From assembly GCA_044226625.1 (NCBI GenBank), contig JBGAGQ010000001.1, positions 96,001 to 160,000 of the forward strand: a DNA stretch of 64,000 bases, in the 5' to 3' direction. This document shows, piece by piece, positions 1-64,000 of this stretch; position 1 is the first letter of the stretch; every line of letters starts with the position of its first letter. The position numbers and the translations under genes were made by a program. The DNA comes from Thermoanaerobaculia bacterium. GTDB taxonomy: Bacteria; Acidobacteriota; Thermoanaerobaculia; Multivoradales; UBA5704. A model generated the notes under the pieces. That model was not told where the DNA came from. It did no database searches and worked only from the letters and a program-made list of their open reading frames with translations.

Positions 1-91
1 ACTGGTGAAGCGACAGGCTGAGCCTCTGCGGCTCAAAGCCCTCTCCTAGTTTGCATCATAGCGCGAAGCCTCGACAGTTTCCGCCGGACCC

Positions 92-109
92 TGTACAGTC
101 TCCTGTACG
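92..109. promoter_or_regulatory. YefM-YoeB autoregulatory operator (TGTACA...TGTACG, 12 bp apart)
   Basis: TGTACA at 92-97 and TGTACG at 104-109 lie just upstream of the yefM RBS. Core and 12-bp spacing match the characterised E. coli yefM-yoeB operator. Confidence 0.7.
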
Positions 110-124
110 GAAGGAGCACCAGAG

Positions 125-376
125 ATGAACACGCTCTCCTACACTCAGGCTCGGGCGCAGCTCGCAAAAACCATGGAATCGGTGTGCGATCGGCACGAGC
201 CGGTGATCATTACCCGCAATGGTGAGGACTCCGTGGTGATGCTGTCGCTCGAGGACTTCAAGTCTCTCGAAGAGACGGCCTACCTCTTGCGCAGCCCGAA
301 AAACGCCCGGCGCCTTCTCGATTCGATCGCCGAGCTTGAGCGGGGCGGCGGGGTCGAGCGCGAGCTGGCCGAGTGA
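125..376 (+). CDS. yefM: YefM/Phd antitoxin
   Basis: SYTQARAQLAKTM...EPVIITR...SLEETAYLLRSPKNARRL; AAGGAG RBS; overlaps the toxin start. Confidence 0.95.
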   Translation: MNTLSYTQARAQLAKTMESVCDRHEPVIITRNGEDSVVMLSLEDFKSLEETAYLLRSPKNARRLLDSIAELERGGGVERELAE

Positions 377-627
377 AGCTGGTCTTTTCGGAGCAGGCCT
401 GGGAGGACTATCTCCACTGGCAAAAGACCGACCGACATCTGCTCGAGCGGGTGAACCTACTAATCCGCGAGATTCAGCGCGATCCCTTCCGCGGCCTGGG
501 CAAGCCCGAACCGCTTCGGCATGCCCTCAAAGGGTATTGGTCGCGGCGGGTCAATGACGAGCACCGGATCGTCTATCGCATGGAGGGTGATTCCGTGCTC
601 ATCGCCCAGGTGCGCTACCACTACTGA
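373..627 (+). CDS. yoeB: YoeB/Txe ribosome-dependent mRNase toxin
   Basis: WEDYLHWQ...GLGKPEPLRHALKGYWSRRV..EHRIVY...RYHY; GTGA overlap with yefM. Confidence 0.95.
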   Translation: MKLVFSEQAWEDYLHWQKTDRHLLERVNLLIREIQRDPFRGLGKPEPLRHALKGYWSRRVNDEHRIVYRMEGDSVLIAQVRYHY

Positions 628-759
628 TCGGGCACGAACGACCGCTGGACCAGCCTCCGCGACATCGCTGCGACGGATATCACTTCCGTTTCCTGTGCGG
701 GCTCCGCCCCTACTTCGCTGGCAGACAGCTCGGCGAGCCCGGGGAGAGCCCGCTTTCGA

Positions 760-1893
760 TTACCGCAACATACTCCGCGCAATCACCAGCCGCTGCATCT
801 CGCTGGTCCCTTCGTAGATCGTGGTCACGCGTACGTCTCGATACAGCCGGGAGATCTCGTAGTCGGCGTGGAAGCCGTTGCCGCCGTGAATTTGGAGGCT
901 TTCGGCGCAGGCTCGGTTCGCGGCTTCGGAGGCGTAGAGCTTGGCTTGGGCGGCGAGGCGGCCGGCTTCGTTTCCGTGCTCGATCGCGGCGCGGTAGGTG
1001 AGGGCGCGGGAGGCGGCGAGCTCGGTGGCGATCTGGGCGATCTTCCATTGGATCGCTTGGTGCTCGGCGATCGGACGGCCGAATTGGACGCGCTCTTTGG
1101 CGTAGGAGACCGCGAGCTCGAGGGCCCTCTGGTGGATACCGAGCGCCTGGGCGGCGATGCCCACGCGGGAGTGGTCGAGGGTCGACTTGGCGATCGCGAG
1201 GCCGCGGCCCTCTTCGCCGAGCAGGAATTCGGACGGGATGCGGCATTGATTGAAGGTGATCGCCGCCGTGCGCGAGGCGCGGAGCCCCATCTTCTCCTCG
1301 GGCTTGCCGACGCCGAAGCCCGGCGCGTCGGCCGGCACCGCGAAGGCCGAGATGCCTTTCTTGCCCGCGTTCGGGTCGGTGCGCGCGAGCACCACGTACC
1401 AGGAGGCGAAACCGGCGTTGGTGATCCACGCCTTCTCGCCGTCGAGCACCCAGGCGTCGCCGTCGCGCTTCGCGGTCGTGCGCATCGAGGAGGGGTCGGA
1501 GCCGGCGCCGGGCTCGGTCAAGCCGAAGCCGCCGAGCTTGCCGCTCGCGAGGTCCGGCAGCGCGCGGCTCTTCGCCGCTTCGCCGCCGAAGGTCTGGATC
1601 GGCCAGGCGCAGACGGAGTTGGTGACGCTCATGGTCACGGCAACCGAAGGGCAGACGCGCGCCAGCTCTTCCACCGCGATCGCGTAGGTGAGCACGTCGG
1701 CGCCCGCGCCGCCGTAGCTTTCGGGGATCATCATGCCGAGCAGGCCGAGCTCGGCCATCTCGGCCATCACGTCGCTCGGGAACTCGTGGTCGCGGTCGCG
1801 CTGGTCCACGCCCGGCCGGATTCGCTCCTCGGCGAATCGGCGCACCTGCTCGCGCAGCAGCTCCTGGTCTTCCGAGAGGCCGAAGTCGATCAT
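760..1893 (-). CDS. Acyl-CoA dehydrogenase
   Basis: Starts MIDFGLSEDQ with an ATGA overlap to the upstream gene; FGLTEPGAGSD, QIHGGNG and IYEGTSEMQR motifs. Confidence 0.93.
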   Translation of the reverse strand: MIDFGLSEDQELLREQVRRFAEERIRPGVDQRDRDHEFPSDVMAEMAELGLLGMMIPESYGGAGADVLTYAIAVEELARVCPSVAVTMSVTNSVCAWPIQTFGGEAAKSRALPDLASGKLGGFGLTEPGAGSDPSSMRTTAKRDGDAWVLDGEKAWITNAGFASWYVVLARTDPNAGKKGISAFAVPADAPGFGVGKPEEKMGLRASRTAAITFNQCRIPSEFLLGEEGRGLAIAKSTLDHSRVGIAAQALGIHQRALELAVSYAKERVQFGRPIAEHQAIQWKIAQIATELAASRALTYRAAIEHGNEAGRLAAQAKLYASEAANRACAESLQIHGGNGFHADYEISRLYRDVRVTTIYEGTSEMQRLVIARSMLR

Positions 1894-3035
1894 GCCTTGT
1901 TGATCACCCAATCCGCGATCACCATCTTCTGGATCTCGCTCGTGCCCTCGTAGATCTCGGTGATCCGGGCGTCGCGGAAGTAGCGCTCGACGTTGTATTC
2001 CTTGGTGTAGCCGTAACCGCCGTGGATCTGGAGCGCCTTGTTGGTCACCCGCTGCGCCATCTCGGCCGAGAACAGCTTGGCCTGCGCGGCCTCGAGCGTG
2101 AACCGCTTCTGGTTCTCCTTCGCCCACGCGGCTTTCCAGACCAGCAGGCGCGCGGCGTCGAGCTCGGTCGCCATGTCGGCGAGGTAGAACTGGATCGCCT
2201 GGAACTCCGAGATCGCCTGGCCGAACTGCTTGCGCTGCTGGGCGTAGGCGACCGCCTCTTCGAACGCCCCCTGGGCGATACCCACCGCCTGCGCGGCGAT
2301 GCCGATCCGGCCGCCGTCGAGCGTCGCCATGGCGATCTTGAAGCCGTCGCCCTCTTCACCCAGCCGGTTCGCCGCCGGGATCCGCAGGTCCTGGAACGCC
2401 AGCTCCGTGGTACCCGAGGCGTTCACGCCGAGCTTGAACTCGTGGGTGCCGTGGCTGTAGCCGGGGGTGTCGGTCGGCACGATGAAGCAGGTGATCCCCT
2501 TGTGCTTCTTCGCGAGGTCGACGCTCGCGAAGACGAGCGCGATGTCGGCGTCGGTGCCGTTGGTGATGAAGACTTTGTTGCCGTTCAGGACGTACGAGTC
2601 GCCGTCTTTCCGCGCGGTGGACAGCAGCCCGCCGGCGTCGCTCCCCGCGCCCGGCTCGGTGAGCGCGAAGCAGCCGAGCTTCTGGCCCGCGGCGAGGGGG
2701 GTGAGGAACTCCTTCTTCTGCGCCTCGGTGCCGAATTTCAAGAGCGGATCGCAGACAAGGGAGTTGTTGACCGAGAGGATGACGCCCGAGGTGGCGCAGA
2801 CGCGGCTGATTTCTTCGATCACGAGCGTGTAGGCGATCGTGTCCATGCCGGCGCCGCCGTACTCCTCGGGCACCGCGACGCCGCCCAGGCCCAGCTCGCC
2901 CGCCTGGTCGAAGAAGCTGCGCGGGAACTCGCCCGACTCGTCGATCTCCTTGGCCCGCGGCTTGACGACCTCCTCGGCGAACCGGCGAATGTTTTCACGC
3001 AGTAACTGCTGCTCCTCGGTGAGCTCGATCTTCAT
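1890..3035 (-). CDS. Acyl-CoA dehydrogenase (short/branched-chain type)
   Basis: FALTEPGAGSD, QIHGGYGY and IYEGTSEIQ motifs. Confidence 0.95.
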   Translation of the reverse strand: MKIELTEEQQLLRENIRRFAEEVVKPRAKEIDESGEFPRSFFDQAGELGLGGVAVPEEYGGAGMDTIAYTLVIEEISRVCATSGVILSVNNSLVCDPLLKFGTEAQKKEFLTPLAAGQKLGCFALTEPGAGSDAGGLLSTARKDGDSYVLNGNKVFITNGTDADIALVFASVDLAKKHKGITCFIVPTDTPGYSHGTHEFKLGVNASGTTELAFQDLRIPAANRLGEEGDGFKIAMATLDGGRIGIAAQAVGIAQGAFEEAVAYAQQRKQFGQAISEFQAIQFYLADMATELDAARLLVWKAAWAKENQKRFTLEAAQAKLFSAEMAQRVTNKALQIHGGYGYTKEYNVERYFRDARITEIYEGTSEIQKMVIADWVINKA

Positions 3036-3240
3036 GCGCGTTCCTATGGCGAATCCTGCACTCGCGGAGGGAGAGAAAAATCAGGGAGAGACGGAAGGGC
3101 GAACGCCCGGGAACCGACCCGGATCGTAGCAACCGGGCAAAGAGAGGGTCAAGGAACGATACGGGACGGGTCCCCGCCCCCCTGGGAGACCGCTCGGCAT
3201 CTCCGGGGTGCGTGCGCCTATAGGAAGAAGGAAAGGAGGC

Positions 3241-5013
3241 CTACGCGGTCGCCGTGCGCTCGCCCGACATGATGCGCCAGCCGATGACTTTTTCATCGAT
3301 CTCGCGCAGCCGGTTGGCGATCAGGCGGCAGAGTAGCTGGAGGAACTCGAGCGAGGCGTGGGGGTCCATCGCCAGGACCTCGCGCACGGTCGCCTGGTTG
3401 AGCGCGAGCGCGGTCATCGGTCCGCCGTGGGCGCGGGCGTCGGCCGAGCGGGGCTGGCCGTCGATCAGCGACATCTCGCCGAAGAAGTCACCGCGGTCGA
3501 GGATCGCGAGCGCCTCTTCCCCGCCGCCCGGGATGAACTTGCTGATCATCGCCTTGCCTTCGAGGATGACGTACATCTCGGCGCCCTGGTCGCCCTCCTG
3601 GAAGACGTAGGCGCCCGCGGCGTAGCGCACTTCCTTGGAGAAGGTGGCGAGCGTCATCAGCTCGCGGCGCGAGAGCCCTTGCTCGCGGAACAGGCGAATC
3701 TTGTCGGAGCTGTCGACCGTCACGGCGCCCAGGACCGCGGCGTTCGCCGGCTGGCGGCGCAGGCGGAGGAAATTCTCCGGCTGCGACTCGGCGTTGAAGA
3801 ACCCCTTGAGCTGCTCGTTGGTGCCGCGCAGCTTCCGCGCGAGCGCATGCCAGAGGATCCAGGCGAACTGGCTGCCGAGCTCCGGGCTGTCTTCGATCAG
3901 CGAATCGAGCGCCGAGGCGTCGATGCGCAGGACCTGAGTCGTTTCGGCGGCGATCGCGTCGCCGGTGCGCGGCTGGCCGGTGACGTAGCTCGCCTCGCCG
4001 AACATCTCGCCCGAGCCGTAGCTGCCGAGCACGAACGTGCCGTACGAGGTCGGACGCTGGATCGCGACCTCCCCGTCCTCGATCAGGTAGAGGTCGCGCC
4101 CCTCGTGCTGGTGGGCGAAGATTAAGCTGCCGGCTTCGAACGTCTCGGATTCGACCGCGCGGGTGAGCTTGAAGATCAGCTCGTCGGGCAGGTGGGCGAA
4201 GAGGCGGATGCGGCGCAGGCGCGTCGCCACCTCCAGCTGCCCCCCCGGCATGCGGCGCGGCATGGCGCCCGGCCCGGCGACGCCGCGCGGCAGGAGACCG
4301 TCGGCTTCGAGCTGTCGCTCGCGGTGCCACTCGAGGCGGTCGAACGCGACGTGGAGCGCGTCTTGCCGCTCGTGGAACTGGAGCGCGAGCTCGCGCGTTC
4401 CCCAGCCAAGGATCTGTTTGAGCGTCTGGATGCGGCGGCGCAGCCGGTCGCTGCCGTCGTGGTCCGCCTCGTTGAGAAGCAGGAAGGCGTGAATCGTCGC
4501 GCGCAACGCGTCCTCGTGCCGTTGGCGCTCGAGCTCGGCGCGGCCGAGGATCTCGGCGGTCTCGCGATCGAACGGGTTGAACCGGAGCGCCTGTGCCAGC
4601 TCCTCCGCCGCCGCCTCGTACTCCTTCTTGCGGAAGTGGAGGCGTCCGAGCAGCTTGTGGCGGGACGGCCCGGCGTCGTCCTTCGCCCGCGCCATGTCGA
4701 GGCATTCGAGCGCGCGGGCGCTTTCGCCCTTCTCGGCGTAGAGGTGGGCCAGGCCGACGAACTGTGCGGCGTCGATCGAGCTACGGCGATGCTCTTCCCG
4801 TAGCCGTTCGCGCAGACCGCGCGGCGGCTTGCCCTGGCGGGCGGCCTGGCGCTTCCTCACCTCGGCGAGGCCGAGCTTGATTCCGAGGTTCGCCGGCTCG
4901 ATCCGCAGCGCGACGAGGAACAGCTCGGCCGCCTCCTCGAACTGCTCCCGCTCACCGAAGCGGCGCGCGAGCTCGAGCAGCGTTTCGAGATCGTTGTGCG
5001 GTTCGATCGCCAT
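3241..5013 (-). CDS. TPR-repeat protein with two cyclic-nucleotide-binding domains
   Basis: N-terminal TPR-like helices; two cNMP cassettes (FGEASY..PRTGDA and FGEMSL..PRSADA); no HTH seen. Confidence 0.85.
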   Translation of the reverse strand: MAIEPHNDLETLLELARRFGEREQFEEAAELFLVALRIEPANLGIKLGLAEVRKRQAARQGKPPRGLRERLREEHRRSSIDAAQFVGLAHLYAEKGESARALECLDMARAKDDAGPSRHKLLGRLHFRKKEYEAAAEELAQALRFNPFDRETAEILGRAELERQRHEDALRATIHAFLLLNEADHDGSDRLRRRIQTLKQILGWGTRELALQFHERQDALHVAFDRLEWHRERQLEADGLLPRGVAGPGAMPRRMPGGQLEVATRLRRIRLFAHLPDELIFKLTRAVESETFEAGSLIFAHQHEGRDLYLIEDGEVAIQRPTSYGTFVLGSYGSGEMFGEASYVTGQPRTGDAIAAETTQVLRIDASALDSLIEDSPELGSQFAWILWHALARKLRGTNEQLKGFFNAESQPENFLRLRRQPANAAVLGAVTVDSSDKIRLFREQGLSRRELMTLATFSKEVRYAAGAYVFQEGDQGAEMYVILEGKAMISKFIPGGGEEALAILDRGDFFGEMSLIDGQPRSADARAHGGPMTALALNQATVREVLAMDPHASLEFLQLLCRLIANRLREIDEKVIGWRIMSGERTATA

Positions 5014-5194
5014 GAGAAAAACTCTACCGTAGTGTAGCTCAGTTCGCGGCCGGGCCGGATCCGCTTCCGCAGGCCCATCCCTTTTTTACACGCGCTCGCT
5101 CCCATGCTCTAGACCGCAGCCCAACGGGTCGGTCCCCCGAGAGCGAACGGCGGGATTGCAACGTCAAATAGATTCTTGTACATTTTTCCGTTAG

Positions 5195-5875
5195 ATGAGC
5201 TCGTGGATCGGCGGTTTCGTGGCCACGGGGCGTTCGCGCGCCGTGCGGTCGCCGGAGTACCAACAGGCGCTCCAGGGGATCGAACAGTGCCGGCGAGGCG
5301 ACTGGAACGAGGGCATCGGCCACCTCGCCAAGGCGGCGGCGAGCGCCGAGCGCGGCTCGCTGCCGGGGCTGGTTTTCTCGTTCCTGGGGTACGGGCTCGC
5401 GCTCAAAGAGGGGCGGGTCGACGACGGGCTCGCCCTCTGCCGCCACGCCCTGCGCGTCCAGCTGTTCGAGCCGGAAAACCATCTCAACCTCGCGCGCACC
5501 CAACTGCTAGCGGACGACCGGTCGGCCGCCTATCGCACGGTGCGGGAAGGGCTCCGCGTCGACCGCAACGACAAGGAGCTGCAGGCGATGCGCCGGCAGC
5601 TCGGCGTACGCCGGCCGCCGGTGTTCTCGTTCCTGGCGCGGCACCATCCGCTCAACCGCGCGTTCGGCCGGCTGCGCCACGCCGTGATGTCGGTCTTCAA
5701 CGCGGAGCTCGAAGCGCCCAAGCCGCGGGCGCGCCCGGCGAGCAACGTGGCACGCGCAGCTTCCGAGGCCGCGCCGAGCCCGGCGTCTCCGACCGCTACT
5801 TCCGCGTCGAGTCCGACGCGGCCGGCTCCCCCGGGGCCGAAATCACTAGTTGCATCGCGGGGTCGAGCGTCATGA
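5195..5875 (+). CDS. TPR-like hypothetical protein
   Basis: SFLGYGLA..G...GLALCRHAL....PENHLNLAR TPR pattern; RRPPVFSFLAR.HPLN tail. Start is uncertain; 3' end overlaps the convergent gene by about 80 bp. Confidence 0.7.
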   Translation: MSSWIGGFVATGRSRAVRSPEYQQALQGIEQCRRGDWNEGIGHLAKAAASAERGSLPGLVFSFLGYGLALKEGRVDDGLALCRHALRVQLFEPENHLNLARTQLLADDRSAAYRTVREGLRVDRNDKELQAMRRQLGVRRPPVFSFLARHHPLNRAFGRLRHAVMSVFNAELEAPKPRARPASNVARAASEAAPSPASPTATSASSPTRPAPPGPKSLVASRGRAS

Positions 5876-6614
5876 ACAGCCGCCGCGCTTCGTCGGGCGC
5901 CAGGTAGAGCACGATCCGCCGCGGCACCGGCTGGCCGATCGCCCGCCGGCCGATCCACTGCCACCCTTCATAGAGCCGGAACCGGACCCGCCAGAGGCGC
6001 GCGAGCGCCGACTCGTCGGGGGCATCGACGCCACTTTCGCCGCGGATCGAGACCTCGAGCGCAGGCTCGAAGCGCAACCGATAGTGCGTGGGCATCTGCG
6101 CCATCGATTCGGCGCGCGCCTCGGAGACTGCGAGGCTGCTCGAGCCGGCGCCGGCTCCCTCGGGGGAGCGGATCGGGATCAGAGGCCGCTCCGGCTCGGG
6201 CAGCTCCGTGGTCAAACGGAAACGGGCGACGGGGAGCGCTCCGCGGTCGCCGAAACGGGGGCGCCCGAACAGGCCGCGCTCGACCTCGAAGCGGCGCAGG
6301 AGCAGGCCGTCCACCTTGAGATCGAGATGCCCGGCGCGCGGGTCGAGAGCCCAGTAGATCGCGTGGGTCTTCGCCGCGGCGACCTCGGCGGCGAGCGCCG
6401 CGGCCTGCTCCTCGGGGCTCGCCGGCGCGGCGGGAGCCACCGCTCCTGAGGGAGCGCTCCCGAGGCGCTGGGGATCGCTCACGAAGTTCCAGGCGACGCC
6501 CGCGAGCACGGCGAGGGCGAGGACGATCGCCGCGCGTCTGCCCGGGCCACGCAGATGCGCGAGGCCCTCGAAACGCGAGCGCTTGAACGCGCTCCCCCCG
6601 TAGCCCCGGCTCAC
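5796..6614 (-). CDS. Membrane-anchored hypothetical protein, possibly a degenerate YkuD-like fold
   Basis: N-terminal TM helix; follows two L,D-transpeptidases; C-terminus resembles the YkuD end but has no Cys. Confidence 0.6.
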   Translation of the reverse strand: MSRGYGGSAFKRSRFEGLAHLRGPGRRAAIVLALAVLAGVAWNFVSDPQRLGSAPSGAVAPAAPASPEEQAAALAAEVAAAKTHAIYWALDPRAGHLDLKVDGLLLRRFEVERGLFGRPRFGDRGALPVARFRLTTELPEPERPLIPIRSPEGAGAGSSSLAVSEARAESMAQMPTHYRLRFEPALEVSIRGESGVDAPDESALARLWRVRFRLYEGWQWIGRRAIGQPVPRRIVLYLAPDEARRLFMTLDPAMQLVISAPGEPAASDSTRK

Positions 6615-6693
6615 CGGGCCACCCCGTCGCCGCGGCGGCGAGCGAGCGACGGCCCGGAGAGATGGTAGTCAGAACGACCCGGCCCGGCGAAGC

Positions 6694-7539
6694 TCAATAG
6701 ATGTAGACCCTCGCCCCCACCGGCGTGGCGCGGAAAACCGCTTCGAGATCGTCGTCGCCAAGCCGGATGCAGCCGTGGGTGACACTGCGGCCGAGCAGCC
6801 GCTGGTAGAGCGTGCCGTGGATCAGGTAGCCGCCGCCGAGATAGAGGGCGTAGTCGCCGAGCGAATAGGGATCGAGCCGCTCCGCCTCGGACTTCGGGAT
6901 CGGCGCTCCCTCCTCGACGAACGCCCAATCGGGCTTGTTCCACACCGGATCCTTCTTCTTGTCGAGCACGCGGTGGACGCCGTGCGGCGTCTCGAACACC
7001 CAGCGCCGTCCGGACCCGGGATCGATCAGCAGGCCGCCGGTTCCGGTCGAGCAGACCGCCTCGCGCAGGGTCTTCGTCCCCAGCTTGAGGAAAAGGCGAT
7101 TCGCGATCGTGTCGACCTCGATGAACACGCCGCGCGGGGCGCTCGCGGCGAGCTTCTTCTCCGCTCGGGCGAGCGCTCGCGGGCTCGCCGCGGCGAGTGT
7201 CGGATTTTCCGGCAGCGGCATTTCGCCGAGCTCGCCGTAGGAGAACCCGAAGCCGAGGCCGAGGGCGACCGCGGCGAGCAGCGCGACGCCGATCCAGGCG
7301 ACGAGCGGGAGGAAGTCGGCGACGTGGAGGCGGCGCCGCGCGACCGCCGCCCAGCCCTGGTCGGGAGAGAGCGCCGCCGCAGGTCCCGCAAAAGTTCCTG
7401 AGGAAGGGCCTGGGCCGGCGCCCGCGGGCTCGGCCGGGCTCGCCACCCCGTCCGGATCGAACACCTCGGCGATCGAGCGGAGGGAGGCGCGATCGCGGTC
7501 CGGCGCGGCGCCGGGGCGGAGGAACCGATCGGCGCTCAT
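6694..7539 (-). CDS. L,D-transpeptidase (YkuD family)
   Basis: Starts MSADRF (ATGA overlap); TM helix; KDPVWNKPDW, YLIHGT and VTHGCIRL catalytic His/Cys. Confidence 0.9.
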   Translation of the reverse strand: MSADRFLRPGAAPDRDRASLRSIAEVFDPDGVASPAEPAGAGPGPSSGTFAGPAAALSPDQGWAAVARRRLHVADFLPLVAWIGVALLAAVALGLGFGFSYGELGEMPLPENPTLAAASPRALARAEKKLAASAPRGVFIEVDTIANRLFLKLGTKTLREAVCSTGTGGLLIDPGSGRRWVFETPHGVHRVLDKKKDPVWNKPDWAFVEEGAPIPKSEAERLDPYSLGDYALYLGGGYLIHGTLYQRLLGRSVTHGCIRLGDDDLEAVFRATPVGARVYIY

Positions 7540-8690
7540 CGGCTCGTCGCCGCCTCCCGGAGGATCGCGGTCGGGACCAGCGTCACGGGCGTCCCCACCT
7601 CGACCTCCGGGAACAGCCGGTCGATGTCGTCGTCGTCGAGCGCGACGCAGCCGTTCGTCCAGTCGAGGCCCCGCCCGCCCGCGCCGTGGATCTCGATCAA
7701 GCCGCCCGGGCCGCGGCGGGTCGGCACCAGGCCGCGTCGCACCGCCTCGGCGTGGTCGCGCCGATCCTCGGCGTTCGGATAGTCGAGCAACAGCGCGCGG
7801 TGGAACCGGCTCGATCCGAGGTCCTTCTTCGCCGTGACCGAGTACCGCCCTTCCGGCGTGGCGCCGTCCCCTTCCCATAGCTTGCGGAACATGCCCCGGG
7901 TGCCGAGCTCGACCGGAAAGCCGAGGACCACCCGGCCACCGCGGATGAGGAAGCCGCGCCGGCGGGCCTTGTCGACCACCACCGCCGCCCGGTCCGGCAG
8001 CGTGCCGGAGACCGTCTCGTCGACCCAGGTCTGCCAGCGCCGGCGCCAGCCGAGGTCCTCCAGCCGCTCCTCGCGCAGATCGAGCCGCCGGTCGAGCTCC
8101 GCGAGCGCTTCCGAGGCCGAATCGAGGAGGGGGCCGACGGCCCCAAGGTCGCCGCGGCGCGCGGCGTCGGTCGCCGCCTCGATGTCGACTCGCGCGGCCT
8201 GCGCCGAGGCGCGTAGCTCGCGGTCGCCCGCCGCCGCTTCCTCGGCCACGGCGAGGCGCTCCTCCATCTCGCGCAGGCGCGGCGCGATCTGATTCTCCGA
8301 GCGCGCGCGGTCGGCAGCGATGGCCTCGCGCGCGCGCCGCGCGGCCGCCTCGGTCTCGGTCGCGAGCGAGGCGATCTCGTCGTTCCGTTTCGGCCGCCAG
8401 CGGACGGCGGCCTCCTCGGCCCAACGCGATTCGAGCCGGCGCGCCGCGTCTTCCGCCCGCGCGAGCTCGGGCGAACTCTTCCCCTCCGCCGCGACGCGCG
8501 CCGCTTGAAGCGCGGCCCGGGCGCGCTGGACGGCTCCGAGCGGCAGCGGCGAGCGCGGAACGAGCGCGCTGCCGAACAGCACGCCGAGCCCGAGCAGGCC
8601 GAGCGCGAACAGCCGCTCCCCCCAGGACAGGAGCGAGCGCACCCGCGGGGGCGAGGGGGAGGAAGCGCTGGGAGCGGTGGGCTCGGTCAT
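7536..8690 (-). CDS. L,D-transpeptidase with N-terminal TM helix and coiled coil
   Basis: Starts MTEPTAP; EGDGATPEGRY, LDYPN, IEIHG and WTNGCVAL motifs. Confidence 0.9.
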   Translation of the reverse strand: MTEPTAPSASSPSPPRVRSLLSWGERLFALGLLGLGVLFGSALVPRSPLPLGAVQRARAALQAARVAAEGKSSPELARAEDAARRLESRWAEEAAVRWRPKRNDEIASLATETEAAARRAREAIAADRARSENQIAPRLREMEERLAVAEEAAAGDRELRASAQAARVDIEAATDAARRGDLGAVGPLLDSASEALAELDRRLDLREERLEDLGWRRRWQTWVDETVSGTLPDRAAVVVDKARRRGFLIRGGRVVLGFPVELGTRGMFRKLWEGDGATPEGRYSVTAKKDLGSSRFHRALLLDYPNAEDRRDHAEAVRRGLVPTRRGPGGLIEIHGAGGRGLDWTNGCVALDDDDIDRLFPEVEVGTPVTLVPTAILREAATSR

Positions 8691-8802
8691 TCGCGGGAGG
8701 GTTTCGCTCAGGAGGTGACGCCTCGTCGTTGCCGAGGAGTCTCTACCAGGAAGAGCCTGGCCGCCAAGGGGCGGAACACCCAGGCCTGCGGCCCTGCTCC
8801 TG

Positions 8803-8842
8803 AAAAGCAAGAAAGGGCGGCCCGGATGCACGGACCGCCCTT
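8803..8842 (-). terminator. Probable intrinsic terminator after the second tonB
   Basis: AAGGGCGGTCCG...CGGGCCGCCCTTT stem followed by a T-rich tail on the minus strand. Confidence 0.6.
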
Positions 8843-8866
8843 CCTGCTCTGTTGCCTACCGCTCGC

Positions 8867-9625
8867 TCAGCTCAGCGAGAACTGCACCGTCAGGTTGAAG
8901 AACACCTTGACCGGCCGGCCGTTCATCGTCGCGGGCGAGAAGCGCCACTTCGTCACCGCGTCGATCGCCGCCTGCTGCAGGCCGAAACCGAGGCCCTTGA
9001 CGATGGTCACGTCGATCACGCGGCCGCTTTCGTCGATCACGGTCCGGAGGATCACCGTTCCGCCCTGGCGCGCCCGGCGGGCGCTCTCCGGGTAAAGCGG
9101 CTCGACCCGGGTGATGATCACCGGCTTAGCGATCGCGCCGGTCAGCGTGTAGGGCTGATCGCTGACCACTCCCGGGCCGCTCGCCTCGGACCCGTTGCTC
9201 GGACCGTCCCATCCGCTGTCCGGGCCGTTGCCGGAACCGGAAATCCCCATGTTGCTCGTGCCGACGTTCGCGGTCGAGGCGACCTCCTGCTGCGACGCGC
9301 TCGGCGACTCCTGCTCGGCCGCCTTCGGGATCGTGTCGGAGACGTCTTGCGGTTTCGGCTGCACGGACTCATGGTTGGGCGCCGTGGGCTTCGGCGGAGC
9401 CGCCTCAGGCTTCACCCGATTGCCGCTCGCGGGCGGCGGAGGCGGTAGAGCCGCCTGAAGGTAGAAGACCGCGTTCTCGATCGGCTCCTTGACCGGACCG
9501 ATGGTCCAGTAGGTGGCGCTCACGGCCGCGACGGCGATCGCGAGGTGCAAGCCGGCGGAGGTGGCGAGGACGCTCTTCGGGGTGCGGCGGGGTTTCTGGA
9601 TATCGATCAACGAGGTCTCGAACAT
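8867..9625 (-). CDS. tonB: Energy transducer TonB family protein
   Basis: Starts MFETSLID; TM helix containing His; Pro-rich linker; TonB_C (YPESARRARQGGTV...WRFSPA). Confidence 0.88.
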   Translation of the reverse strand: MFETSLIDIQKPRRTPKSVLATSAGLHLAIAVAAVSATYWTIGPVKEPIENAVFYLQAALPPPPPASGNRVKPEAAPPKPTAPNHESVQPKPQDVSDTIPKAAEQESPSASQQEVASTANVGTSNMGISGSGNGPDSGWDGPSNGSEASGPGVVSDQPYTLTGAIAKPVIITRVEPLYPESARRARQGGTVILRTVIDESGRVIDVTIVKGLGFGLQQAAIDAVTKWRFSPATMNGRPVKVFFNLTVQFSLS

Positions 9626-9713
9626 GGGAACCTCCTTCCGAATCGTTGGACACCCACCCCGCTCGAAACGAAACCGGCGCGTGCCGCGCGGGCGTCCCAA
9701 GGTGTCGAGGAGT

Positions 9714-9742
9714 TTGGACCGGAAAGTGGGTCGATCGGTTCC
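9714..9742 (-). promoter_or_regulatory. Putative ECF sigma promoter (GGAACC-N17-GTCCAA) for the second tonB
   Basis: Matches the generic ECF -35 GGAAC / -10 GTC pattern about 90 bp upstream of the ATG. Confidence 0.4.
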
Positions 9743-9806
9743 CGGGAACGAGCTGGCGATCGATCACGCGGCTCGGGACGGGCTCGCCACCCGTCCCGGT
9801 TCGGGT

Positions 9807-10415
9807 CTACTTGCGCGCGAACTTCTCGCGCGCACGGGCGATGTCGGCGTCGATCGCTTTCGCCTGCTCGAGGATCTGGTCGGCCTTCTGCTTCGCCGCC
9901 GCATAGTCGCCGCCAGCAAAGGCGCTCGTGGCGTCGGAGAGGGCGGTGTCCAGCCCGTCGAGATCGCCTTTCATCGCCTCGAGATCGGCCCGGCTGTCCT
10001 TGCCCACCGGCGCGGTCGAGAGGGAGGTGCGGGCGGATTCGATCGCGAGGCGCGCCTGGTCGAGAGCGGTCTGCGCCTGCCCCTTGTACTGCTCCTTGCC
10101 CGAGACGGCCTGCATCTTCGCGTTGTTGGCGTCCGTGCGCGCCTGGGAGATGAGGGCGCGGGCCTTGCCGTAGCTGCGCAGCAGGGCGAACCGGCCGTCC
10201 TGCGCCGCCACCTCGGCTTTTGCCTGATCGAACGTCTGCTGGGCCTTCGTGTACTCCTCGGCCGCATAGGAGTCGGCGCCCGCGCTCTTCGCCTCGCCGA
10301 GGCTGTTCTGGGCCATCTGGAGGTCGGCCGTCGGCGGCTTCGCGCAGCCCGCGGCCAGGAGGAGCGGAAAGGCGACGAGGTACGAGAGACGGAACGCGGA
10401 ACGGAAACGGTTCAT
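9807..10415 (-). CDS. Alpha-helical lipoprotein (DUF4398-like) ending in Lys
   Basis: Starts MNRFRS; lipobox LAAGC; Ala/Gln/Lys-rich helices; C-terminus REKFARK. Confidence 0.8.
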   Translation of the reverse strand: MNRFRSAFRLSYLVAFPLLLAAGCAKPPTADLQMAQNSLGEAKSAGADSYAAEEYTKAQQTFDQAKAEVAAQDGRFALLRSYGKARALISQARTDANNAKMQAVSGKEQYKGQAQTALDQARLAIESARTSLSTAPVGKDSRADLEAMKGDLDGLDTALSDATSAFAGGDYAAAKQKADQILEQAKAIDADIARAREKFARK

Positions 10416-10573
10416 CGGCAGGGCCTCCGGAACGGAACGCAGGGTTGAACTTGGGCGAGAGCTTATCAGGAAGGATCTATACGATGAGGCGGGCCGACGG
10501 AACGGGCTTCGCTTCGCCCGCGGAGCGACGGGGAGCGCTGCAGGCGCGCACACGAAGGAGCCGACGTTCCCGG

Positions 10574-10606
10574 AAAAGCGAACGGCCCGGCGGGGTGGCC
10601 GGGCCG
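10574..10606 (-). terminator. Intrinsic terminator downstream of exbD
   Basis: CGGCCCGGC/GCCGGGCCG 9-bp stem followed by TTCGCTTTT. Confidence 0.6.
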
Positions 10607-10717
10607 AACGTTGGACTGCTTTAACTTCCGCCTGCTGGTGATTCCGCCGGACGACCCTCCAGGTCCAGGAGGCCGTCCGGAGTCGAAACCCAAGAAAAGT
10701 AGCGGTGGACGCTTTCT

Positions 10718-11164
10718 CTAGGTCGCGCCGACCGCGGTCGCCGCGGCGCTCGGACCGTCGAGGTCGTCGAAGACGATCCCGAGGTTCTCCGCGCCGCTGT
10801 CCCGGCACATGTCCATGAAGTCCGCGACCCGGCCGTACTCGAGATCGCCGTCGGCCGCGAAGAAGATCACCTTCGACGATCGGCCGGTAAGCGCTTCCTT
10901 GAGCTTGCCCGGGAACTCGGGGAGCGACACCGCCACCTTGTTGATGTAGGTGACGCCCTTATCGTCCATGCGGACGATCAGCTGGTCGCTCGACGGCGGC
11001 GGCTGCGCCGACTCGACCTTCGGCGGCACCTGCACCGGATAGCCCATCTGGATCAACGGCGTGATCACCATGAAGATGATCAGCAGCACCAAGACCACGT
11101 CGACGAGCGGCGTGATGTTGATGTCGCTTCGAGGCCCCCCGGAGGGGCCGACGCTCATAGCCAT
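10718..11164 (-). CDS. exbD: ExbD/TolR biopolymer transporter
   Basis: INITPLVDVVLVLLIIFMV signature. Confidence 0.93.
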   Translation of the reverse strand: MAMSVGPSGGPRSDINITPLVDVVLVLLIIFMVITPLIQMGYPVQVPPKVESAQPPPSSDQLIVRMDDKGVTYINKVAVSLPEFPGKLKEALTGRSSKVIFFAADGDLEYGRVADFMDMCRDSGAENLGIVFDDLDGPSAAATAVGAT

Positions 11165-11215
11165 CGCAAGTACCTCGTCTCTTCGGCCCCCAGTCGGGAA
11201 CCGGTCAAACCCGCC

Positions 11216-11653
11216 TTAGGCCCCGGCCGCCTGCTTGCGCTCGGTGATCAAGCCCACGCGCGTGAACCCGGCCTCGTTGATCGTCTGCATCAGCTTGCGC
11301 ACGTCCTTGTACTTCAAACGCCGGTCCGCCTTGACCACGACCTCGCGGTCGTTGTTGCGGCTGTAGATGTCCGCCAGCATGTTCGGCAGCTGGTTGTCCG
11401 GAATCCACTTCTCCTGGACGAAGACCGTACCGTCGAGCTTCAAAGCGACGTTCAGCTGCTTCTCGTTCTCCGGCATCTTGGTCGGCGAAGCGGTCTCCGG
11501 CAACTGAACGTCGACACCTTTCTGGAGCAGCGGGGTGACCACCATGAAGATGATCAGCAGCACCAGGCAGACGTCTACCAACGGGGTGACGTTGATGTCA
11601 CCCCGGACGTTCGAGTCGTTGATCGGATGCCACTTAGCGCGTTTGTGCAGCAT
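11216..11653 (-). CDS. exbD: ExbD/TolR biopolymer transporter
   Basis: INVTPLVDVCLVLLIIFMV; VKAD motif. Confidence 0.93.
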   Translation of the reverse strand: MLHKRAKWHPINDSNVRGDINVTPLVDVCLVLLIIFMVVTPLLQKGVDVQLPETASPTKMPENEKQLNVALKLDGTVFVQEKWIPDNQLPNMLADIYSRNNDREVVVKADRRLKYKDVRKLMQTINEAGFTRVGLITERKQAAGA

Positions 11654-12326
11654 GCCGAGACCTCTGCCGCTTCATGAAGAAGTCGACCAGCTCCGACGAG
11701 GAGTTCGACATCTCCACCTGCAGGCGCTCGATGCGACCGGTGAAGTAGTTGAACATCCAGGCGGCGGGAATGGCCACGAACAGGCCGAACGCCGTGGTGA
11801 CGAGCGCCTCGGCGATACCGGCCGAGACCGCGCCGATGCCGCCCGAGCCGGTGGCCGCCATGCCCTGGAACGCGTTGATGATGCCGATGACGGTGCCGAA
11901 CAGGCCGATGAACGGAGCCGTCGTGGCGATCGTCGCGAGGCTGCCGATGCCGCGCTTGAAATCCGCGGTGGTAAGCAGCGCCGAGCGGTCGACGGCGCGG
12001 GTGGCGGCTTCGACGACCTCCGGATCGGAGAGCGGGCTCGTTTCGCTTTCGAATTGATAGGACTGTAGACCGGCTGAGACGACGCGGGCGAGGTGGCTCT
12101 GCGGGAACTTCGCCGCCGCGTCGATCGCGGCCTGCGCGCGATCATGCTTCATGTGATCGGTCGCGAGCCGGGCGAACGCAAGCGACTGCTTGCGCGCCTT
12201 GTTGAACAGCAGCAGGCGGTCGAACGCGATGTACAGCGACCAGATCGACATGATCAGCAGGATGATCGCGACGCCCTTCGCGATGACGCCCATCGATTCC
12301 CAAAGTGCACCGGGGGAGAGATCCAT
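11634..12326 (-). CDS. exbB: ExbB/TolQ/MotA proton channel
   Basis: APFIGLFGTVIGI and GIAEALVTTAFGLFVAIPA motifs. Confidence 0.95.
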   Translation of the reverse strand: MDLSPGALWESMGVIAKGVAIILLIMSIWSLYIAFDRLLLFNKARKQSLAFARLATDHMKHDRAQAAIDAAAKFPQSHLARVVSAGLQSYQFESETSPLSDPEVVEAATRAVDRSALLTTADFKRGIGSLATIATTAPFIGLFGTVIGIINAFQGMAATGSGGIGAVSAGIAEALVTTAFGLFVAIPAAWMFNYFTGRIERLQVEMSNSSSELVDFFMKRQRSRHAAQTR

Positions 12327-12382
12327 TCTTTGTTCTCCTTTTCTCTTCTCGGATTCGACTTAAGCCTTGGCGAAAGCCTCGA

Positions 12383-13135
12383 TTACTGGACCTGGAAGTT
12401 GACCGTTAGAACGTAGTAGACCTTGACCGGCCGCCCCTGGAACATGGCCGGCTTGAATTTCCACTTCTGGACCGCGTCGACGGCCGCCTTGTCGAGCCCC
12501 ATCGGCAGCCCCTTGAGCACGCGCACGTTGGTGACGTTGCCGCGCTCGTCGATGATCGCTTCGACGATGACGGTGCCCTGGAGCCGAGCGCGACGCGCGA
12601 TCTCGGTGTAGACCGGGTTCACGCGGGTGATGAACTCGGGGCGGGAGACGCCACCGCCGACCCGCAGCGGTGCGTCGTCGACCACCGGAGCGACCCCCGT
12701 GCTGCCGAGCACGCCTCCGGGGACTCCCCCTTCGACGCCGCCCGCCACGCCACCCGGGATGCCGCCTTCAACGCCCCCTTCGACGCCGACCGAGGCCGAG
12801 GGCTCTTCGGTCGGTTTCGGGATCTCTTCCGGAACCTCGACCGGCTGGACCGGCTCCGTCGGCGTGACCACGGGGGCCGTCTTCTGGACCACCGGCTTGG
12901 GAGCGGCCGGAGGTGGCGGAGGCGGCGGAGGCGGCGGAGGCGGCGGAGGGGCCGCGGCCGACATGAACACGACGTTGATCGGCGGTTCGGGAACCGGCTC
13001 GATCTGCCAGTAGTGCATCACCAGATAGACGGCCCCCAGGACGAGATGGAGACCGACCGCTATCGGCACGAACAGATAGCGGTACTTACTGAAGATTCGC
13101 GTCTTGTCCAGGTCGATCAGCGAGTTCTCAAACAT
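12383..13135 (-). CDS. tonB: Energy transducer TonB
   Basis: MFENSLID; TM helix with His; poly-Pro; GVEGG repeats; TonB_C domain. Confidence 0.92.
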   Translation of the reverse strand: MFENSLIDLDKTRIFSKYRYLFVPIAVGLHLVLGAVYLVMHYWQIEPVPEPPINVVFMSAAAPPPPPPPPPPPPPPAAPKPVVQKTAPVVTPTEPVQPVEVPEEIPKPTEEPSASVGVEGGVEGGIPGGVAGGVEGGVPGGVLGSTGVAPVVDDAPLRVGGGVSRPEFITRVNPVYTEIARRARLQGTVIVEAIIDERGNVTNVRVLKGLPMGLDKAAVDAVQKWKFKPAMFQGRPVKVYYVLTVNFQVQ

Positions 13136-13138
13136 CGC

Positions 13139-13972
13139 TTACCCTTCTGCCGGAGGCTTCGGCTTCTGCTCGTTGGCCGCTGCTTTCTTACGCAGCTCGA
13201 TCGCTTTCTGCATCCACTCGGTCGCCTTGTCGAGGAATTCCTGACGCTTGGCGGGGTCGGTGGTCATCTTCGCCTTCTCGCGGTAGAGAAGGTTGTAGTA
13301 CGCCATGGCTTCAAAATAATCGGGCTTGATCTGGAGCGCCTTGTCGGTCGCGGCGAGACCGAGGTCGACGATGTGCTCGCGATCCGCCAGGCTGTATTTC
13401 GGATCGTTGTACGACTTGTCCCAAGCGGAGACGCCCAACGTATAGAGGATCTCCGGCGCCTCGGGCCCTTCGAACTTCATCCCCAGCTGGGTCGCCTCTT
13501 CGAAGCGATCGGCCTGGTTCAGGATGTTGATGCGGGTGCGCATGAAGTCGCCGGCCTTCGTCGGATCCTTCTGCGCCTCCTGGTCGATGAAGGCGAGCGC
13601 CTTGTCGTAGGACTTCGAGTTCAGGTACATCGACAGCAGGTAGTCCTTGACCTTCTGATCGTCGGCGTACTCCGGATCGGCCAAGTACTTTTCGAACGCG
13701 TCGGTCGCGATCTTGCCGAGCTCGACGTTGCCCGGGCTCTCATCCCCTGGCTTGAACAGCGCCAGCGCGGAGAGACCGACCGAGCGCCACGCGAACGTCG
13801 CCTCCGGATCGTTGTTCAGTCCGTCCTGGAAGGAGCTCAGAGCCTCGCGATACTCCTCGTTCGCGTAATACTCATTGGCCTTCTTCATTTCCATCCGGGC
13901 CTTGACCTTGTGGCAGCCGGCCGCCGGAAGCATCAAGAGGGTTGCTGCGATGGCGATCGAACACTTGTGCAT
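13139..13972 (-). CDS. TPR lipoprotein
   Basis: Lipobox-like AAGC; TPR helices; first gene of the tonB-exbB-exbD-exbD operon. Confidence 0.8.
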   Translation of the reverse strand: MHKCSIAIAATLLMLPAAGCHKVKARMEMKKANEYYANEEYREALSSFQDGLNNDPEATFAWRSVGLSALALFKPGDESPGNVELGKIATDAFEKYLADPEYADDQKVKDYLLSMYLNSKSYDKALAFIDQEAQKDPTKAGDFMRTRINILNQADRFEEATQLGMKFEGPEAPEILYTLGVSAWDKSYNDPKYSLADREHIVDLGLAATDKALQIKPDYFEAMAYYNLLYREKAKMTTDPAKRQEFLDKATEWMQKAIELRKKAAANEQKPKPPAEG

Positions 13973-14134
13973 GAGAGCCGCTTCCCCGACGTGTTAGAAG
14001 GGTGAGACTGCCGTTTGGTTCCCGGGTTTGAGGACAGGAGGGAAATACAAACATTCCGGCGAACGCTCCATGAGCCTGCCTTTCGATCGTCGCGCGGCCT
14101 GCGAGCGCATTTTCCCCCCGAGCTCAGGGCGGGA

Positions 14135-14162
14135 AGTCTACTCGGCCCCCCGCTCCTGTCAA
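14135..14162 (-). promoter_or_regulatory. Sigma70-type promoter (TTGACA-N16-TAGACT) for the TPR-tonB-exbBDD operon
   Basis: Perfect -35 and near-consensus -10 on the minus strand, about 160 bp upstream of 13972. Confidence 0.65.
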
Positions 14163-14627
14163 GCCCGAAAGGGCTCGCCGAAAGCCGGCCTATGAGCCAT
14201 AGATTCCAATGCTTTATCCGCGCGTGAACGGTCTCGTGGGACGGCCTTCCGAGGCCCGGGACGAACGGTCCATGCGCCGGGTTGGGGATCTGAAATCGCG
14301 AGGGGCCGCCCGTGCGAGGCGCCCAGCAACGACCGCTGCTGCGAGTTTCGAGATCGTTTCGCTTCAAGTTGGCTCCGAGTCCGCGGATGGTATGCGAAAG
14401 CCGCCGACGAGGCCAAGCGAGAGGTCAACCCGATGCTGGGTCATCTCGGTTCGGCCCGCCTCCTTCCAGGGCGCCCCTGGGCGCCGCCCCTCGCCTCCAC
14501 GGTTCGCACCGAGCCGGTTGCAAACCGGAAGCCAGCCTGGGCGCGCCGGCGGGCGAACGGGTCCCTTGCGATTGTCTCGGCCTCCGGACGCGCGCGCCGG
14601 ACGGCGCGCGCGCAAAATCTGCCGGAT

Positions 14628-16352
14628 TCAGCGGACGGCGAACACGTCGTCCGGGATCTCGCGGCGAATCGAGGTGTCGCGCCGGATCACGTCGGCGAGC
14701 CGCGTGTGCGAGATCTGGTTCGCCCAAGCGGGCGGAAAGTAGTTGAGGTAGAAGAAGCGGTCGCCGTCCCGCAGGCGCGTGAACTGGTCGGTCAACACGC
14801 GGCGCAGCAGCTCCCCCACGAGCCCGGGGGCGACCGGCCGCTCGGCGAGCCCACCCACCCACGGATCGATTCGGTCGACCGAGCCGTACGCCTCGGCGAG
14901 GCGGGCGGTGATCGTCGGATTCCCCGGGTTGACCGAGGCGATGTCGGGCTTCGGCGCGAGGCCGAACGCCTGGCGCACCTCGTTGTAGCTCGGCAGGCCG
15001 TGGTCGCGCCCGCGCTGGATGTTGAGCGAGGCGAGGTCGAACCCGCCTTGGCCCGGCTGGCCGAACAGGAAGTTGCGGACGTCGTCGACGATGAACGGAT
15101 CGACGTCGTTGGCGCGCTGCCGCGCGGCACCGCGCAGGAACGGCTCGATGCCGCCGCCGGCCACGAGCTCGGCCGGGTTGAAGAAGGCGTCCCGCAACGG
15201 CACGCCGCCGCCCGCGAGCGGACGGAGGTGGGCATCGAGCCGCGACAGCTCCGACGTGAGCATGCTGTGGCCGAAGCGATAGGCCGCGGTCGAGAAGGTG
15301 GCCGAGATCGTCGGATCGAGGTTCGGGTGGTAGCCGGTATAGCGGCGGAGCGCGTGCTTGCCCAGCAGGGCGGGAAGGAACTCGTTGAACGTGATCGCCT
15401 GGATCTCGCCGGTCACGAGCGCTCGGGCTCGGAGGTAGATCTCGTCGCCGGACAGCGCGGCACCCGCGCGGGTGTGGCGGATCTGGTTCGCCCAGTAGTT
15501 GTGCTCGCGCACCCAGAGCGTGTGCAGCGAGGTGAGGGCCAGGTTCTCGTTCGCGCGCACGTCGCCCGCGAGGTACATCGAGGTCGGATCTTGGCCGGGG
15601 TTGCTCGCGTTCGGCATGCCGAACGTGTTGTACGGCATCATGACGCGGCCGCCCGGACCGGCCTGCATTTTGAGCCGGCCGCTGCCGTCCGTCATGCGCA
15701 GTGCCGCGGAGCGCGCCGAGTCGGAGCCGTAGACGTTCGAGGCGTCGATCCACGCGGTGATCACGTTGTCCTGCCCGCGCGGATTGCCGGCGGCGGTGCC
15801 GGTGCCGGCGGTCGCGAGCGAGCGGCAGAGCGCGATGGTCTGGGTGCCGGTCGAGTCGGGATCGAAATACGGATCGCCCGCGGGCACTTCGACGTCGAAC
15901 GGCTGGTCGCAGCCGGTGTTCGTGAGATCGAGGTCGTGGTCGACGAATTGGCCCCAGAGCCAGACGAAGTTCGACGGACCCGTAGGCGAAAGCGTCGTCG
16001 CGGGCTGGGCGACGACCAGATTGCTGATCCGGCGCGCGCTCGGCCGGTCGGCTCCCGAGGGGGCGTCGAAGCCGTCGTCGTAAGCCGGCTCCGCCACCCG
16101 GCGCAGCTCGGCGCCCGCCGCGCCCCAGCTCGGATGCGCGAGGTTGTGACCCGTGCCGTCGATCGACGAAAACTCGTGCAGAACCAGGGTGTCGAGCGGC
16201 GGGCGGGCGAGCGCCGGGGCCGCGAACGTACCGAGCAAGACGACCCAGCCGAGCAGGACCGAGCCGAGCGGCGAGAGGCTCGACCCTGCGAAGGTGGGAG
16301 TACGGAGCCGAATCCGGAGGGCGAGACCGGGAAGGTTCCGGGTCGTGGGCAT
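14628..16352 (-). CDS. Secreted animal-type heme peroxidase (peroxidase-cyclooxygenase superfamily)
   Basis: Signal peptide (..AAPALA); WGQFVDHD distal His; GDVRANEN; REHN; AYRFGHS proximal His; NIQRGRDHG. Confidence 0.92.
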   Translation of the reverse strand: MPTTRNLPGLALRIRLRTPTFAGSSLSPLGSVLLGWVVLLGTFAAPALARPPLDTLVLHEFSSIDGTGHNLAHPSWGAAGAELRRVAEPAYDDGFDAPSGADRPSARRISNLVVAQPATTLSPTGPSNFVWLWGQFVDHDLDLTNTGCDQPFDVEVPAGDPYFDPDSTGTQTIALCRSLATAGTGTAAGNPRGQDNVITAWIDASNVYGSDSARSAALRMTDGSGRLKMQAGPGGRVMMPYNTFGMPNASNPGQDPTSMYLAGDVRANENLALTSLHTLWVREHNYWANQIRHTRAGAALSGDEIYLRARALVTGEIQAITFNEFLPALLGKHALRRYTGYHPNLDPTISATFSTAAYRFGHSMLTSELSRLDAHLRPLAGGGVPLRDAFFNPAELVAGGGIEPFLRGAARQRANDVDPFIVDDVRNFLFGQPGQGGFDLASLNIQRGRDHGLPSYNEVRQAFGLAPKPDIASVNPGNPTITARLAEAYGSVDRIDPWVGGLAERPVAPGLVGELLRRVLTDQFTRLRDGDRFFYLNYFPPAWANQISHTRLADVIRRDTSIRREIPDDVFAVR

Positions 16353-16639
16353 GGGTGTTCCTCCATGAATCCTTCGTTCGCCGGGTGCCGTACCGTAAGA
16401 GGACAGGTGAACCCGGGTGGTTCAGTGCAAAGGCGGTCGGATGCGGGAAGGGGCGGGAGAGTGAGTCCTCCAAAGTCTAAAGATGCGGCCGAACGCAAGC
16501 CATCGGCGCACTGATCGATTTCTCCTACATCGAGGGATCTAGTGCCTCGAGGCGCGCGGAGACGTATCATCGATCGCGCCGAGGCCCTCTCGATTCATCG
16601 ATCCTCCGATCCGGACGACGGCGCTCTCGGCGGGCCGCC

Positions 16640-18391
16640 ATGGAACGCCTCGACTTTCCGCATCAACGCGCCGAACGGCTGATCGCGGCCGGTCGCGTGG
16701 CCCTCTCGCTCGCGTCGCTGTTCGCGATCTGGTTCGATCCCACCGAGCCGGTCGAGCGCGCGCGGATCGCCTACGCGCTGCTCTTCCTCTACGTCGCCTA
16801 TTCCACCGCGATCGCGACGATCGTCTTTCGCGCCGACTCGACCTCGCCACTCCAGCGCGCCGTCACCCACGTCTTCGATTTCATCTATTTCTCGGTCTTT
16901 ATCTACTTCACCACCGGGCCCGCGAGCCCGTTCACCGCCTACTTCATCTTCTCGATGGTCTGCGCGACGTTGCGCTGGCGCTGGCGCGTGGCGCTCTGGA
17001 CCGCGGTGGCCGTCCTGTCGACCTACGCGGTGCTCGGCGTCGTTTTTTCCGAGGTGCTTCACGACCCGACGTTCCATGCCACGCGGTTCATCCTGCGCGG
17101 TACCTACCTCACCGCCATCGGCGCCCTGCTCGCCTATCTCGGCGCGCACGAGCAGCGCACGCGGCGCGAGATGGCCGCGCTCGCCGCCTGGCCGCACGCC
17201 GTGCCCAGCACGCTGTCCGAAACGTTGGTCGACCTGTTGACCCAGACGGCACGGACGTTCGAGGCGCCGCGGGCGGCGCTCGCCTGGTGCGAGCCGGAGG
17301 AGCCCTGGCTCTATCTCGCCCACTGGTCGGAGCGCGGGTTTTCGCTCGAACGGGAGCCTCCCGACCGCTTCGAGCCGCTGGTCGACGGGGCGCTCGCCGA
17401 ACGGAGCTTTCTCTGCGCCGAGCTGCACGGCCGGGATTCGTCCGTGCTCGCACGAACCGATCAGGGCTTCGAGCGCTTGCGCGCGCTCCCCCTGCACCCC
17501 GATCTCGCCGAGCGGTTCGCCTCGCGCTCGATCTTGAGCCTGCTGCTGCGCGGCGAGTGGTTCGAGGGGCGGCTGTTCGTGCTCGATCCGCCCGATCCGA
17601 GCTCCGACGAGCTGTCGCTCGGGATCGTGGTCGCCGAACGGGTGGGGGCGCGGCTCGATCACTTCTACCTCGCCGAGCGCCTGCGCCAGAGCGCCGCCAC
17701 CGAGGAGCGGATCCGTGTCGCCCGCGACCTGCACGACGGCGTGCTTCAGTCGTTCACCGGCATCGCGCTGCGGCTGGAGTCGATGCGGCGCCAGCTCGCC
17801 TCCGGCGCGCCCGGCGCCGAGGTGGCCGAAGGCGCGCTCTCGGCGTTGATGCGCCAGGTGGCGACCGACCAGCGCGACCTGCGGCTGTTCATCCGCGAGC
17901 TGGGACCGGGCGCGATCGCGGAGCGGGCGCCCGCCTTCGACCTGTCGACCCGGCTCGCGGACCTGGCAGAGCGGCTGGCGCTCGAATGGGGCGTGGCGAT
18001 CGAGCTCGAAACGACCGCAGCGGTCGAGACCGTAGAGACCAACGCGGACCTCGAGCCCGCTTCCCCGCCGAGCCTGGCGCCGGAGATCGCGCGTGAGGTC
18101 TACCTGCTCGCGCGGGAGGCGCTGATCAACGCCCTGCGCCACGGCGAGGCCTCGGCGATACGGCTGCGGGTCGACGCGCGCGACCGCGGCTCGATCTCCG
18201 TGACCGTGGTCGACAACGGCCGCGGCTTCCCGTTCGAAGGGCGCTTCTCCGGACCGGAGCTCGCGGCACGCGACCTCGGGCCGCGCTCCTTGCGCGAACG
18301 GATCGCCGCCCTCGCCGGAACCTTGGAGCTCGAGTCGAGCCCGCGCGGTAGCGTGGTCGACATGCGGTTGCCGCGAAAGGACGCCGCCTAA
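16640..18391 (+). CDS. Membrane sensor histidine kinase (HisKA_3 type)
   Basis: Multi-TM N-terminus; EERIRVARDLHD; REALINALRH; DNGRGF. Confidence 0.93.
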   Translation: MERLDFPHQRAERLIAAGRVALSLASLFAIWFDPTEPVERARIAYALLFLYVAYSTAIATIVFRADSTSPLQRAVTHVFDFIYFSVFIYFTTGPASPFTAYFIFSMVCATLRWRWRVALWTAVAVLSTYAVLGVVFSEVLHDPTFHATRFILRGTYLTAIGALLAYLGAHEQRTRREMAALAAWPHAVPSTLSETLVDLLTQTARTFEAPRAALAWCEPEEPWLYLAHWSERGFSLEREPPDRFEPLVDGALAERSFLCAELHGRDSSVLARTDQGFERLRALPLHPDLAERFASRSILSLLLRGEWFEGRLFVLDPPDPSSDELSLGIVVAERVGARLDHFYLAERLRQSAATEERIRVARDLHDGVLQSFTGIALRLESMRRQLASGAPGAEVAEGALSALMRQVATDQRDLRLFIRELGPGAIAERAPAFDLSTRLADLAERLALEWGVAIELETTAAVETVETNADLEPASPPSLAPEIAREVYLLAREALINALRHGEASAIRLRVDARDRGSISVTVVDNGRGFPFEGRFSGPELAARDLGPRSLRERIAALAGTLELESSPRGSVVDMRLPRKDAA

Positions 18392-18394
18392 GCC

Positions 18395-19030
18395 ATGCCG
18401 ATCCGTATCGCGATCGTCGATGACCACCCGATCGTCCTCGATGGGCTCGCCCAGCTGTTCCAGCTGGAACCCGACCTCGAGATCGTCCACCGCTGCAGCG
18501 GCGGCGAACAGGTGCTCGATGCCCTGCGCGAGCAGGAGGTCGACGTGCTGCTCCTCGATCTCAAGCTCCCCGGCATGGACGGCCTCGCGGTGCTCGGTGC
18601 GGTCCGCGCCGCGGGTCTGACCGCCAAGGTCCTGCTGCTTACGGCGGCGATCGCCGACGACCAGCTCGCCCACGCCTTCCATCTCGGCGTCTCCGGCGTC
18701 GTGCTCAAGGAGGTGGCGCCGCGAGTGCTGATCCAGGCGGTGCGGACGGTCCAGGCGGGGGGCCTGTGGCTCGACGAGGGGTTCGGCGGGACGATCGACC
18801 AACTGCTCAAGAAGAGCTCCGCGGCGCGCGAAGCGAGCCAACTGCTCACCAAGCGCGAGCTCGAGATCGTCCGGATGGCCGCTAGCGGCCTGCGCAACCG
18901 CGCGATCGGCGAGCGGCTGTTCATCAGCGAGGCGACGGTGAAGATCCACCTCCACAACATCTACCAGAAGCTCAAGCTGAACGGCCGCCTCGACCTCGCC
19001 GCCTTCGCCCACCGGAGCGGCCTGGTCTGA
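18395..19030 (+). CDS. NarL/LuxR-family response regulator
   Basis: VDDHP..LLDLKLPGMDG receiver; LTKRELEI...TVKIHLHNIYQKL HTH. Confidence 0.95.
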   Translation: MPIRIAIVDDHPIVLDGLAQLFQLEPDLEIVHRCSGGEQVLDALREQEVDVLLLDLKLPGMDGLAVLGAVRAAGLTAKVLLLTAAIADDQLAHAFHLGVSGVVLKEVAPRVLIQAVRTVQAGGLWLDEGFGGTIDQLLKKSSAAREASQLLTKRELEIVRMAASGLRNRAIGERLFISEATVKIHLHNIYQKLKLNGRLDLAAFAHRSGLV

Positions 19031-19079
19031 GCGGAGCGCCCTGCGAGCGACGCCGGGCACGCTTCGATAAACTCATCGA

Positions 19080-20552
19080 ATGATCCCGAGCCCCGAAGCC
19101 ACCGCCGCGCGTCTCTTCCCGACCCAGCTATCGAGCTATCCCCCGGCGTCGCCCGACGGCCTGTTCGCGACGCTCGCCGACCGGGTCCGCTTCGATCCGT
19201 GGAACGGCGTGGCGACGCTGATCTTCGCGCTCGCGATCCTTCACACCTTCGCCGCGGCCCGCTTCACGAAGCTCGCGCATTCGGTCCAGCACAGGCACGA
19301 CGAGCGGGCCCATCGCGAGAAGCGGCCGGCGCGGCCGAGCGTGCTCGCCGAGCTTCTCCACTTCCTCGGTGAGGTGGAGGTGGTGTTCGGGCTCTGGGCG
19401 GTCGTGCTATTCGGAACGCTCACCCTCTACGACGGCTGGGACGTCGCTTCGGGCTATCTCGACCACACGGTGAACTTCACCGAGCCGCTGTTCGTGATCG
19501 TGATCATGGCGCTCGCCTCGACGCGGCCGATCGTCGGCCTCGCCGAAAGCTCGCTCCGGCGGGTGGCGCGGCTCGGCAACGGGACGCCGCTCGCCTGGTG
19601 GTTTTCGATCCTCACGCTCGGGCCGCTGCTCGGCTCGCTGATCACTGAGCCCGCTGCGATGACCATCTGCGCTCTCCTGCTCGCCCGGCAGTTCTACGAT
19701 CTCGAGCCTTCGACCCGTCTGCGCTACGCGACGCTCGGCCTGCTGTTCGTCAACGTCTCGATCGGCGGCACGCTCACCCACTTCGCGGCGCCGCCGATCC
19801 TCATGGTGGCGCGCCCCTGGGGTTGGGGGTCTGCGTTCCTGTTCGAGCACCTGGGATGGCGGGCGGTGATCGGGGTCTTTGCAGCGACGAGCCTCTACGC
19901 CCTCGCTTTCCGCCGTGAGCTGCTCGCGCTCGCCCGGCGGCCGGCGGTGCCGGACCGGGAGATCCCCGAGCCCTCCGACGACCCCGCGGAGGCGGCGACC
20001 GAGCCGGTCCGAGACCTCCTGCCGGTGCCCGCCTGGATCACGGGGGTGCACGTCGCGTTCATGGCCTGGACGGTCGTCAACGCTCACCATCCGGTGCTGT
20101 TCCTCGGCGCGTTCCTGTTCTTCCTCGGCTTCGTTCGCGCCACCGCGCACTACCAGTCGGTGGTCGACCTCAAGGGTCCTCTGCTGGTTGGTTTCTTCTT
20201 GGGCGGGCTGGTGATCCACGGCGGTTTGCAAGGTTGGTGGATCGCGCCGGTGCTCGCGCACCTCGGGGAACAATCGCTCTTCTTCGGCGCGGCGATCCTC
20301 ACCGCGTTCAACGACAACGCGCTGATCACCTACCTCTCGACTCTCGTTCCCGACCTGCCGCGAGCGCTGCAGATCGCGGTGGTCCAGGGCGCCGTCACCG
20401 GCGGCGGCTTGACGGTGATCGCGAACGCCCCGAACCCCGCCGGCCAGGCGCTGCTCGGCCGCTTCTTCGGCGACGGGATCTCGCCGCTCAAGCTGTTCCT
20501 GGCGGCGCTCCTGCCGACGATCGTCGCGACGCTCGCGTTCCGATTGTTCTAG
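19080..20552 (+). CDS. Putative Na+/H+ antiporter (polytopic membrane protein)
   Basis: LGEVEVVFGLW, ITEPAAMT, NVSIGGTLT.FAAPP and GGGLTVIANAPNPAG motifs of the putative Na+/H+ antiporter family. Confidence 0.8.
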   Translation: MIPSPEATAARLFPTQLSSYPPASPDGLFATLADRVRFDPWNGVATLIFALAILHTFAAARFTKLAHSVQHRHDERAHREKRPARPSVLAELLHFLGEVEVVFGLWAVVLFGTLTLYDGWDVASGYLDHTVNFTEPLFVIVIMALASTRPIVGLAESSLRRVARLGNGTPLAWWFSILTLGPLLGSLITEPAAMTICALLLARQFYDLEPSTRLRYATLGLLFVNVSIGGTLTHFAAPPILMVARPWGWGSAFLFEHLGWRAVIGVFAATSLYALAFRRELLALARRPAVPDREIPEPSDDPAEAATEPVRDLLPVPAWITGVHVAFMAWTVVNAHHPVLFLGAFLFFLGFVRATAHYQSVVDLKGPLLVGFFLGGLVIHGGLQGWWIAPVLAHLGEQSLFFGAAILTAFNDNALITYLSTLVPDLPRALQIAVVQGAVTGGGLTVIANAPNPAGQALLGRFFGDGISPLKLFLAALLPTIVATLAFRLF

Positions 20553-20577
20553 AGGGCCCGAGGGGAGGCACGAGCCG

Positions 20578-22160
20578 ATGACCGACGAGGCGCCGCAGCC
20601 CGAGGTCGAAACCGCGGCGGAGCTCGGCATCACTCCGCAGGACGTCTCGGGCGAGATCCGCGACTTCGTCAAGCGCCAGGAGCGACGCCGGCGGCTGGTG
20701 CCGCGCGCGGCGCTGGTGGGGCTCGCGGCCGGGGGGCTCGCGATCGCCTTCCGGTTGGCGGCGTGGGGGCCTGGGGCTACGCGCTGCCGCCGCTCGCCTT
20801 GGCGGGCGCCGCCGGGCTGTCGCTGTTCCTGGTCCAGCGTTTCGCGCCCGAAGCCGCCGGGAGCGGCATCCCTCACTTGAAGGCGGTGCTCCACCGCCTT
20901 CGCGGCCTGCGCTCGAAGCGTGTGGTCCCGGTCAAGTTCGCGAGCGGTCTGCTGTCGATCGGCGCCGGCCTGGCGCTCGGCCGCGAGGGCCCCACGGTGC
21001 AGATGGGAGGCGCCTCCGGCCATCTGCTCGGCGGCTGGCTCGGCGTCACGGCGCGCGAGCGCCAGGTGCTGATCGCGGCCGGTGCGGGCGCGGGGCTCGC
21101 CGCGGCGTTCAACGCGCCGCTCGCCGGGGTGATCTTCGTGCTCGAGGAGCTACAAGGCGATTTCGCCCCCGGCGTGCTCACCTCGTCGTTCGTCGCCTCG
21201 CTCACCGCCGACCTGGTCTCGCGCCTGGCGCTCGGCCAGCTGCCGGTGTTCCACCTCGCCTCGGCGCCGCTGCCGCCGCTCGGCAGCCTCCCCGCCTTTC
21301 TCCTGCTCGGCGCTCTTGCAGGGCTGCTCGGCGTCGTCTTCAACCGCTCGCTGCTCGCCGGCCTGCGGGGGTTCTCGCTGCTGTCGCGCTGGCCGATCGG
21401 CCTGCCGGCGGCGATCGTGGGCCTGCTGATCGGCATCGCCGGCTGGTTCCTCCCCGGAGCGCTCGGCGGCGGCACGCCGTTGCTCGCCGAAACGTTCGCC
21501 GGGCACCTTACGCTCGCGCCGCTCCTCGGCCTGCTCGCGCTGCGCTTCGCGATGACCATTCTCTCGTACGGCACCGGCGTCGCGGGAGGGATCTTCGCTC
21601 CGCTGCTCGTGCTCGGCGCGCTGCTCGGCCAGGCGGTGGGGCTCGGCACCGGGAGGCTCGCCGGAGGCTTTTCGCCCGCGCCGGGCTCGGCCTCGGCGTT
21701 TCCCGTGGTGGGCATGGCCGCGCTGTTCGCCGCGATCGTGCGCGCGCCGCTCACCGCGATCGTGTTGATCCTGGAGATGACCGCGGGCTATTCGCTCATG
21801 CTGCCGCTGCTCGCCGCGACGTTCATCGCCTATGGCCTCGCCGACCTGCTCGGCGACCGGCCGATCTATCAAGCGCTGCTCGAGCGCGACACGCTACGCG
21901 GCCAGGACGCCCCCGAGCTCGCCGGAACGCTCCTGATCGAGCGGACGATCCAAACCGGCGCGCCGTTCGACGGCATCAAGGTCGCCGACCTCAACCTACC
22001 GCCGGGATGCCTGGTGATCACCGTCGAGCGCCACGGCAAGAGCGTCGTACCCGACCGCGACACCCTGCTCGAAGCGGGCGACCGATTGACCGCCGTAGTC
22101 GCCCCCCGCGCCGCCGACGGCCTGAGGTTGATCACCGAGGGGACGTCGCCGCACGGGTGA
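20578..22160 (+). pseudogene. clcA: ClC H+/Cl- exchanger with C-terminal TrkA-C, split by a frameshift near 20760
   Basis: N-terminal part (..RAALVGLAAGGLAIAFRLA) is in one frame; GSGIP, GREGP and GIFAP motifs are in another frame from 20763. Confidence 0.75.
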
Positions 22161-22214
22161 ATTGGCAAGCGGCGGATTTCGCACGATCGCGGCGAAGCTT
22201 GTTAGACTTTCGGT

Positions 22215-22424
22215 ATGCGAGCCACGGTCACCGCTGAAGTCGACGAAAAGGGGAACCTCCATCCCGACGAGCCTCTCGCCATCTCGGCTGGGGCGAAGGT
22301 ACTGATCACCGTGGTCGAATCTGGGCCGAGTGAAACGGCACTCTTGAGCGAAGCCGCTCTGGCAGAGGATTGGAACCGACCCGAGGAAGACGCCGCATGG
22401 TCACACTTGGCCCTGGAGACGTAG
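22215..22424 (+). CDS. Putative antitoxin
   Basis: Small acidic protein with LSEAALAEDW.RPEEDAAW motif; overlaps a PemK-like toxin. Confidence 0.75.
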   Translation: MRATVTAEVDEKGNLHPDEPLAISAGAKVLITVVESGPSETALLSEAALAEDWNRPEEDAAWSHLALET

Positions 22425-22738
22425 TCCTCGTACGATTTCCGTTCTCCGATCTCTCCGCGACGAAGGTTCGACCCGCCGTCGTTCTCGCATGGGTCGGGAG
22501 GTCCGACTGGATCCTCTGTCAAGTGACGAGCAACCCATATGGCGACCCGCATTTCATTCTCGTAAACAATGCCTCTTTCGCCCGCGGCGGGCTGGATCGA
22601 GACAGCTTCGCGCGAGCCGGCAAATTGTTCACCGCGGACGCCGGGATCGTGCTTCGTGCCGTCGGCTCTCTCCTGCCTCAGGCGCACCGGCTCGTGGTTC
22701 AATCGGCGGTCCGCATTCTTTCGACGGACGTCCGATAG
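22397..22738 (+). CDS. PemK/MazF-family toxin
   Basis: GDVVLVRFPFSDLS..KVRPAVVL...ILCQVTS. Confidence 0.88.
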   Translation: MVTLGPGDVVLVRFPFSDLSATKVRPAVVLAWVGRSDWILCQVTSNPYGDPHFILVNNASFARGGLDRDSFARAGKLFTADAGIVLRAVGSLLPQAHRLVVQSAVRILSTDVR

Positions 22739-22808
22739 CTCGAATCGACCCTGCCCCTGATCGCCGTCGGGACGCCACCCGCGACGAAAGGCCATCGCCC
22801 TGGGGCCC

Positions 22809-24560
22809 TCAGCGCCCCGTTCGCCGCAAACGCCGCAGCAGACGCCGGGCGCGGAGGCGCGAGACGACGTAGGCGAGGGCGAAGAAGCCGCCGAGCGCGA
22901 ACAACCAAGGGGCGAGCTTCGGCGCGCCGGCCTGACCGGCGATCCAGGCCGCGATCGAGGAGACGATGGCCGAAACCGCGTAGGTCCGCTGCTGCCCGGC
23001 GGCATAGAGCAGCTCGACGCCGTCCGCGAAGCCGCGAATGCCCACCTGGAGCTCGCCGCGGTTCGCTTTCGCGAGCAGGCTCCGCAGCTCGGCCGGCACG
23101 CTGAGGAGCGAGGCGACGATCTCTCGACCGAATGTCTTGGCGAGGCCCACCCAGTCGCGGCCCGGGCCGAGCAGCAGCTCTTCGACGTAAGGGCGGACGA
23201 TCGCGACGGGCTTCAAGTCGGGGGCGAGGTCGTTGGCGAGGCCGACGAGCAGCAGCAGCGTGCGCTGGAGCAGGATCCACTCGCGCGGCACCGAAAACAC
23301 CGCGGTGAGGTCGCGGAGCGACAGGTCGAGCTTCGAAAGATCGGCCATCATTTCGGCCTTCATCCGCACGTTGACCTCCAGCTCTTCGAGCCGGAACGAG
23401 TCGAAGTCGAGCCCGGCGAGCAGGCGGCCGTAGAGGTAGTCGATCGCCCGACCGGCGACGTCGTCGTCCGGGTCGCGGCGGACGAAGCCCATTTGCTCGA
23501 GCGCGCCGACGATCTCGTCGCGGTCGCGGCGGAGCACCGCGCCGAGCAGGCGCGAAACCCCCGTTCTCATCCGCGGCGACAGCCGCGCCACCGCGCCGAA
23601 GTCGACGAGGCCAATCCGTCCATTGGGCAGGACCAGGAGGTTCCCCGGGTGCGGATCGGCATGGTAGAGGCCGTCGCGGAACACCATCCGGCACCAGAGG
23701 TCGAGCACGGTCTCGGCGACCGCCGCCGGATCGTGCCCGGCGGCGACGAGCGCCGCGCGGTCGCTCACCTTGACGCCGTCCAAGTATTCCGTCGTGAGCA
23801 CGCGGCGCGACGAGCGGGCCCGGACGACCGCCGGAATCGCCACCCGCGGGCTCGCGGCCCCCGATTCCGTCGCGTCTGCGCGGGCGAAATTCGCGGCGAT
23901 CTCTTCGAGCGATCGCGCCTCGCGCGAGAAATCGAGCTCCTCCTCGATCGTCTCGCGCACCTGCTCGGCGAGGTCGACGAGGCCGCGGATGCGCAGCAGC
24001 GCCTGGACCAGCCGGAGGATGCGCGAGAGCGCCGCGAGGTCGCGGCGGGCGGTCGCCTCGATCGCGTGGTGCTGGACTTTGACCGCGACGCGTAGCGGGC
24101 CGCGCTCGAGGTCGTCGAAGGTCGCGACGTGAACCTGCGCGAGGGAGGCGCTCGCGACGGGCGTCCGATCGAAGCTCGAAAACAGCTCGTCCGGGCCGGC
24201 GCCGAGCTCGGATTGGAGGCGCGCCTCGATCTCCGAGAACGGCCGCGCCGGGACGCGGTCCTGGAGCGCCTCCAAATCGGCGCGAAAATCCGCCGGCAGG
24301 AAGTTGCTGAGGACGCTCACCAGTTGGCCGACCTTGATGAACAGCCCCTGGACCTCGAGGATCGTCGTCCTGATCCGCCGTGCGCTCCGTCGATGGCAGG
24401 CGACCCTCAGCTCGGCGCGGCGGCGCTCGCCGACGAAGCGGCCGAGCGCGAAGACGCGGCCGTAGCCCAGCAGGACCCGCGCCACGGTCGCATAGACCCG
24501 GAGCCGGCGAAAACGGACGGGGGCGACGGCAGGCTCGGGCGCGGCGGGAAGTCCGGTCAT
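22809..24560 (-). CDS. ABC1/UbiB (AarF) atypical kinase
   Basis: IKVGQ, ASASLAQVH, VAVKVQ, EELDF..EA, HADPHPGN and DFG motifs; C-terminal TM helices. Confidence 0.92.
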   Translation of the reverse strand: MTGLPAAPEPAVAPVRFRRLRVYATVARVLLGYGRVFALGRFVGERRRAELRVACHRRSARRIRTTILEVQGLFIKVGQLVSVLSNFLPADFRADLEALQDRVPARPFSEIEARLQSELGAGPDELFSSFDRTPVASASLAQVHVATFDDLERGPLRVAVKVQHHAIEATARRDLAALSRILRLVQALLRIRGLVDLAEQVRETIEEELDFSREARSLEEIAANFARADATESGAASPRVAIPAVVRARSSRRVLTTEYLDGVKVSDRAALVAAGHDPAAVAETVLDLWCRMVFRDGLYHADPHPGNLLVLPNGRIGLVDFGAVARLSPRMRTGVSRLLGAVLRRDRDEIVGALEQMGFVRRDPDDDVAGRAIDYLYGRLLAGLDFDSFRLEELEVNVRMKAEMMADLSKLDLSLRDLTAVFSVPREWILLQRTLLLLVGLANDLAPDLKPVAIVRPYVEELLLGPGRDWVGLAKTFGREIVASLLSVPAELRSLLAKANRGELQVGIRGFADGVELLYAAGQQRTYAVSAIVSSIAAWIAGQAGAPKLAPWLFALGGFFALAYVVSRLRARRLLRRLRRTGR

Positions 24561-24690
24561 TGCGGCTGGGAGGGAGGTTCTTCCGCGATGTTACGACACT
24601 CGTTCTTCCGCGCGGGAAAGGGGGGAACGTTGAAAGCGGGCCGCCGCGACCCGGCTCCGAGCCGCGGCGACCCCGAGAGGCCTTCGAGTC

Positions 24691-24870
24691 CTACGGGATG
24701 CGCAACCGGCAATCGGGCGCGCAGGTGAAAACCGTGATGGTCTGGCAGATGATGGCGCAGGTGTTCGCGGTACAGACCGAGGTCACGGGAACCCCGTCGC
24801 CGCCCGTGGCGGATTCGAGGTTCAGCACGGTCTCGCGGCGAAGGTTGAGCTTGCGGTTCTGCTTCTTCAT
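24691..24870 (-). CDS. 59-aa RiPP (lanthipeptide-like) precursor peptide
   Basis: MKKQNRKLNLRRETVLNLESATGG|DGVPVTSVCTANTCAIICQTITVFTCAPDCRLRIP; AAAGGA RBS; GC3-rich codons; just below the ORF-track cutoff. Confidence 0.8.
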   Translation of the reverse strand: MKKQNRKLNLRRETVLNLESATGGDGVPVTSVCTANTCAIICQTITVFTCAPDCRLRIP

Positions 24871-25045
24871 GATCGTTTCCTTTGAAGGTCCTCACGAACC
24901 GGATGTCCGACGAGGCAAGGCGCTTCGTGTGCGCCGTCGGGTAGGGGAACGATCCGAGACGTTCGATTCCCTCACCTCGATCGAAAAGGAAATTCGCGGG
25001 CGCGCTCGCCTTGCCCCGCTCGACCGAGTCGGGTAAGGTGACTTC

Positions 25046-25471
25046 ATGACCGTGGCGGACGCGTCCTTCCCCCCGCTCGATCTGGACTCCTTCCTGCGTG
25101 ATTACGTCTGGAGCTACGAGGAGCTCAAGGCCGTCATCTGCCTCGGCACTCGGCGTGATGTCTGGTGGTCGATCGCGGCAGTCGCGAGCGACTGTAAGGT
25201 CGACGTCGACGCGGTCGTCTTCGCTCTGAATCGGCTATCCCAACTGGGCCTGTTCGCCGTGCGCGGCGCTCCCGAAGCCCTCGAGTTCAGCCTGCACGAG
25301 AATTTCCACACCCGGGCCGAGTTCTTCGATCAGCTTGCCGTAGAGTACCGGGAAGACCCTCTCCGTCTGATCGAGCTCATGACGAGGAACTCCTTCGATC
25401 GCGTCCGCACCTCGGCGCTGAAGACTTTCGCCGACTGTTTCCGCATCCGCAAGCCGAAAGAGGACCAGTGA
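25046..25471 (+). CDS. Conserved hypothetical protein, possibly winged-helix-like
   Basis: Coherent 141-aa ORF ending FADCFRIRK; GTGA overlap with the next gene. Confidence 0.7.
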   Translation: MTVADASFPPLDLDSFLRDYVWSYEELKAVICLGTRRDVWWSIAAVASDCKVDVDAVVFALNRLSQLGLFAVRGAPEALEFSLHENFHTRAEFFDQLAVEYREDPLRLIELMTRNSFDRVRTSALKTFADCFRIRKPKEDQ

Positions 25472-25731
25472 CGATGGCCCACGCGGTCTACCTCCTCTGC
25501 GCGCTCGCGAGCGTCTTCTGCGCCGGGCTCCTCACCCACAGCTATCGGCGGACACGCATCCGCCTCGCTCTCTGGACCAGCCTCTGCTTCGTCGGCCTCG
25601 CGATCAACAACCTGCTTCTGTTCGTCGACCTGGTCGTGGTGCCGGACATGAGCTTCGGCCTCTGGCGCTCGCTGTCCGCCCTCGTCGCGGTCTCGATTCT
25701 CCTGTTCGGCATGATCTGGGAGGAGCGATGA
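25468..25731 (+). CDS. Small 3-TM membrane protein (DUF5985-like)
   Basis: VYLLCAL.S..CA.LL..SY.RT..RL.LW..LCF.GLA.NN.LLFVDL..P pattern. Confidence 0.75.
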   Translation: MTMAHAVYLLCALASVFCAGLLTHSYRRTRIRLALWTSLCFVGLAINNLLLFVDLVVVPDMSFGLWRSLSALVAVSILLFGMIWEER

Positions 25732-25991
25732 CCCAGTTCCTCTCGGGCGCCTCGGCGGCGGTCTGCCTGTTCATCAGCATCTTCTTCCTCCGCTATTGGT
25801 GCACCAGCCGCGACCGCCTGTTCCTGACCTTCGCCGTCGCGTTCGGGATCTTCGGCTTGCACTGGGCGATCCTCGGCCTGGCGGACGTGCCGAACGAGTC
25901 CCGGCACTATTACTACCTGCTGCGCCTCCTCGGCTTCCTGTTGATCCTGGGGGCCGTGATCGACAAGAACCGGTCTCCCGACAAGTCCTGA
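25728..25991 (+). CDS. Small 3-TM membrane protein (DUF5985-like), paralog of the upstream gene
   Basis: FLSGA...FFLRYW..SRDRLF..FA.AF...YLLRLLGFLLIL.A.IDKNR; ATGA overlap. Confidence 0.75.
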   Translation: MTQFLSGASAAVCLFISIFFLRYWCTSRDRLFLTFAVAFGIFGLHWAILGLADVPNESRHYYYLLRLLGFLLILGAVIDKNRSPDKS

Positions 25992-26145
25992 GTCCGCCGC
26001 CGCGAAACCCCGAGCCGGTCTCGCCGTACCAAGGGAGTCGAACGCTCGCACCTTCTGAACGACCGGAGGCGGCCCCGTCCCCCGTCCCCGCTCGCGCCGA
26101 CGATTCGGCTATCGTTCCACCGCTCCGGCATCTCGGGAGATCGAC

Positions 26146-28581
26146 ATGCACGACCTGCTCCTCGAAGCCCGACTGACGCTCCGCGGCCTCGCCCGGCAGC
26201 CGGGATTCGCCTCGACCATCGTCGTGACCCTCGCGGTGGGGATCGGCGCGAACCTCGCGTTCTTCGGTTACGCGAGCTACTTCCTCTCGCCGACGATCGA
26301 CGCGCCGGAGCCCGAGCGCGTGGTCAGCGTCCACACGGGAACCAAGGAGTCGCCCGACGGCGCTTGCTCGTATCTCGATTGGCTCGACCTCCGGGCGGGG
26401 ACCGCGAAGACCTTTTCTCAAACGTCCGCCGCCCAAGTCTTCGGCTCGTCGTTGGTCGCCAAGGAGCAGACGATCCACGCCTGGGGCACGGCGGTCTCCG
26501 GTCAATACTTCCCGCTGTTCGGCAAACCGGCACGCCTCGGCCGGCTGATCGCTCCGAGCGACGACCAGCCGGGCGCCGAGCGCGTGCTGGTGCTCAACTA
26601 TTTCTTCTGGCGGAACCGGTTCGGCTCCGATCCGACGGTCCTCGGACGGACCGTTTCGCTCGAGGGGCAGCGGACCTACCGCATCGTCGGCGTCGCCGCC
26701 GATGGATTCCAGGGCGACGGGCTAGCAACCTCGATCTACGTTCCGCTCGCGACCGCCGACGGGCTGATCCGCGGCCTCGACGATCGTTCGAGCCGGAGAC
26801 TCTCGGTGCTCGGACGGCTGCGCCCGGGCGTCACGATCGACGCCGCGCGATCGACGCTCTCCGCTCTCGCGCGCGGGCTCGACCAAGAGCATCCGGAAGC
26901 CGATCCGCGCCTCGTCTCGACCAGACCGGTCACCGAGCCCGATCCGTCGGTGCTCGCCGATCCGACCGCTCGCGCGGCCACGGGACTGCTGTTCGCGGTC
27001 GGCCTGCTGCAATTGCTCGCCTGCGCCAACGTGACGAATCTCGTGCTCGCCCGCACGGTGGCGCGGCGACGCGAGACGGCGATCCATGCCGCGCTCGGCG
27101 CGGGCCGCTGGCGGATCGGCCGGCGGCTGCTCGTCGAATCGCTGGCCCTATCGCTCGCCGGCGGCCTGCTCGGGGTCGCTCTCGCGCGCGGCATCACGCG
27201 GGTGATCGAGCACTACCTGAGCCAGGGGGTGCCGGTCGGGCTGGGCGACTTCAGCGCCGGCTCGAGCCTGATCGCCGATCCGCGCCGGACGGCCTGGTAC
27301 TTCGCCGCGCTCTGTCTCGGAACCGCGCTGCTGGTAAGCCTCGCGCCGCTCGCCCAGGCGCTGCGCAAGAACCTCGTCGGAGCCCTCAAGAGTCACGGCG
27401 AAGGGGACGGCGGCAGCCGCCGGCTCGACTTCCGGGGTCTGTTGGTGGTGACGCAGGTCGCGCTGTCGGTCGTGCTGCTGCTCGCGGCGGGGCTTCTGGT
27501 CCGCACCCGATTCGAGGTACGGAGCCAGGAGCTCGGCTTCGATCCAACGCACCTCACCCTCGTGACCCTTCACATCCCGACGTTGCGCGGCGGCGACAAC
27601 ACGAAGGGGCTCGCTCTGTACGACGACGTCCTGCGACAGGTGCGGACGCTCCCCGCGGTCGAGAGCACGGGCTTCGCCTGGCGCGTGCCACTCTCGATCA
27701 CCAACTCGACCGAGTTGGTGGCGCTGCCGGGGGCCGATCACAAAGAGGCGGTCTCGTTCAACGTGGTGAGCCCCGAGTATTTCGAGACGCTCGGCGTGCG
27801 GCTAGTTTCCGGACGCCGCCTGTCGAACGCCGACCGGAGTGAGGACGCGACCGTCGTCGTCTTGAATCAGGCCGCCGCCCAGCAGTTCTTCCCCGACGGC
27901 CAGGCGATCGGCCGTCGGTTGGAGGTAACGACAGACGAGGTTCCCGGCGGCCAGGTGGAAGTCGTGGGCGTCGTCGCCAATTCGCGATTCGGCCGGGTCA
28001 CCGAACCGATCCGGCCGCTGATCTATTACCCTTGCGCCCAGCGCTTCAAGCAGCGGATGACCCTGATGGTGCGCGCCAGCGCTCCGCTCGAGCGACCGCT
28101 CGCCGAGCTGCTGCGCCGTAGCTTCCCCGACGTCGCGGTGATCGATTTCCAGCCGATGAGCGAGCAGGTACGGCGCGCCGCCGCGGACCAGACGATGAAC
28201 GCCGACCTCGCCTCCGGCTTCGGCCTGTTCGGCTTGGGGCTCGCCGCCCTCGGTATCGTGAGCGTCCTCTCCTTCACCGTCCATCGGAGCGGCCGGGCGA
28301 TCGGCATTCGCATGGCGCTCGGGGCGAACGCGCGCGACGTGATGCTCTGGGTCTTGAAAGGTGCTGGCCGCTGGGTCGCCGCGGGACTCGCGCTGGGGCT
28401 CCTCGCCTCGTGGCCGCTGTCGCGTCTGATCGAAGGACTGCTCTATGGCGTCCCAGCCCGCGACCCGCTCACCGCGGCGGGGGTCGTCGTCCTCCTCGGC
28501 GCCGTCGCTCTCGCCGCCGCCCTCGGCCCGGCGACCCGTGCCGCCCATATCGAGCCGGTGCGGGCGCTCAAGGGGGAGTAG
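26146..28581 (+). CDS. Duplicated MacB/FtsX-type ABC permease (ADOP family), no adjacent ATPase
   Basis: PGF...TLAVGIGAN, LACANVTNL, IHAALGA, QVALSVVLL and IGIRMALGA motifs. Confidence 0.9.
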   Translation: MHDLLLEARLTLRGLARQPGFASTIVVTLAVGIGANLAFFGYASYFLSPTIDAPEPERVVSVHTGTKESPDGACSYLDWLDLRAGTAKTFSQTSAAQVFGSSLVAKEQTIHAWGTAVSGQYFPLFGKPARLGRLIAPSDDQPGAERVLVLNYFFWRNRFGSDPTVLGRTVSLEGQRTYRIVGVAADGFQGDGLATSIYVPLATADGLIRGLDDRSSRRLSVLGRLRPGVTIDAARSTLSALARGLDQEHPEADPRLVSTRPVTEPDPSVLADPTARAATGLLFAVGLLQLLACANVTNLVLARTVARRRETAIHAALGAGRWRIGRRLLVESLALSLAGGLLGVALARGITRVIEHYLSQGVPVGLGDFSAGSSLIADPRRTAWYFAALCLGTALLVSLAPLAQALRKNLVGALKSHGEGDGGSRRLDFRGLLVVTQVALSVVLLLAAGLLVRTRFEVRSQELGFDPTHLTLVTLHIPTLRGGDNTKGLALYDDVLRQVRTLPAVESTGFAWRVPLSITNSTELVALPGADHKEAVSFNVVSPEYFETLGVRLVSGRRLSNADRSEDATVVVLNQAAAQQFFPDGQAIGRRLEVTTDEVPGGQVEVVGVVANSRFGRVTEPIRPLIYYPCAQRFKQRMTLMVRASAPLERPLAELLRRSFPDVAVIDFQPMSEQVRRAAADQTMNADLASGFGLFGLGLAALGIVSVLSFTVHRSGRAIGIRMALGANARDVMLWVLKGAGRWVAAGLALGLLASWPLSRLIEGLLYGVPARDPLTAAGVVVLLGAVALAAALGPATRAAHIEPVRALKGE

Positions 28582-28596
28582 GCGTATGAACCATGC

Positions 28597-28692
28597 CTGC
28601 AACTCGCGACCGGCACGGTCATCCGCGGAAAAACCGTCGTAGACGGAGACCTTCTTCCCGAGGATCGACCGTCAGCATCCTGGCTCGCGAGA
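28597..28692 (+). pseudogene. Remnant of a small antitoxin-like gene
   Basis: Reads LQLATGTVIRGKTVVDGDLLPE, then after a 1-nt frameshift STVSILARE; no ATG; truncated at the tandem array. Confidence 0.45.
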
Positions 28693-28700
28693 CGGTAGCT

Positions 28701-28940
28701 CGGTCCCGTTCTCTGGAATTACGTCCCGTTCTCTGGATATTCGTCCCGAATCCTGCAGGAAACGTCCCGTATTCTGAATATTCGTCCCGTACTCCACAAA
28801 TTCGTCCCGTATTCTGCGTGTACGTCCCGTACTCCGGATAAGCGTCCCGTATTCCGAATTTACGTCCCGTATTCCGAATTTACGTCCCGTATTCTGAATT
28901 TACGTCCCGTATTCTGAATTTACGTCCCGTATTCTGGACT
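28701..28940. repeat. Tandem array of 12 x ~20 bp units, consensus TACGTCCCGTATTCTGAATT
   Basis: GTCCCG occurs in every unit at a 20-bp period (one 21-bp step); AT-rich relative to flanks; lies between convergent genes. Confidence 0.95.
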
Positions 28941-28969
28941 AAGCGGCGAGCCGCTCTTATTCCAGCTAC

Positions 28970-31900
28970 TTACTGAGCTCCGCGTCGCAGTTCCTTTTCA
29001 ATGCGCTCGGCGACATCGGCGACCGCCGGAGGGCTGAGGAGGCCATGGTGGTCCGCCGCGAGGGGCTCGATCTCAAACGAGCCCAGCGTGAGAGCTCGAC
29101 AATCGGCGATCTGAAGCGCGCGCAGCTCCTCGACGACCTGGGCGGACAGGTGCGCGGGTGAGGTCACCCCCTGGATCAGAAGGACCGGCGTGCGATGCGC
29201 ACGCGGCGAGAAGGCGGCGCCGCCACCGTCTCCGATCGATCTGGGGCGGTGGGTATCGAGCAGGATCAAGCGCTCGGCCGGCCGCCCCAGATCTTCGAGC
29301 CGGGCAGCCATCGCGGAGGCGAGCAGGCCGCCCGTCGACCAGCCGCAGAGCGCGAAGGGACCCTCCGGCCGATGCTCGATCAGCGCGCGGACGTGATGGG
29401 CAGCGAGCGCCTCGAAGTCGTCGAGAGGGGCAGGCGGTGCGACCGGCCAGGTAGCGCCGCCGTCGCAGGCGGACGCTTCGACACCGGGCGCCTCGAGGCC
29501 GAAGACGGCCACCCGCTCGCCGAGCCGCCAGGCGAGTTGGGCGTAACCGTGGACCGCGCCGTCGATCGCGTGGACGCAGAACAGCGCGGTCTCCAACGAG
29601 CGATCCGCCGAGCGGCTCGCCGAGAGCAGGATCGGCGCGCCGCTCGGCCGCCGCGTCCGCTCGCGGATGCGACGAGCCATCTCCTCGACCGTGCCCGCGG
29701 AGTAGAGGTCGGCCAAGCCGAGCGCGACGTCCATCCTTCTCTGGATCTCGGACATGAGCTTCACCGCGAGCAGCGAGTGGCCGCCGAGATCGAAGAAGTG
29801 ATCCGTCACCGAGACCTCGTCGAGACCGAGCGCGCGGCGCCAGATCGCGACCAGCTCGGCTTCGAACCGGTCGCGCGGCGGGACGACCGCGCGCTCTCCC
29901 CCGTCGGGCGCCGGCAGCGCCGCCCGGTCCACCTTACCGTTCACCGTCACCGGCATCGCCGCGAGGAAGACGTAGGCCCCCGGCACCAGGGGAGCGGGCA
30001 CATGCTCGGCGAGACCAGCGCGCAGGCTCGCGGGGGTGAGGCCCGAAGAACCGGAACCGGACGCGGAGCCGTCGCCCGGGCGGTCGGGCACGACGTACGC
30101 GACCAGCCGCTTCTCGCCCGGCGCGGCACCGGGGACGTCGGTTCGGGCGAGCACCGCGGCGTCGAGTACTCCCGGCTGCTCGCGCAGGTGCGCCTCGATC
30201 TCCTGAAGCTCGACGCGCACGCCGCGGATCTTCACCTGCCGATCGACGCGGCCGAGGAACTCGAGCGTGCCGTCAGCGAGGCGTCGCGCGAAGTCGCCGG
30301 TCCGATAGAGGCGCTCTCCCCCCAAGGCGGAAAAGGGATTGGGGACGAAACGCTCGGCGGAGAGGTCGGCGCGGTTCTGGTATCCGAACGTAAGCCCGAC
30401 GCCCGAGGCGAAGACCTCCCCCGCCACTCCGAAAGGAACCGGCTGGCCCGAGGCGTCGAGCAGGTAAGCGCGGGTGTTGGCGATCGGCCGTCCGATCGGC
30501 ACCGAGGGCGACCGCCCCCTTCGGTCGGCGGTCGCGGCGGAGATGGTGAGCGAGGTCTCGGTCGGCCCGTAGACGTTCACCAGGCGGGCGTTCGGGAGCG
30601 CCGAGAACACGCGTCGCGCGAGGGCGCGGTCGAGCGCCTCGCCGCCCGAGACGACTTGACGCAGGGCGGGGGCCCACGCGCCCTCTCCTGGAACCGCGGC
30701 GTCGAGCAGGGCGGCGAGGACCGAGGGGACGAAATCGGCGGCCGTCACCTGCTCCTCTACGATCGAGCGGCCGAGCCGCGCGACGTCGATGTGCTCGCCC
30801 GGCGGCGGCAGGACGATCGACGCTCCGACGATCAAAGGAGCGAAGATCTGCCAGGTCGAGGCGTCGAACCCGATCGACAGGTTCTGGAGCACGCGGTCGT
30901 CGGGCCGCAACGGATAGGCCGCCTGCTGCCAGAGCAGGCGGTTCGCGAGCCCCCGGTGGTGCATCAGCACGCCCTTGGGCTGCCCCGTCGAACCGGAGGT
31001 GTAGACCACGTAGGCGAGGTCGTCCGGCGTAGGCGCGGGCTCCCCGGCCGGCTCGTCTTTCGAGTCCGGCTCCTCCGGCTCGGCCGCTCTCGCCGCCGCC
31101 GGATCGACGACCGTTCCGCGCCAGGTGGAAGGAAGGCGCGCGGAGAGACGCGGATCGGCGATCGCGATCTCCGCCCGCGTGTCGTCGAGCAGGAAGCGTA
31201 GGCGGTCCGCGGGGTGGTCGGGATCGAGCGGCACCGCGACGCCCCCCGCGCGCAGCACCGCGAGGAAAGCAACCGGCAGATCGAGCGAACGTTCGAGGTA
31301 GATCCCGACGGGCGAGCCGAGCCGCAAACCGGAGGCCCGCATCCGGCGGGCGAGCCGCGACGAGAGCCGACCCAGCTCGCCGTAGGTGAGGGTCGCGCCG
31401 CGGAAGCGGGCACACTCGGCGTCGGGACGGAGGGCGACCTGATCCTCCACCCGGCTCGGAAGGGTGCGCGAGAGGTCGAATTGCAGGTCGTCTCCCGCAA
31501 GCTCGACCAGCAGCTGATGGCGCTCGCCGGGCGAGAGCAGGTCGAGCCGATCGAGCGGCGTCGTGGGATGCGCCGCGACGGCCGCGACGAGTGCCGCGAG
31601 CCCCTCGGCCAGACGTGCCACGGTCGCCGCTTCATAGAGATCGGTGCGGTACTCGAAGGTGCCGGAGAGTCCGTCGATCTCTTCCGTCATCGACAGGCTG
31701 AGCTCGAAGCGGGACGTGCCGCTGTGAGCTTCGGTCGGTACGATCTCGAACACCGAATCGAATCGATCGGAGCGGAACGCGTTCTGGAGCGCGAAGCCGA
31801 GCTGGACGAAAGGCATGCGGCCGCTCTCGCGCTCCGGGCGCAGCGCCTCGACCAGGCGCACGAACGGCAGGTCTTGGTGGGCGAAGGCGTCGAGACAGAA

Positions 31901-33349
31901 CTCGCGCGTAGCGGCGAGCAGCGAGGCGAAACTGCGCACACCGGTCGCGTTCTCGGCTCCGCCGCCGCACGCCGGCTCGGCCGACGATTCGTTGACGTCT
32001 AGGCGGAGCACCAACATGTTGGTAAAGAAGCCGACCAGTCCCTCGCTCGCCGGATGGAGCCGGCCGGCGAACGGCACCGAATGGAGCTGGTCGCGTTGCC
32101 ACGAGCGGCGGTAGAGCAGCGCGCCCCAGGCGGCGAGAAGGGTCATGAACAGCGTGGCGCCGTGGCCGCGGGCAAGCTCCGCCAGTCCGGCGAGCCGATC
32201 GGATGCGAGGAAGAACGAGCGGCTCGCCCCGGGGTTTCGCCCGCCGCGCCCCGCCACGGCGGCCCGATCGGCGATCCCTTCGAGGTGCTGCGGCGCATCG
32301 CGCAGCTGGCGTTCCCAGAACGACAGAAGCTCCCGGCCCCGCTCCCCCTCGATCGCCGCGTCCTGGTGGGCGGCGACGTCCGCGTACTGGAGCTCGAGCG
32401 GCAGAAACGGCGGCGGTGCGGCCGAGGCGTTGTGGCGAAACGCGCGGTAGAGAGTCGCCAGCTCGCGCAACATGACGCCGATCGACCAACCGTCGGAGGC
32501 GATGTGATGCATCGTCAGTACGAACCGATGTCCGGCGGCCCCGAGCAGCAAGCCGCCGCGGAGCATCGCGTCACGCGCGAGGTCGAAGGGTCGCCGCAGA
32601 AGTTCCTCGGTGAGCGTGTGCTCCATGCCGGCGAACCGGCGGGGATCGAGCGCCGATCCGTCGATCGTCGCAAACGGCGGCCGCAGCGCTGGATCGACGA
32701 TCTGATGCGGCTCGCCGTCGATCGCCTCGAAGCGGGTGCGCAGCACCTCGTGCCGCTCACCGAGCGCGTCGAGCGCGCGACGGAGAGCGGCAACGTCTGG
32801 CGAATGCTCGCGCAGGCGGACGACGACCAGCAGGTTGTAGCTCGCGTCCCCCGCGTCGCCCCCCTCCGCCGCCGCTCGAAGCCGATCGAGGTACCAGAGC
32901 TGGCGCTGCGCGAGCGACGCCGGGAGCGGCTCGCCCCGCGGGAGACGCACCGGACCGGGCGGAGTGCCGAGCGGGCCTTCGATCCGATCCCGCTCCCGAT
33001 CGTTCGCAGCTGCTGGACCGACGCCCCGCTCCCCTGGCTCCTCGAGCGCCCGCGCCATCGCTCCGAGCGTCGGATGCTCGAACAACAGCCGCGGCGGGAC
33101 CTCGCGCCCTAATCGCTCGCGCACGCGCAGGAGGAGCTGCAGGGCGTGGAGCGAGTGCCCCCCCGATTCGAAGAAGTCGTCGTCGAGGGAGACCTCGGCG
33201 CGGCCGAGGACCTCGCGCCAAAGGTCGGCGAGGCGCAGTTCGAGCGGACTTTCGGGCGTTCGATTCCTCCGTTCCGCGCCATCGCCGATCCGGTCGAGCG
33301 GCCCAGCCTCACCCGCCGATGCGACGGCGCACGACCCCCTGTCCGTCAC
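28970..33349 (-). CDS. NRPS, T-C-A-T-TE architecture
   Basis: GTG start overlaps the SDR stop; FFESGGHSL (T1), HHIASDGWS (C), YTSGSTGQPKG/YGPTE/YRTGD/NGKVDR (A), FFDLGGHSL (T2), GWSTGG (TE). Confidence 0.93.
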   Translation of the reverse strand: MTDRGSCAVASAGEAGPLDRIGDGAERRNRTPESPLELRLADLWREVLGRAEVSLDDDFFESGGHSLHALQLLLRVRERLGREVPPRLLFEHPTLGAMARALEEPGERGVGPAAANDRERDRIEGPLGTPPGPVRLPRGEPLPASLAQRQLWYLDRLRAAAEGGDAGDASYNLLVVVRLREHSPDVAALRRALDALGERHEVLRTRFEAIDGEPHQIVDPALRPPFATIDGSALDPRRFAGMEHTLTEELLRRPFDLARDAMLRGGLLLGAAGHRFVLTMHHIASDGWSIGVMLRELATLYRAFRHNASAAPPPFLPLELQYADVAAHQDAAIEGERGRELLSFWERQLRDAPQHLEGIADRAAVAGRGGRNPGASRSFFLASDRLAGLAELARGHGATLFMTLLAAWGALLYRRSWQRDQLHSVPFAGRLHPASEGLVGFFTNMLVLRLDVNESSAEPACGGGAENATGVRSFASLLAATREFCLDAFAHQDLPFVRLVEALRPERESGRMPFVQLGFALQNAFRSDRFDSVFEIVPTEAHSGTSRFELSLSMTEEIDGLSGTFEYRTDLYEAATVARLAEGLAALVAAVAAHPTTPLDRLDLLSPGERHQLLVELAGDDLQFDLSRTLPSRVEDQVALRPDAECARFRGATLTYGELGRLSSRLARRMRASGLRLGSPVGIYLERSLDLPVAFLAVLRAGGVAVPLDPDHPADRLRFLLDDTRAEIAIADPRLSARLPSTWRGTVVDPAAARAAEPEEPDSKDEPAGEPAPTPDDLAYVVYTSGSTGQPKGVLMHHRGLANRLLWQQAAYPLRPDDRVLQNLSIGFDASTWQIFAPLIVGASIVLPPPGEHIDVARLGRSIVEEQVTAADFVPSVLAALLDAAVPGEGAWAPALRQVVSGGEALDRALARRVFSALPNARLVNVYGPTETSLTISAATADRRGRSPSVPIGRPIANTRAYLLDASGQPVPFGVAGEVFASGVGLTFGYQNRADLSAERFVPNPFSALGGERLYRTGDFARRLADGTLEFLGRVDRQVKIRGVRVELQEIEAHLREQPGVLDAAVLARTDVPGAAPGEKRLVAYVVPDRPGDGSASGSGSSGLTPASLRAGLAEHVPAPLVPGAYVFLAAMPVTVNGKVDRAALPAPDGGERAVVPPRDRFEAELVAIWRRALGLDEVSVTDHFFDLGGHSLLAVKLMSEIQRRMDVALGLADLYSAGTVEEMARRIRERTRRPSGAPILLSASRSADRSLETALFCVHAIDGAVHGYAQLAWRLGERVAVFGLEAPGVEASACDGGATWPVAPPAPLDDFEALAAHHVRALIEHRPEGPFALCGWSTGGLLASAMAARLEDLGRPAERLILLDTHRPRSIGDGGGAAFSPRAHRTPVLLIQGVTSPAHLSAQVVEELRALQIADCRALTLGSFEIEPLAADHHGLLSPPAVADVAERIEKELRRGAQ

Positions 33350-34290
33350 GTGCTGACCACGTAGGCGCCGCCGTTCACGGTCAGGTTGTTGCCGGTCGAA
33401 AACGCCGCCCGGCCCGACAGGAACAGGTCGATCGCCTCGAACAACTCGTCCGGCTCGCCGTAGCGCGCCATCGGAAACCCATTGAGAATCCGTCCGCGCA
33501 TCGCTTCGACGCTCGGCAGGTGGGAGAGCCCGGCGTCGATCATCCCGGGCGAGACCGCGTTGATGCTCACCCCGAAGCGCCCGAGCTCCGGCGCGAGATC
33601 GCGCACGAAATGGAGCAGCATCGACTTCGAGACCTTGTAGGGCACGGGATCGAAGACGTCCGGGTTGAGCGCGCCCGAGCTCGACTGGAGGACGATCGCC
33701 CGCCGCCGCCGCAGGTTGTCGAGCCGAGCCTCGGGCCGCGCCCAGCGCCGGCCGAGCTCGTGGAGCGCCTCCCACACGGAGAGCGCGTTCACTTGGACGA
33801 GCGCACGCATCGAGTCGCCTCCGAAGCTCGACGGCGGGCCAACGCGGACGGTAGCGCCGTCCGGCTCGAACGTCGTCGTGCCATGGTTGAACAGGACGGC
33901 GTCGATCTCGGCTGCGCAGTCACCGGACGGGTCGAGCAGCCGGCGGAACGCCGCACCGAAAGCGCCCGGCACGGCGGCGTCGGCGACGAAGCCGTGCAGC
34001 CGGTCGGCGGCGCCGACGATCCCCTCGGCGAGCGGCGCGATGCGTTCCTCGCCGACGCCGAAGCTCGCGTGGGCGAAAACGGTCGCCCCCCGCTCGAGCC
34101 AGCGGCGAGCGAGCGCCGCGCCGATGCCGCGGCTCGCGCCCGTCACCACGACGCTGCGGCCGGCCCAGGAACCGGCTATCTCCGCCTCGGCCCCTGGCTC
34201 GAGCGCGTCGAAGGGGAGGCGAAGCTCGACGCCCGCGGCCGAGTCGCCCCGCTCAAGAATCGCTGCCGGTCGCACGGTAGGCCTCGCCAT
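33346..34290 (-). CDS. Short-chain dehydrogenase/reductase (SDR)
   Basis: TGASRGIG, YKVSK, INAVSPG and TG..LTVNGG motifs; start uncertain. Confidence 0.88.
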   Translation of the reverse strand: MARPTVRPAAILERGDSAAGVELRLPFDALEPGAEAEIAGSWAGRSVVVTGASRGIGAALARRWLERGATVFAHASFGVGEERIAPLAEGIVGAADRLHGFVADAAVPGAFGAAFRRLLDPSGDCAAEIDAVLFNHGTTTFEPDGATVRVGPPSSFGGDSMRALVQVNALSVWEALHELGRRWARPEARLDNLRRRRAIVLQSSSGALNPDVFDPVPYKVSKSMLLHFVRDLAPELGRFGVSINAVSPGMIDAGLSHLPSVEAMRGRILNGFPMARYGEPDELFEAIDLFLSGRAAFSTGNNLTVNGGAYVVST

Positions 34291-35368
34291 AGAACTTTCG
34301 GGTAATTCGCGTGTGGAACGTGAGCGCATCGATCGGCTCGTAACGCGGCCGCTCGAAACACGGCAGGACCTCGACCACGTCGGTCTCGCGCAGATAGACG
34401 AAGAGCGGAAACGAGGTGCGCGGCCGGCGGCGCAGCTCGGGATCGCGCGGCGGGCTCACCCGATGGGTCGAGGACCGGAAGAGGTCGTTGGTGATGCATT
34501 GGAGGTAGTCGCCGGCATTGACCACGATCGTTCCCGGCGCGGGGGTCAGGCGAATCCAGCGGCCGGTTTCACGATGAAAGACCTGGAGGCCCTCGACCGG
34601 GCTCGCCGGCAGCAACGTAAAAAGCGTCACGTCCTCGTGACCGAGCAGACGCGCGGCGCCCAGCTTCTCGTCGCTCTCCGAAAGCCCCTGGTAGTAGTTG
34701 AGGCGCAGGGCGCAGAGCGTGTCGCGCAGACGCTCGTCGTAGAGGTCGACCGGACAGCCCAGCTCGCCTAGGATCGCGCGCATGAGGGGCAAGGCGAGAG
34801 GCGCGAGCGTCTGGTAAAGCCGGCGGAAGAAACGCTCGTCTTCCGAATCGGGCCAGAACCTCGCGAGGGCCTCGGCGCTGCCCCCGGATTCGGCGCCGCC
34901 CCCGAGCTGAAACGCCCGGGTCGCGAAGACCCACCCTTCGACCAGATCCGGGTGCGCCTGGGTCGATTTCTTGAACGGAAAATAGCCCTGATTGACCGAG
35001 CCGTGGCGCTGGGCGAGATACCGCGCCTTGACCTCGGCGGGGGTTCGCTCGAAAAGGTTTCGCGTGCGCCGGTCGGCCTCTTCGAACAGCGCCGGGTCGA
35101 TGCCGTGATCGGTGAGATAGACGAAGCCGACGTCGGAGAGCCCTCGGGTGAGCGCCTCGCCGAAGGCCCGGACGTCCGCGGCGTCGCCGCCGTGAAGGCG
35201 GGCGAGGCTCAGGGTTTCGAGCCGGCTGTCCTCCTCGAATTGCTCTGAAGCCTGCTCGGCGTGAAAGTAAACCTTCACTTTGTCGACCTGCTCGAACCGT
35301 CGGTGATCCAGATTCGTCGTGGCCAGGTGGGGGGTGGCGGGAGCCGCGCCGCCGTCGGGTGCGCTCAT
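34253..35368 (-). CDS. 2-oxoglutarate/Fe(II) oxygenase, isopenicillin-N-synthase-like fold
   Basis: GFVYLTDHGI, LRLNYY, HED (HxD), THRV and RTS motifs; AGGAGG RBS. Confidence 0.92.
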   Translation of the reverse strand: MSAPDGGAAPATPHLATTNLDHRRFEQVDKVKVYFHAEQASEQFEEDSRLETLSLARLHGGDAADVRAFGEALTRGLSDVGFVYLTDHGIDPALFEEADRRTRNLFERTPAEVKARYLAQRHGSVNQGYFPFKKSTQAHPDLVEGWVFATRAFQLGGGAESGGSAEALARFWPDSEDERFFRRLYQTLAPLALPLMRAILGELGCPVDLYDERLRDTLCALRLNYYQGLSESDEKLGAARLLGHEDVTLFTLLPASPVEGLQVFHRETGRWIRLTPAPGTIVVNAGDYLQCITNDLFRSSTHRVSPPRDPELRRRPRTSFPLFVYLRETDVVEVLPCFERPRYEPIDALTFHTRITRKFYGEAYRATGSDS

Positions 35369-35503
35369 CGGGTACGTCCTCCTGGGAGGTAAGGCGTCAA
35401 AGGAGGAGCGGGCCTATCAGCGGGACGAGCGCCTCGTCCGCCGCGTACGTTCGAAGATCGGTTTGGGTCGTGCCCTTCGGGAGGAACGACGCGCCCGCGG
35501 GGA

Positions 35504-37288
<1,785 letters not shown>

Positions 37289-37358
37289 GGTGGTCGAAGT
37301 GTATAGGGGGCCGCCCCCCGGTTCCCTCCCCGACGGGGTCGGCCCTTGAACCGTCCAG

Positions 37359-38465
37359 CTACTGCCCGGAGCTCTTGGGCTCCGGATCGGGCAGGGGGTC
37401 TCGAGCCGGCGGCGCGAGATCGAGCGTCGGAGCCGTCGGGTCGCTGATCGAATAGGAGCGGATCAGCCGGCGAGAAGAAACCGGCTCGCCGTCGCCGCCG
37501 CGCGACTTGAGCGCGTAAGAGACGACGTATCGCGGTTCGATCACCACGCTCTGGCCCGGCCCCGCCTCGTCCGGCATCGCGTACATCACCCTCGCCCACG
37601 CGATGTCGGCGTCGGCCCAGGTCGGCACGTCCTGATGGAGGAACCGTTCGCGCGCCTCGTCGCTCTCGATCCGGCGCACCTGCCAACCGCCCGCGCCGAC
37701 CGGCCGCTCGACACCGTCGGCGCCGATCTGCGAGGCGATCGTCACTCCGCCGAAACGAAACTCGGAGAGATGGCCCGCGACGTCGACCGCGAGGCGCAGG
37801 CCGGCGTTCGCGACCTCGATGCCGCCGATCGATCGGCGCAGCGTGAACCGGTAGTCGACGCGGGTCGACTCGAAGGCCGTACTCTCGACCGTGCCCGCGA
37901 GCCTCCAGGCCGAAGCGACCTCGACGGCCCCCCAGTCGTACTGCCGCGCGTCGACCGCGCCGCTCTCCGCGAGCCGATTGAACGCGGCGTGCGCCACCTC
38001 GCGCGCCGTCGCCTCGGTCACCGGCGCGCCGCTCGGCGAGCCGTAGGCCGAGGCAAGGTCGAGGGCGCGAAACTCGTCGTAAGACGGGAGGTAGCGCACC
38101 TGCCAGGTCGGCGCTCCGGGAATCGAGACCACGAAGCGGCGCACCGCGCCCCCGGGCGCATCCTCAGGATGGACCTCGACGGCGCCGGCCGCCGCGCCGA
38201 ACAGCGCCTGGGCGATCGCCTGAGCGCGCGCGGCGATCTGCTCGGGCGTCTTCGAGACCCAAGTCATCTCGAAGCTCGGCACTAGGTCGCCCACCCGCGG
38301 GTCGCGAGGTTGGGCGCCTACCGGCGCGACGCCGGCGAGAAACAAACCGAGGACGAAGGGGAGACCGAAGGCGAGAGAACGTTTGAAATCGGCTCGGCGG
38401 AACACGAGCGCCCGGGCCGCCGCGGGCCGCAGGAGGTTGAGGAAAGTCCAGGTTTTTCCGTTCAT
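37359..38465 (-). CDS. Secreted hypothetical protein (~368 aa)
   Basis: AAGGAG RBS; hydrophobic signal (..GVAPVGA|Q); beta-rich body including YRFTLRRSIGGIEV. Confidence 0.75.
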   Translation of the reverse strand: MNGKTWTFLNLLRPAAARALVFRRADFKRSLAFGLPFVLGLFLAGVAPVGAQPRDPRVGDLVPSFEMTWVSKTPEQIAARAQAIAQALFGAAAGAVEVHPEDAPGGAVRRFVVSIPGAPTWQVRYLPSYDEFRALDLASAYGSPSGAPVTEATAREVAHAAFNRLAESGAVDARQYDWGAVEVASAWRLAGTVESTAFESTRVDYRFTLRRSIGGIEVANAGLRLAVDVAGHLSEFRFGGVTIASQIGADGVERPVGAGGWQVRRIESDEARERFLHQDVPTWADADIAWARVMYAMPDEAGPGQSVVIEPRYVVSYALKSRGGDGEPVSSRRLIRSYSISDPTAPTLDLAPPARDPLPDPEPKSSGQ

Positions 38466-38506
38466 GATCGTTCGAGGCTCCTTGCGTGATGGTGGGTGAA
38501 TTCGCA

Positions 38507-39304
38507 TCAACAGCCGCTCGCGCCGTGGTCGATCATCAACGCGCAAGCGGCTCCGAACGGTTCGGGCGGATCGGTCAGCAAGACGCCCACACGCAGTCGC
38601 GCGGCGTTCTGGATCGCAAGGCAGTCGTTGCCGTTCGCGCCGAAGGTCATGGCGATCGGCGAGTTGTCGCCGGTGAACCAACCCGGCCGGTCCTCCATCT
38701 CCTGGATCCATGCGTGCGCGTTGTCCAGGTTGTTCGTCGCCTCGTAGAAGTCGCGCGGCTGGTCGTTCTTGATCGACGGTGAGTTGTGGTACCCGAACGA
38801 CTGGCGGATCTGATTGCGGAAGTGGCGTTGGAGCGCATTGGTGTTGAGCGTGCAGCTGGTGGCGTACATCGCGTAGTCCGCATGGTCGCCCGCGAGCGTT
38901 CCCAGCCGCGCCTGGGTGTCGAGCGTCACAGTGCACATCCCCAGGCGCATGAAACCGAACTGGAGCAGCGCGCGGTTGCCATGTCCGGCGTAGACCGCGA
39001 GCGTCTTGGAGTCGCCGTAAAGGTCGTCGACGCCCGAGATGCCCGGAAAGGTCTGCTCGTAGAAGTCCTGCGGCCATGCGCTCGCGTTGGTGAAGCGCTG
39101 GCCGGTCCAGCCGTCGTTGACGAGGCTCGTGCGCAGGCTGCTCGTCACGTCGTTCAGGTCTGTGTTCTCGCATCCGTTGCCGGTGAAATCGGTCGATTCG
39201 TCGATGTAGAAGCTCTTGCCCGCCGCGCCGGCTCCTTGGAATGCGGCGAGCCAAGGCAAGCAGAAGAACAGCAAGGCGTACGAAGCACTCCTGAGCGGTC
39301 TCAT
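38507..39304 (-). CDS. Secreted protein with putative caspase-like His/Cys dyad (DUF6345-like)
   Basis: Signal peptide; AVYAGHG and MYATSC motifs; several Cys; AAAGGAAG RBS. Confidence 0.65.
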   Translation of the reverse strand: MRPLRSASYALLFFCLPWLAAFQGAGAAGKSFYIDESTDFTGNGCENTDLNDVTSSLRTSLVNDGWTGQRFTNASAWPQDFYEQTFPGISGVDDLYGDSKTLAVYAGHGNRALLQFGFMRLGMCTVTLDTQARLGTLAGDHADYAMYATSCTLNTNALQRHFRNQIRQSFGYHNSPSIKNDQPRDFYEATNNLDNAHAWIQEMEDRPGWFTGDNSPIAMTFGANGNDCLAIQNAARLRVGVLLTDPPEPFGAACALMIDHGASGC

Positions 39305-39443
39305 GGATCAGCTTCCTTTCGATTCCGGCTTCGGAGCCGGGTCCTTGAAGCGCAGGAGGGGATTCCTCCAGCGATGTGCGCACGCGCAGCCTCCCCCTCG
39401 ATCGCACGGAAAGCGGCCGAGGGGGGCGGCCGTCGTGCGGTAA

Positions 39444-41945
39444 CTAGATGCCGGTCGGGCTGGGGCAGGTGAGAAGGGCCGCGCCCGCGTCTCCGGACGA
39501 GGAGGTCCCGGGCGCGCCTCGATCCTGCTCCCCTGCGAGGGCGCGCAACGACTCGCCGTCGATCGGGCGTGCCGTCCAGCCGCCGGCCGCGTCACGAGCG
39601 ACGAGAGCGAAATCGGAGCGCGCAAAGAGCGTGGCGACGACCTCTGCCCCCCCGGCGAGCGTCACGGGCGCGACGAACGGCACCGAGCTTTCGCGAGCCA
39701 ATAGCAGGAGCGACCCTCCCCCTTCGAGGCTCGCCGGGAGCACCGAAGACGGCGAGAACGCCTCGGGTGCCCCCCAGAGCGAGGCGACCGCCTCGCTCCC
39801 TCCGAGAGTGCGGAGGAGGATCGTCGGCTCTCCTCGCAGACAACCGCCTTCGGGACAGGAAGGCGGTGACTCGGCGGGTCCGCCGAGGGCACCGTCCGGG
39901 CAAAACTCCGCGGGAAAACCTTCGAGGCTCGAAAACAGCCCGCAGATCGAGAGGGTCGAGAACGTGCGGAGACGCTCTTCGGGATCGGGAGCGGAGACCG
40001 CGAAGGGAGGCCGGCGGTCGGGGTCGAAATCCGCGCTCGCGACCGGAGCCGGCGGTCCTTCTCCGAGCTCCAGAGCGCACGAGAGCGGCAACGTCGCGGC
40101 GCCCCCGTTGCCGCTCGACGCCTCGGCGCCTAGCCGGGTTCCGATCTGGCGCTCGACGAAGGCGAGCGCCGCCCGGTAGGCCCGCTGCACGGCGGGCTCC
40201 TGCCGATCGAGCGCGAGGCCAATCATCTCTTCGGGCCCCTCGGCGAGATTTCGAATCGGAAACGGACCCGGATCCGGGAACGGATCGAAGAGCGCCGTCT
40301 GCGGTGGGCAGTAGAGGTACAGCCCTTCGACCTTGAAGCATGGGTTCGTCGACGTGCCCGGACCTCCTCCGTCATGCGGCTCCGGATCGTGCCCGTAGGT
40401 ATAGTTGACCACCACGGTTCCCGCCACGCCGCCTCGCGTGACCGCCGGATCCGGTAGCTGGATCGTGATCACCGTGCCGCCGCCCACGGGCGCGGCGACG
40501 TTCCATGAGACGTTGAGCGGCTCGGCACCGTCCATCCACCACTTGACGCCTTTTCCACCGACGTTCACCGACTGGATCACCATCCCGGGCGGCGGTGCCT
40601 GGAGGGGTAGCTTGAGCGAAACTTTGTTGCCCGGTACCTTGAGGCTGCGCACCTCCGAGCCGCACATCCCGGTCTTGCCGAAGTTTCGGTAGTAGAAGGT
40701 CCAGGTCTCGGGTGCGAGACTCACGCGGAGCGCAACGGCGAACGCGGGATGGAGCTCGACGTGTCCGTCGTGCCAGCAGTCCAGACCCGGCACCCCCACC
40801 ACCACGGCAAGCGGCGCGGTGCCAAGCGACTCCCGGATTTTGTCCTTTCCCTTCTGGTCGCTCTCGTGGACGGCGGCGTAAAAATCGTTCCAGAACGCTA
40901 CGCCCGGAAGATTGCCCCGGGTGATCGGTTCGAACGTCTCGCTCTCGTCCTGCTCGAAATGGATGCGAGGGTTGTAGTCGGCGAACTCGCCTTTCGCCGG
41001 ATGCATGTTGAACGTGTAGTCGTCGTCGAAACCGTGGTCCTCGAATTCGACCGGCCCGATCATGATCACCGGGTTGTTGACGAAGTCGATCCGCGAAGGC
41101 CGAGTGAGGCAGGAGAACGAAGTCGTCCGATCGATTTCATGCCGCGTGAAATCGCCTCGTCGCGCGTCGCCATGCTCGCAGAAGTCCTTCGTGTCGGTCT
41201 GGGGCATGCAGCGGCCATCCCAGAAGTGCGCGTCGTAACCGCATTTCAGAGCCTGAATTCCCCAGATCGGATTGATTGGCATCTTGTTCCAGAAACCATT
41301 GATCGGCAGGATGTCGAATCGCTTGAGCGCCGACACGTCCGCGCGCGCCGCGCCGTGGAACACGTTGACGTAAAGGTAAGCCGTCCGCTTCGCGCTCGGT
41401 CGCCCAGTCTGCGGATCGACTAGCGGCCAGGCGATGTCGCACTCGGGATTTCCCGCCAGGTTGTTGTTGACGTCGGCGTACGACGGATTGAGTGCAAACG
41501 GATGGAGATAGCCGAGCTCGAACGAAGCCGGTCCCCAGGCCGAGGCGTCGACGAGCAAGGGCTCGTTGAGCACCGTGGCCAGCTTTCGCTGGCGGCCGAT
41601 GAACTGCGCCGTACCGGACAGATAGATCGTGCCGCCCAGGGAATTGAGATCCTTCGCGTAGGGGCTCCAGCTGCCGTTCGCCTGGACGCAGCCCCCAGCG
41701 TTCGAGATCAGGACCTGGTCGCCGGCACGCACGGCGATCTCGGGTACCCTGACCGGCTCGCCCCAGATCTCGCCGGAGATCGGTGGCTCCTCGATCAGGT
41801 ACTGGTCGAAATTCGGGCTGTCCACGATGCGGCTCACCGTGTACGCCGCGGCGGGCCGAACGCCCGCGAGGAGTGCGGTGAGTGCTACGAGCGCCGCGAG
41901 CGATGGACGAAGATGGATGAAACGTAAGGATTTCTGGCCGGTCAT
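39444..41945 (-). CDS. Large secreted hypothetical protein (833 aa)
   Basis: Signal peptide (..RPAAA|Y); AAGGAG RBS; Cys-rich; DCWHDGHVELHP motif. Confidence 0.8.
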   Translation of the reverse strand: MTGQKSLRFIHLRPSLAALVALTALLAGVRPAAAYTVSRIVDSPNFDQYLIEEPPISGEIWGEPVRVPEIAVRAGDQVLISNAGGCVQANGSWSPYAKDLNSLGGTIYLSGTAQFIGRQRKLATVLNEPLLVDASAWGPASFELGYLHPFALNPSYADVNNNLAGNPECDIAWPLVDPQTGRPSAKRTAYLYVNVFHGAARADVSALKRFDILPINGFWNKMPINPIWGIQALKCGYDAHFWDGRCMPQTDTKDFCEHGDARRGDFTRHEIDRTTSFSCLTRPSRIDFVNNPVIMIGPVEFEDHGFDDDYTFNMHPAKGEFADYNPRIHFEQDESETFEPITRGNLPGVAFWNDFYAAVHESDQKGKDKIRESLGTAPLAVVVGVPGLDCWHDGHVELHPAFAVALRVSLAPETWTFYYRNFGKTGMCGSEVRSLKVPGNKVSLKLPLQAPPPGMVIQSVNVGGKGVKWWMDGAEPLNVSWNVAAPVGGGTVITIQLPDPAVTRGGVAGTVVVNYTYGHDPEPHDGGGPGTSTNPCFKVEGLYLYCPPQTALFDPFPDPGPFPIRNLAEGPEEMIGLALDRQEPAVQRAYRAALAFVERQIGTRLGAEASSGNGGAATLPLSCALELGEGPPAPVASADFDPDRRPPFAVSAPDPEERLRTFSTLSICGLFSSLEGFPAEFCPDGALGGPAESPPSCPEGGCLRGEPTILLRTLGGSEAVASLWGAPEAFSPSSVLPASLEGGGSLLLLARESSVPFVAPVTLAGGAEVVATLFARSDFALVARDAAGGWTARPIDGESLRALAGEQDRGAPGTSSSGDAGAALLTCPSPTGI

Positions 41946-41980
41946 GAAAATCGCTCCTTTCGCCTTCGGGCGGACGAAAG

Positions 41981-41996
41981 AGCATCGAACGTGCCA
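41981..41996 (-). promoter_or_regulatory. Sigma54 (-24/-12) promoter TGGCACGTTCGATGCT
   Basis: One mismatch to TGGCACG-N4-TTGCW with exact GG-N10-GC spacing; 35 bp upstream of the 833-aa gene start. Confidence 0.7.
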
Positions 41997-42050
41997 TGGG
42001 ACCGCGAAGGCCGTCCCCCTCTGGGCTTCCCGGGAGAATTCCTCCTCGCT

Positions 42051-42068
42051 CGTCCCGCGCGCGGGACG
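42051..42068. promoter_or_regulatory. Perfect 18-bp palindrome CGTCCCGCGCGCGGGACG, candidate upstream activator site (or kinase 3' hairpin)
   Basis: Lies about 55-70 bp upstream of the -24 element; no U-tract follows. Confidence 0.45.
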
Positions 42069-42074
42069 GTTCTC

Positions 42075-44480
42075 TCAGTTGCGGGATTCTTCGGCGAGGA
42101 GCGCCTTGGCCTCGGCGAGCGAATTCAGCAGCCCCTCGTCTCCGGGGCGGTTGCGCAGCCCGGTCTCGAAGAAGGCGATCGCCCTCGAGACCTCCGGCCG
42201 CGCCGATCGCCCACGCTTTCGCTCCCAGACCGCGAGGTCGAGGTGAACCAGACCTTCGTCGTTGTCCGCCGCCGCGGAACGCGGCTCGATCCGGCGGGCG
42301 GCGCGGAACTCGCGCGCGGCCTCTTCGAGCCTGGCGCGCGGGTCTTCGCCGCGATCGATCTGGGTCTCGGCGAGGATCAGGATCGACACCCCGAGGTTCA
42401 GATGCGGCATCACCCCGTCGGGCGCCGCCGCCACCGCCTTCCGGCCGCATTCGATCGAGGCGAGCAGGCTCGGCCGGGGATCGATCCCCTGCTTCCGCTC
42501 GTACTCGGCGCTCATGCTGTAGATCGCCGCAAGGTCGTCCCATGCGGTCGAGTTGCCGGGTTCGAGCCGGAGCGCCTGGCGGGCGAGCGCCTCGGCGCGG
42601 GCGAAGATCGGCCGCGGATCTTCTTTCCCCGCCATGCGGCGGTAGCCGCGGTCGCGGTAGATCGCCGACTCGATCGCCCAGGCGCGCGCCCGCTCGGGAT
42701 CGGCGCGGCGCGCCCGACCGCAGGCGGCGACCGCTTGGGCGAACGCCGCCTCGGCGGCGGCCTCGTGCCCCTCCTCGAACGCCTGGACCTGCGCCCAGCG
42801 CCAGCATTCGGCGATGCTCACGTCGGCGTCGCTGCGCGCCACCTCGGCCGCATTCCGATAGGCGAAGAGCGCTTTCCGGAGGTCGGCGAGCGCCCCGTCG
42901 ACCCCGCCTCGCTCCCACCCCTCCTGGGCCTGGATCGCGTGGACGTCGCCTTCGAGCAGCCAAGCCTCGTAGAGGCCCGGATCGGCGCCGTAGGCCTTGG
43001 CGGCCTGGGCGAGCGCGGCGCCGTCGCGCCGCTCGTAGAAATCGATCAGCCCGAGCGCGTATGCGACCTCCGGGCTCGGCCGCGACTCGGGGTTTCGGGG
43101 CAGCGCGGCCTTCAAGTACCGGAGCGCCGGATCGCGCAGCTCCCGCTCGATCGTCCGTCGTCGCTCGGCCCGGCGCTCCGGAGAATCGAGCCGGGCGAGG
43201 GCGGCGAGCTCCGTCTGATAGAGGTGCCCGAGCGCCCTGCCGAGGTCGCTCGCGACCTGCGGCGAACGCTCCCCCGCCGCCCAGGCTGCAGTGAGGTGAC
43301 GCCGCGCCGCCGCCTCGTCGTGAAGCGCGAGATAGCCACGCCCGAGAGCCCCCTGCGCCGGAGGCCGTGCCGCACCGGGAAGGCGATCGAGCCCCGCCTC
43401 GAGCCGCAGCAACTCGGCCCGCGCCGCCCGCCGCTCCGGCCGGGTGTCGTGGAGCGGCAGCAAGTAGGCGCGACGGAGCTGCGCGGCGATCCGCTCGACC
43501 TCCTGACCGTAGCGCTGGGCCGCGACCGCGCCTCGCCGCGCCGCGAGCCGCTCGTTCCAGCCCGCGGCGAGCAGCACGGCGATCGCCGTAAACGCCGCGA
43601 CCGCGACCGCCGAGACCAACCGATGGCGTCGGACGAGGCGCGCCAGGCGTGGCATCCATCCCGGGCCGCGCGCGAGCACCCGCTCGCGGTCGAGGTATCG
43701 ACCGAGATCGTCGGCCAGGGCGCGCGCCGACTCGTAACGTCGCTCACGCTCGGGCTCGAGGCAGCGAAGGATGATCGCCTCGACCTCGGCGGGAAGCTCG
43801 GGGGCGAGCTTCCGCGGCCGCGGGGGCGCGCAGGCGAGCGCCTGCACCAGGGTCTCGGCGGTGCTCTCCCCGGCGAACGGCGGACGCCCGGTGGCCAGCC
43901 GATAGAGAACGGCGCCGAGCGCGAACACGTCGGTCCGCGCGTCGAGCGACCGCACCTCGCCGCGCGCCTGCTCGGGCGAGAGGTAGCCCGGAGTACCGAG
44001 CAGCATACCGGTCTCGGTGAGCCCGTCCGAGTACAGCTCCCGGGCGAGGCCGAAATCGACCACCCGGGGTCGCTTCGTGCCGTCGGCCGCGGTCTCGATC
44101 AGGATGTTCGTCGGTTTGAGGTCGCGATGGATCATGCCGATCGCGTGCGCGGAATCGACCGCTCCGGCGACGCGGCGCACGAGGTCGAGCCCTTCGGCAA
44201 GAGAGAGCGAGGGGGCCGCCGCTTCGAGCGTTTGTCCCTCGACGTACTCCATCGCGATGTAGGGCCGGCCGTCGAGCTCGCCCACCTCGTACACCTTGGC
44301 GACCAGCTCATGCTCCACTCGCGCCTGCGACCGCGCCTCGAGTAGGAACCGCTCGATCGATCGAGGATCCGCCGCGCGCAAGAATTTGAGCGCGACGAAG
44401 CGGCCGAGACGTGGATCGAAGGCGCGATAGACCTCTCCCGTGCTCCCCTCGCCGAGCGGCACCGCCGTTTCGAAGCGCAT
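42075..44480 (-). CDS. Hanks-type Ser/Thr kinase with TM helix and TPR repeats
   Basis: LGEGSTGEVY, VALK, HRDLKPTN, DFG and GTPGYLSPE motifs; TM LVSAVAVAAFTAIAVLLAAGW; TPR C-terminus. Confidence 0.93.
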   Translation of the reverse strand: MRFETAVPLGEGSTGEVYRAFDPRLGRFVALKFLRAADPRSIERFLLEARSQARVEHELVAKVYEVGELDGRPYIAMEYVEGQTLEAAAPSLSLAEGLDLVRRVAGAVDSAHAIGMIHRDLKPTNILIETAADGTKRPRVVDFGLARELYSDGLTETGMLLGTPGYLSPEQARGEVRSLDARTDVFALGAVLYRLATGRPPFAGESTAETLVQALACAPPRPRKLAPELPAEVEAIILRCLEPERERRYESARALADDLGRYLDRERVLARGPGWMPRLARLVRRHRLVSAVAVAAFTAIAVLLAAGWNERLAARRGAVAAQRYGQEVERIAAQLRRAYLLPLHDTRPERRAARAELLRLEAGLDRLPGAARPPAQGALGRGYLALHDEAAARRHLTAAWAAGERSPQVASDLGRALGHLYQTELAALARLDSPERRAERRRTIERELRDPALRYLKAALPRNPESRPSPEVAYALGLIDFYERRDGAALAQAAKAYGADPGLYEAWLLEGDVHAIQAQEGWERGGVDGALADLRKALFAYRNAAEVARSDADVSIAECWRWAQVQAFEEGHEAAAEAAFAQAVAACGRARRADPERARAWAIESAIYRDRGYRRMAGKEDPRPIFARAEALARQALRLEPGNSTAWDDLAAIYSMSAEYERKQGIDPRPSLLASIECGRKAVAAAPDGVMPHLNLGVSILILAETQIDRGEDPRARLEEAAREFRAARRIEPRSAAADNDEGLVHLDLAVWERKRGRSARPEVSRAIAFFETGLRNRPGDEGLLNSLAEAKALLAEESRN

Positions 44481-44713
44481 CTCCAATTCAGTATAGAGAG
44501 AGGAGCCCGTCGGCCGAACCGCCCGCCGAGAGGGTTTCGACGAGTCGCCCGGGAATCCGTCGCCAATCCACCGTTTCGATTGACACCCCGATCGGCCGTC
44601 CGTAGACTCCTCGCCGCCTCTCCCGAGAAGTCCCAGGGTCCCCCTACATCGCCGACAGCGCCGCATGATGCGGCGTCATGTGTGCCTCCCATGATGGGAG
44701 GAAGGAGGTCGGA

Positions 44714-45739
44714 ATGATTCGTGGAGCGAAGTTTCTCATTGTAGCGACGGCCGCTCTCGCGGCCGGAACCGTGGCCGGGTGGGCCGCCCCCGGCGATCTA
44801 GCGACCCGCATCCAGGCGGATCGCGCCTCGATCGGAGCGGGCCAGGACGTAACCCTTCGGGTCACCCTCCGCAACACCTCCGCGAAGGACGTCGCGATCC
44901 CCTATTGGCAGACGCCCGTGCGCGGCATCTACGCGAACCTCTTCGAGGTCGAGCGCAACGGCCAACCGGTCGCCTACATCGGACGCCTCTCCAAGTGGGC
45001 GGCGCCGCGGGCGGAGGACCTCGTGACCATCCCGGCGGGCGGCGTCGTCCGCGCGAAGGTCGAGCTGTCGGCGGCCTACGACATCACGCGCACCGGCGAG
45101 TACACGTTCCGCCTTCGCGGCGACGAGGGTGCCAGCAAGCGCGCCTCGAACGCGGTCTCGATCGCGATCGACCGTGACGCCAACGATTTCGTCGATTTCC
45201 TGGCCCAGGCCGAAGCCGAGGCCGACGCCGCGGGGCGCTACCTGACGCCGAGCTACGTCTCCTGCTCTTCGTCGCGCCAGTCCACCCTCGTCTCGGCGCT
45301 CTCCGCCGCGCAGACGATGGCGCAGCGGGCCAAGGCGTTCACCAACGCGGGTACCACCGGCACCGCGTGGACCACCTGGTTCGGCACCTACAACTCGTCG
45401 CGCTACGCGACGGTCAACACCCACTACAACAACATCTACAGCACCTTCACGACCAAGACCGTCACCTTCTACTGCGACTGCACGGATAGCGCGTACGCCT
45501 ACGTCTATCCGAACCAGCCCTACAAGATCCACCTGTGCAACGCGTTCTGGTCCGCGCCGCTCACCGGCACCGACTCGAAGGGCGGCACCCTGGTCCACGA
45601 GACGAGCCACTTCTCCGTCGTCGCGAGCACGGACGACTGGGCCTACGGCCAGACCGCCTGCCGCAGCCTCGCCACCTCGAACCCGAGCCGCGCGATCGAT
45701 AACGCCGACTCGCACGAGTACTTCGCCGAAGCGCGGTAA
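44714..45739 (+). CDS. Secreted M35 (peptidyl-Lys/deuterolysin-type) metalloendopeptidase
   Basis: Signal peptide and propeptide; GTLVHETSH, TDDWAYG and NADSHEYF motifs; AAGGAGG RBS. Confidence 0.92.
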   Translation: MIRGAKFLIVATAALAAGTVAGWAAPGDLATRIQADRASIGAGQDVTLRVTLRNTSAKDVAIPYWQTPVRGIYANLFEVERNGQPVAYIGRLSKWAAPRAEDLVTIPAGGVVRAKVELSAAYDITRTGEYTFRLRGDEGASKRASNAVSIAIDRDANDFVDFLAQAEAEADAAGRYLTPSYVSCSSSRQSTLVSALSAAQTMAQRAKAFTNAGTTGTAWTTWFGTYNSSRYATVNTHYNNIYSTFTTKTVTFYCDCTDSAYAYVYPNQPYKIHLCNAFWSAPLTGTDSKGGTLVHETSHFSVVASTDDWAYGQTACRSLATSNPSRAIDNADSHEYFAEAR

Positions 45740-45762
45740 AGGAAAACCGATCTGATGTTCTC

Positions 45763-45791
45763 AAGGGCGAGCCCGCGGGCTCGCCCTTTTT
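45763..45791 (+). terminator. Intrinsic terminator
   Basis: AAGGGCGAGCCC-GC-GGGCTCGCCCTT followed by a T run. Confidence 0.85.
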
Positions 45792-45843
45792 CATGAAAGT
45801 GGGGTGCCGGGATCTCCGCGCGCACCTGCTAGAATCCCAAGGC

Positions 45844-46044
45844 ATGCAGGACTCCTTCGTCACCCGAAAAGCTCGCCTTGCCGACCTCGACGATTCGTTC
45901 GATCGCGAGTTCTGGAGCCGCGAAACCCCATCGCGCCGCCTCGAGCTGGTGTGGGAGATTTCCGAGCGTGCGTACGCGCTCGGGGGAAAACTTCCGGATG
46001 AATCGGGACGCCCGCGATCTGTTGCGCGCCTTCATCGACCATGA
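45844..46044 (+). CDS. Small hypothetical partner of the nucleotidyltransferase
   Basis: DREFWSRETPSRRLELVWE motif; overlaps the NTase start; extended -10 immediately upstream. Confidence 0.65.
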   Translation: MQDSFVTRKARLADLDDSFDREFWSRETPSRRLELVWEISERAYALGGKLPDESGRPRSVARLHRP

Positions 46045-46450
46045 GGTCCGCTTTCTTCTGGTAGGAGCCCACGCCGTCGGCTTCTACGCGGAGCCACGCG
46101 CAACCGGCGATCTCGATCTCTTCACCGATCCGACCCCCGAAAACGCCGTACGCGCCTTTGCCGCACTCGAAGCCTTCGGCGCTCCCCTCCACGACCTCTC
46201 GACCGAAGATCTGGCCACGCCCGGGATCGTCTTCCAGATGGGATTCCCACCCTATAGGATCGATGTCCTTACCGAAATCTCGGGAGTTTCGTTCGAGGAA
46301 GCCTGGAAGGATCGCCGGTTTGCTACCCTCGGCGAGCTTCAACTGCCGGTGATCGGCCACCAAGCGCTGATCGAGAACAAGCGCGCTACCGGCCGCCCCA
46401 AAGACCTCCTCGACCTCGACCTTCTAGAAAAACACGGCGGTCCTCAATAG
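45998..46450 (+). CDS. Nucleotidyltransferase-fold protein (putative TA component)
   Basis: FLLVGAHAV...PRATGDLD, RIDVLT and LIENKRATGRPKDLLD motifs. Confidence 0.85.
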   Translation: MNRDARDLLRAFIDHEVRFLLVGAHAVGFYAEPRATGDLDLFTDPTPENAVRAFAALEAFGAPLHDLSTEDLATPGIVFQMGFPPYRIDVLTEISGVSFEEAWKDRRFATLGELQLPVIGHQALIENKRATGRPKDLLDLDLLEKHGGPQ

Positions 46451-46488
46451 GGACTCCCTGGCAAGGGAGGGTCGCCCGAGTCCCTGTC

Positions 46489-47496
46489 CTACCGCCGCTC
46501 TCCCCGCACGAAGCTCCAGCCGAAGCGGCCTTTGACGCAGAGGTTTCCCGAGGTCACGAACTGGTCGAGAGGTGAGGTGACCTTGACGATCTTCTCGTCC
46601 TGAGCGTGCAGCGTCAGGGTGCAGCCGACGCCACAGTAGGGGCAGATGGTGTCGGTCGTGGACTGCTTCGATTCGTCCCAGTTCCCTTCGGCGCGGAGAT
46701 CGTGCTCGGCCTTGCCCATCAGCGCTCCGGTCGGGCAGACGCCGATGCAGTTGCCGCAGAAGACGCAGGCCGATTCGGGCAGCGGCACCGCGTACTCGGT
46801 CGAGATCCGCGCGTCGAAGCCGCGACCCGCGACCGCGATCGCGAAGGTGTTCTGGGCGTCCTCGCCGCACGCCTCGACGCATTTGTAGCAGAGGATGCAC
46901 TTGCTGTAGTCGCGCACGTAGAGGTCGTTGTCGACCTTCACCGGCTGATGCACGGTACCGGCCGTCGCGCCGTCCCCCGCCTCGTGAGCGCCCGGCCGCG
47001 CGGCATCTCGCTCTCCGGCGCTCGCGCGCGGCGCGGGAGGGCCGAAACGCTCGGGCTTCGCGCCGTAACGAACCATGTACTCCTGGATCGTTGGAGCCGT
47101 CGATACGTCCACCGACGAGGTGAGCAGCTCGAGCACCATCCGACGCGCGAGACGGACCCGCTCGGAATCGGTCCGGATGACCATCCCCGGCTCGACCTTC
47201 CGGGAACAGGCCGGCACCAGCGTGCGCGACCCTTCGAGCTCGACCACGCAGATGCGGCAGACGTTCACGGGTTCGAGCGTTTCGAGGTAGCAGAGCGTCG
47301 GCGTGTCGATGCCGATCGAGCGTCCGGCTTCGAGGATCGTCCGGCCCTGCTCGACCGCGACGGCGGCGCCGTCGATCGTGATCTCGACCTTCGGCCGCTC
47401 CGCACGTTCCGGCAAGATCGGGAGCGGACCGCGCGGTACCGGAATGCGCAGGTCGGGAGCTGCCGTGGGGCTCGGCTGGCCCGGCTGTTCGATCAC
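46489..47496 (-). CDS. Fe-S subunit of formate dehydrogenase (NuoG/FdsA N-terminal-like)
   Basis: PTLCY..NVCRICVV..PAC (2Fe-2S); CILCYKC and CVFCGNCIGVCP (4Fe-4S); C-terminal CPYCGVGC...LCVKGRFG; GTGA overlap. Confidence 0.9.
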   Translation of the reverse strand: MIEQPGQPSPTAAPDLRIPVPRGPLPILPERAERPKVEITIDGAAVAVEQGRTILEAGRSIGIDTPTLCYLETLEPVNVCRICVVELEGSRTLVPACSRKVEPGMVIRTDSERVRLARRMVLELLTSSVDVSTAPTIQEYMVRYGAKPERFGPPAPRASAGERDAARPGAHEAGDGATAGTVHQPVKVDNDLYVRDYSKCILCYKCVEACGEDAQNTFAIAVAGRGFDARISTEYAVPLPESACVFCGNCIGVCPTGALMGKAEHDLRAEGNWDESKQSTTDTICPYCGVGCTLTLHAQDEKIVKVTSPLDQFVTSGNLCVKGRFGWSFVRGERR

Positions 47497-49325
47497 GAAA
47501 AGATCCTCCAACGGGAAAGCGCCGACTCGACCGCCGAGGACGCCGTGTGGCCGAGGCCGCAGATCGACGCGTCGCGCATCGCCTGCCCCAGCTCCTTGAG
47601 CAACGCCAGCTCCTGGTCCACCGAGCCCAGCGGCCGCTTGCGCGCCAGCCGCTCGAGGACCTCTTCCTGACGCTCGGTCCCCACCCGGCAGGGGACGCAC
47701 TGGCCGCACGACTCGTCGCGGAAAAAACGGGCGATGCGCAGCAGGACGTCGGGCAGGTCCGCCGTCTCGTCGAACACCAATACGACGCCGGAGCCGAGCG
47801 CCGCCCCCGCGCCGCGGAGGCCTTCGAACGTCAACGGCACGTCGAGGTCCGCCGGCCCGAGGAAGCCGCCCGCCGCGCCGCCCATCAGAACGGCTCGCAT
47901 CTCGCCGGTGGCCCCGCCCGCAAGATCGAGCAGATCGCGCAGCGTCGCGCCGAACGTAAGCTCGTAGACGCCGGGCCGCGCCACGGCGCCCGAGAGGCAG
48001 AACAGCTTCGTGCCCGTCGAGCCGGAGGTGCCGATCGCCGCGTACGCCGCGCCGCCGTCGCGCACGATCCAGGGGACGTTCACGAGGGTCTCGACGTTGT
48101 TGACCACGGTCGGCCGGCCGAACAAGCCCGCTTGGGTGGGGAACGGCGGTTTGTTCCGCGGCTCGCCGCGGTACCCCTCGATCGAGTTGAAGAGCGCCGT
48201 CTCCTCGCCGCAGATGTAGGCCCCGGCGCCGCGGAAGAGGTGGAGGTCGAATGCGACGCCGCGACCGAGGACGTTGGCCCCCAGATGGCCGCGCGCGCGA
48301 GCCGCGGCGATCGCGTGCTCCATCGTCTCCCAGGCGAGCGGATATTCGCCGCGCAGGTAGAGGTACCCTTCGGTCGCGCCGATCGCGAAGCCGGCAATGG
48401 TCATCGCCTCGATCAGCGCGAACGGATCTCCCTCGATCAGCACGCGGTCTTTGAACGTCCCGGGCTCCGACTCGTCGGCATTGCAGACGAGGAGCGGAGG
48501 ACGGCCGGCATCGCGCGCGCTCTGCCATTTGCGCCCGGCGGGGAATGCCGCGCCGCCGCGGCCGAGCAGCTTGCTCGCGAGCACCTCCTCGACCACCCGC
48601 TCCGGACCGAGATCGAACGCCTTGGCGAGCGCGGCATATCCGCCAGCGGCGAGATAGTCGTCGAGGCTCCGCGGGTCGACCCGGCCCACTCGGGAAAGGA
48701 GGCGCAGCTTCGGATCGCCCGCCTGAGGCACCGAGCGCGCCGTCTGGAGCTCGTCGGGCGCCCCACCGACCTCCGGCTCGACCAGCGCCTTGCGCACCGA
48801 GGCAACCGTGGCCGGCGCGATCACCCGCTCGCCGTGCGCCGCACCCGCGACGGAAAGGAGCGCGGCGGGCGCCCGCTCGCAGAGTCCCAGACAGGGGCTC
48901 CTCAGGAAGGTCGCGGACGACGGGATCACGCCGGTCGAGGACAAGACCTCCAACAGGTCCTCCGCGCCGCGCGTCCGGCAGGCGACGTCGTCGCAGACGT
49001 GGACCACGATCGGCGGCCGGGGCACGGTCGAGAAGAGGGCATAGAACGAGGCGACGCCGTAGCTTTCGGCGGGAGGCAGACCGAGCCGCAGGCTCGCGTA
49101 ATTGAGCGCTCCGGCGCTGATCCAGCCGATCCGGGTCTGGATCGAATGGAGCGTCGGAAGCAGGCGGTGGCGCGCCTGAGCGGCGAGGCCGCCGCCGGAG
49201 GTGCGGCCGTCGGTCTCGACGTCGCGCGCTCCCCCGACCCAAGCGGAGGGGGGAGGCCCCAGCTCGGCGTCGACCGCGGCCCGCTCTTCGACGGTCGGCT
49301 GGTCCTCGGTGAAATGCAGATCCAA
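47493..49325 (-). CDS. NuoE-NuoF fusion (NADH-binding diaphorase subunit)
   Basis: GRGGAAFP, CNADESEPGTFKDR, GAGAYICGEETAL and ESCGQCVPCRVG motifs; N-terminal NuoE-like CDDVAC..CLGLC. Confidence 0.92.
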   Translation of the reverse strand: MDLHFTEDQPTVEERAAVDAELGPPPSAWVGGARDVETDGRTSGGGLAAQARHRLLPTLHSIQTRIGWISAGALNYASLRLGLPPAESYGVASFYALFSTVPRPPIVVHVCDDVACRTRGAEDLLEVLSSTGVIPSSATFLRSPCLGLCERAPAALLSVAGAAHGERVIAPATVASVRKALVEPEVGGAPDELQTARSVPQAGDPKLRLLSRVGRVDPRSLDDYLAAGGYAALAKAFDLGPERVVEEVLASKLLGRGGAAFPAGRKWQSARDAGRPPLLVCNADESEPGTFKDRVLIEGDPFALIEAMTIAGFAIGATEGYLYLRGEYPLAWETMEHAIAAARARGHLGANVLGRGVAFDLHLFRGAGAYICGEETALFNSIEGYRGEPRNKPPFPTQAGLFGRPTVVNNVETLVNVPWIVRDGGAAYAAIGTSGSTGTKLFCLSGAVARPGVYELTFGATLRDLLDLAGGATGEMRAVLMGGAAGGFLGPADLDVPLTFEGLRGAGAALGSGVVLVFDETADLPDVLLRIARFFRDESCGQCVPCRVGTERQEEVLERLARKRPLGSVDQELALLKELGQAMRDASICGLGHTASSAVESALSRWRIFS

Positions 49326-49335
49326 TCGTCTCTCC

Positions 49336-51276
49336 TCAGCTCGGAACGAGAGCGGGGGCCGCTTCGGCCACCCGATCGAGCCGGATCGCCGTCGCCTTGA
49401 ACTCCGCCGTCCCCGAGCGGGGATCGACCGCGTCTACGGTCAGGTCGTTGGTCGCCATCTGATCCGGAAAGTGAAGGGTCATGAACGCCAGGCCCGGGCG
49501 CAAGCCGAGATCGAACCGGACCGGTGCGAGGACCGAGCCGCGCCGCGAGCTGACCTTCACGGTCTCGCCTTCGGCCACGCCCCAACGCGCACCGTCCTCC
49601 GGCGCGAGGTCGATCGTGGGACCGCTCCGGCGCGGGTAGCGGTAGGCGCCGGTCTGGACGCCGGTGTTGTAGGAGTCGAGGTGCCGGCCCGTGGTCAGGC
49701 GGAGCGGGAAGATCTCGTCCAGCGGATCGACCGGATCGACCTGCTCGACGCACGAGAACGGCGCCCTGGGCCCGAGCACCGGACGCTGCCAGAGGCGCGA
49801 GTGCAGAAACAGCTCGCCCGGATGGCTCTCGTCGTAGCAGGGCCACGGAATGCCGCCCATCGCCTCCAAGCGCGGATAGGTCATGCCGGCGTGGATCGGC
49901 GACAGCGACCGGAGCTCGTCCCAGACCTTCTCGGCCGACGCCTCGCCCCAGTCGTGCCCGAGGCGCCGCGCGAGGTCGAACAGCACGTCGAGATCGTCGC
50001 GAACGCCGGGCGGCGGGGCGACCGCGCGCCGGACCCGCTGGACCTTGCGCTCGCTGCTGGTGACCGTCCCTTCGGACTCGCACCAGCCGGCGGCGGCGGG
50101 CAGGATCACGTCGGCGACCTCGGCGGTCTTGGTGAACAGGATGTCCTGGACCACCAGCAGTTCGAGGCCGGACAGGAGTTTGAGCGCCCGGTGCCGGTCG
50201 GCCTCGGAGTCGGCGGGGTTTTCGCCGATCACGTAGAGCGTCGTGAGGTCGCCGTGCTCCATCGCCTCGAACATCTGCGAGAGATGCCAGCCGCGCTTCG
50301 GCGGGATCGCAACGCCCCAGGCAGCCTCGAACTTCGCGCGCAGCGCGTCGTTTTCGACGTGCTGGATTCCGGGCAGACGGTCCGGCAGGGCTCCCATGTC
50401 GCCGCCGCCCTGGACGTTGTTCTGCCCGCGCAGCGGATTCAAGCCCGAGCCGTAGCGCCCGACGTGGCCGCAGAGCAGGGCGAGGTTGATCAGCGAGACC
50501 ACGTTGTCGACGCCGTGATGGTGCTCGGTGATGCCGAGCGTCCAGCAGAGCTCCGCCGTCTTCGCCTTCGCGTAGGTCTCGGCCACCTTGGTGATCAGCG
50601 CGGCCGGCACGCCGGTGGTCCGCTCCGCATACTCCAGGGTGTAGCGCTCGACGTGCGCCCGGTAGGCCTCGAAGTCGCTCGTGGCGTTCTCGACGAACTC
50701 CCGATCGTGCCAACCGTTGGCGATGACCTCACGGCCGATCGCGTTGGCGAGCGCGATGTCGGTGCCGACGTCGATCCCGAGCCAGAGGTCCGCCCACTGA
50801 GCGGAAGTGGTCCGGCGCGGATCGACGACGATCAGCTTCGCTCCCTTGTGGAGCGCCTTCAGGACGTGGTGGAAGAAGATCGGATGCGTTTCACGGGCAT
50901 TGCTGCCCCAGAGGATGACGAGATCCGTGTCCTCCACCTCGCGGTAGGAACTGGTGCTGCCCCCTGCTCCGAAGACCGTCGCCAGACCGACGACGCTAGG
51001 AGCGTGTCACGTTCGGTTGCAGCTATCGATGTTGTTGCTGCCCATCACCACGCGGGTGAACTTCTGCGCCGTGAAGTTCATCTCGTTCGTCGTCTTCGAG
51101 CAGGAGAACAACCCGAACGGCGAGCGCTCCGCGGTCTTCCCCTTTTCGATCGCGCGAGCGAACCCCGCGGCGACCCGATCGAGAGCCTCGTCCCAGGAGG
51201 CTTCGCGAAGGGTGCCCCCCTTTCCTCCCTCGCGGACGAACGGGGTCAGGAGTCGAGAGTTGCGCTTCGGCAGCAT
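49336..51276 (-). CDS. fdhF: Selenocysteine-containing formate dehydrogenase catalytic subunit (Mo/W-bisPGD)
   Basis: ORFs 51007-51591 and 49336-50937 are in frame across TGA 51007-51009, reading IDSCNRT-U-HAPSVVGL; PLRGQNNVQG motif; SECIS present. Confidence 0.92.
50966..51006 (-). promoter_or_regulatory. Bacterial SECIS element
   Basis: Upper stem CGUCGUC-GGUCU-GGCGACG begins 11 nt after the UGA; lower stem GCUCC/GGAGC; resembles the E. coli fdhF SECIS. Confidence 0.85.
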
Positions 51277-51476
51277 GGCGGCACCTCGGATCTTGGGTCG
51301 TTGCCCCGGATTCGGATCGGATCGGCGGCGGAGCACCGCCCGGTCTTGGGGTCGGGGAAGTCTACACCGGGGTCCCGCGGGGCGGCGCGGGACGAGGCGA
51401 AGAAACCCATCCCTTTCCACATCGTAAGAAGAGAGAAGATTCGATCGGCCGCCGGATGGCCAGGAGGACGTCGAAG

Positions 51477-53273
51477 ATGCACATCCCGACGAGGAAAGAT
51501 TCGCTTCCGATCCTTGGTTCGCTCTTGCTCGCCGCGGCCGTCGGTGCCGCGCCTCCGGTCTCGGCCGAGACCGCACCGAAAAGCGCCCCAACGAAATCCG
51601 CGCCGAGCCTCGAGCTCACGCCCTGCACGATCGAAGGGGTGTCGATCCCCGTCCGTTGCGGCCGATACGAGGTGTTCGAGCACCGCGAAGCGAAGAGCGG
51701 GCGGAAGATCGCGCTCAAGGTTGTCGTGCTCCCGGCGACCGGGCCGAATCCCGCACCCGATCCGATCGTCTTCTTCGCCGGCGGCCCGGGCGAGGGGGTG
51801 ACCGACTACGCGCCGGGGGTCGCAAGGAGCGGGATGGTCAAGAAGCGCGACGTCGTCCTGGTCGACGTGCGCGGTACCGGCGGCTCGAATCCCCTCACCT
51901 GCCCGTACCAGACCGACGGCTCCCGCCAGCTCGACCTGCTCGAAGAATTCCTGCCGCTCGAAGGGGTCAAGGCCTGCCGCGCAAAGCTCGAAACGTCGAA
52001 CGATCTTTCGACTTACGTGACTCCGGTTCTGGTCGACGACGTCCACGAGGTGGTCACCGCCCTGGGCTACGACAAGGTCAACCTGTCGGGCGGCTCTTAC
52101 GGCACGTATGCAAGCCAGGCTTACATGCGGCGACATCCCGAAGGGGTCCGGACCGCGATCCTCGAAGGGGTGGTGGCGTTCGACACGCGGCTACCGCTCG
52201 AAGTCGCGCGCAACGCGCAGGCGGCGCTCGACGGCCTCCTCGCCGAGTGCGCCGCCGAAGCGCCCTGCGCCGCCGCCTTCCCCGACCTCGCGGGAGACTT
52301 GCGCACGGTGCTCACGCGCATCAAGGAAAAGCCCGGGCGGGCGACGGTCGTCGATCCCAAGACCGGCAAGGACACCGAGCGCGAGCTCTCCTGGGCGGTC
52401 GTGATCCAGACCCTCCGCTACATGAGCTATTCCTCGGCGAGCGCACAGGAGATCCCGCTCGCGATCCATCTCGCGGCCCACGGCGACTGGTCGATCTTCG
52501 CCCGCAACGCCACGGTGTACGGCGGCGCCCTCGGCGGCATGCCCGACGGCCTCTATCTCTCCGTCACCTGCCCCGAGGACGTGGCGCGCATCCGCGACGA
52601 GGACGTAGCCGCCGCCGTCGCCGGCACTTACCTCGGCGACTACCGGATCCGCCAGCAACGCGGGGCCTGCGCCCTCTGGCCCAAGACGAAGCTGGCCGCA
52701 GACTTCTGGGAGCCGCTCCACTCCTCGATCCCAACGCTCGTGATCAACGGCGAGCGCGATCCGGTAACTCCGGTCAAGGACGCAGTCCTGGTGGCGAAGG
52801 GGTTGTCCAACAGCCGCACGATCATCGTGCCGGACGGCGCCCACGGCTCGGACGGCCTGGAGGGCCTCGATTGCCTCGACGAGATCCAGGGACGGTTCGT
52901 CGATCAGGCGGGCTTCGACGGTCTCGACATCGAGGGGTGCCTCGCTAAGATCCGGCGTCCCCCCTTCCCCACCGCGCCTCCCGCCAAGGCGATCGAGCTG
53001 TCGGCAGAAGAGAAGGAACGCTACGTCGGCACCTACGCAGCGACCGAGCCGCCGCTCGAAATGAAGGTCCGGCTCGACAACGGGCTCCTGTTCGCCGACT
53101 CACCGCTCTCCCCGAACCTCCGCATCTCTCCGCTCTCTCCGAGCGAGTTTCGCATCGACGGCGCGCCGTTCGGGTACGGCTTGCGGTTCGAGATCGCGGC
53201 GGACGGCCCCGCGGCGGCGCTGATCCTGGTCGAGCCGGGACCGAAGGAGACCCGGCTCGCCCGGAAGCCTTAG
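51477..53273 (+). CDS. Secreted alpha/beta hydrolase (TAP-like peptidase) with extra C-terminal domain
   Basis: Signal peptide; GGPG, DVRGTG, GGSYG nucleophile, DPVTP and GAHG motifs. Confidence 0.9.
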   Translation: MHIPTRKDSLPILGSLLLAAAVGAAPPVSAETAPKSAPTKSAPSLELTPCTIEGVSIPVRCGRYEVFEHREAKSGRKIALKVVVLPATGPNPAPDPIVFFAGGPGEGVTDYAPGVARSGMVKKRDVVLVDVRGTGGSNPLTCPYQTDGSRQLDLLEEFLPLEGVKACRAKLETSNDLSTYVTPVLVDDVHEVVTALGYDKVNLSGGSYGTYASQAYMRRHPEGVRTAILEGVVAFDTRLPLEVARNAQAALDGLLAECAAEAPCAAAFPDLAGDLRTVLTRIKEKPGRATVVDPKTGKDTERELSWAVVIQTLRYMSYSSASAQEIPLAIHLAAHGDWSIFARNATVYGGALGGMPDGLYLSVTCPEDVARIRDEDVAAAVAGTYLGDYRIRQQRGACALWPKTKLAADFWEPLHSSIPTLVINGERDPVTPVKDAVLVAKGLSNSRTIIVPDGAHGSDGLEGLDCLDEIQGRFVDQAGFDGLDIEGCLAKIRRPPFPTAPPAKAIELSAEEKERYVGTYAATEPPLEMKVRLDNGLLFADSPLSPNLRISPLSPSEFRIDGAPFGYGLRFEIAADGPAAALILVEPGPKETRLARKP

Positions 53274-53275
53274 CG

Positions 53276-53400
53276 GGCTGCTGAAAAACTCCATCGTCGC
53301 AAGAGATTCCCTGCGGGCGCCCCTCGTAACTCGCTGAGCTCAGACAGACTCGGGGTCGTCCTCTGGAACTTTGCGAAGTAGAGAGAGTTTTTCAGCAGCC
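53276..53400. mobile_element. ~125-bp MITE-like element with 16-bp perfect terminal inverted repeats
   Basis: GGCTGCTGAAAAACTC ... GAGTTTTTCAGCAGCC; no ORF; lower GC than flanks; related copy at 62881-63003. Confidence 0.8.
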
Positions 53401-53515
53401 TAGGGGACCGGACATCGTTCGGACGAGCACCTCGACCCTCGTGGCCCGCGCCTCTCCCCGGAGAGGCGCGGGCGTGTTCTGATCTGAAGGCTTCGCCCAC
53501 CGATTCGCTCAGGAG

Positions 53516-55960
53516 GTGACCACGATGTCGACCGCGAGCTCGAGCCCCTGGATCGCCGACCTCCGTCACGCGGCGCGCGCTCTCGCGAAACGCCCCGGAT
53601 TCACCCTCATGGCCGTCGCGACGCTCGCCCTCGCGATCGGGGCGAACGCCGGGATGTTCGGCGTCATCCACACGGTCCTGCTCGATCCGCTGCCGTACGC
53701 AAACGCCGACCGGCTGGTCGAGATCGCCGGCACCGCGCCGGGCTCCGATTTCCCGGCGGAGTTCGCGGTGGCGCCCGAGTTCTACCTCGAATACCGCGAG
53801 CGCTCGAAGCTGCTCGAAGACGTCGCGATCTACAACTCGTTCACCTCGACCCTCCGGGTCGGCGACCGGGTCGAGCGCATCCGCATGTCGGCCCCGACCA
53901 ACTCGCTCTACTCGACGCTCGGCGCCCGCCCGCGCCTCGGCCGGTTGCCCGTCCCCGCCGATGAGTCGCACACGGTGGTGATCGGCGACGAGCTCTGGCG
54001 AACCTGGTTCGGCGCCGACCCGGCGGTGGTCGGCAAGACCTTCGACGTTTCGGGCGAGCGGCGCCAGGTAATTGGCGTCATGGGCCCGGAGTTCAAGTTC
54101 CCCAACGACGGCACCCTGCTCTGGATCTCGCGGGAGCTCCGCGCGAGCGAGATCGAGCCCGGCAACTTCGGCTCTCGACTGGTCGGGCGGATCGCCCCCG
54201 GCGCCTCGCTGGACGCGGTGGCGAACGAGCTGACCACGATCGCCCGCGATCTCCCAGAGCGCTTCGGCGGACCAGCGACCTACGAGCGCCTGATCGGCCA
54301 GCACCGCGCGCTGGTCCGGCCGCTCCTCGACGAGATGCTCGGACCGGCGGCGAAATCGCTCTGGGTGCTCGTGGTCGCCGTGGTCCTCGTGCTGCTGATC
54401 GCCTGCGCGAACGTCACGAACCTCTTCATGGTGCGCGCGGAAGGGCGCCTGCGCGACCTCGCGATCCGGCGCGCCGTAGGCGCATCGCGGGGGCAGGTGA
54501 TCCGCGTCCAGCTCGCCGAAACGCTGGTGGTGGCGGCGCTCGCCGGAGTCTTCGCCGCGCTGCTCGCCGGCCTAGCGCTGCCGATCTTCCTGCGCATGGC
54601 GCCACGCATTCCGCGGCTCGACGAGGTCCATGTGGACGGCGCGACCCTCGCCTTCACGGCCGTCGCGGCCCTGCTCTCGGGCCTCGCGTGCGGACTGATC
54701 CCCGCATGGCGCGCCTCCGGCCAGGATCCGCTCGGCCGCCTGCGGGAAGGTGGGCGGAGCGCGACCCCCGGCCGTCGTCTGCTCAGAGACGGGTTGGTCG
54801 TCGGGCAGACCGCCCTCGCTCTCTTCCTGCTGATCGGCTCGGGACTCCTGGTACGCAGCTTCCACGCGCTCCGCGACGTCGACCCCGGCTACGACACGCG
54901 CGACGTGTTCACCTTCCAGTTCGCCCCCGAGCAGGAGAATCTCCACGACGGCCCCTCGTGGGCGCGTTTCCATCTCGCGTTCCTCGACCGGCTGGCCGCC
55001 GTGCCCGGGATCCAGTCGGTCGGCCTGGTCGAGAACGTTCCGCTCAACGAGGGAACGAACGACGACCGCTTCCGGAGCGAGGAGATGGCGGCCGATCCGG
55101 ACGCCGGGCCGCTCCTCCATTACACCTGGAGCGCCGGGAGCTACTTCCGCACGATGGGCATCTCCGTGCTCGAAGGGCGGACGCTCACGGCCGACGATCA
55201 GCTGGGCGGCGGCGCAGTCAACGTGGTGATCAGCCGCTCCGCCGCGCGTCTGCTCTGGCCGGGCAAGAGCGCCCTCGGCCGCCGGCTCCAGCCGCACAGC
55301 GAGCCGGAGGCCTGGTTCACCGTGGTGGGCGTGGTCGACGACGTGCTGCAGGACGACTTCCGTGACGCGCCAGAGGCGCTGGTCTACTTGCCGCTCGCGG
55401 GTCCGAAACCCGACAGCTGGCAGGTCACCTCTCCCGCCTACGTGCTCAAGACCGCGCGCGCCGAGGTGATCGCCCCGGAGATCCGCGAGCTGGTCCGCGC
55501 GGTCGCGCCGGAGGCGCCGATGTACCGGGTCTACACGATGGCGGGGCTCGCCGCCGATTCGATGACGAACCTCTCGTTCACCATGCTCACGCTCGGCGTG
55601 CTCTCCGGGCTCGCCCTGCTGCTCGGCGCGATCGGACTCTACGGCGTCCTCTCGTACGCGGTCGCAGAGCGAAAGCGAGAGATCGGCGTCCGCATGGCGC
55701 TCGGCGCCACGGCCGGTGCGGTGCGCCGGATGGTGATCGCCCAAGGCGCCGGAGTCGTCGGTCTCGGGCTCCTGATCGGCCTCGCGGCCTCGCTCGCTTC
55801 GTCCCGGGTGGTCGCGAGCCTGCTCTACGGCGTCAAGGCGTCGGACCCGGCGACCTTCGCCGCCATGTCCCTGCTGATGGCGGCCGTCGGCGTCTTCGCC
55901 TGCTACCTACCGGCGCAACGGGCATCGAACGTCGATCCGCTGGAGGCGCTGCGCGACTGA
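53516..55960 (+). CDS. Duplicated MacB/FtsX-type ABC permease (ADOP family)
   Basis: DLRHAARAL..RPGF, TLALAIGAN, LIACANVTNL and EIGVRMALGA motifs. Confidence 0.92.
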   Translation: MTTMSTASSSPWIADLRHAARALAKRPGFTLMAVATLALAIGANAGMFGVIHTVLLDPLPYANADRLVEIAGTAPGSDFPAEFAVAPEFYLEYRERSKLLEDVAIYNSFTSTLRVGDRVERIRMSAPTNSLYSTLGARPRLGRLPVPADESHTVVIGDELWRTWFGADPAVVGKTFDVSGERRQVIGVMGPEFKFPNDGTLLWISRELRASEIEPGNFGSRLVGRIAPGASLDAVANELTTIARDLPERFGGPATYERLIGQHRALVRPLLDEMLGPAAKSLWVLVVAVVLVLLIACANVTNLFMVRAEGRLRDLAIRRAVGASRGQVIRVQLAETLVVAALAGVFAALLAGLALPIFLRMAPRIPRLDEVHVDGATLAFTAVAALLSGLACGLIPAWRASGQDPLGRLREGGRSATPGRRLLRDGLVVGQTALALFLLIGSGLLVRSFHALRDVDPGYDTRDVFTFQFAPEQENLHDGPSWARFHLAFLDRLAAVPGIQSVGLVENVPLNEGTNDDRFRSEEMAADPDAGPLLHYTWSAGSYFRTMGISVLEGRTLTADDQLGGGAVNVVISRSAARLLWPGKSALGRRLQPHSEPEAWFTVVGVVDDVLQDDFRDAPEALVYLPLAGPKPDSWQVTSPAYVLKTARAEVIAPEIRELVRAVAPEAPMYRVYTMAGLAADSMTNLSFTMLTLGVLSGLALLLGAIGLYGVLSYAVAERKREIGVRMALGATAGAVRRMVIAQGAGVVGLGLLIGLAASLASSRVVASLLYGVKASDPATFAAMSLLMAAVGVFACYLPAQRASNVDPLEALRD

Positions 55961-56000
55961 CGCATCGGAACGGCTCACGCGGATCCGGCTCGGCGCCTTC

Positions 56001-58706
56001 TCAACGGAAGGCGCCGAGCAGCGCTTCGAGCGCCGGCAGCGCCTCCGGGATCGCCTTGTCCAGCTTCTTCCGGCAATCCGAATCGAATTCCTGAGGCCCG
56101 GCCTGGAGCTCGAGGTCTCGCTCGGCATCGAAGAAGAGGGGGCAGTTGCGTGCTCCTTTCTCGTGGCTGTCGACCCGGGCGAAAAACCCCGCCAACCCGG
56201 TGACCGTGAGGTTCGCGAGCGCCCGCTCGGTCGCGCGGCCCTCCGCCGAGAGACCTTCGAAGCCGGCGAACGAGAAGACGACGACTCGGGGTTTCCCGTC
56301 CTCCGGCCACCAACCGTAGAGGTTCAGCCACTCGCTGTCGCGCATCCAGTGGCGGGTGATACAGATCAGAAGGTCCACCCGGAGCTCGCCGGGCTTCTTC
56401 TCCAATCGCTGCGCCAGCCGGTCAGCAGATAGATAGGGCGTGCCGTCCGGCGCGGGGGGATCGAGATCCCAAACGTCCAGGGGTGGCGAAAGGGTCACCA
56501 GCTCGAAGGCGAACGCGCTTTGGACGTGGTTCATGGTCTCGAGCGTCGACTCGAGAGAAGGGAAAACTCCGTCGATGTCCAGAACCGCCACGCGAGCCAT
56601 CCGGCCGCTCGTCGCCTGCCGCCTCTGCTGCCGACCAGCCCCTTCCGGGAACGGCACGAACGCCGAGGTCGCCTCGACGAGGGTCATGTGGGGATCGCGG
56701 GCATAAACCACGGGAATCGCCCAATCGATCGCCTCCCCGCCCGAGTAATTGACGGAGATGCGCGCCTCCCGCGCCGCCTGGCCCAGCGATAGACCGTGCG
56801 CGAGCGACCAATAGAAATATTGGGCGAACGAGGTGGCGGACGAATCGAGCACGCTGTATTGGTTGGCGACCAGGGCCGGAAGTCCCCGCGCCACCAGCGA
56901 CTGGGCCACCCCCTTGTTGAAGTCGGAGAGAGATCCCGTTCCGGTCTGGCAGGCGTTCAAAAACACCAGACTGACACCGCGTTGGCAGAGGATCTCCCGC
57001 ACGGAGCGCTCGGAGAGTCGCACAGCGCCGCCTCGATCGTCCTCGAAGACCAGGAACCCTTCCCGCGCCTCGTCATCGAACCCGCCGTGTCCGATGAAGT
57101 GGACGACCTGAAACTCCCCTGTCGCCAACCGGCCTTGGAGCACCGCCGGCGTCACCCGCGCTTCGACCTCGATCACCGCCAGCCCCGCCTCGACGAGGGG
57201 CGCGAAGCCGCGACCGATGACCTCCTCCTCCTGCGCGACGGACAGGCGCTCGAAGGCGACCGGCTGCGCCGAGACGACCAGGATGCGGAGCGGGCCGCCG
57301 CGCGGCGGCACCGCGTCTGCCGGCACCGCCGTGAGCACGTTGCGGACGAAATGCACCTCCTCGGTCGCGAGGAAGCTCTGCCGCGCCTGGTCGTACGCGA
57401 ACTCCCACGGCTTCTCGGCGATCCAAGGGATCATCGAGGTGAAGACGAAGTCGAGGCGGCCCGTCGCCTGCCGCGTCCGCGCCACGTCGTAGAGACGTCG
57501 CACGTCGCCCTGGAAAAGGGTGTCGAAAAGCCTCCGGCCGAAGGCGAGCAGCTCCTCGTCGGTGGGGAGCGATCCGCGCTGCCGGTTGGTGTACCCCTTG
57601 AGGCGCTCGTGCAGCGCGATGATCTTGCCGAACTCGGTGGACTCTTCGTCCTCCTCCTTGCGCAGGCGCAACGAAGCGGTGACCCTCGCGCCGCAGAAGC
57701 TCGCGAACAGGCGGGCGAAACGTCGATCCAAGCTGCCCTGTCCCGTGTCACCGTCGAAATCGTCCAGCACCACCAGATGGAACGCCTCGTGATCGGAAGC
57801 GCGGGCGGGCGCTCGTCCGGGGGCCGCCAGAACCTGGGCCCGTTCGGAGGCGGTACCCGCCGCGAGCGACGCGAGCGGAAGGGCTGGCGCCTGCTGGGGA
57901 GCGGCCGGCTTGAGCGCGCCCGCCTTCGGGTAGACCTTCGCCGCGAAGGCGAAATCCTTTTCGTTGATGTCCGTGCCGCCAACGATCGGTTCGCCGTCTT
58001 TGGTGATCTCTCCGGGGATCTGATAGCACATGATCGAGGTCGGGTCGGCTTCGGTCGTGCCGAAGATCGATTTCGCGGCAAGCGGCGTGAGCACCTGCTG
58101 GATCGTCTCCTCGCGGGTCCAACCCTGGTCCCGATCGTAGAACGCGATCGCCTTCTTTCGATCGATCCGCCGCACCAGCTCCCGCCGCATGTGCTCGTGA
58201 TCGAACCCGAGCGTATGCCCCGTCTCGTGCCGCACGACGCGGCGAAACTCCGCCTCCGAGACCTTCATCGTGAACCCTTCGAGGTTCATCGTCGGCTGGG
58301 CGTCGTCGATCGCCAGGATGTCGGTCCCGATCAACGACCAATACCCCGCCGACTCCGCCGGGCTGTCGAGGCGGGCGATCCGCACCTGCCCCGTCCCCGC
58401 CGTTTCCGTGAAGCTTACGTTCGCGGTCTGATTCCAGGCGTTCATGTGCGACAGGATGCGCGTCCGGAGATCTTTCGGCGGGTTGTCCAGAAACTGGACT
58501 GTCAGCCGAACGCCTGAAGCCGGCCACCGGTTGCCGACCACCAACGCCAGGCGGCGCGGCCCTCCTCGCCTCCCCGGAGGGGTCCGCAGCACGGTATGGC
58601 TCTCGAACGCGTTCTCCGGATTGATCGAGAGCGCGTGGCGTTGCGCCCTCTCGGCTTGTTCCGGAGTCAAGACTCTCGTGCGGCAGGCGATGAAGGGCGC
58701 GGGCAT
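56001..58706 (-). CDS. Astacin-like (M12) metalloprotease fused to a CHAT caspase-like domain
   Basis: HETGHTLGFDHEH and Met-turn SIMCY; CHAT PWE, VHFIGHG and FLNACQT; no signal peptide. Confidence 0.88.
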   Translation of the reverse strand: MPAPFIACRTRVLTPEQAERAQRHALSINPENAFESHTVLRTPPGRRGGPRRLALVVGNRWPASGVRLTVQFLDNPPKDLRTRILSHMNAWNQTANVSFTETAGTGQVRIARLDSPAESAGYWSLIGTDILAIDDAQPTMNLEGFTMKVSEAEFRRVVRHETGHTLGFDHEHMRRELVRRIDRKKAIAFYDRDQGWTREETIQQVLTPLAAKSIFGTTEADPTSIMCYQIPGEITKDGEPIVGGTDINEKDFAFAAKVYPKAGALKPAAPQQAPALPLASLAAGTASERAQVLAAPGRAPARASDHEAFHLVVLDDFDGDTGQGSLDRRFARLFASFCGARVTASLRLRKEEDEESTEFGKIIALHERLKGYTNRQRGSLPTDEELLAFGRRLFDTLFQGDVRRLYDVARTRQATGRLDFVFTSMIPWIAEKPWEFAYDQARQSFLATEEVHFVRNVLTAVPADAVPPRGGPLRILVVSAQPVAFERLSVAQEEEVIGRGFAPLVEAGLAVIEVEARVTPAVLQGRLATGEFQVVHFIGHGGFDDEAREGFLVFEDDRGGAVRLSERSVREILCQRGVSLVFLNACQTGTGSLSDFNKGVAQSLVARGLPALVANQYSVLDSSATSFAQYFYWSLAHGLSLGQAAREARISVNYSGGEAIDWAIPVVYARDPHMTLVEATSAFVPFPEGAGRQQRRQATSGRMARVAVLDIDGVFPSLESTLETMNHVQSAFAFELVTLSPPLDVWDLDPPAPDGTPYLSADRLAQRLEKKPGELRVDLLICITRHWMRDSEWLNLYGWWPEDGKPRVVVFSFAGFEGLSAEGRATERALANLTVTGLAGFFARVDSHEKGARNCPLFFDAERDLELQAGPQEFDSDCRKKLDKAIPEALPALEALLGAFR

Positions 58707-59049
58707 GGGGGCTCCTCTCTCCAGGCCGTTCGATGGATCGAAGGACCGCGATCGTCGATGCCAGGATCGAACCGGGGGACGGACTCGGTTCTCGAATTTC
58801 GGACTCGTGGGTCTCGTCTAATGGAGAGAGTGCCGCCCGAGGTGCCAAGGGGCGACCGGCCGGCCAAGGGCGACCGCGACGAACCCACCGCCGCGCGTCG
58901 CCGACCTCCCGCAGGCTCCTCGGTAACCGGAATCCCCCCTCCGGCATAACCCACCCCGAGCACGGCTTCCGCGGCCCTTCGCCGCATCCATCGAAAAGCA
59001 CGACGGCGGTTTCGATTTCGGGCGCGTTCGCGCCCCTGAGGAGACTTGT

Positions 59050-59946
59050 GTGAAAAACCTGGCTCGGCTCGCCCTACGGGTTACGGCCCTGACCCTCTTA
59101 CTCGCTCCGCTCGGCGTACGCGCCGAGGAGAAGGATCTCTTCGGCGACGCGCTGGCGACCACCCGCGTGGTGGTCAACAAGACCAAGGACGGTGTGGCCC
59201 TTCAAGGCTATGACGCGGTCGCCTACCTTACCGACAACAAACCGGTGGAGGGCTCGCCCAAGCTCCGTTCACGCTACAAGGGGGCGATCTACCAGTTCGC
59301 CACGTCCGAGCACAAGATGATGTTCGACGCCGATCCGGCCAGATACGAGCCGCAGTTCGGCGGCTATTGCGGCTACGCCGCATCGATCAACCGGCTGTCG
59401 CCGATCGATCCCAAGATCTTCCAGGTGCTCGACGGCCGCCTCGTGCTCCAGCACAACCAGAAGGCGTGGAACCTGTGGAACGAAGACGTTCCGGGAAACC
59501 TCGCGAAAGCCGACGCCAACTGGCCTGGCCTGGTCGATCGCAACGGCACCGGCGGCAAGGTTCTGGTCAACGTCGACAAAGACGGCGTCGCCCTCGAAGG
59601 GCACGATCCGGTTGCCTATTTCACGGTCGGCAAGCCGGTGAAGGGCGATCCCACGATCGACGCGGTCTACAACGGCGCGCGCTATTTCTTCTCGTCCAAG
59701 GAGAACCGCGAGACCTTCGAGCGCGCCCCCGCTCACTACGCACCGCAGTTCGGCGGCTTCTGCGGGTACGCGGCGTCGATCCACAAGGTCTCACCGGTCG
59801 ACGTGAACATCTTTCAGATCATCAACGATCGCCTGGTGCTGCAACACACGCCCAAGGCCTACAACCTGTTCAACGAAGACCCGCAGACGAACCTCAAGAA
59901 GGCCGATGCGAATTGGCCGGACCTGACCGAAAAAAACGGTCACTGA
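59050..59946 (+). CDS. Secreted protein with two tandem YHS-like (seleno)protein domains
   Basis: Signal peptide; repeated G(Y/H)D.VAY...P..G...Y.F....F...P..Y.PQFGG(Y/F)CGYAAS...KADANWP. Confidence 0.85.
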   Translation: MKNLARLALRVTALTLLLAPLGVRAEEKDLFGDALATTRVVVNKTKDGVALQGYDAVAYLTDNKPVEGSPKLRSRYKGAIYQFATSEHKMMFDADPARYEPQFGGYCGYAASINRLSPIDPKIFQVLDGRLVLQHNQKAWNLWNEDVPGNLAKADANWPGLVDRNGTGGKVLVNVDKDGVALEGHDPVAYFTVGKPVKGDPTIDAVYNGARYFFSSKENRETFERAPAHYAPQFGGFCGYAASIHKVSPVDVNIFQIINDRLVLQHTPKAYNLFNEDPQTNLKKADANWPDLTEKNGH

Positions 59947-60044
59947 AACACCGGCCCTGACCATTCGAAAGGGAGCGGAGGCACGCTCCGCCCCTACCTC
60001 TTTAGCCATCCGCTTTTCTGAACACCATTCGAGGAGAAGATCCC

Positions 60045-60545
60045 ATGAAGAGAACGCCCCTTCGGCGCCTGGCCCTCGCGCTCGTCGCCTTTGCCCTTCC
60101 CGCGCTCGCCCAGGCCCAGAGCCCGACCTCGGACGAGAAGAACCTGACCCTCGAAGGCGCCAAGCAGGTGCTCGCCGCCGCGATCGTCGTCGCGAAGAAC
60201 GACGACTCGAAGACCGGCGCGATCGCCGTAGTCGATCGGAGCGGCAATCTGATCGCGCTCGAACGGCTCGACGGCACGTTCCCCGCCGCTGGCCAAGTCG
60301 CGACCGGCAAGGCACGCACCGCCGCTCTGTTTCAAAAAGCCACTCGGAATTTCGAGGACAGCATTAACAAGGGGCGCACCGCTCTCGTCGCGGTCGACGG
60401 CATGACCCCCTTGAAGGGTGGCGTGCCGATCGTGATCGACGGCAAGATCGTAGGCGCCGTCGGGGTGAGCGGGGCCGCGAGCCAGGACCGCGACGACGAG
60501 ATCGCCACGGCGGGAGCCGGGGCGTTCGCCGCCGCGGGGCACTGA
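60045..60545 (+). CDS. Secreted GlcG/HbpS-family heme-binding protein
   Basis: IAVVD..G.L..LERLDG, A..KARTA and GGVPI..G..VGAVGVSG motifs. Confidence 0.9.
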   Translation: MKRTPLRRLALALVAFALPALAQAQSPTSDEKNLTLEGAKQVLAAAIVVAKNDDSKTGAIAVVDRSGNLIALERLDGTFPAAGQVATGKARTAALFQKATRNFEDSINKGRTALVAVDGMTPLKGGVPIVIDGKIVGAVGVSGAASQDRDDEIATAGAGAFAAAGH

Positions 60546-60556
60546 GGATCGGGACG

Positions 60557-62179
60557 ATGACGAAGAAGAGCCTCTTCCTCCTCGCTCTCGCCGCGCCTCT
60601 GCTCGGAGATTGGAGCGGCGCGGCTTCGGCACAGACGACCGGCGACGTGCCGATCGGCCGGCCGGACGCGGTGATCGACCTTGCCACGAAAGAGGGCGCG
60701 GCGGTCGTCGCCGCGACCTGGCGCTACGCCGACGCTCAGATCGTCGAGGTCGATCATCGCGCCCCGGGGCCGGATCTCAAAGCCTCCGGCGCGCCGGTGA
60801 AGACGCACGACCTCGTGCCGCACGCCGGAGACGCCGACTTCTCCGACGCCGCGTGGCCGGCGATCGAACCCGAGACACTCAAAGCGCGACGGGGCAACGG
60901 CCGCACCAGCTTCGGCTGGTATCGCCTGACGCTTACGCTTCCCGAAGCGTTCGGCGCGCTGCCGGCCGCCGGAACGGCGGTCGTGTTCGAGACCGTCGTC
61001 GACGACTACGCCGAGGTCTGGGTGGACAGCCGGCTGCCGCTCGTGCTCGGGCAGCAGGGGGGCGCGCTGATCCACGGCTTCAACGCGCCGAATCGGGTGG
61101 TCCTCACCCGCGACGCCAAGCCCGGTCAAACGTTCCACGTCGCGGTCTTCGCCGCGAACGGCCCGCTCTCGTCGGCGCCAGGCAATTTCATCTGGATGCG
61201 CTCGGCGACGCTCGACGTCTACCGTCCGGGCCGGCTCGGCCACGGCCAGGAGGTCGCGACCGAGATCGCCCGTCGGGATCCAAGGCTCGACGCGATCGTC
61301 GCTCCTGGCACGATGATCGAGCGGCTCGCTTCGGGCTTCTCATTCACCGAAGGTCCGGTCTGGGTAAAGGACGGCGGCTACCTGCTCTTCTCCGATCCCA
61401 ACGAGAACACCATCTACCGCTATTCGACCGACGGTCAGATTTCGATCTACCGGTCGCACAGCGGCTACACCGGTCTCGACGTTGGGATCTATCACCAGCC
61501 CGGCTCGAACGGCTTGACGCTGGACCGGGAAGGGCGCCTGACGATCGACGAGCATGGCAACCGGCGCGTGACGAGGCTCGAGAAGAACGGCACCCTCACC
61601 GTCCTCGCCGACCGATACGAAGGCAAACGGCTGAACAGCCCGAACGACCTCGTCTACCGCTCGGACGGCGCGCTCTACTTCACCGATCCGCCGTTCGGCC
61701 TGCCGAAGGTCTACGACGATCCGGGCAAGGAGCTCCCGACGAGCGGCGTCTTCCTCCTCCGCGACAGAAAGCTTGCGCGCGTCGCCGACGACCTCAAAGG
61801 ACCGAACGGGCTCGCGTTTTCGCCCGACGAGAAATTCCTTTACGTCTCGAACTGGGACGAGAAGAAGAAGATCGTCCAGCGCTATCCGGTCGCCGCCGAC
61901 GGCACGCTGGGCGTCGGCACGACCTTCGCCGATCTGACGAGCGTGCCCGGCGAGGAGGCACTCGACGGCTTGAAGGTGGACCGGGACGGCAACGTCTACG
62001 TCTCCGGCCCCGGCGGGCTCTCGATCTACGCCGCCGACGGCACGGCGCTCGGAACCCTCAAGGGCCCCGAGCTTCCCGCGAATTTCGCCTGGGGCGACGA
62101 CGACGGCAAAGCGCTCTACCTCACCGCTCGAACCGGGCTCTACCGGATTCGCTTGAAGGTCGAGGGGATTCGGCCGTAG
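60557..62179 (+). CDS. SMP-30/gluconolactonase with N-terminal beta-sandwich domain
   Basis: FTEGPVW, GSNGL, LNSPND, PNGLAFSPDE and DGLKVD motifs; signal peptide; VDDYAEVWVD carbohydrate-binding-like N-domain. Confidence 0.88.
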   Translation: MTKKSLFLLALAAPLLGDWSGAASAQTTGDVPIGRPDAVIDLATKEGAAVVAATWRYADAQIVEVDHRAPGPDLKASGAPVKTHDLVPHAGDADFSDAAWPAIEPETLKARRGNGRTSFGWYRLTLTLPEAFGALPAAGTAVVFETVVDDYAEVWVDSRLPLVLGQQGGALIHGFNAPNRVVLTRDAKPGQTFHVAVFAANGPLSSAPGNFIWMRSATLDVYRPGRLGHGQEVATEIARRDPRLDAIVAPGTMIERLASGFSFTEGPVWVKDGGYLLFSDPNENTIYRYSTDGQISIYRSHSGYTGLDVGIYHQPGSNGLTLDREGRLTIDEHGNRRVTRLEKNGTLTVLADRYEGKRLNSPNDLVYRSDGALYFTDPPFGLPKVYDDPGKELPTSGVFLLRDRKLARVADDLKGPNGLAFSPDEKFLYVSNWDEKKKIVQRYPVAADGTLGVGTTFADLTSVPGEEALDGLKVDRDGNVYVSGPGGLSIYAADGTALGTLKGPELPANFAWGDDDGKALYLTARTGLYRIRLKVEGIRP

Positions 62180-62308
62180 CTGCCCACGGAAGCCGCCGTT
62201 CTAGGACGGCGGCTTCCTCTGTCTCTGAGGCCCCAGCTCGGCGAAGTCCAAAGGCTTGGGTCTATACTTGGCTCGGAATCGGCCGGTGCCGATTCGGAGA
62301 CCTCGAAG

Positions 62309-62545
62309 ATGCCCAACCCTGCGAACGTGACTTTCCAACAGGCCCTCGAAATCGTCGAAGGGTTGCCGGAAGACCAACAGGGAGAGCTGATCGAGATCGT
62401 CCGCAACCGGCAGAGAGAGCTACGCCGGGAGGCTCTGGCGGCTGGCGTCGAGGGCGCCCGCGCCGAGCTCGCCCGCGGCGACGTTCGGCGAGGTTCGGTC
62501 GGAGACCTTCTCCTTGAGCTGGCCGAAACCGAGAACGACGAGTGA
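62309..62545 (+). CDS. Putative antitoxin
   Basis: Small helical acidic protein (FQQALE.VE.L..DQQ..LIEIV); GTGA overlap with the toxin. Confidence 0.75.
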   Translation: MPNPANVTFQQALEIVEGLPEDQQGELIEIVRNRQRELRREALAAGVEGARAELARGDVRRGSVGDLLLELAETENDE

Positions 62546-62826
62546 GGGAGCTCGTCTGGAGCAACACCTTTCGCCGCGCACTGCGGCGGACGCTCAAGCG
62601 ACAACCTCAAGCCCTCGTGGACATCACGGAAGCCCTGCGCCTGTTGCAGGAAAATCTTTTCGCTCCCCAGTTGGCCACTCACAAACTCAAGGGAAAGTTG
62701 GCCGGAATTTGGGCGTGCAGCGCCGGGTACGATCTACGCATTCTGTTTGAGTTGGTCGCGAACCCTGATCGCGCCGAAGAAGACCTGTTCCTGCTGGAGA
62801 TCGGCACCCACGACGAAGTGTACTGA
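62542..62826 (+). CDS. RelE/YafQ-superfamily toxin
   Basis: F.RALRR...THKLKGKLAG.WACS.GYDLRI...IGTHDEVY. Confidence 0.88.
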   Translation: MRELVWSNTFRRALRRTLKRQPQALVDITEALRLLQENLFAPQLATHKLKGKLAGIWACSAGYDLRILFELVANPDRAEEDLFLLEIGTHDEVY

Positions 62827-62880
62827 GGCGGCATTCTAAGTTTGGTGCCCTTCGGCGCATCTCCGCTGCAAACTTCCAGA

Positions 62881-63003
62881 AGGCTTCTGGATAAGTCCTT
62901 CATCGCGGGATTCTCTGCGGGCGTCCCGCTTACTCGCTTCCCTCGGAAACCTCGGGGGCGTCCTCGGGGACACTGAGACGTGGGGAGAGTTTCTCAGCAG
63001 CCT
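62881..63003. mobile_element. Degenerate second copy of the 53276-53400 MITE
   Basis: AGGCTTCTGGATAAGTC...GAGAGTTTCTCAGCAGCCT; shares CTGCGGGCG, ACTCGCT, CTCGGGG and CGTCCTC in the same order. Confidence 0.7.
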
Positions 63004-63098
63004 GCCCAGTAACGATTTCCTCCCGACCGGCATACATCGGGGCAATCGGGCATCGCCTGGTTCCCTTTGGCCGCACCCTACGAGGAGATTTGAATCCC

Positions 63099-64000
63099 AT
63101 GAAAGCCATCGCCGTCATCCCCGGCGCCGCCGGTAGCATCCATCTGCGCGACGTTCCGACGCCGCGCGTCGAGGACGTCCCCGACGGTCGGGGCGTTTTG
63201 GTCAAGGTCCTGCGCGTCGGCGTCGACGGCACAGACAAGGAAATCAACGCGGCCGAGTACGGCGCTCCGCCGCCGGGGGACGACTTTCTGATCCTCGGCC
63301 ACGAGAGCTTCGGCCAGGTGGTCGCGGTCGGACCGGCGGTCCATGAATTCAAGCCGGGCGACTTCGTGGTGGCGACCGTGCGCCGTCCCGGTTCGAGCCT
63401 CTACGACAAGATCGGCCTTCAGGACATGACGACCGACGACGTCTATTTCGAGCGCGGCATCAACCTGCGCCACGGCTACCTCGCCGAGTACTACGCCGAC
63501 GCGGCCGACTATCTGATCCGCATCCCGGCGGGCCTCAAAGAGGTGGGCGTGCTCATGGAGCCGTCGAGCGTCGCCCAGAAGGCGATCGGCCAGGCTTGGG
63601 AGATCCAGCGCCGGATGAAGGTCTGGCGTCCGCGGCGCGCCGCGGTCCTCGGCACCGGCACGCTCGGCCTGCTCGCCGCGCTCTCTCTGCGCCTGCGCGG
63701 TCTCGAAGTGGTCGCGTTCGGCCGCACGCCGCGCCCCTACCTGAACGCCGATCTCCTCGAAGCGATCGGCGCCGCCTACCTTTCGACCGCGGACGTGAGC
63801 CTGACCGAGGCGTCGAAGACCCACGGACCGTTCGACTTCATCCTCGAAGGGACCGGTTTCTCGCCGCTCGTCTTCGAGGCGATGGGGGCGCTCGCCAAGA
63901 ACGGCGTGCTCGCGATGGTTTCCATCAGCGGCGGCGACCGCCACGTCGAGATCCCCTCGGACCAGATCAATCAGGGGTTCGTGCTCGGCAACAAAGTCGC
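63099..64000 (+). CDS. Zn-dependent (MDR) glucose 1-dehydrogenase, runs off the window end
   Basis: GAGGAG RBS; MKAIAV, LRVGVDGTDKEI, LGHES, VATVRRP, ERGI..RHGY and LGTGTLG motifs. Absent from the ORF track because there is no stop in the window. Confidence 0.88.
   Translation, partial: MKAIAVIPGAAGSIHLRDVPTPRVEDVPDGRGVLVKVLRVGVDGTDKEINAAEYGAPPPGDDFLILGHESFGQVVAVGPAVHEFKPGDFVVATVRRPGSSLYDKIGLQDMTTDDVYFERGINLRHGYLAEYYADAADYLIRIPAGLKEVGVLMEPSSVAQKAIGQAWEIQRRMKVWRPRRAAVLGTGTLGLLAALSLRLRGLEVVAFGRTPRPYLNADLLEAIGAAYLSTADVSLTEASKTHGPFDFILEGTGFSPLVFEAMGALAKNGVLAMVSISGGDRHVEIPSDQINQGFVLGNKV

Follow-up and report, generated by a model that had tools for sequence, protein, structure and literature searches.

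The stretch of Thermoanaerobaculia DNA analysed here (64 kb, hereafter the window) carries a short reading frame that had been proposed, from its letters alone, to encode a RiPP precursor with a double-glycine leader and a core rich in Cys and Thr. The locus raises the question of whether such a frame is a gene at all, and by what means its product might be matured in a neighbourhood that holds no recognizable lanthipeptide enzyme. As judged from sequence comparison, the precursor gene is a stand-alone member of a known leader superfamily that carries a new and rare core.

The precursor gene and its signals

The frame occupies positions 24691..24870 of the minus strand exactly as described in the original prediction: it has 59 codons, the first of them an ATG, and a TAG stop, giving a peptide of 59 aa. 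Going upstream, the frame meets a stop after 8 codons, and the interval contains no ATG, GTG or TTG, so that this ATG is the sole possible start. The good ribosome-binding site that had been claimed was recovered as a Shine-Dalgarno-like AAGGA, read from the sequence at 24878..24882 (minus strand) with a spacer of 7 nt to the ATG. On the other side of the gene, a GC-rich hairpin of 16 bp at 24638..24673 (minus strand), found in both the MFE and the centroid fold, begins 17 nt past the stop codon and is followed by GCUUUC. This hairpin is probably a terminator with a weak U tract, and the gene would then probably have a terminator of its own. The T-run criterion for terminators yielded no sites, the hairpin failing it as well, and the whole 140-nt stretch that holds the hairpin folded no better than shuffled sequences (z 0.07). 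Downstream of homologous peptide genes, a terminator-like site was found in one related locus (L001) and none was called in another (L002). A sigma-70 promoter scan returned no sites, and sigma-54 -24/-12 elements, searched for in front of the gene, scored 7/12 at best, which is ordinary for the window. No Rfam family and no tRNA gene were detected in the window.

The possibility that 24691..24870 is a chance ORF in GC-rich DNA, and no gene, had to be weighed, given that the region holds 85 ORFs of at least 30 aa in 10 kb and that the GC content of the window reaches 68.6%. The GC content by codon position (0.50/0.50/0.90, hence a GC3 of 0.90) is not decisive by itself, since a 218-aa Arg-rich ORF on the opposite strand (24380..25036, plus strand), which runs across the peptide gene and into the first part of the neighbouring kinase gene, has the same wobble phase. 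This antisense ORF is a typical artefact of GC-rich DNA and could mislead gene callers. Evidence against a chance origin comes, however, from homologues as well as from the Shine-Dalgarno site in front of the ATG. A phmmer search of 1.84 billion representatives returned four proteins at E up to 0.001, the query included, of which P0002 (E 1e-6) and P0003 (E 5.2e-6) are true relatives. The remaining protein, P0004 (279 aa, E 6.9e-5), is repetitive and aligned with residues 16-43 alone, and was excluded as an artefact of repeats. With profile searches and a scan of genomes, the query's family grew to eight sequences (P0001, P0002, P0003, P0005, P0006, P0007, P0031 and the L001 peptide), seven of them relatives of the query, with a conserved leader and core, at least three distinct core subgroups, and intact frames, start sites and Shine-Dalgarno sites. 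A purine-rich site also lies 5' of the start in all eight related loci described below.

Furthermore, the peptide genes of L001 and L002 differ by synonymous changes in 14 codons and by non-synonymous changes in 12 (dN/dS 0.29), an excess of synonymous changes that speaks against a chance ORF. The combined pattern of leader, GG and short ORF, which was written post hoc, turned up once when the window was read in six frames, and in just 2 of 100 dinucleotide shuffles; the window holds a single copy of the gene. The public protein collection contains an identical 59-aa protein, so some gene caller has predicted this ORF. Thus 24691..24870 is a small but real gene that has a ribosome-binding site of its own, and the chance-ORF reading, to which we assign a very low probability, is already close to refuted. 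Searches with the single peptide were less informative: a word-indexed search returned the self-match only, the PDB gave no sequence match at E up to 10, and an atlas search produced weak leads (0.83-0.85), one of them a cluster with 63% Lant_leader_dom.

Leader and core of the encoded peptide

Residues 1-24 (24799..24870, minus strand) form the leader, which ends in T-G-G and contains L8-x-L10-x-R12-x5-L18. It reads L8-N-L10-R-R12-ETVLN-L18, with Arg in place of the Lys of the LxLxKx5L motif, and the query falls within that motif as defined for class I precursors. LxLxKx5L was reported as a leader motif of class I LanAs and described for Bacteroidetes (Walker 2020, PMC7268733); according to the relevant passages of that paper, Gly-Gly is a frequent end of such leaders, and a C39 protease a frequent member of the cluster. 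The association of K-L-x-L-x-(K/R)-E-T leaders with lanthipeptides, which the original prediction had put forward as established, is in print for class I, together with the GG ends and the C39 protease (PMC7268733).

The only NCBIfam models that matched the query were class I lanthipeptide leader models, namely NF038153 lant_leader_L1a (16.9 bits, E 0.0054, below the cut-off of 22; residues 1-19 on profile positions 1-22 of 32) and NF038158 (12.2 bits, E 0.15). No match was found to TIGR03949 (lactobin A/cerein 7B) or to the radical SAM target model TIGR04149 (GG_sam_targ_CFB) in NCBIfam at E up to 1, nor to PF10439 (Bacteriocin_IIc) or any other Pfam model at E up to 10. The Pfam set used gave no PF28317 (Lant_leader_dom) match in any of 13 peptides, LanBC-linked ones included, and probably lacks this model. 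As a precomputed label, PF28317 is attached to 28 of the 120 listed proteins of the leader superfamily, none of them from the query's family.

When the same 13 peptides were scanned with the L1a model, six passed (those of L003-L008, 24.0-37.9 bits). The other seven belong to the query's family, all of whose members except P0031 were covered by the scan; six scored below the cut-off (13.8-21.1 bits) and P0003 had no match. In an alignment of 13 peptides, the LanBC-linked ones included, K3, K7, L8, L10, R12, T14 and L18 are invariant. The leader of the query's family is 5 residues shorter than the standard L1a leader, and in the alignment the missing residues fall in the part bounded by L18 and the acidic residue in front of the cleavage motif. 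Judged by these comparisons, residues 1-24 are a shortened form of the LxLxKx5L...G-G leader of class I lanthipeptides of Bacteroidota and Myxococcota.

The double-glycine designation holds for the query and does not extend to its relatives: position -2 is G in three of the eight family members, A in four and S in one, whereas G24 at position -1 is invariant. GG is thus a feature of the query and not of its family, in which only the Gly at -1 is fixed. The alignment places the probable cleavage site after G24. Canonical C39/PCAT leaders are described as having Gly at -2, Gly, Ala or Ser at -1, hydrophobic residues at -4, -7 and -12 and an acidic residue at -8 (Bobeica 2019, PMC6363468). Against this pattern, as given in that source, G-1, G-2, A-4 and L-7 of the query fit and N-8 and E-12 do not; the LanBC-linked leaders of the Kofleriaceae relatives fit in full (L-12, D-8, M-7, I-4, GG). 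The description of the leader as typical is not borne out in that form: the leader is 5 residues short, scores below the L1a cut-off and has neither Leu at -12 nor an acidic residue at -8 (PMC6363468).

The leader superfamily is already known and curated; of 399 candidates from a profile search, 151 had an E of 0.001 or less. Among the 120 relatives listed, seven carry the NCBI name 'class I lanthipeptide', Thermoanaerobaculia and Acidobacteria records among them. JGI names seven of the 120 'predicted metal-binding protein' and four 'lactobin A/cerein 7B family class IIb bacteriocin', the latter name being given by NCBI to one further protein.

The core comprises residues 25-59 (35 aa; 24694..24798, minus strand), and the 5 Cys, 6 Thr and 1 Ser that had been counted in it were confirmed. 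Across the eight family members the invariant core columns are P28, T30, S31, C33, C42, T46 and C50, which in the whole peptide are preceded by the invariant K3, K7, L8, L10, R12, T14, L18 and G24. Six of these seven core columns are Cys, Ser or Thr (binomial 0.015, with relatedness ignored). In all eight members each Cys has a Ser or Thr 1-5 residues upstream, and Ser and Thr together are at least as numerous as Cys. Such a spacing of Ser/Thr donors and Cys acceptors is compatible with ring formation and is no proof of rings. The Cys count is even (4 or 6) in seven of the eight, which represent only three independent subgroups, and odd in the query. No relatives of the core were found outside the eight sequences, and on this comparison the core family appears new and rare.

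Loci of relatives and the search for enzymes

The window was searched for the enzymes that such a precursor would call for. Pfam detected no Lant_dehydr, LANC_like, LanM, Radical_SAM or Peptidase_C39 domain in 41 window ORFs, NCBIfam found no RiPP enzyme in 23 further ones, and the best tblastn match of three LanB and two LanC proteins to the window had an E of 0.085; the largest stretch of the window without a scanned ORF is 45740..47492 (1.75 kb). These searches bear out the earlier statement that LanB/C/M, radical SAM and C39 genes are absent from the 64 kb. GMC oxidoreductase, radical SAM and YcaO genes were likewise missing from the Pfam and NCBIfam scans of the window. An 863-aa Ser/Thr kinase at 42075..44666 was considered as a class III/IV synthetase and set aside: it lacks a LANC_like domain, and its similarity to LanL (96 bits against a cut-off of 650) and LanKC (46 bits against 575) is confined to their kinase parts.

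The gene nearest to the peptide gene on the same strand encodes an ABC1/UbiB-type kinase (22809..24560), 130 bp downstream and beyond the hairpin. Its position and strand, together with an ABC1 domain (219.9 bits) and weak matches to APH (E 9.2e-5) and to the LanKC catalytic loop (E 0.021), would be the grounds for a local modification by phosphorylation and elimination, as in class III-V lanthipeptides. The kinase has, however, no lyase or cyclase domain, and the 16-bp hairpin separates it from the peptide gene. ABC1 kinases are common genes of housekeeping type. When seven window neighbours, this kinase among them, were compared by tblastn with the eight related loci, none gave a match at E 1e-3, so that the pairing of peptide and kinase is not conserved. 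Local modification by this kinase is accordingly most improbable.

Several other features of the neighbourhood were recorded. A spacer of 175 bp separates the peptide gene from a divergent unit of three genes with overlapping start and stop codons (25046-25991, plus strand), which encodes a 141-aa protein and two 87-aa membrane proteins with DUF5985 and is followed by an ADOP permease. The 141-aa protein belongs to a widespread hypothetical family (atlas 0.96) with a weak 15% lead to MarR_2, and its single-sequence AlphaFold model (pLDDT 39.3) was too poor for a fold search. ADOP-type duplicated MacB/FtsX permeases are encoded at 26146-28581 and 53516-55960 (both plus strand), no ATPase gene being seen beside either; the first scored 701.9 bits with TIGR03434 (cut-off 622.3), and the second matched only Pfam MacB_PCD and FtsX. 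From sequence alone, that TIGR03434 score and the origin of the nearest relatives would point to an acidobacterial genome, perhaps one of Thermoanaerobaculia. A small non-ribosomal peptide locus lies 4 kb from the peptide gene. Its NRPS ORF (28970-35368, minus strand) carries PP-binding, condensation, AMP-binding, PP-binding and thioesterase domains, and upstream of it are an SDR and a 2OG-Fe(II) oxygenase adjoining an FHA-sigma-54 activator (35504-37288).

Further away, 14628-16352 (minus strand) encodes a full-length homologue of animal haem peroxidases (PF03098, E 1.8e-144) in this bacterial genome. Toxin-antitoxin-like pairs were found on the plus strand at 125-627 (YefM/YoeB), 22215-22738 (a RelN-like antitoxin with a 122-aa partner of no known family) and 62309-62826 (a RelE/StbE-like toxin with a 78-aa partner). 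The stretch 38507-45739 holds genes for a DUF6345 protein, a protein of 833 aa to which neither Pfam nor NCBIfam assigned a family, the 863-aa Ser/Thr kinase and an M35 (aspzincin) peptidase.

A scan of genome contigs with an alignment of five sequences matched 214 stretches, of which eight encode relatives (L001-L008); the genome of the window is absent from these loci. Three of them are from Thermoanaerobaculia MAGs (L001, L002, L005), two from Acidobacteriota MAGs (L003, L004) and three from Kofleriaceae MAGs (L006-L008). Each of the three Kofleriaceae loci has four tandem genes for peptides with the same leader type (L006:9790-10700; L007:8940-10441; L008:10001-10890), immediately preceded upstream by LANC_like and Lant_dehydr_N/C genes (E down to 2.7e-158). 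The one peptide scanned per locus passed the L1a model in each case (24.0-32.8 bits). The presence of the same leader type beside LanC and LanB in these three loci supports the original prediction of a lanthipeptide-type leader. One of the tandem copies in L007 (10001-10195) has a core with zero Cys. Peptidase_C39 was found in none of the eight related loci. In particular, no C39 exporter is encoded within about 10 kb of LanBC on either flank of L006 and L008, or upstream in L007, whose sequence stops about 0.4 kb beyond the peptides.

The five acidobacterial loci (L001-L005) contain one peptide gene each, and no LanB, LanC, LanM, radical SAM or C39 gene was found among the ORFs scanned in any of them. 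The flanks covered were about 7 to 10 kb on each side in L003 and L004, and 10 kb upstream and 3 kb downstream in L002; L001 and L005 are short contigs of only 4.3 and 3.0 kb. A tblastn search for LanB/LanC remnants in these loci gave a best E of 0.085. Linkage to LanBC is thus seen in none of the four independent acidobacterial contexts (the window, L001/L002, L003 and L004/L005). Similarity between the DNA of L003 and L004 is confined to the peptide gene (168 nt, 75.6%), and therefore the gene travels without an enzyme partner. Since none of the seven window neighbours has a homologue in the related loci, the acidobacterial peptide genes stand alone, and their neighbourhoods are unrelated.

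The synteny of L001 and L002 is broken only by a 2.5-kb insertion with a methylase gene, 3' of the peptide gene: in L002 (10290-12687) a C-5 cytosine DNA methylase gene and a gene with an MTaX1 domain lie between the peptide gene and an alpha/beta hydrolase gene, which in L001 follows directly 3' of the peptide gene. The alpha/beta hydrolase was rejected as a conserved neighbour, its position reflecting the synteny of two close genomes and the gene being absent from the window. The peptides of L003-L005 (L003:10001-10192; L004:10001-10189; L005:1508-1696) belong to a family whose L1a leader is complete (27-38 bits) and whose core conserves six Cys spaced 3-5 apart; this family too is encoded by a stand-alone gene, with no LanBC in the flanks of about 7 to 10 kb in L003 and L004.

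Proposed maturation in trans and its alternatives

Our comparative analysis leads us tentatively to a reading in which the stand-alone precursor is a lanthipeptide matured in trans, its shortened L1a-type leader being read by a remote LanB/LanC pair that would install (methyl)lanthionine rings before cleavage after Gly24. In such a pathway the leader would be recognized by a LanC-type cyclase and a LanB-type dehydratase whose genes would lie outside the window; Thr and Ser would be dehydrated and Cys thiols added to give (methyl)lanthionine rings, with T30/S31 to C33 and T46 to C50 as plausible pairs; and the leader would be removed after Gly24 during export. What is inferred here is the modification in trans as such, along with the ring pattern, the site of cleavage, and the export and activity of the peptide. 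This reading rests on the homology of the leader, on the linkage of such leaders to LanBC in Kofleriaceae, Myxococcus and Steroidobacter and on the conservation of Cys, Ser and Thr in the core. The Myxococcus and Steroidobacter examples come from the supplementary table of Walker 2020, which gives LanC-linked class I precursors of Myxococcus fulvus and Steroidobacter with L-x-L-x-R-E-T-L leaders and a GG end (PMC7268733).

Within the class Thermoanaerobaculia itself, a cluster has been described that forms lanthionine rings on a Cys-rich core (PMC13083261). The dN/dS of 0.29 is further support for a lanthipeptide matured in trans, as are the NCBI names of seven of the 120 listed relatives and the precedent for remote helper proteins provided by the Kofleriaceae loci, where no C39 gene was found near LanBC. 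Against it stand the four acidobacterial contexts without the enzymes, the 64-kb window among them, the short leader with its score below the cut-off, and the even Cys counts, which would suit disulfides as well. In the examined part of the table of Walker 2020, 'Acidobacteria' occurs once, for a class II precursor (PMC7268733).

Comparison with known systems shows where the query departs from them. With the class I LxLxKx5L precursors (NF038153; PMC7268733) it shares the M-K-K start, K-L-x-L-x-R-E-T, the L at +5, small residues at the leader end with Gly at -1 and a Ser/Thr/Cys-rich core. It differs from them in its L1a score (16.9 bits, below the cut-off of 22), in the 5 missing residues, in a GG that its own family does not conserve, in the lack of LanB, LanC and C39 genes in 64 kb and in a core whose relatives are limited to the family of eight. 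The acidobacterial Cys-rich peptides with a full leader (L003-L005, P0012, P0026, P0041, P0047 and others) share with the query the phylum, the leader superfamily and the stand-alone gene; they differ in their complete leader, in an unrelated core with Ser-Cys and Gly-Cys pairs and in the much larger size of the family, and go under the names 'class I lanthipeptide' (NCBI) or 'predicted metal-binding protein' (JGI).

Prochlorosins and other Nif11-type precursors, which are encoded far from LanM and missed by cluster-based mining (PMC7268733), provide the model for maturation in trans. Unlike the query, they are class II (LanM) peptides of cyanobacteria with a long Nif11 leader and many copies per genome, whereas a single copy is found here in 64 kb. 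The ThaA/ThaM/ThaO lanthipeptide-thiazole system (PMC13083261) comes from an uncultured member of the same class as the genomes of the closest relatives and likewise combines a leader with a Cys-rich core, but there the precursor gene shares a cluster with genes for a GMC oxidoreductase and a class II synthetase; this system was compared by its published description only.

It is possible, and almost as likely as modification by LanBC in trans, that the gene is real and its product no lanthipeptide. The leader would then serve recognition by an exporter or peptidase only, or would recruit a different remote enzyme, and the product would be disulfide-bonded, metal-binding or otherwise modified, for instance by thiazoles on Cys. 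The four acidobacterial contexts without LanBC and the gene that travels without an enzyme partner between L003 and L004 agree with such a product, as do the even Cys counts in seven of eight family members and the metal-binding and class IIb bacteriocin names among the 120 listed relatives. Moreover, the peptides of L003 and L006 touch the radical SAM target model TIGR04149 (13.6 and 15.9 bits, below the cut-off of 25), so the leader type is not exclusive to LanBC. A precedent for other chemistry on Cys is the GMC oxidoreductase of a tha-homologous cluster, which is described as making thiazoles on a Cys-rich precursor without a lanthionine synthetase (PMC13083261). On the other hand, a plain disulfide peptide would not need the invariant T30, S31 and T46 beside invariant Cys, and the query itself has an odd number of Cys, 5. 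The query also matched no model of unmodified bacteriocins or radical SAM targets at E up to 1, and GMC oxidoreductase, radical SAM and YcaO genes are absent from the window scans.

The gene might also be a relic, a precursor left behind after its cluster was lost or moved, which may still be expressed and has no current maturation pathway. The single copy in the window, the lack of enzymes nearby and the shortened leader with its score below the cut-off would suit this view. A relic is nevertheless unlikely, considering that at least three distinct core subgroups have been kept with intact frames, starts and Shine-Dalgarno sites, that the dN/dS is 0.29 and that no LanB/LanC pseudogene fragments were detected by tblastn (best E 0.085).

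Returning to the lanthipeptide reading, a wider proposal can be attached to it, which we regard as rather doubtful: Acidobacteriota may keep scattered sets of stand-alone precursors with L1a leaders that are matured in trans by one remote LanB/LanC set or by an unrecognized leader-reading enzyme. The family of eight and the larger Cys-rich family with full leaders may be such sets and, by analogy, a class I counterpart of prochlorosin-style combinatorial biosynthesis.

What is new at this locus is the rare core of eight sequences, the leader that is shorter by 5 residues and escapes the curated model, and the repeated stand-alone placement in Acidobacteriota; in the literature searched, no paper was found on stand-alone precursors of class I type in this phylum. 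Mining based on clusters finds precursors next to enzymes only and would miss the query and its acidobacterial relatives. Annotation pipelines would leave the query unnamed, since its score lies just under the cut-off of the curated leader model. If these peptides are no lanthipeptides, the NCBI name 'class I lanthipeptide' is premature for the stand-alone acidobacterial relatives. If they are matured in trans, the shortened leader would show which part of the L1a leader is needed. Acidobacteriota are already regarded as a phylum rich in natural products, and with maturation in trans their RiPP products would outnumber what counts of biosynthetic gene clusters suggest.
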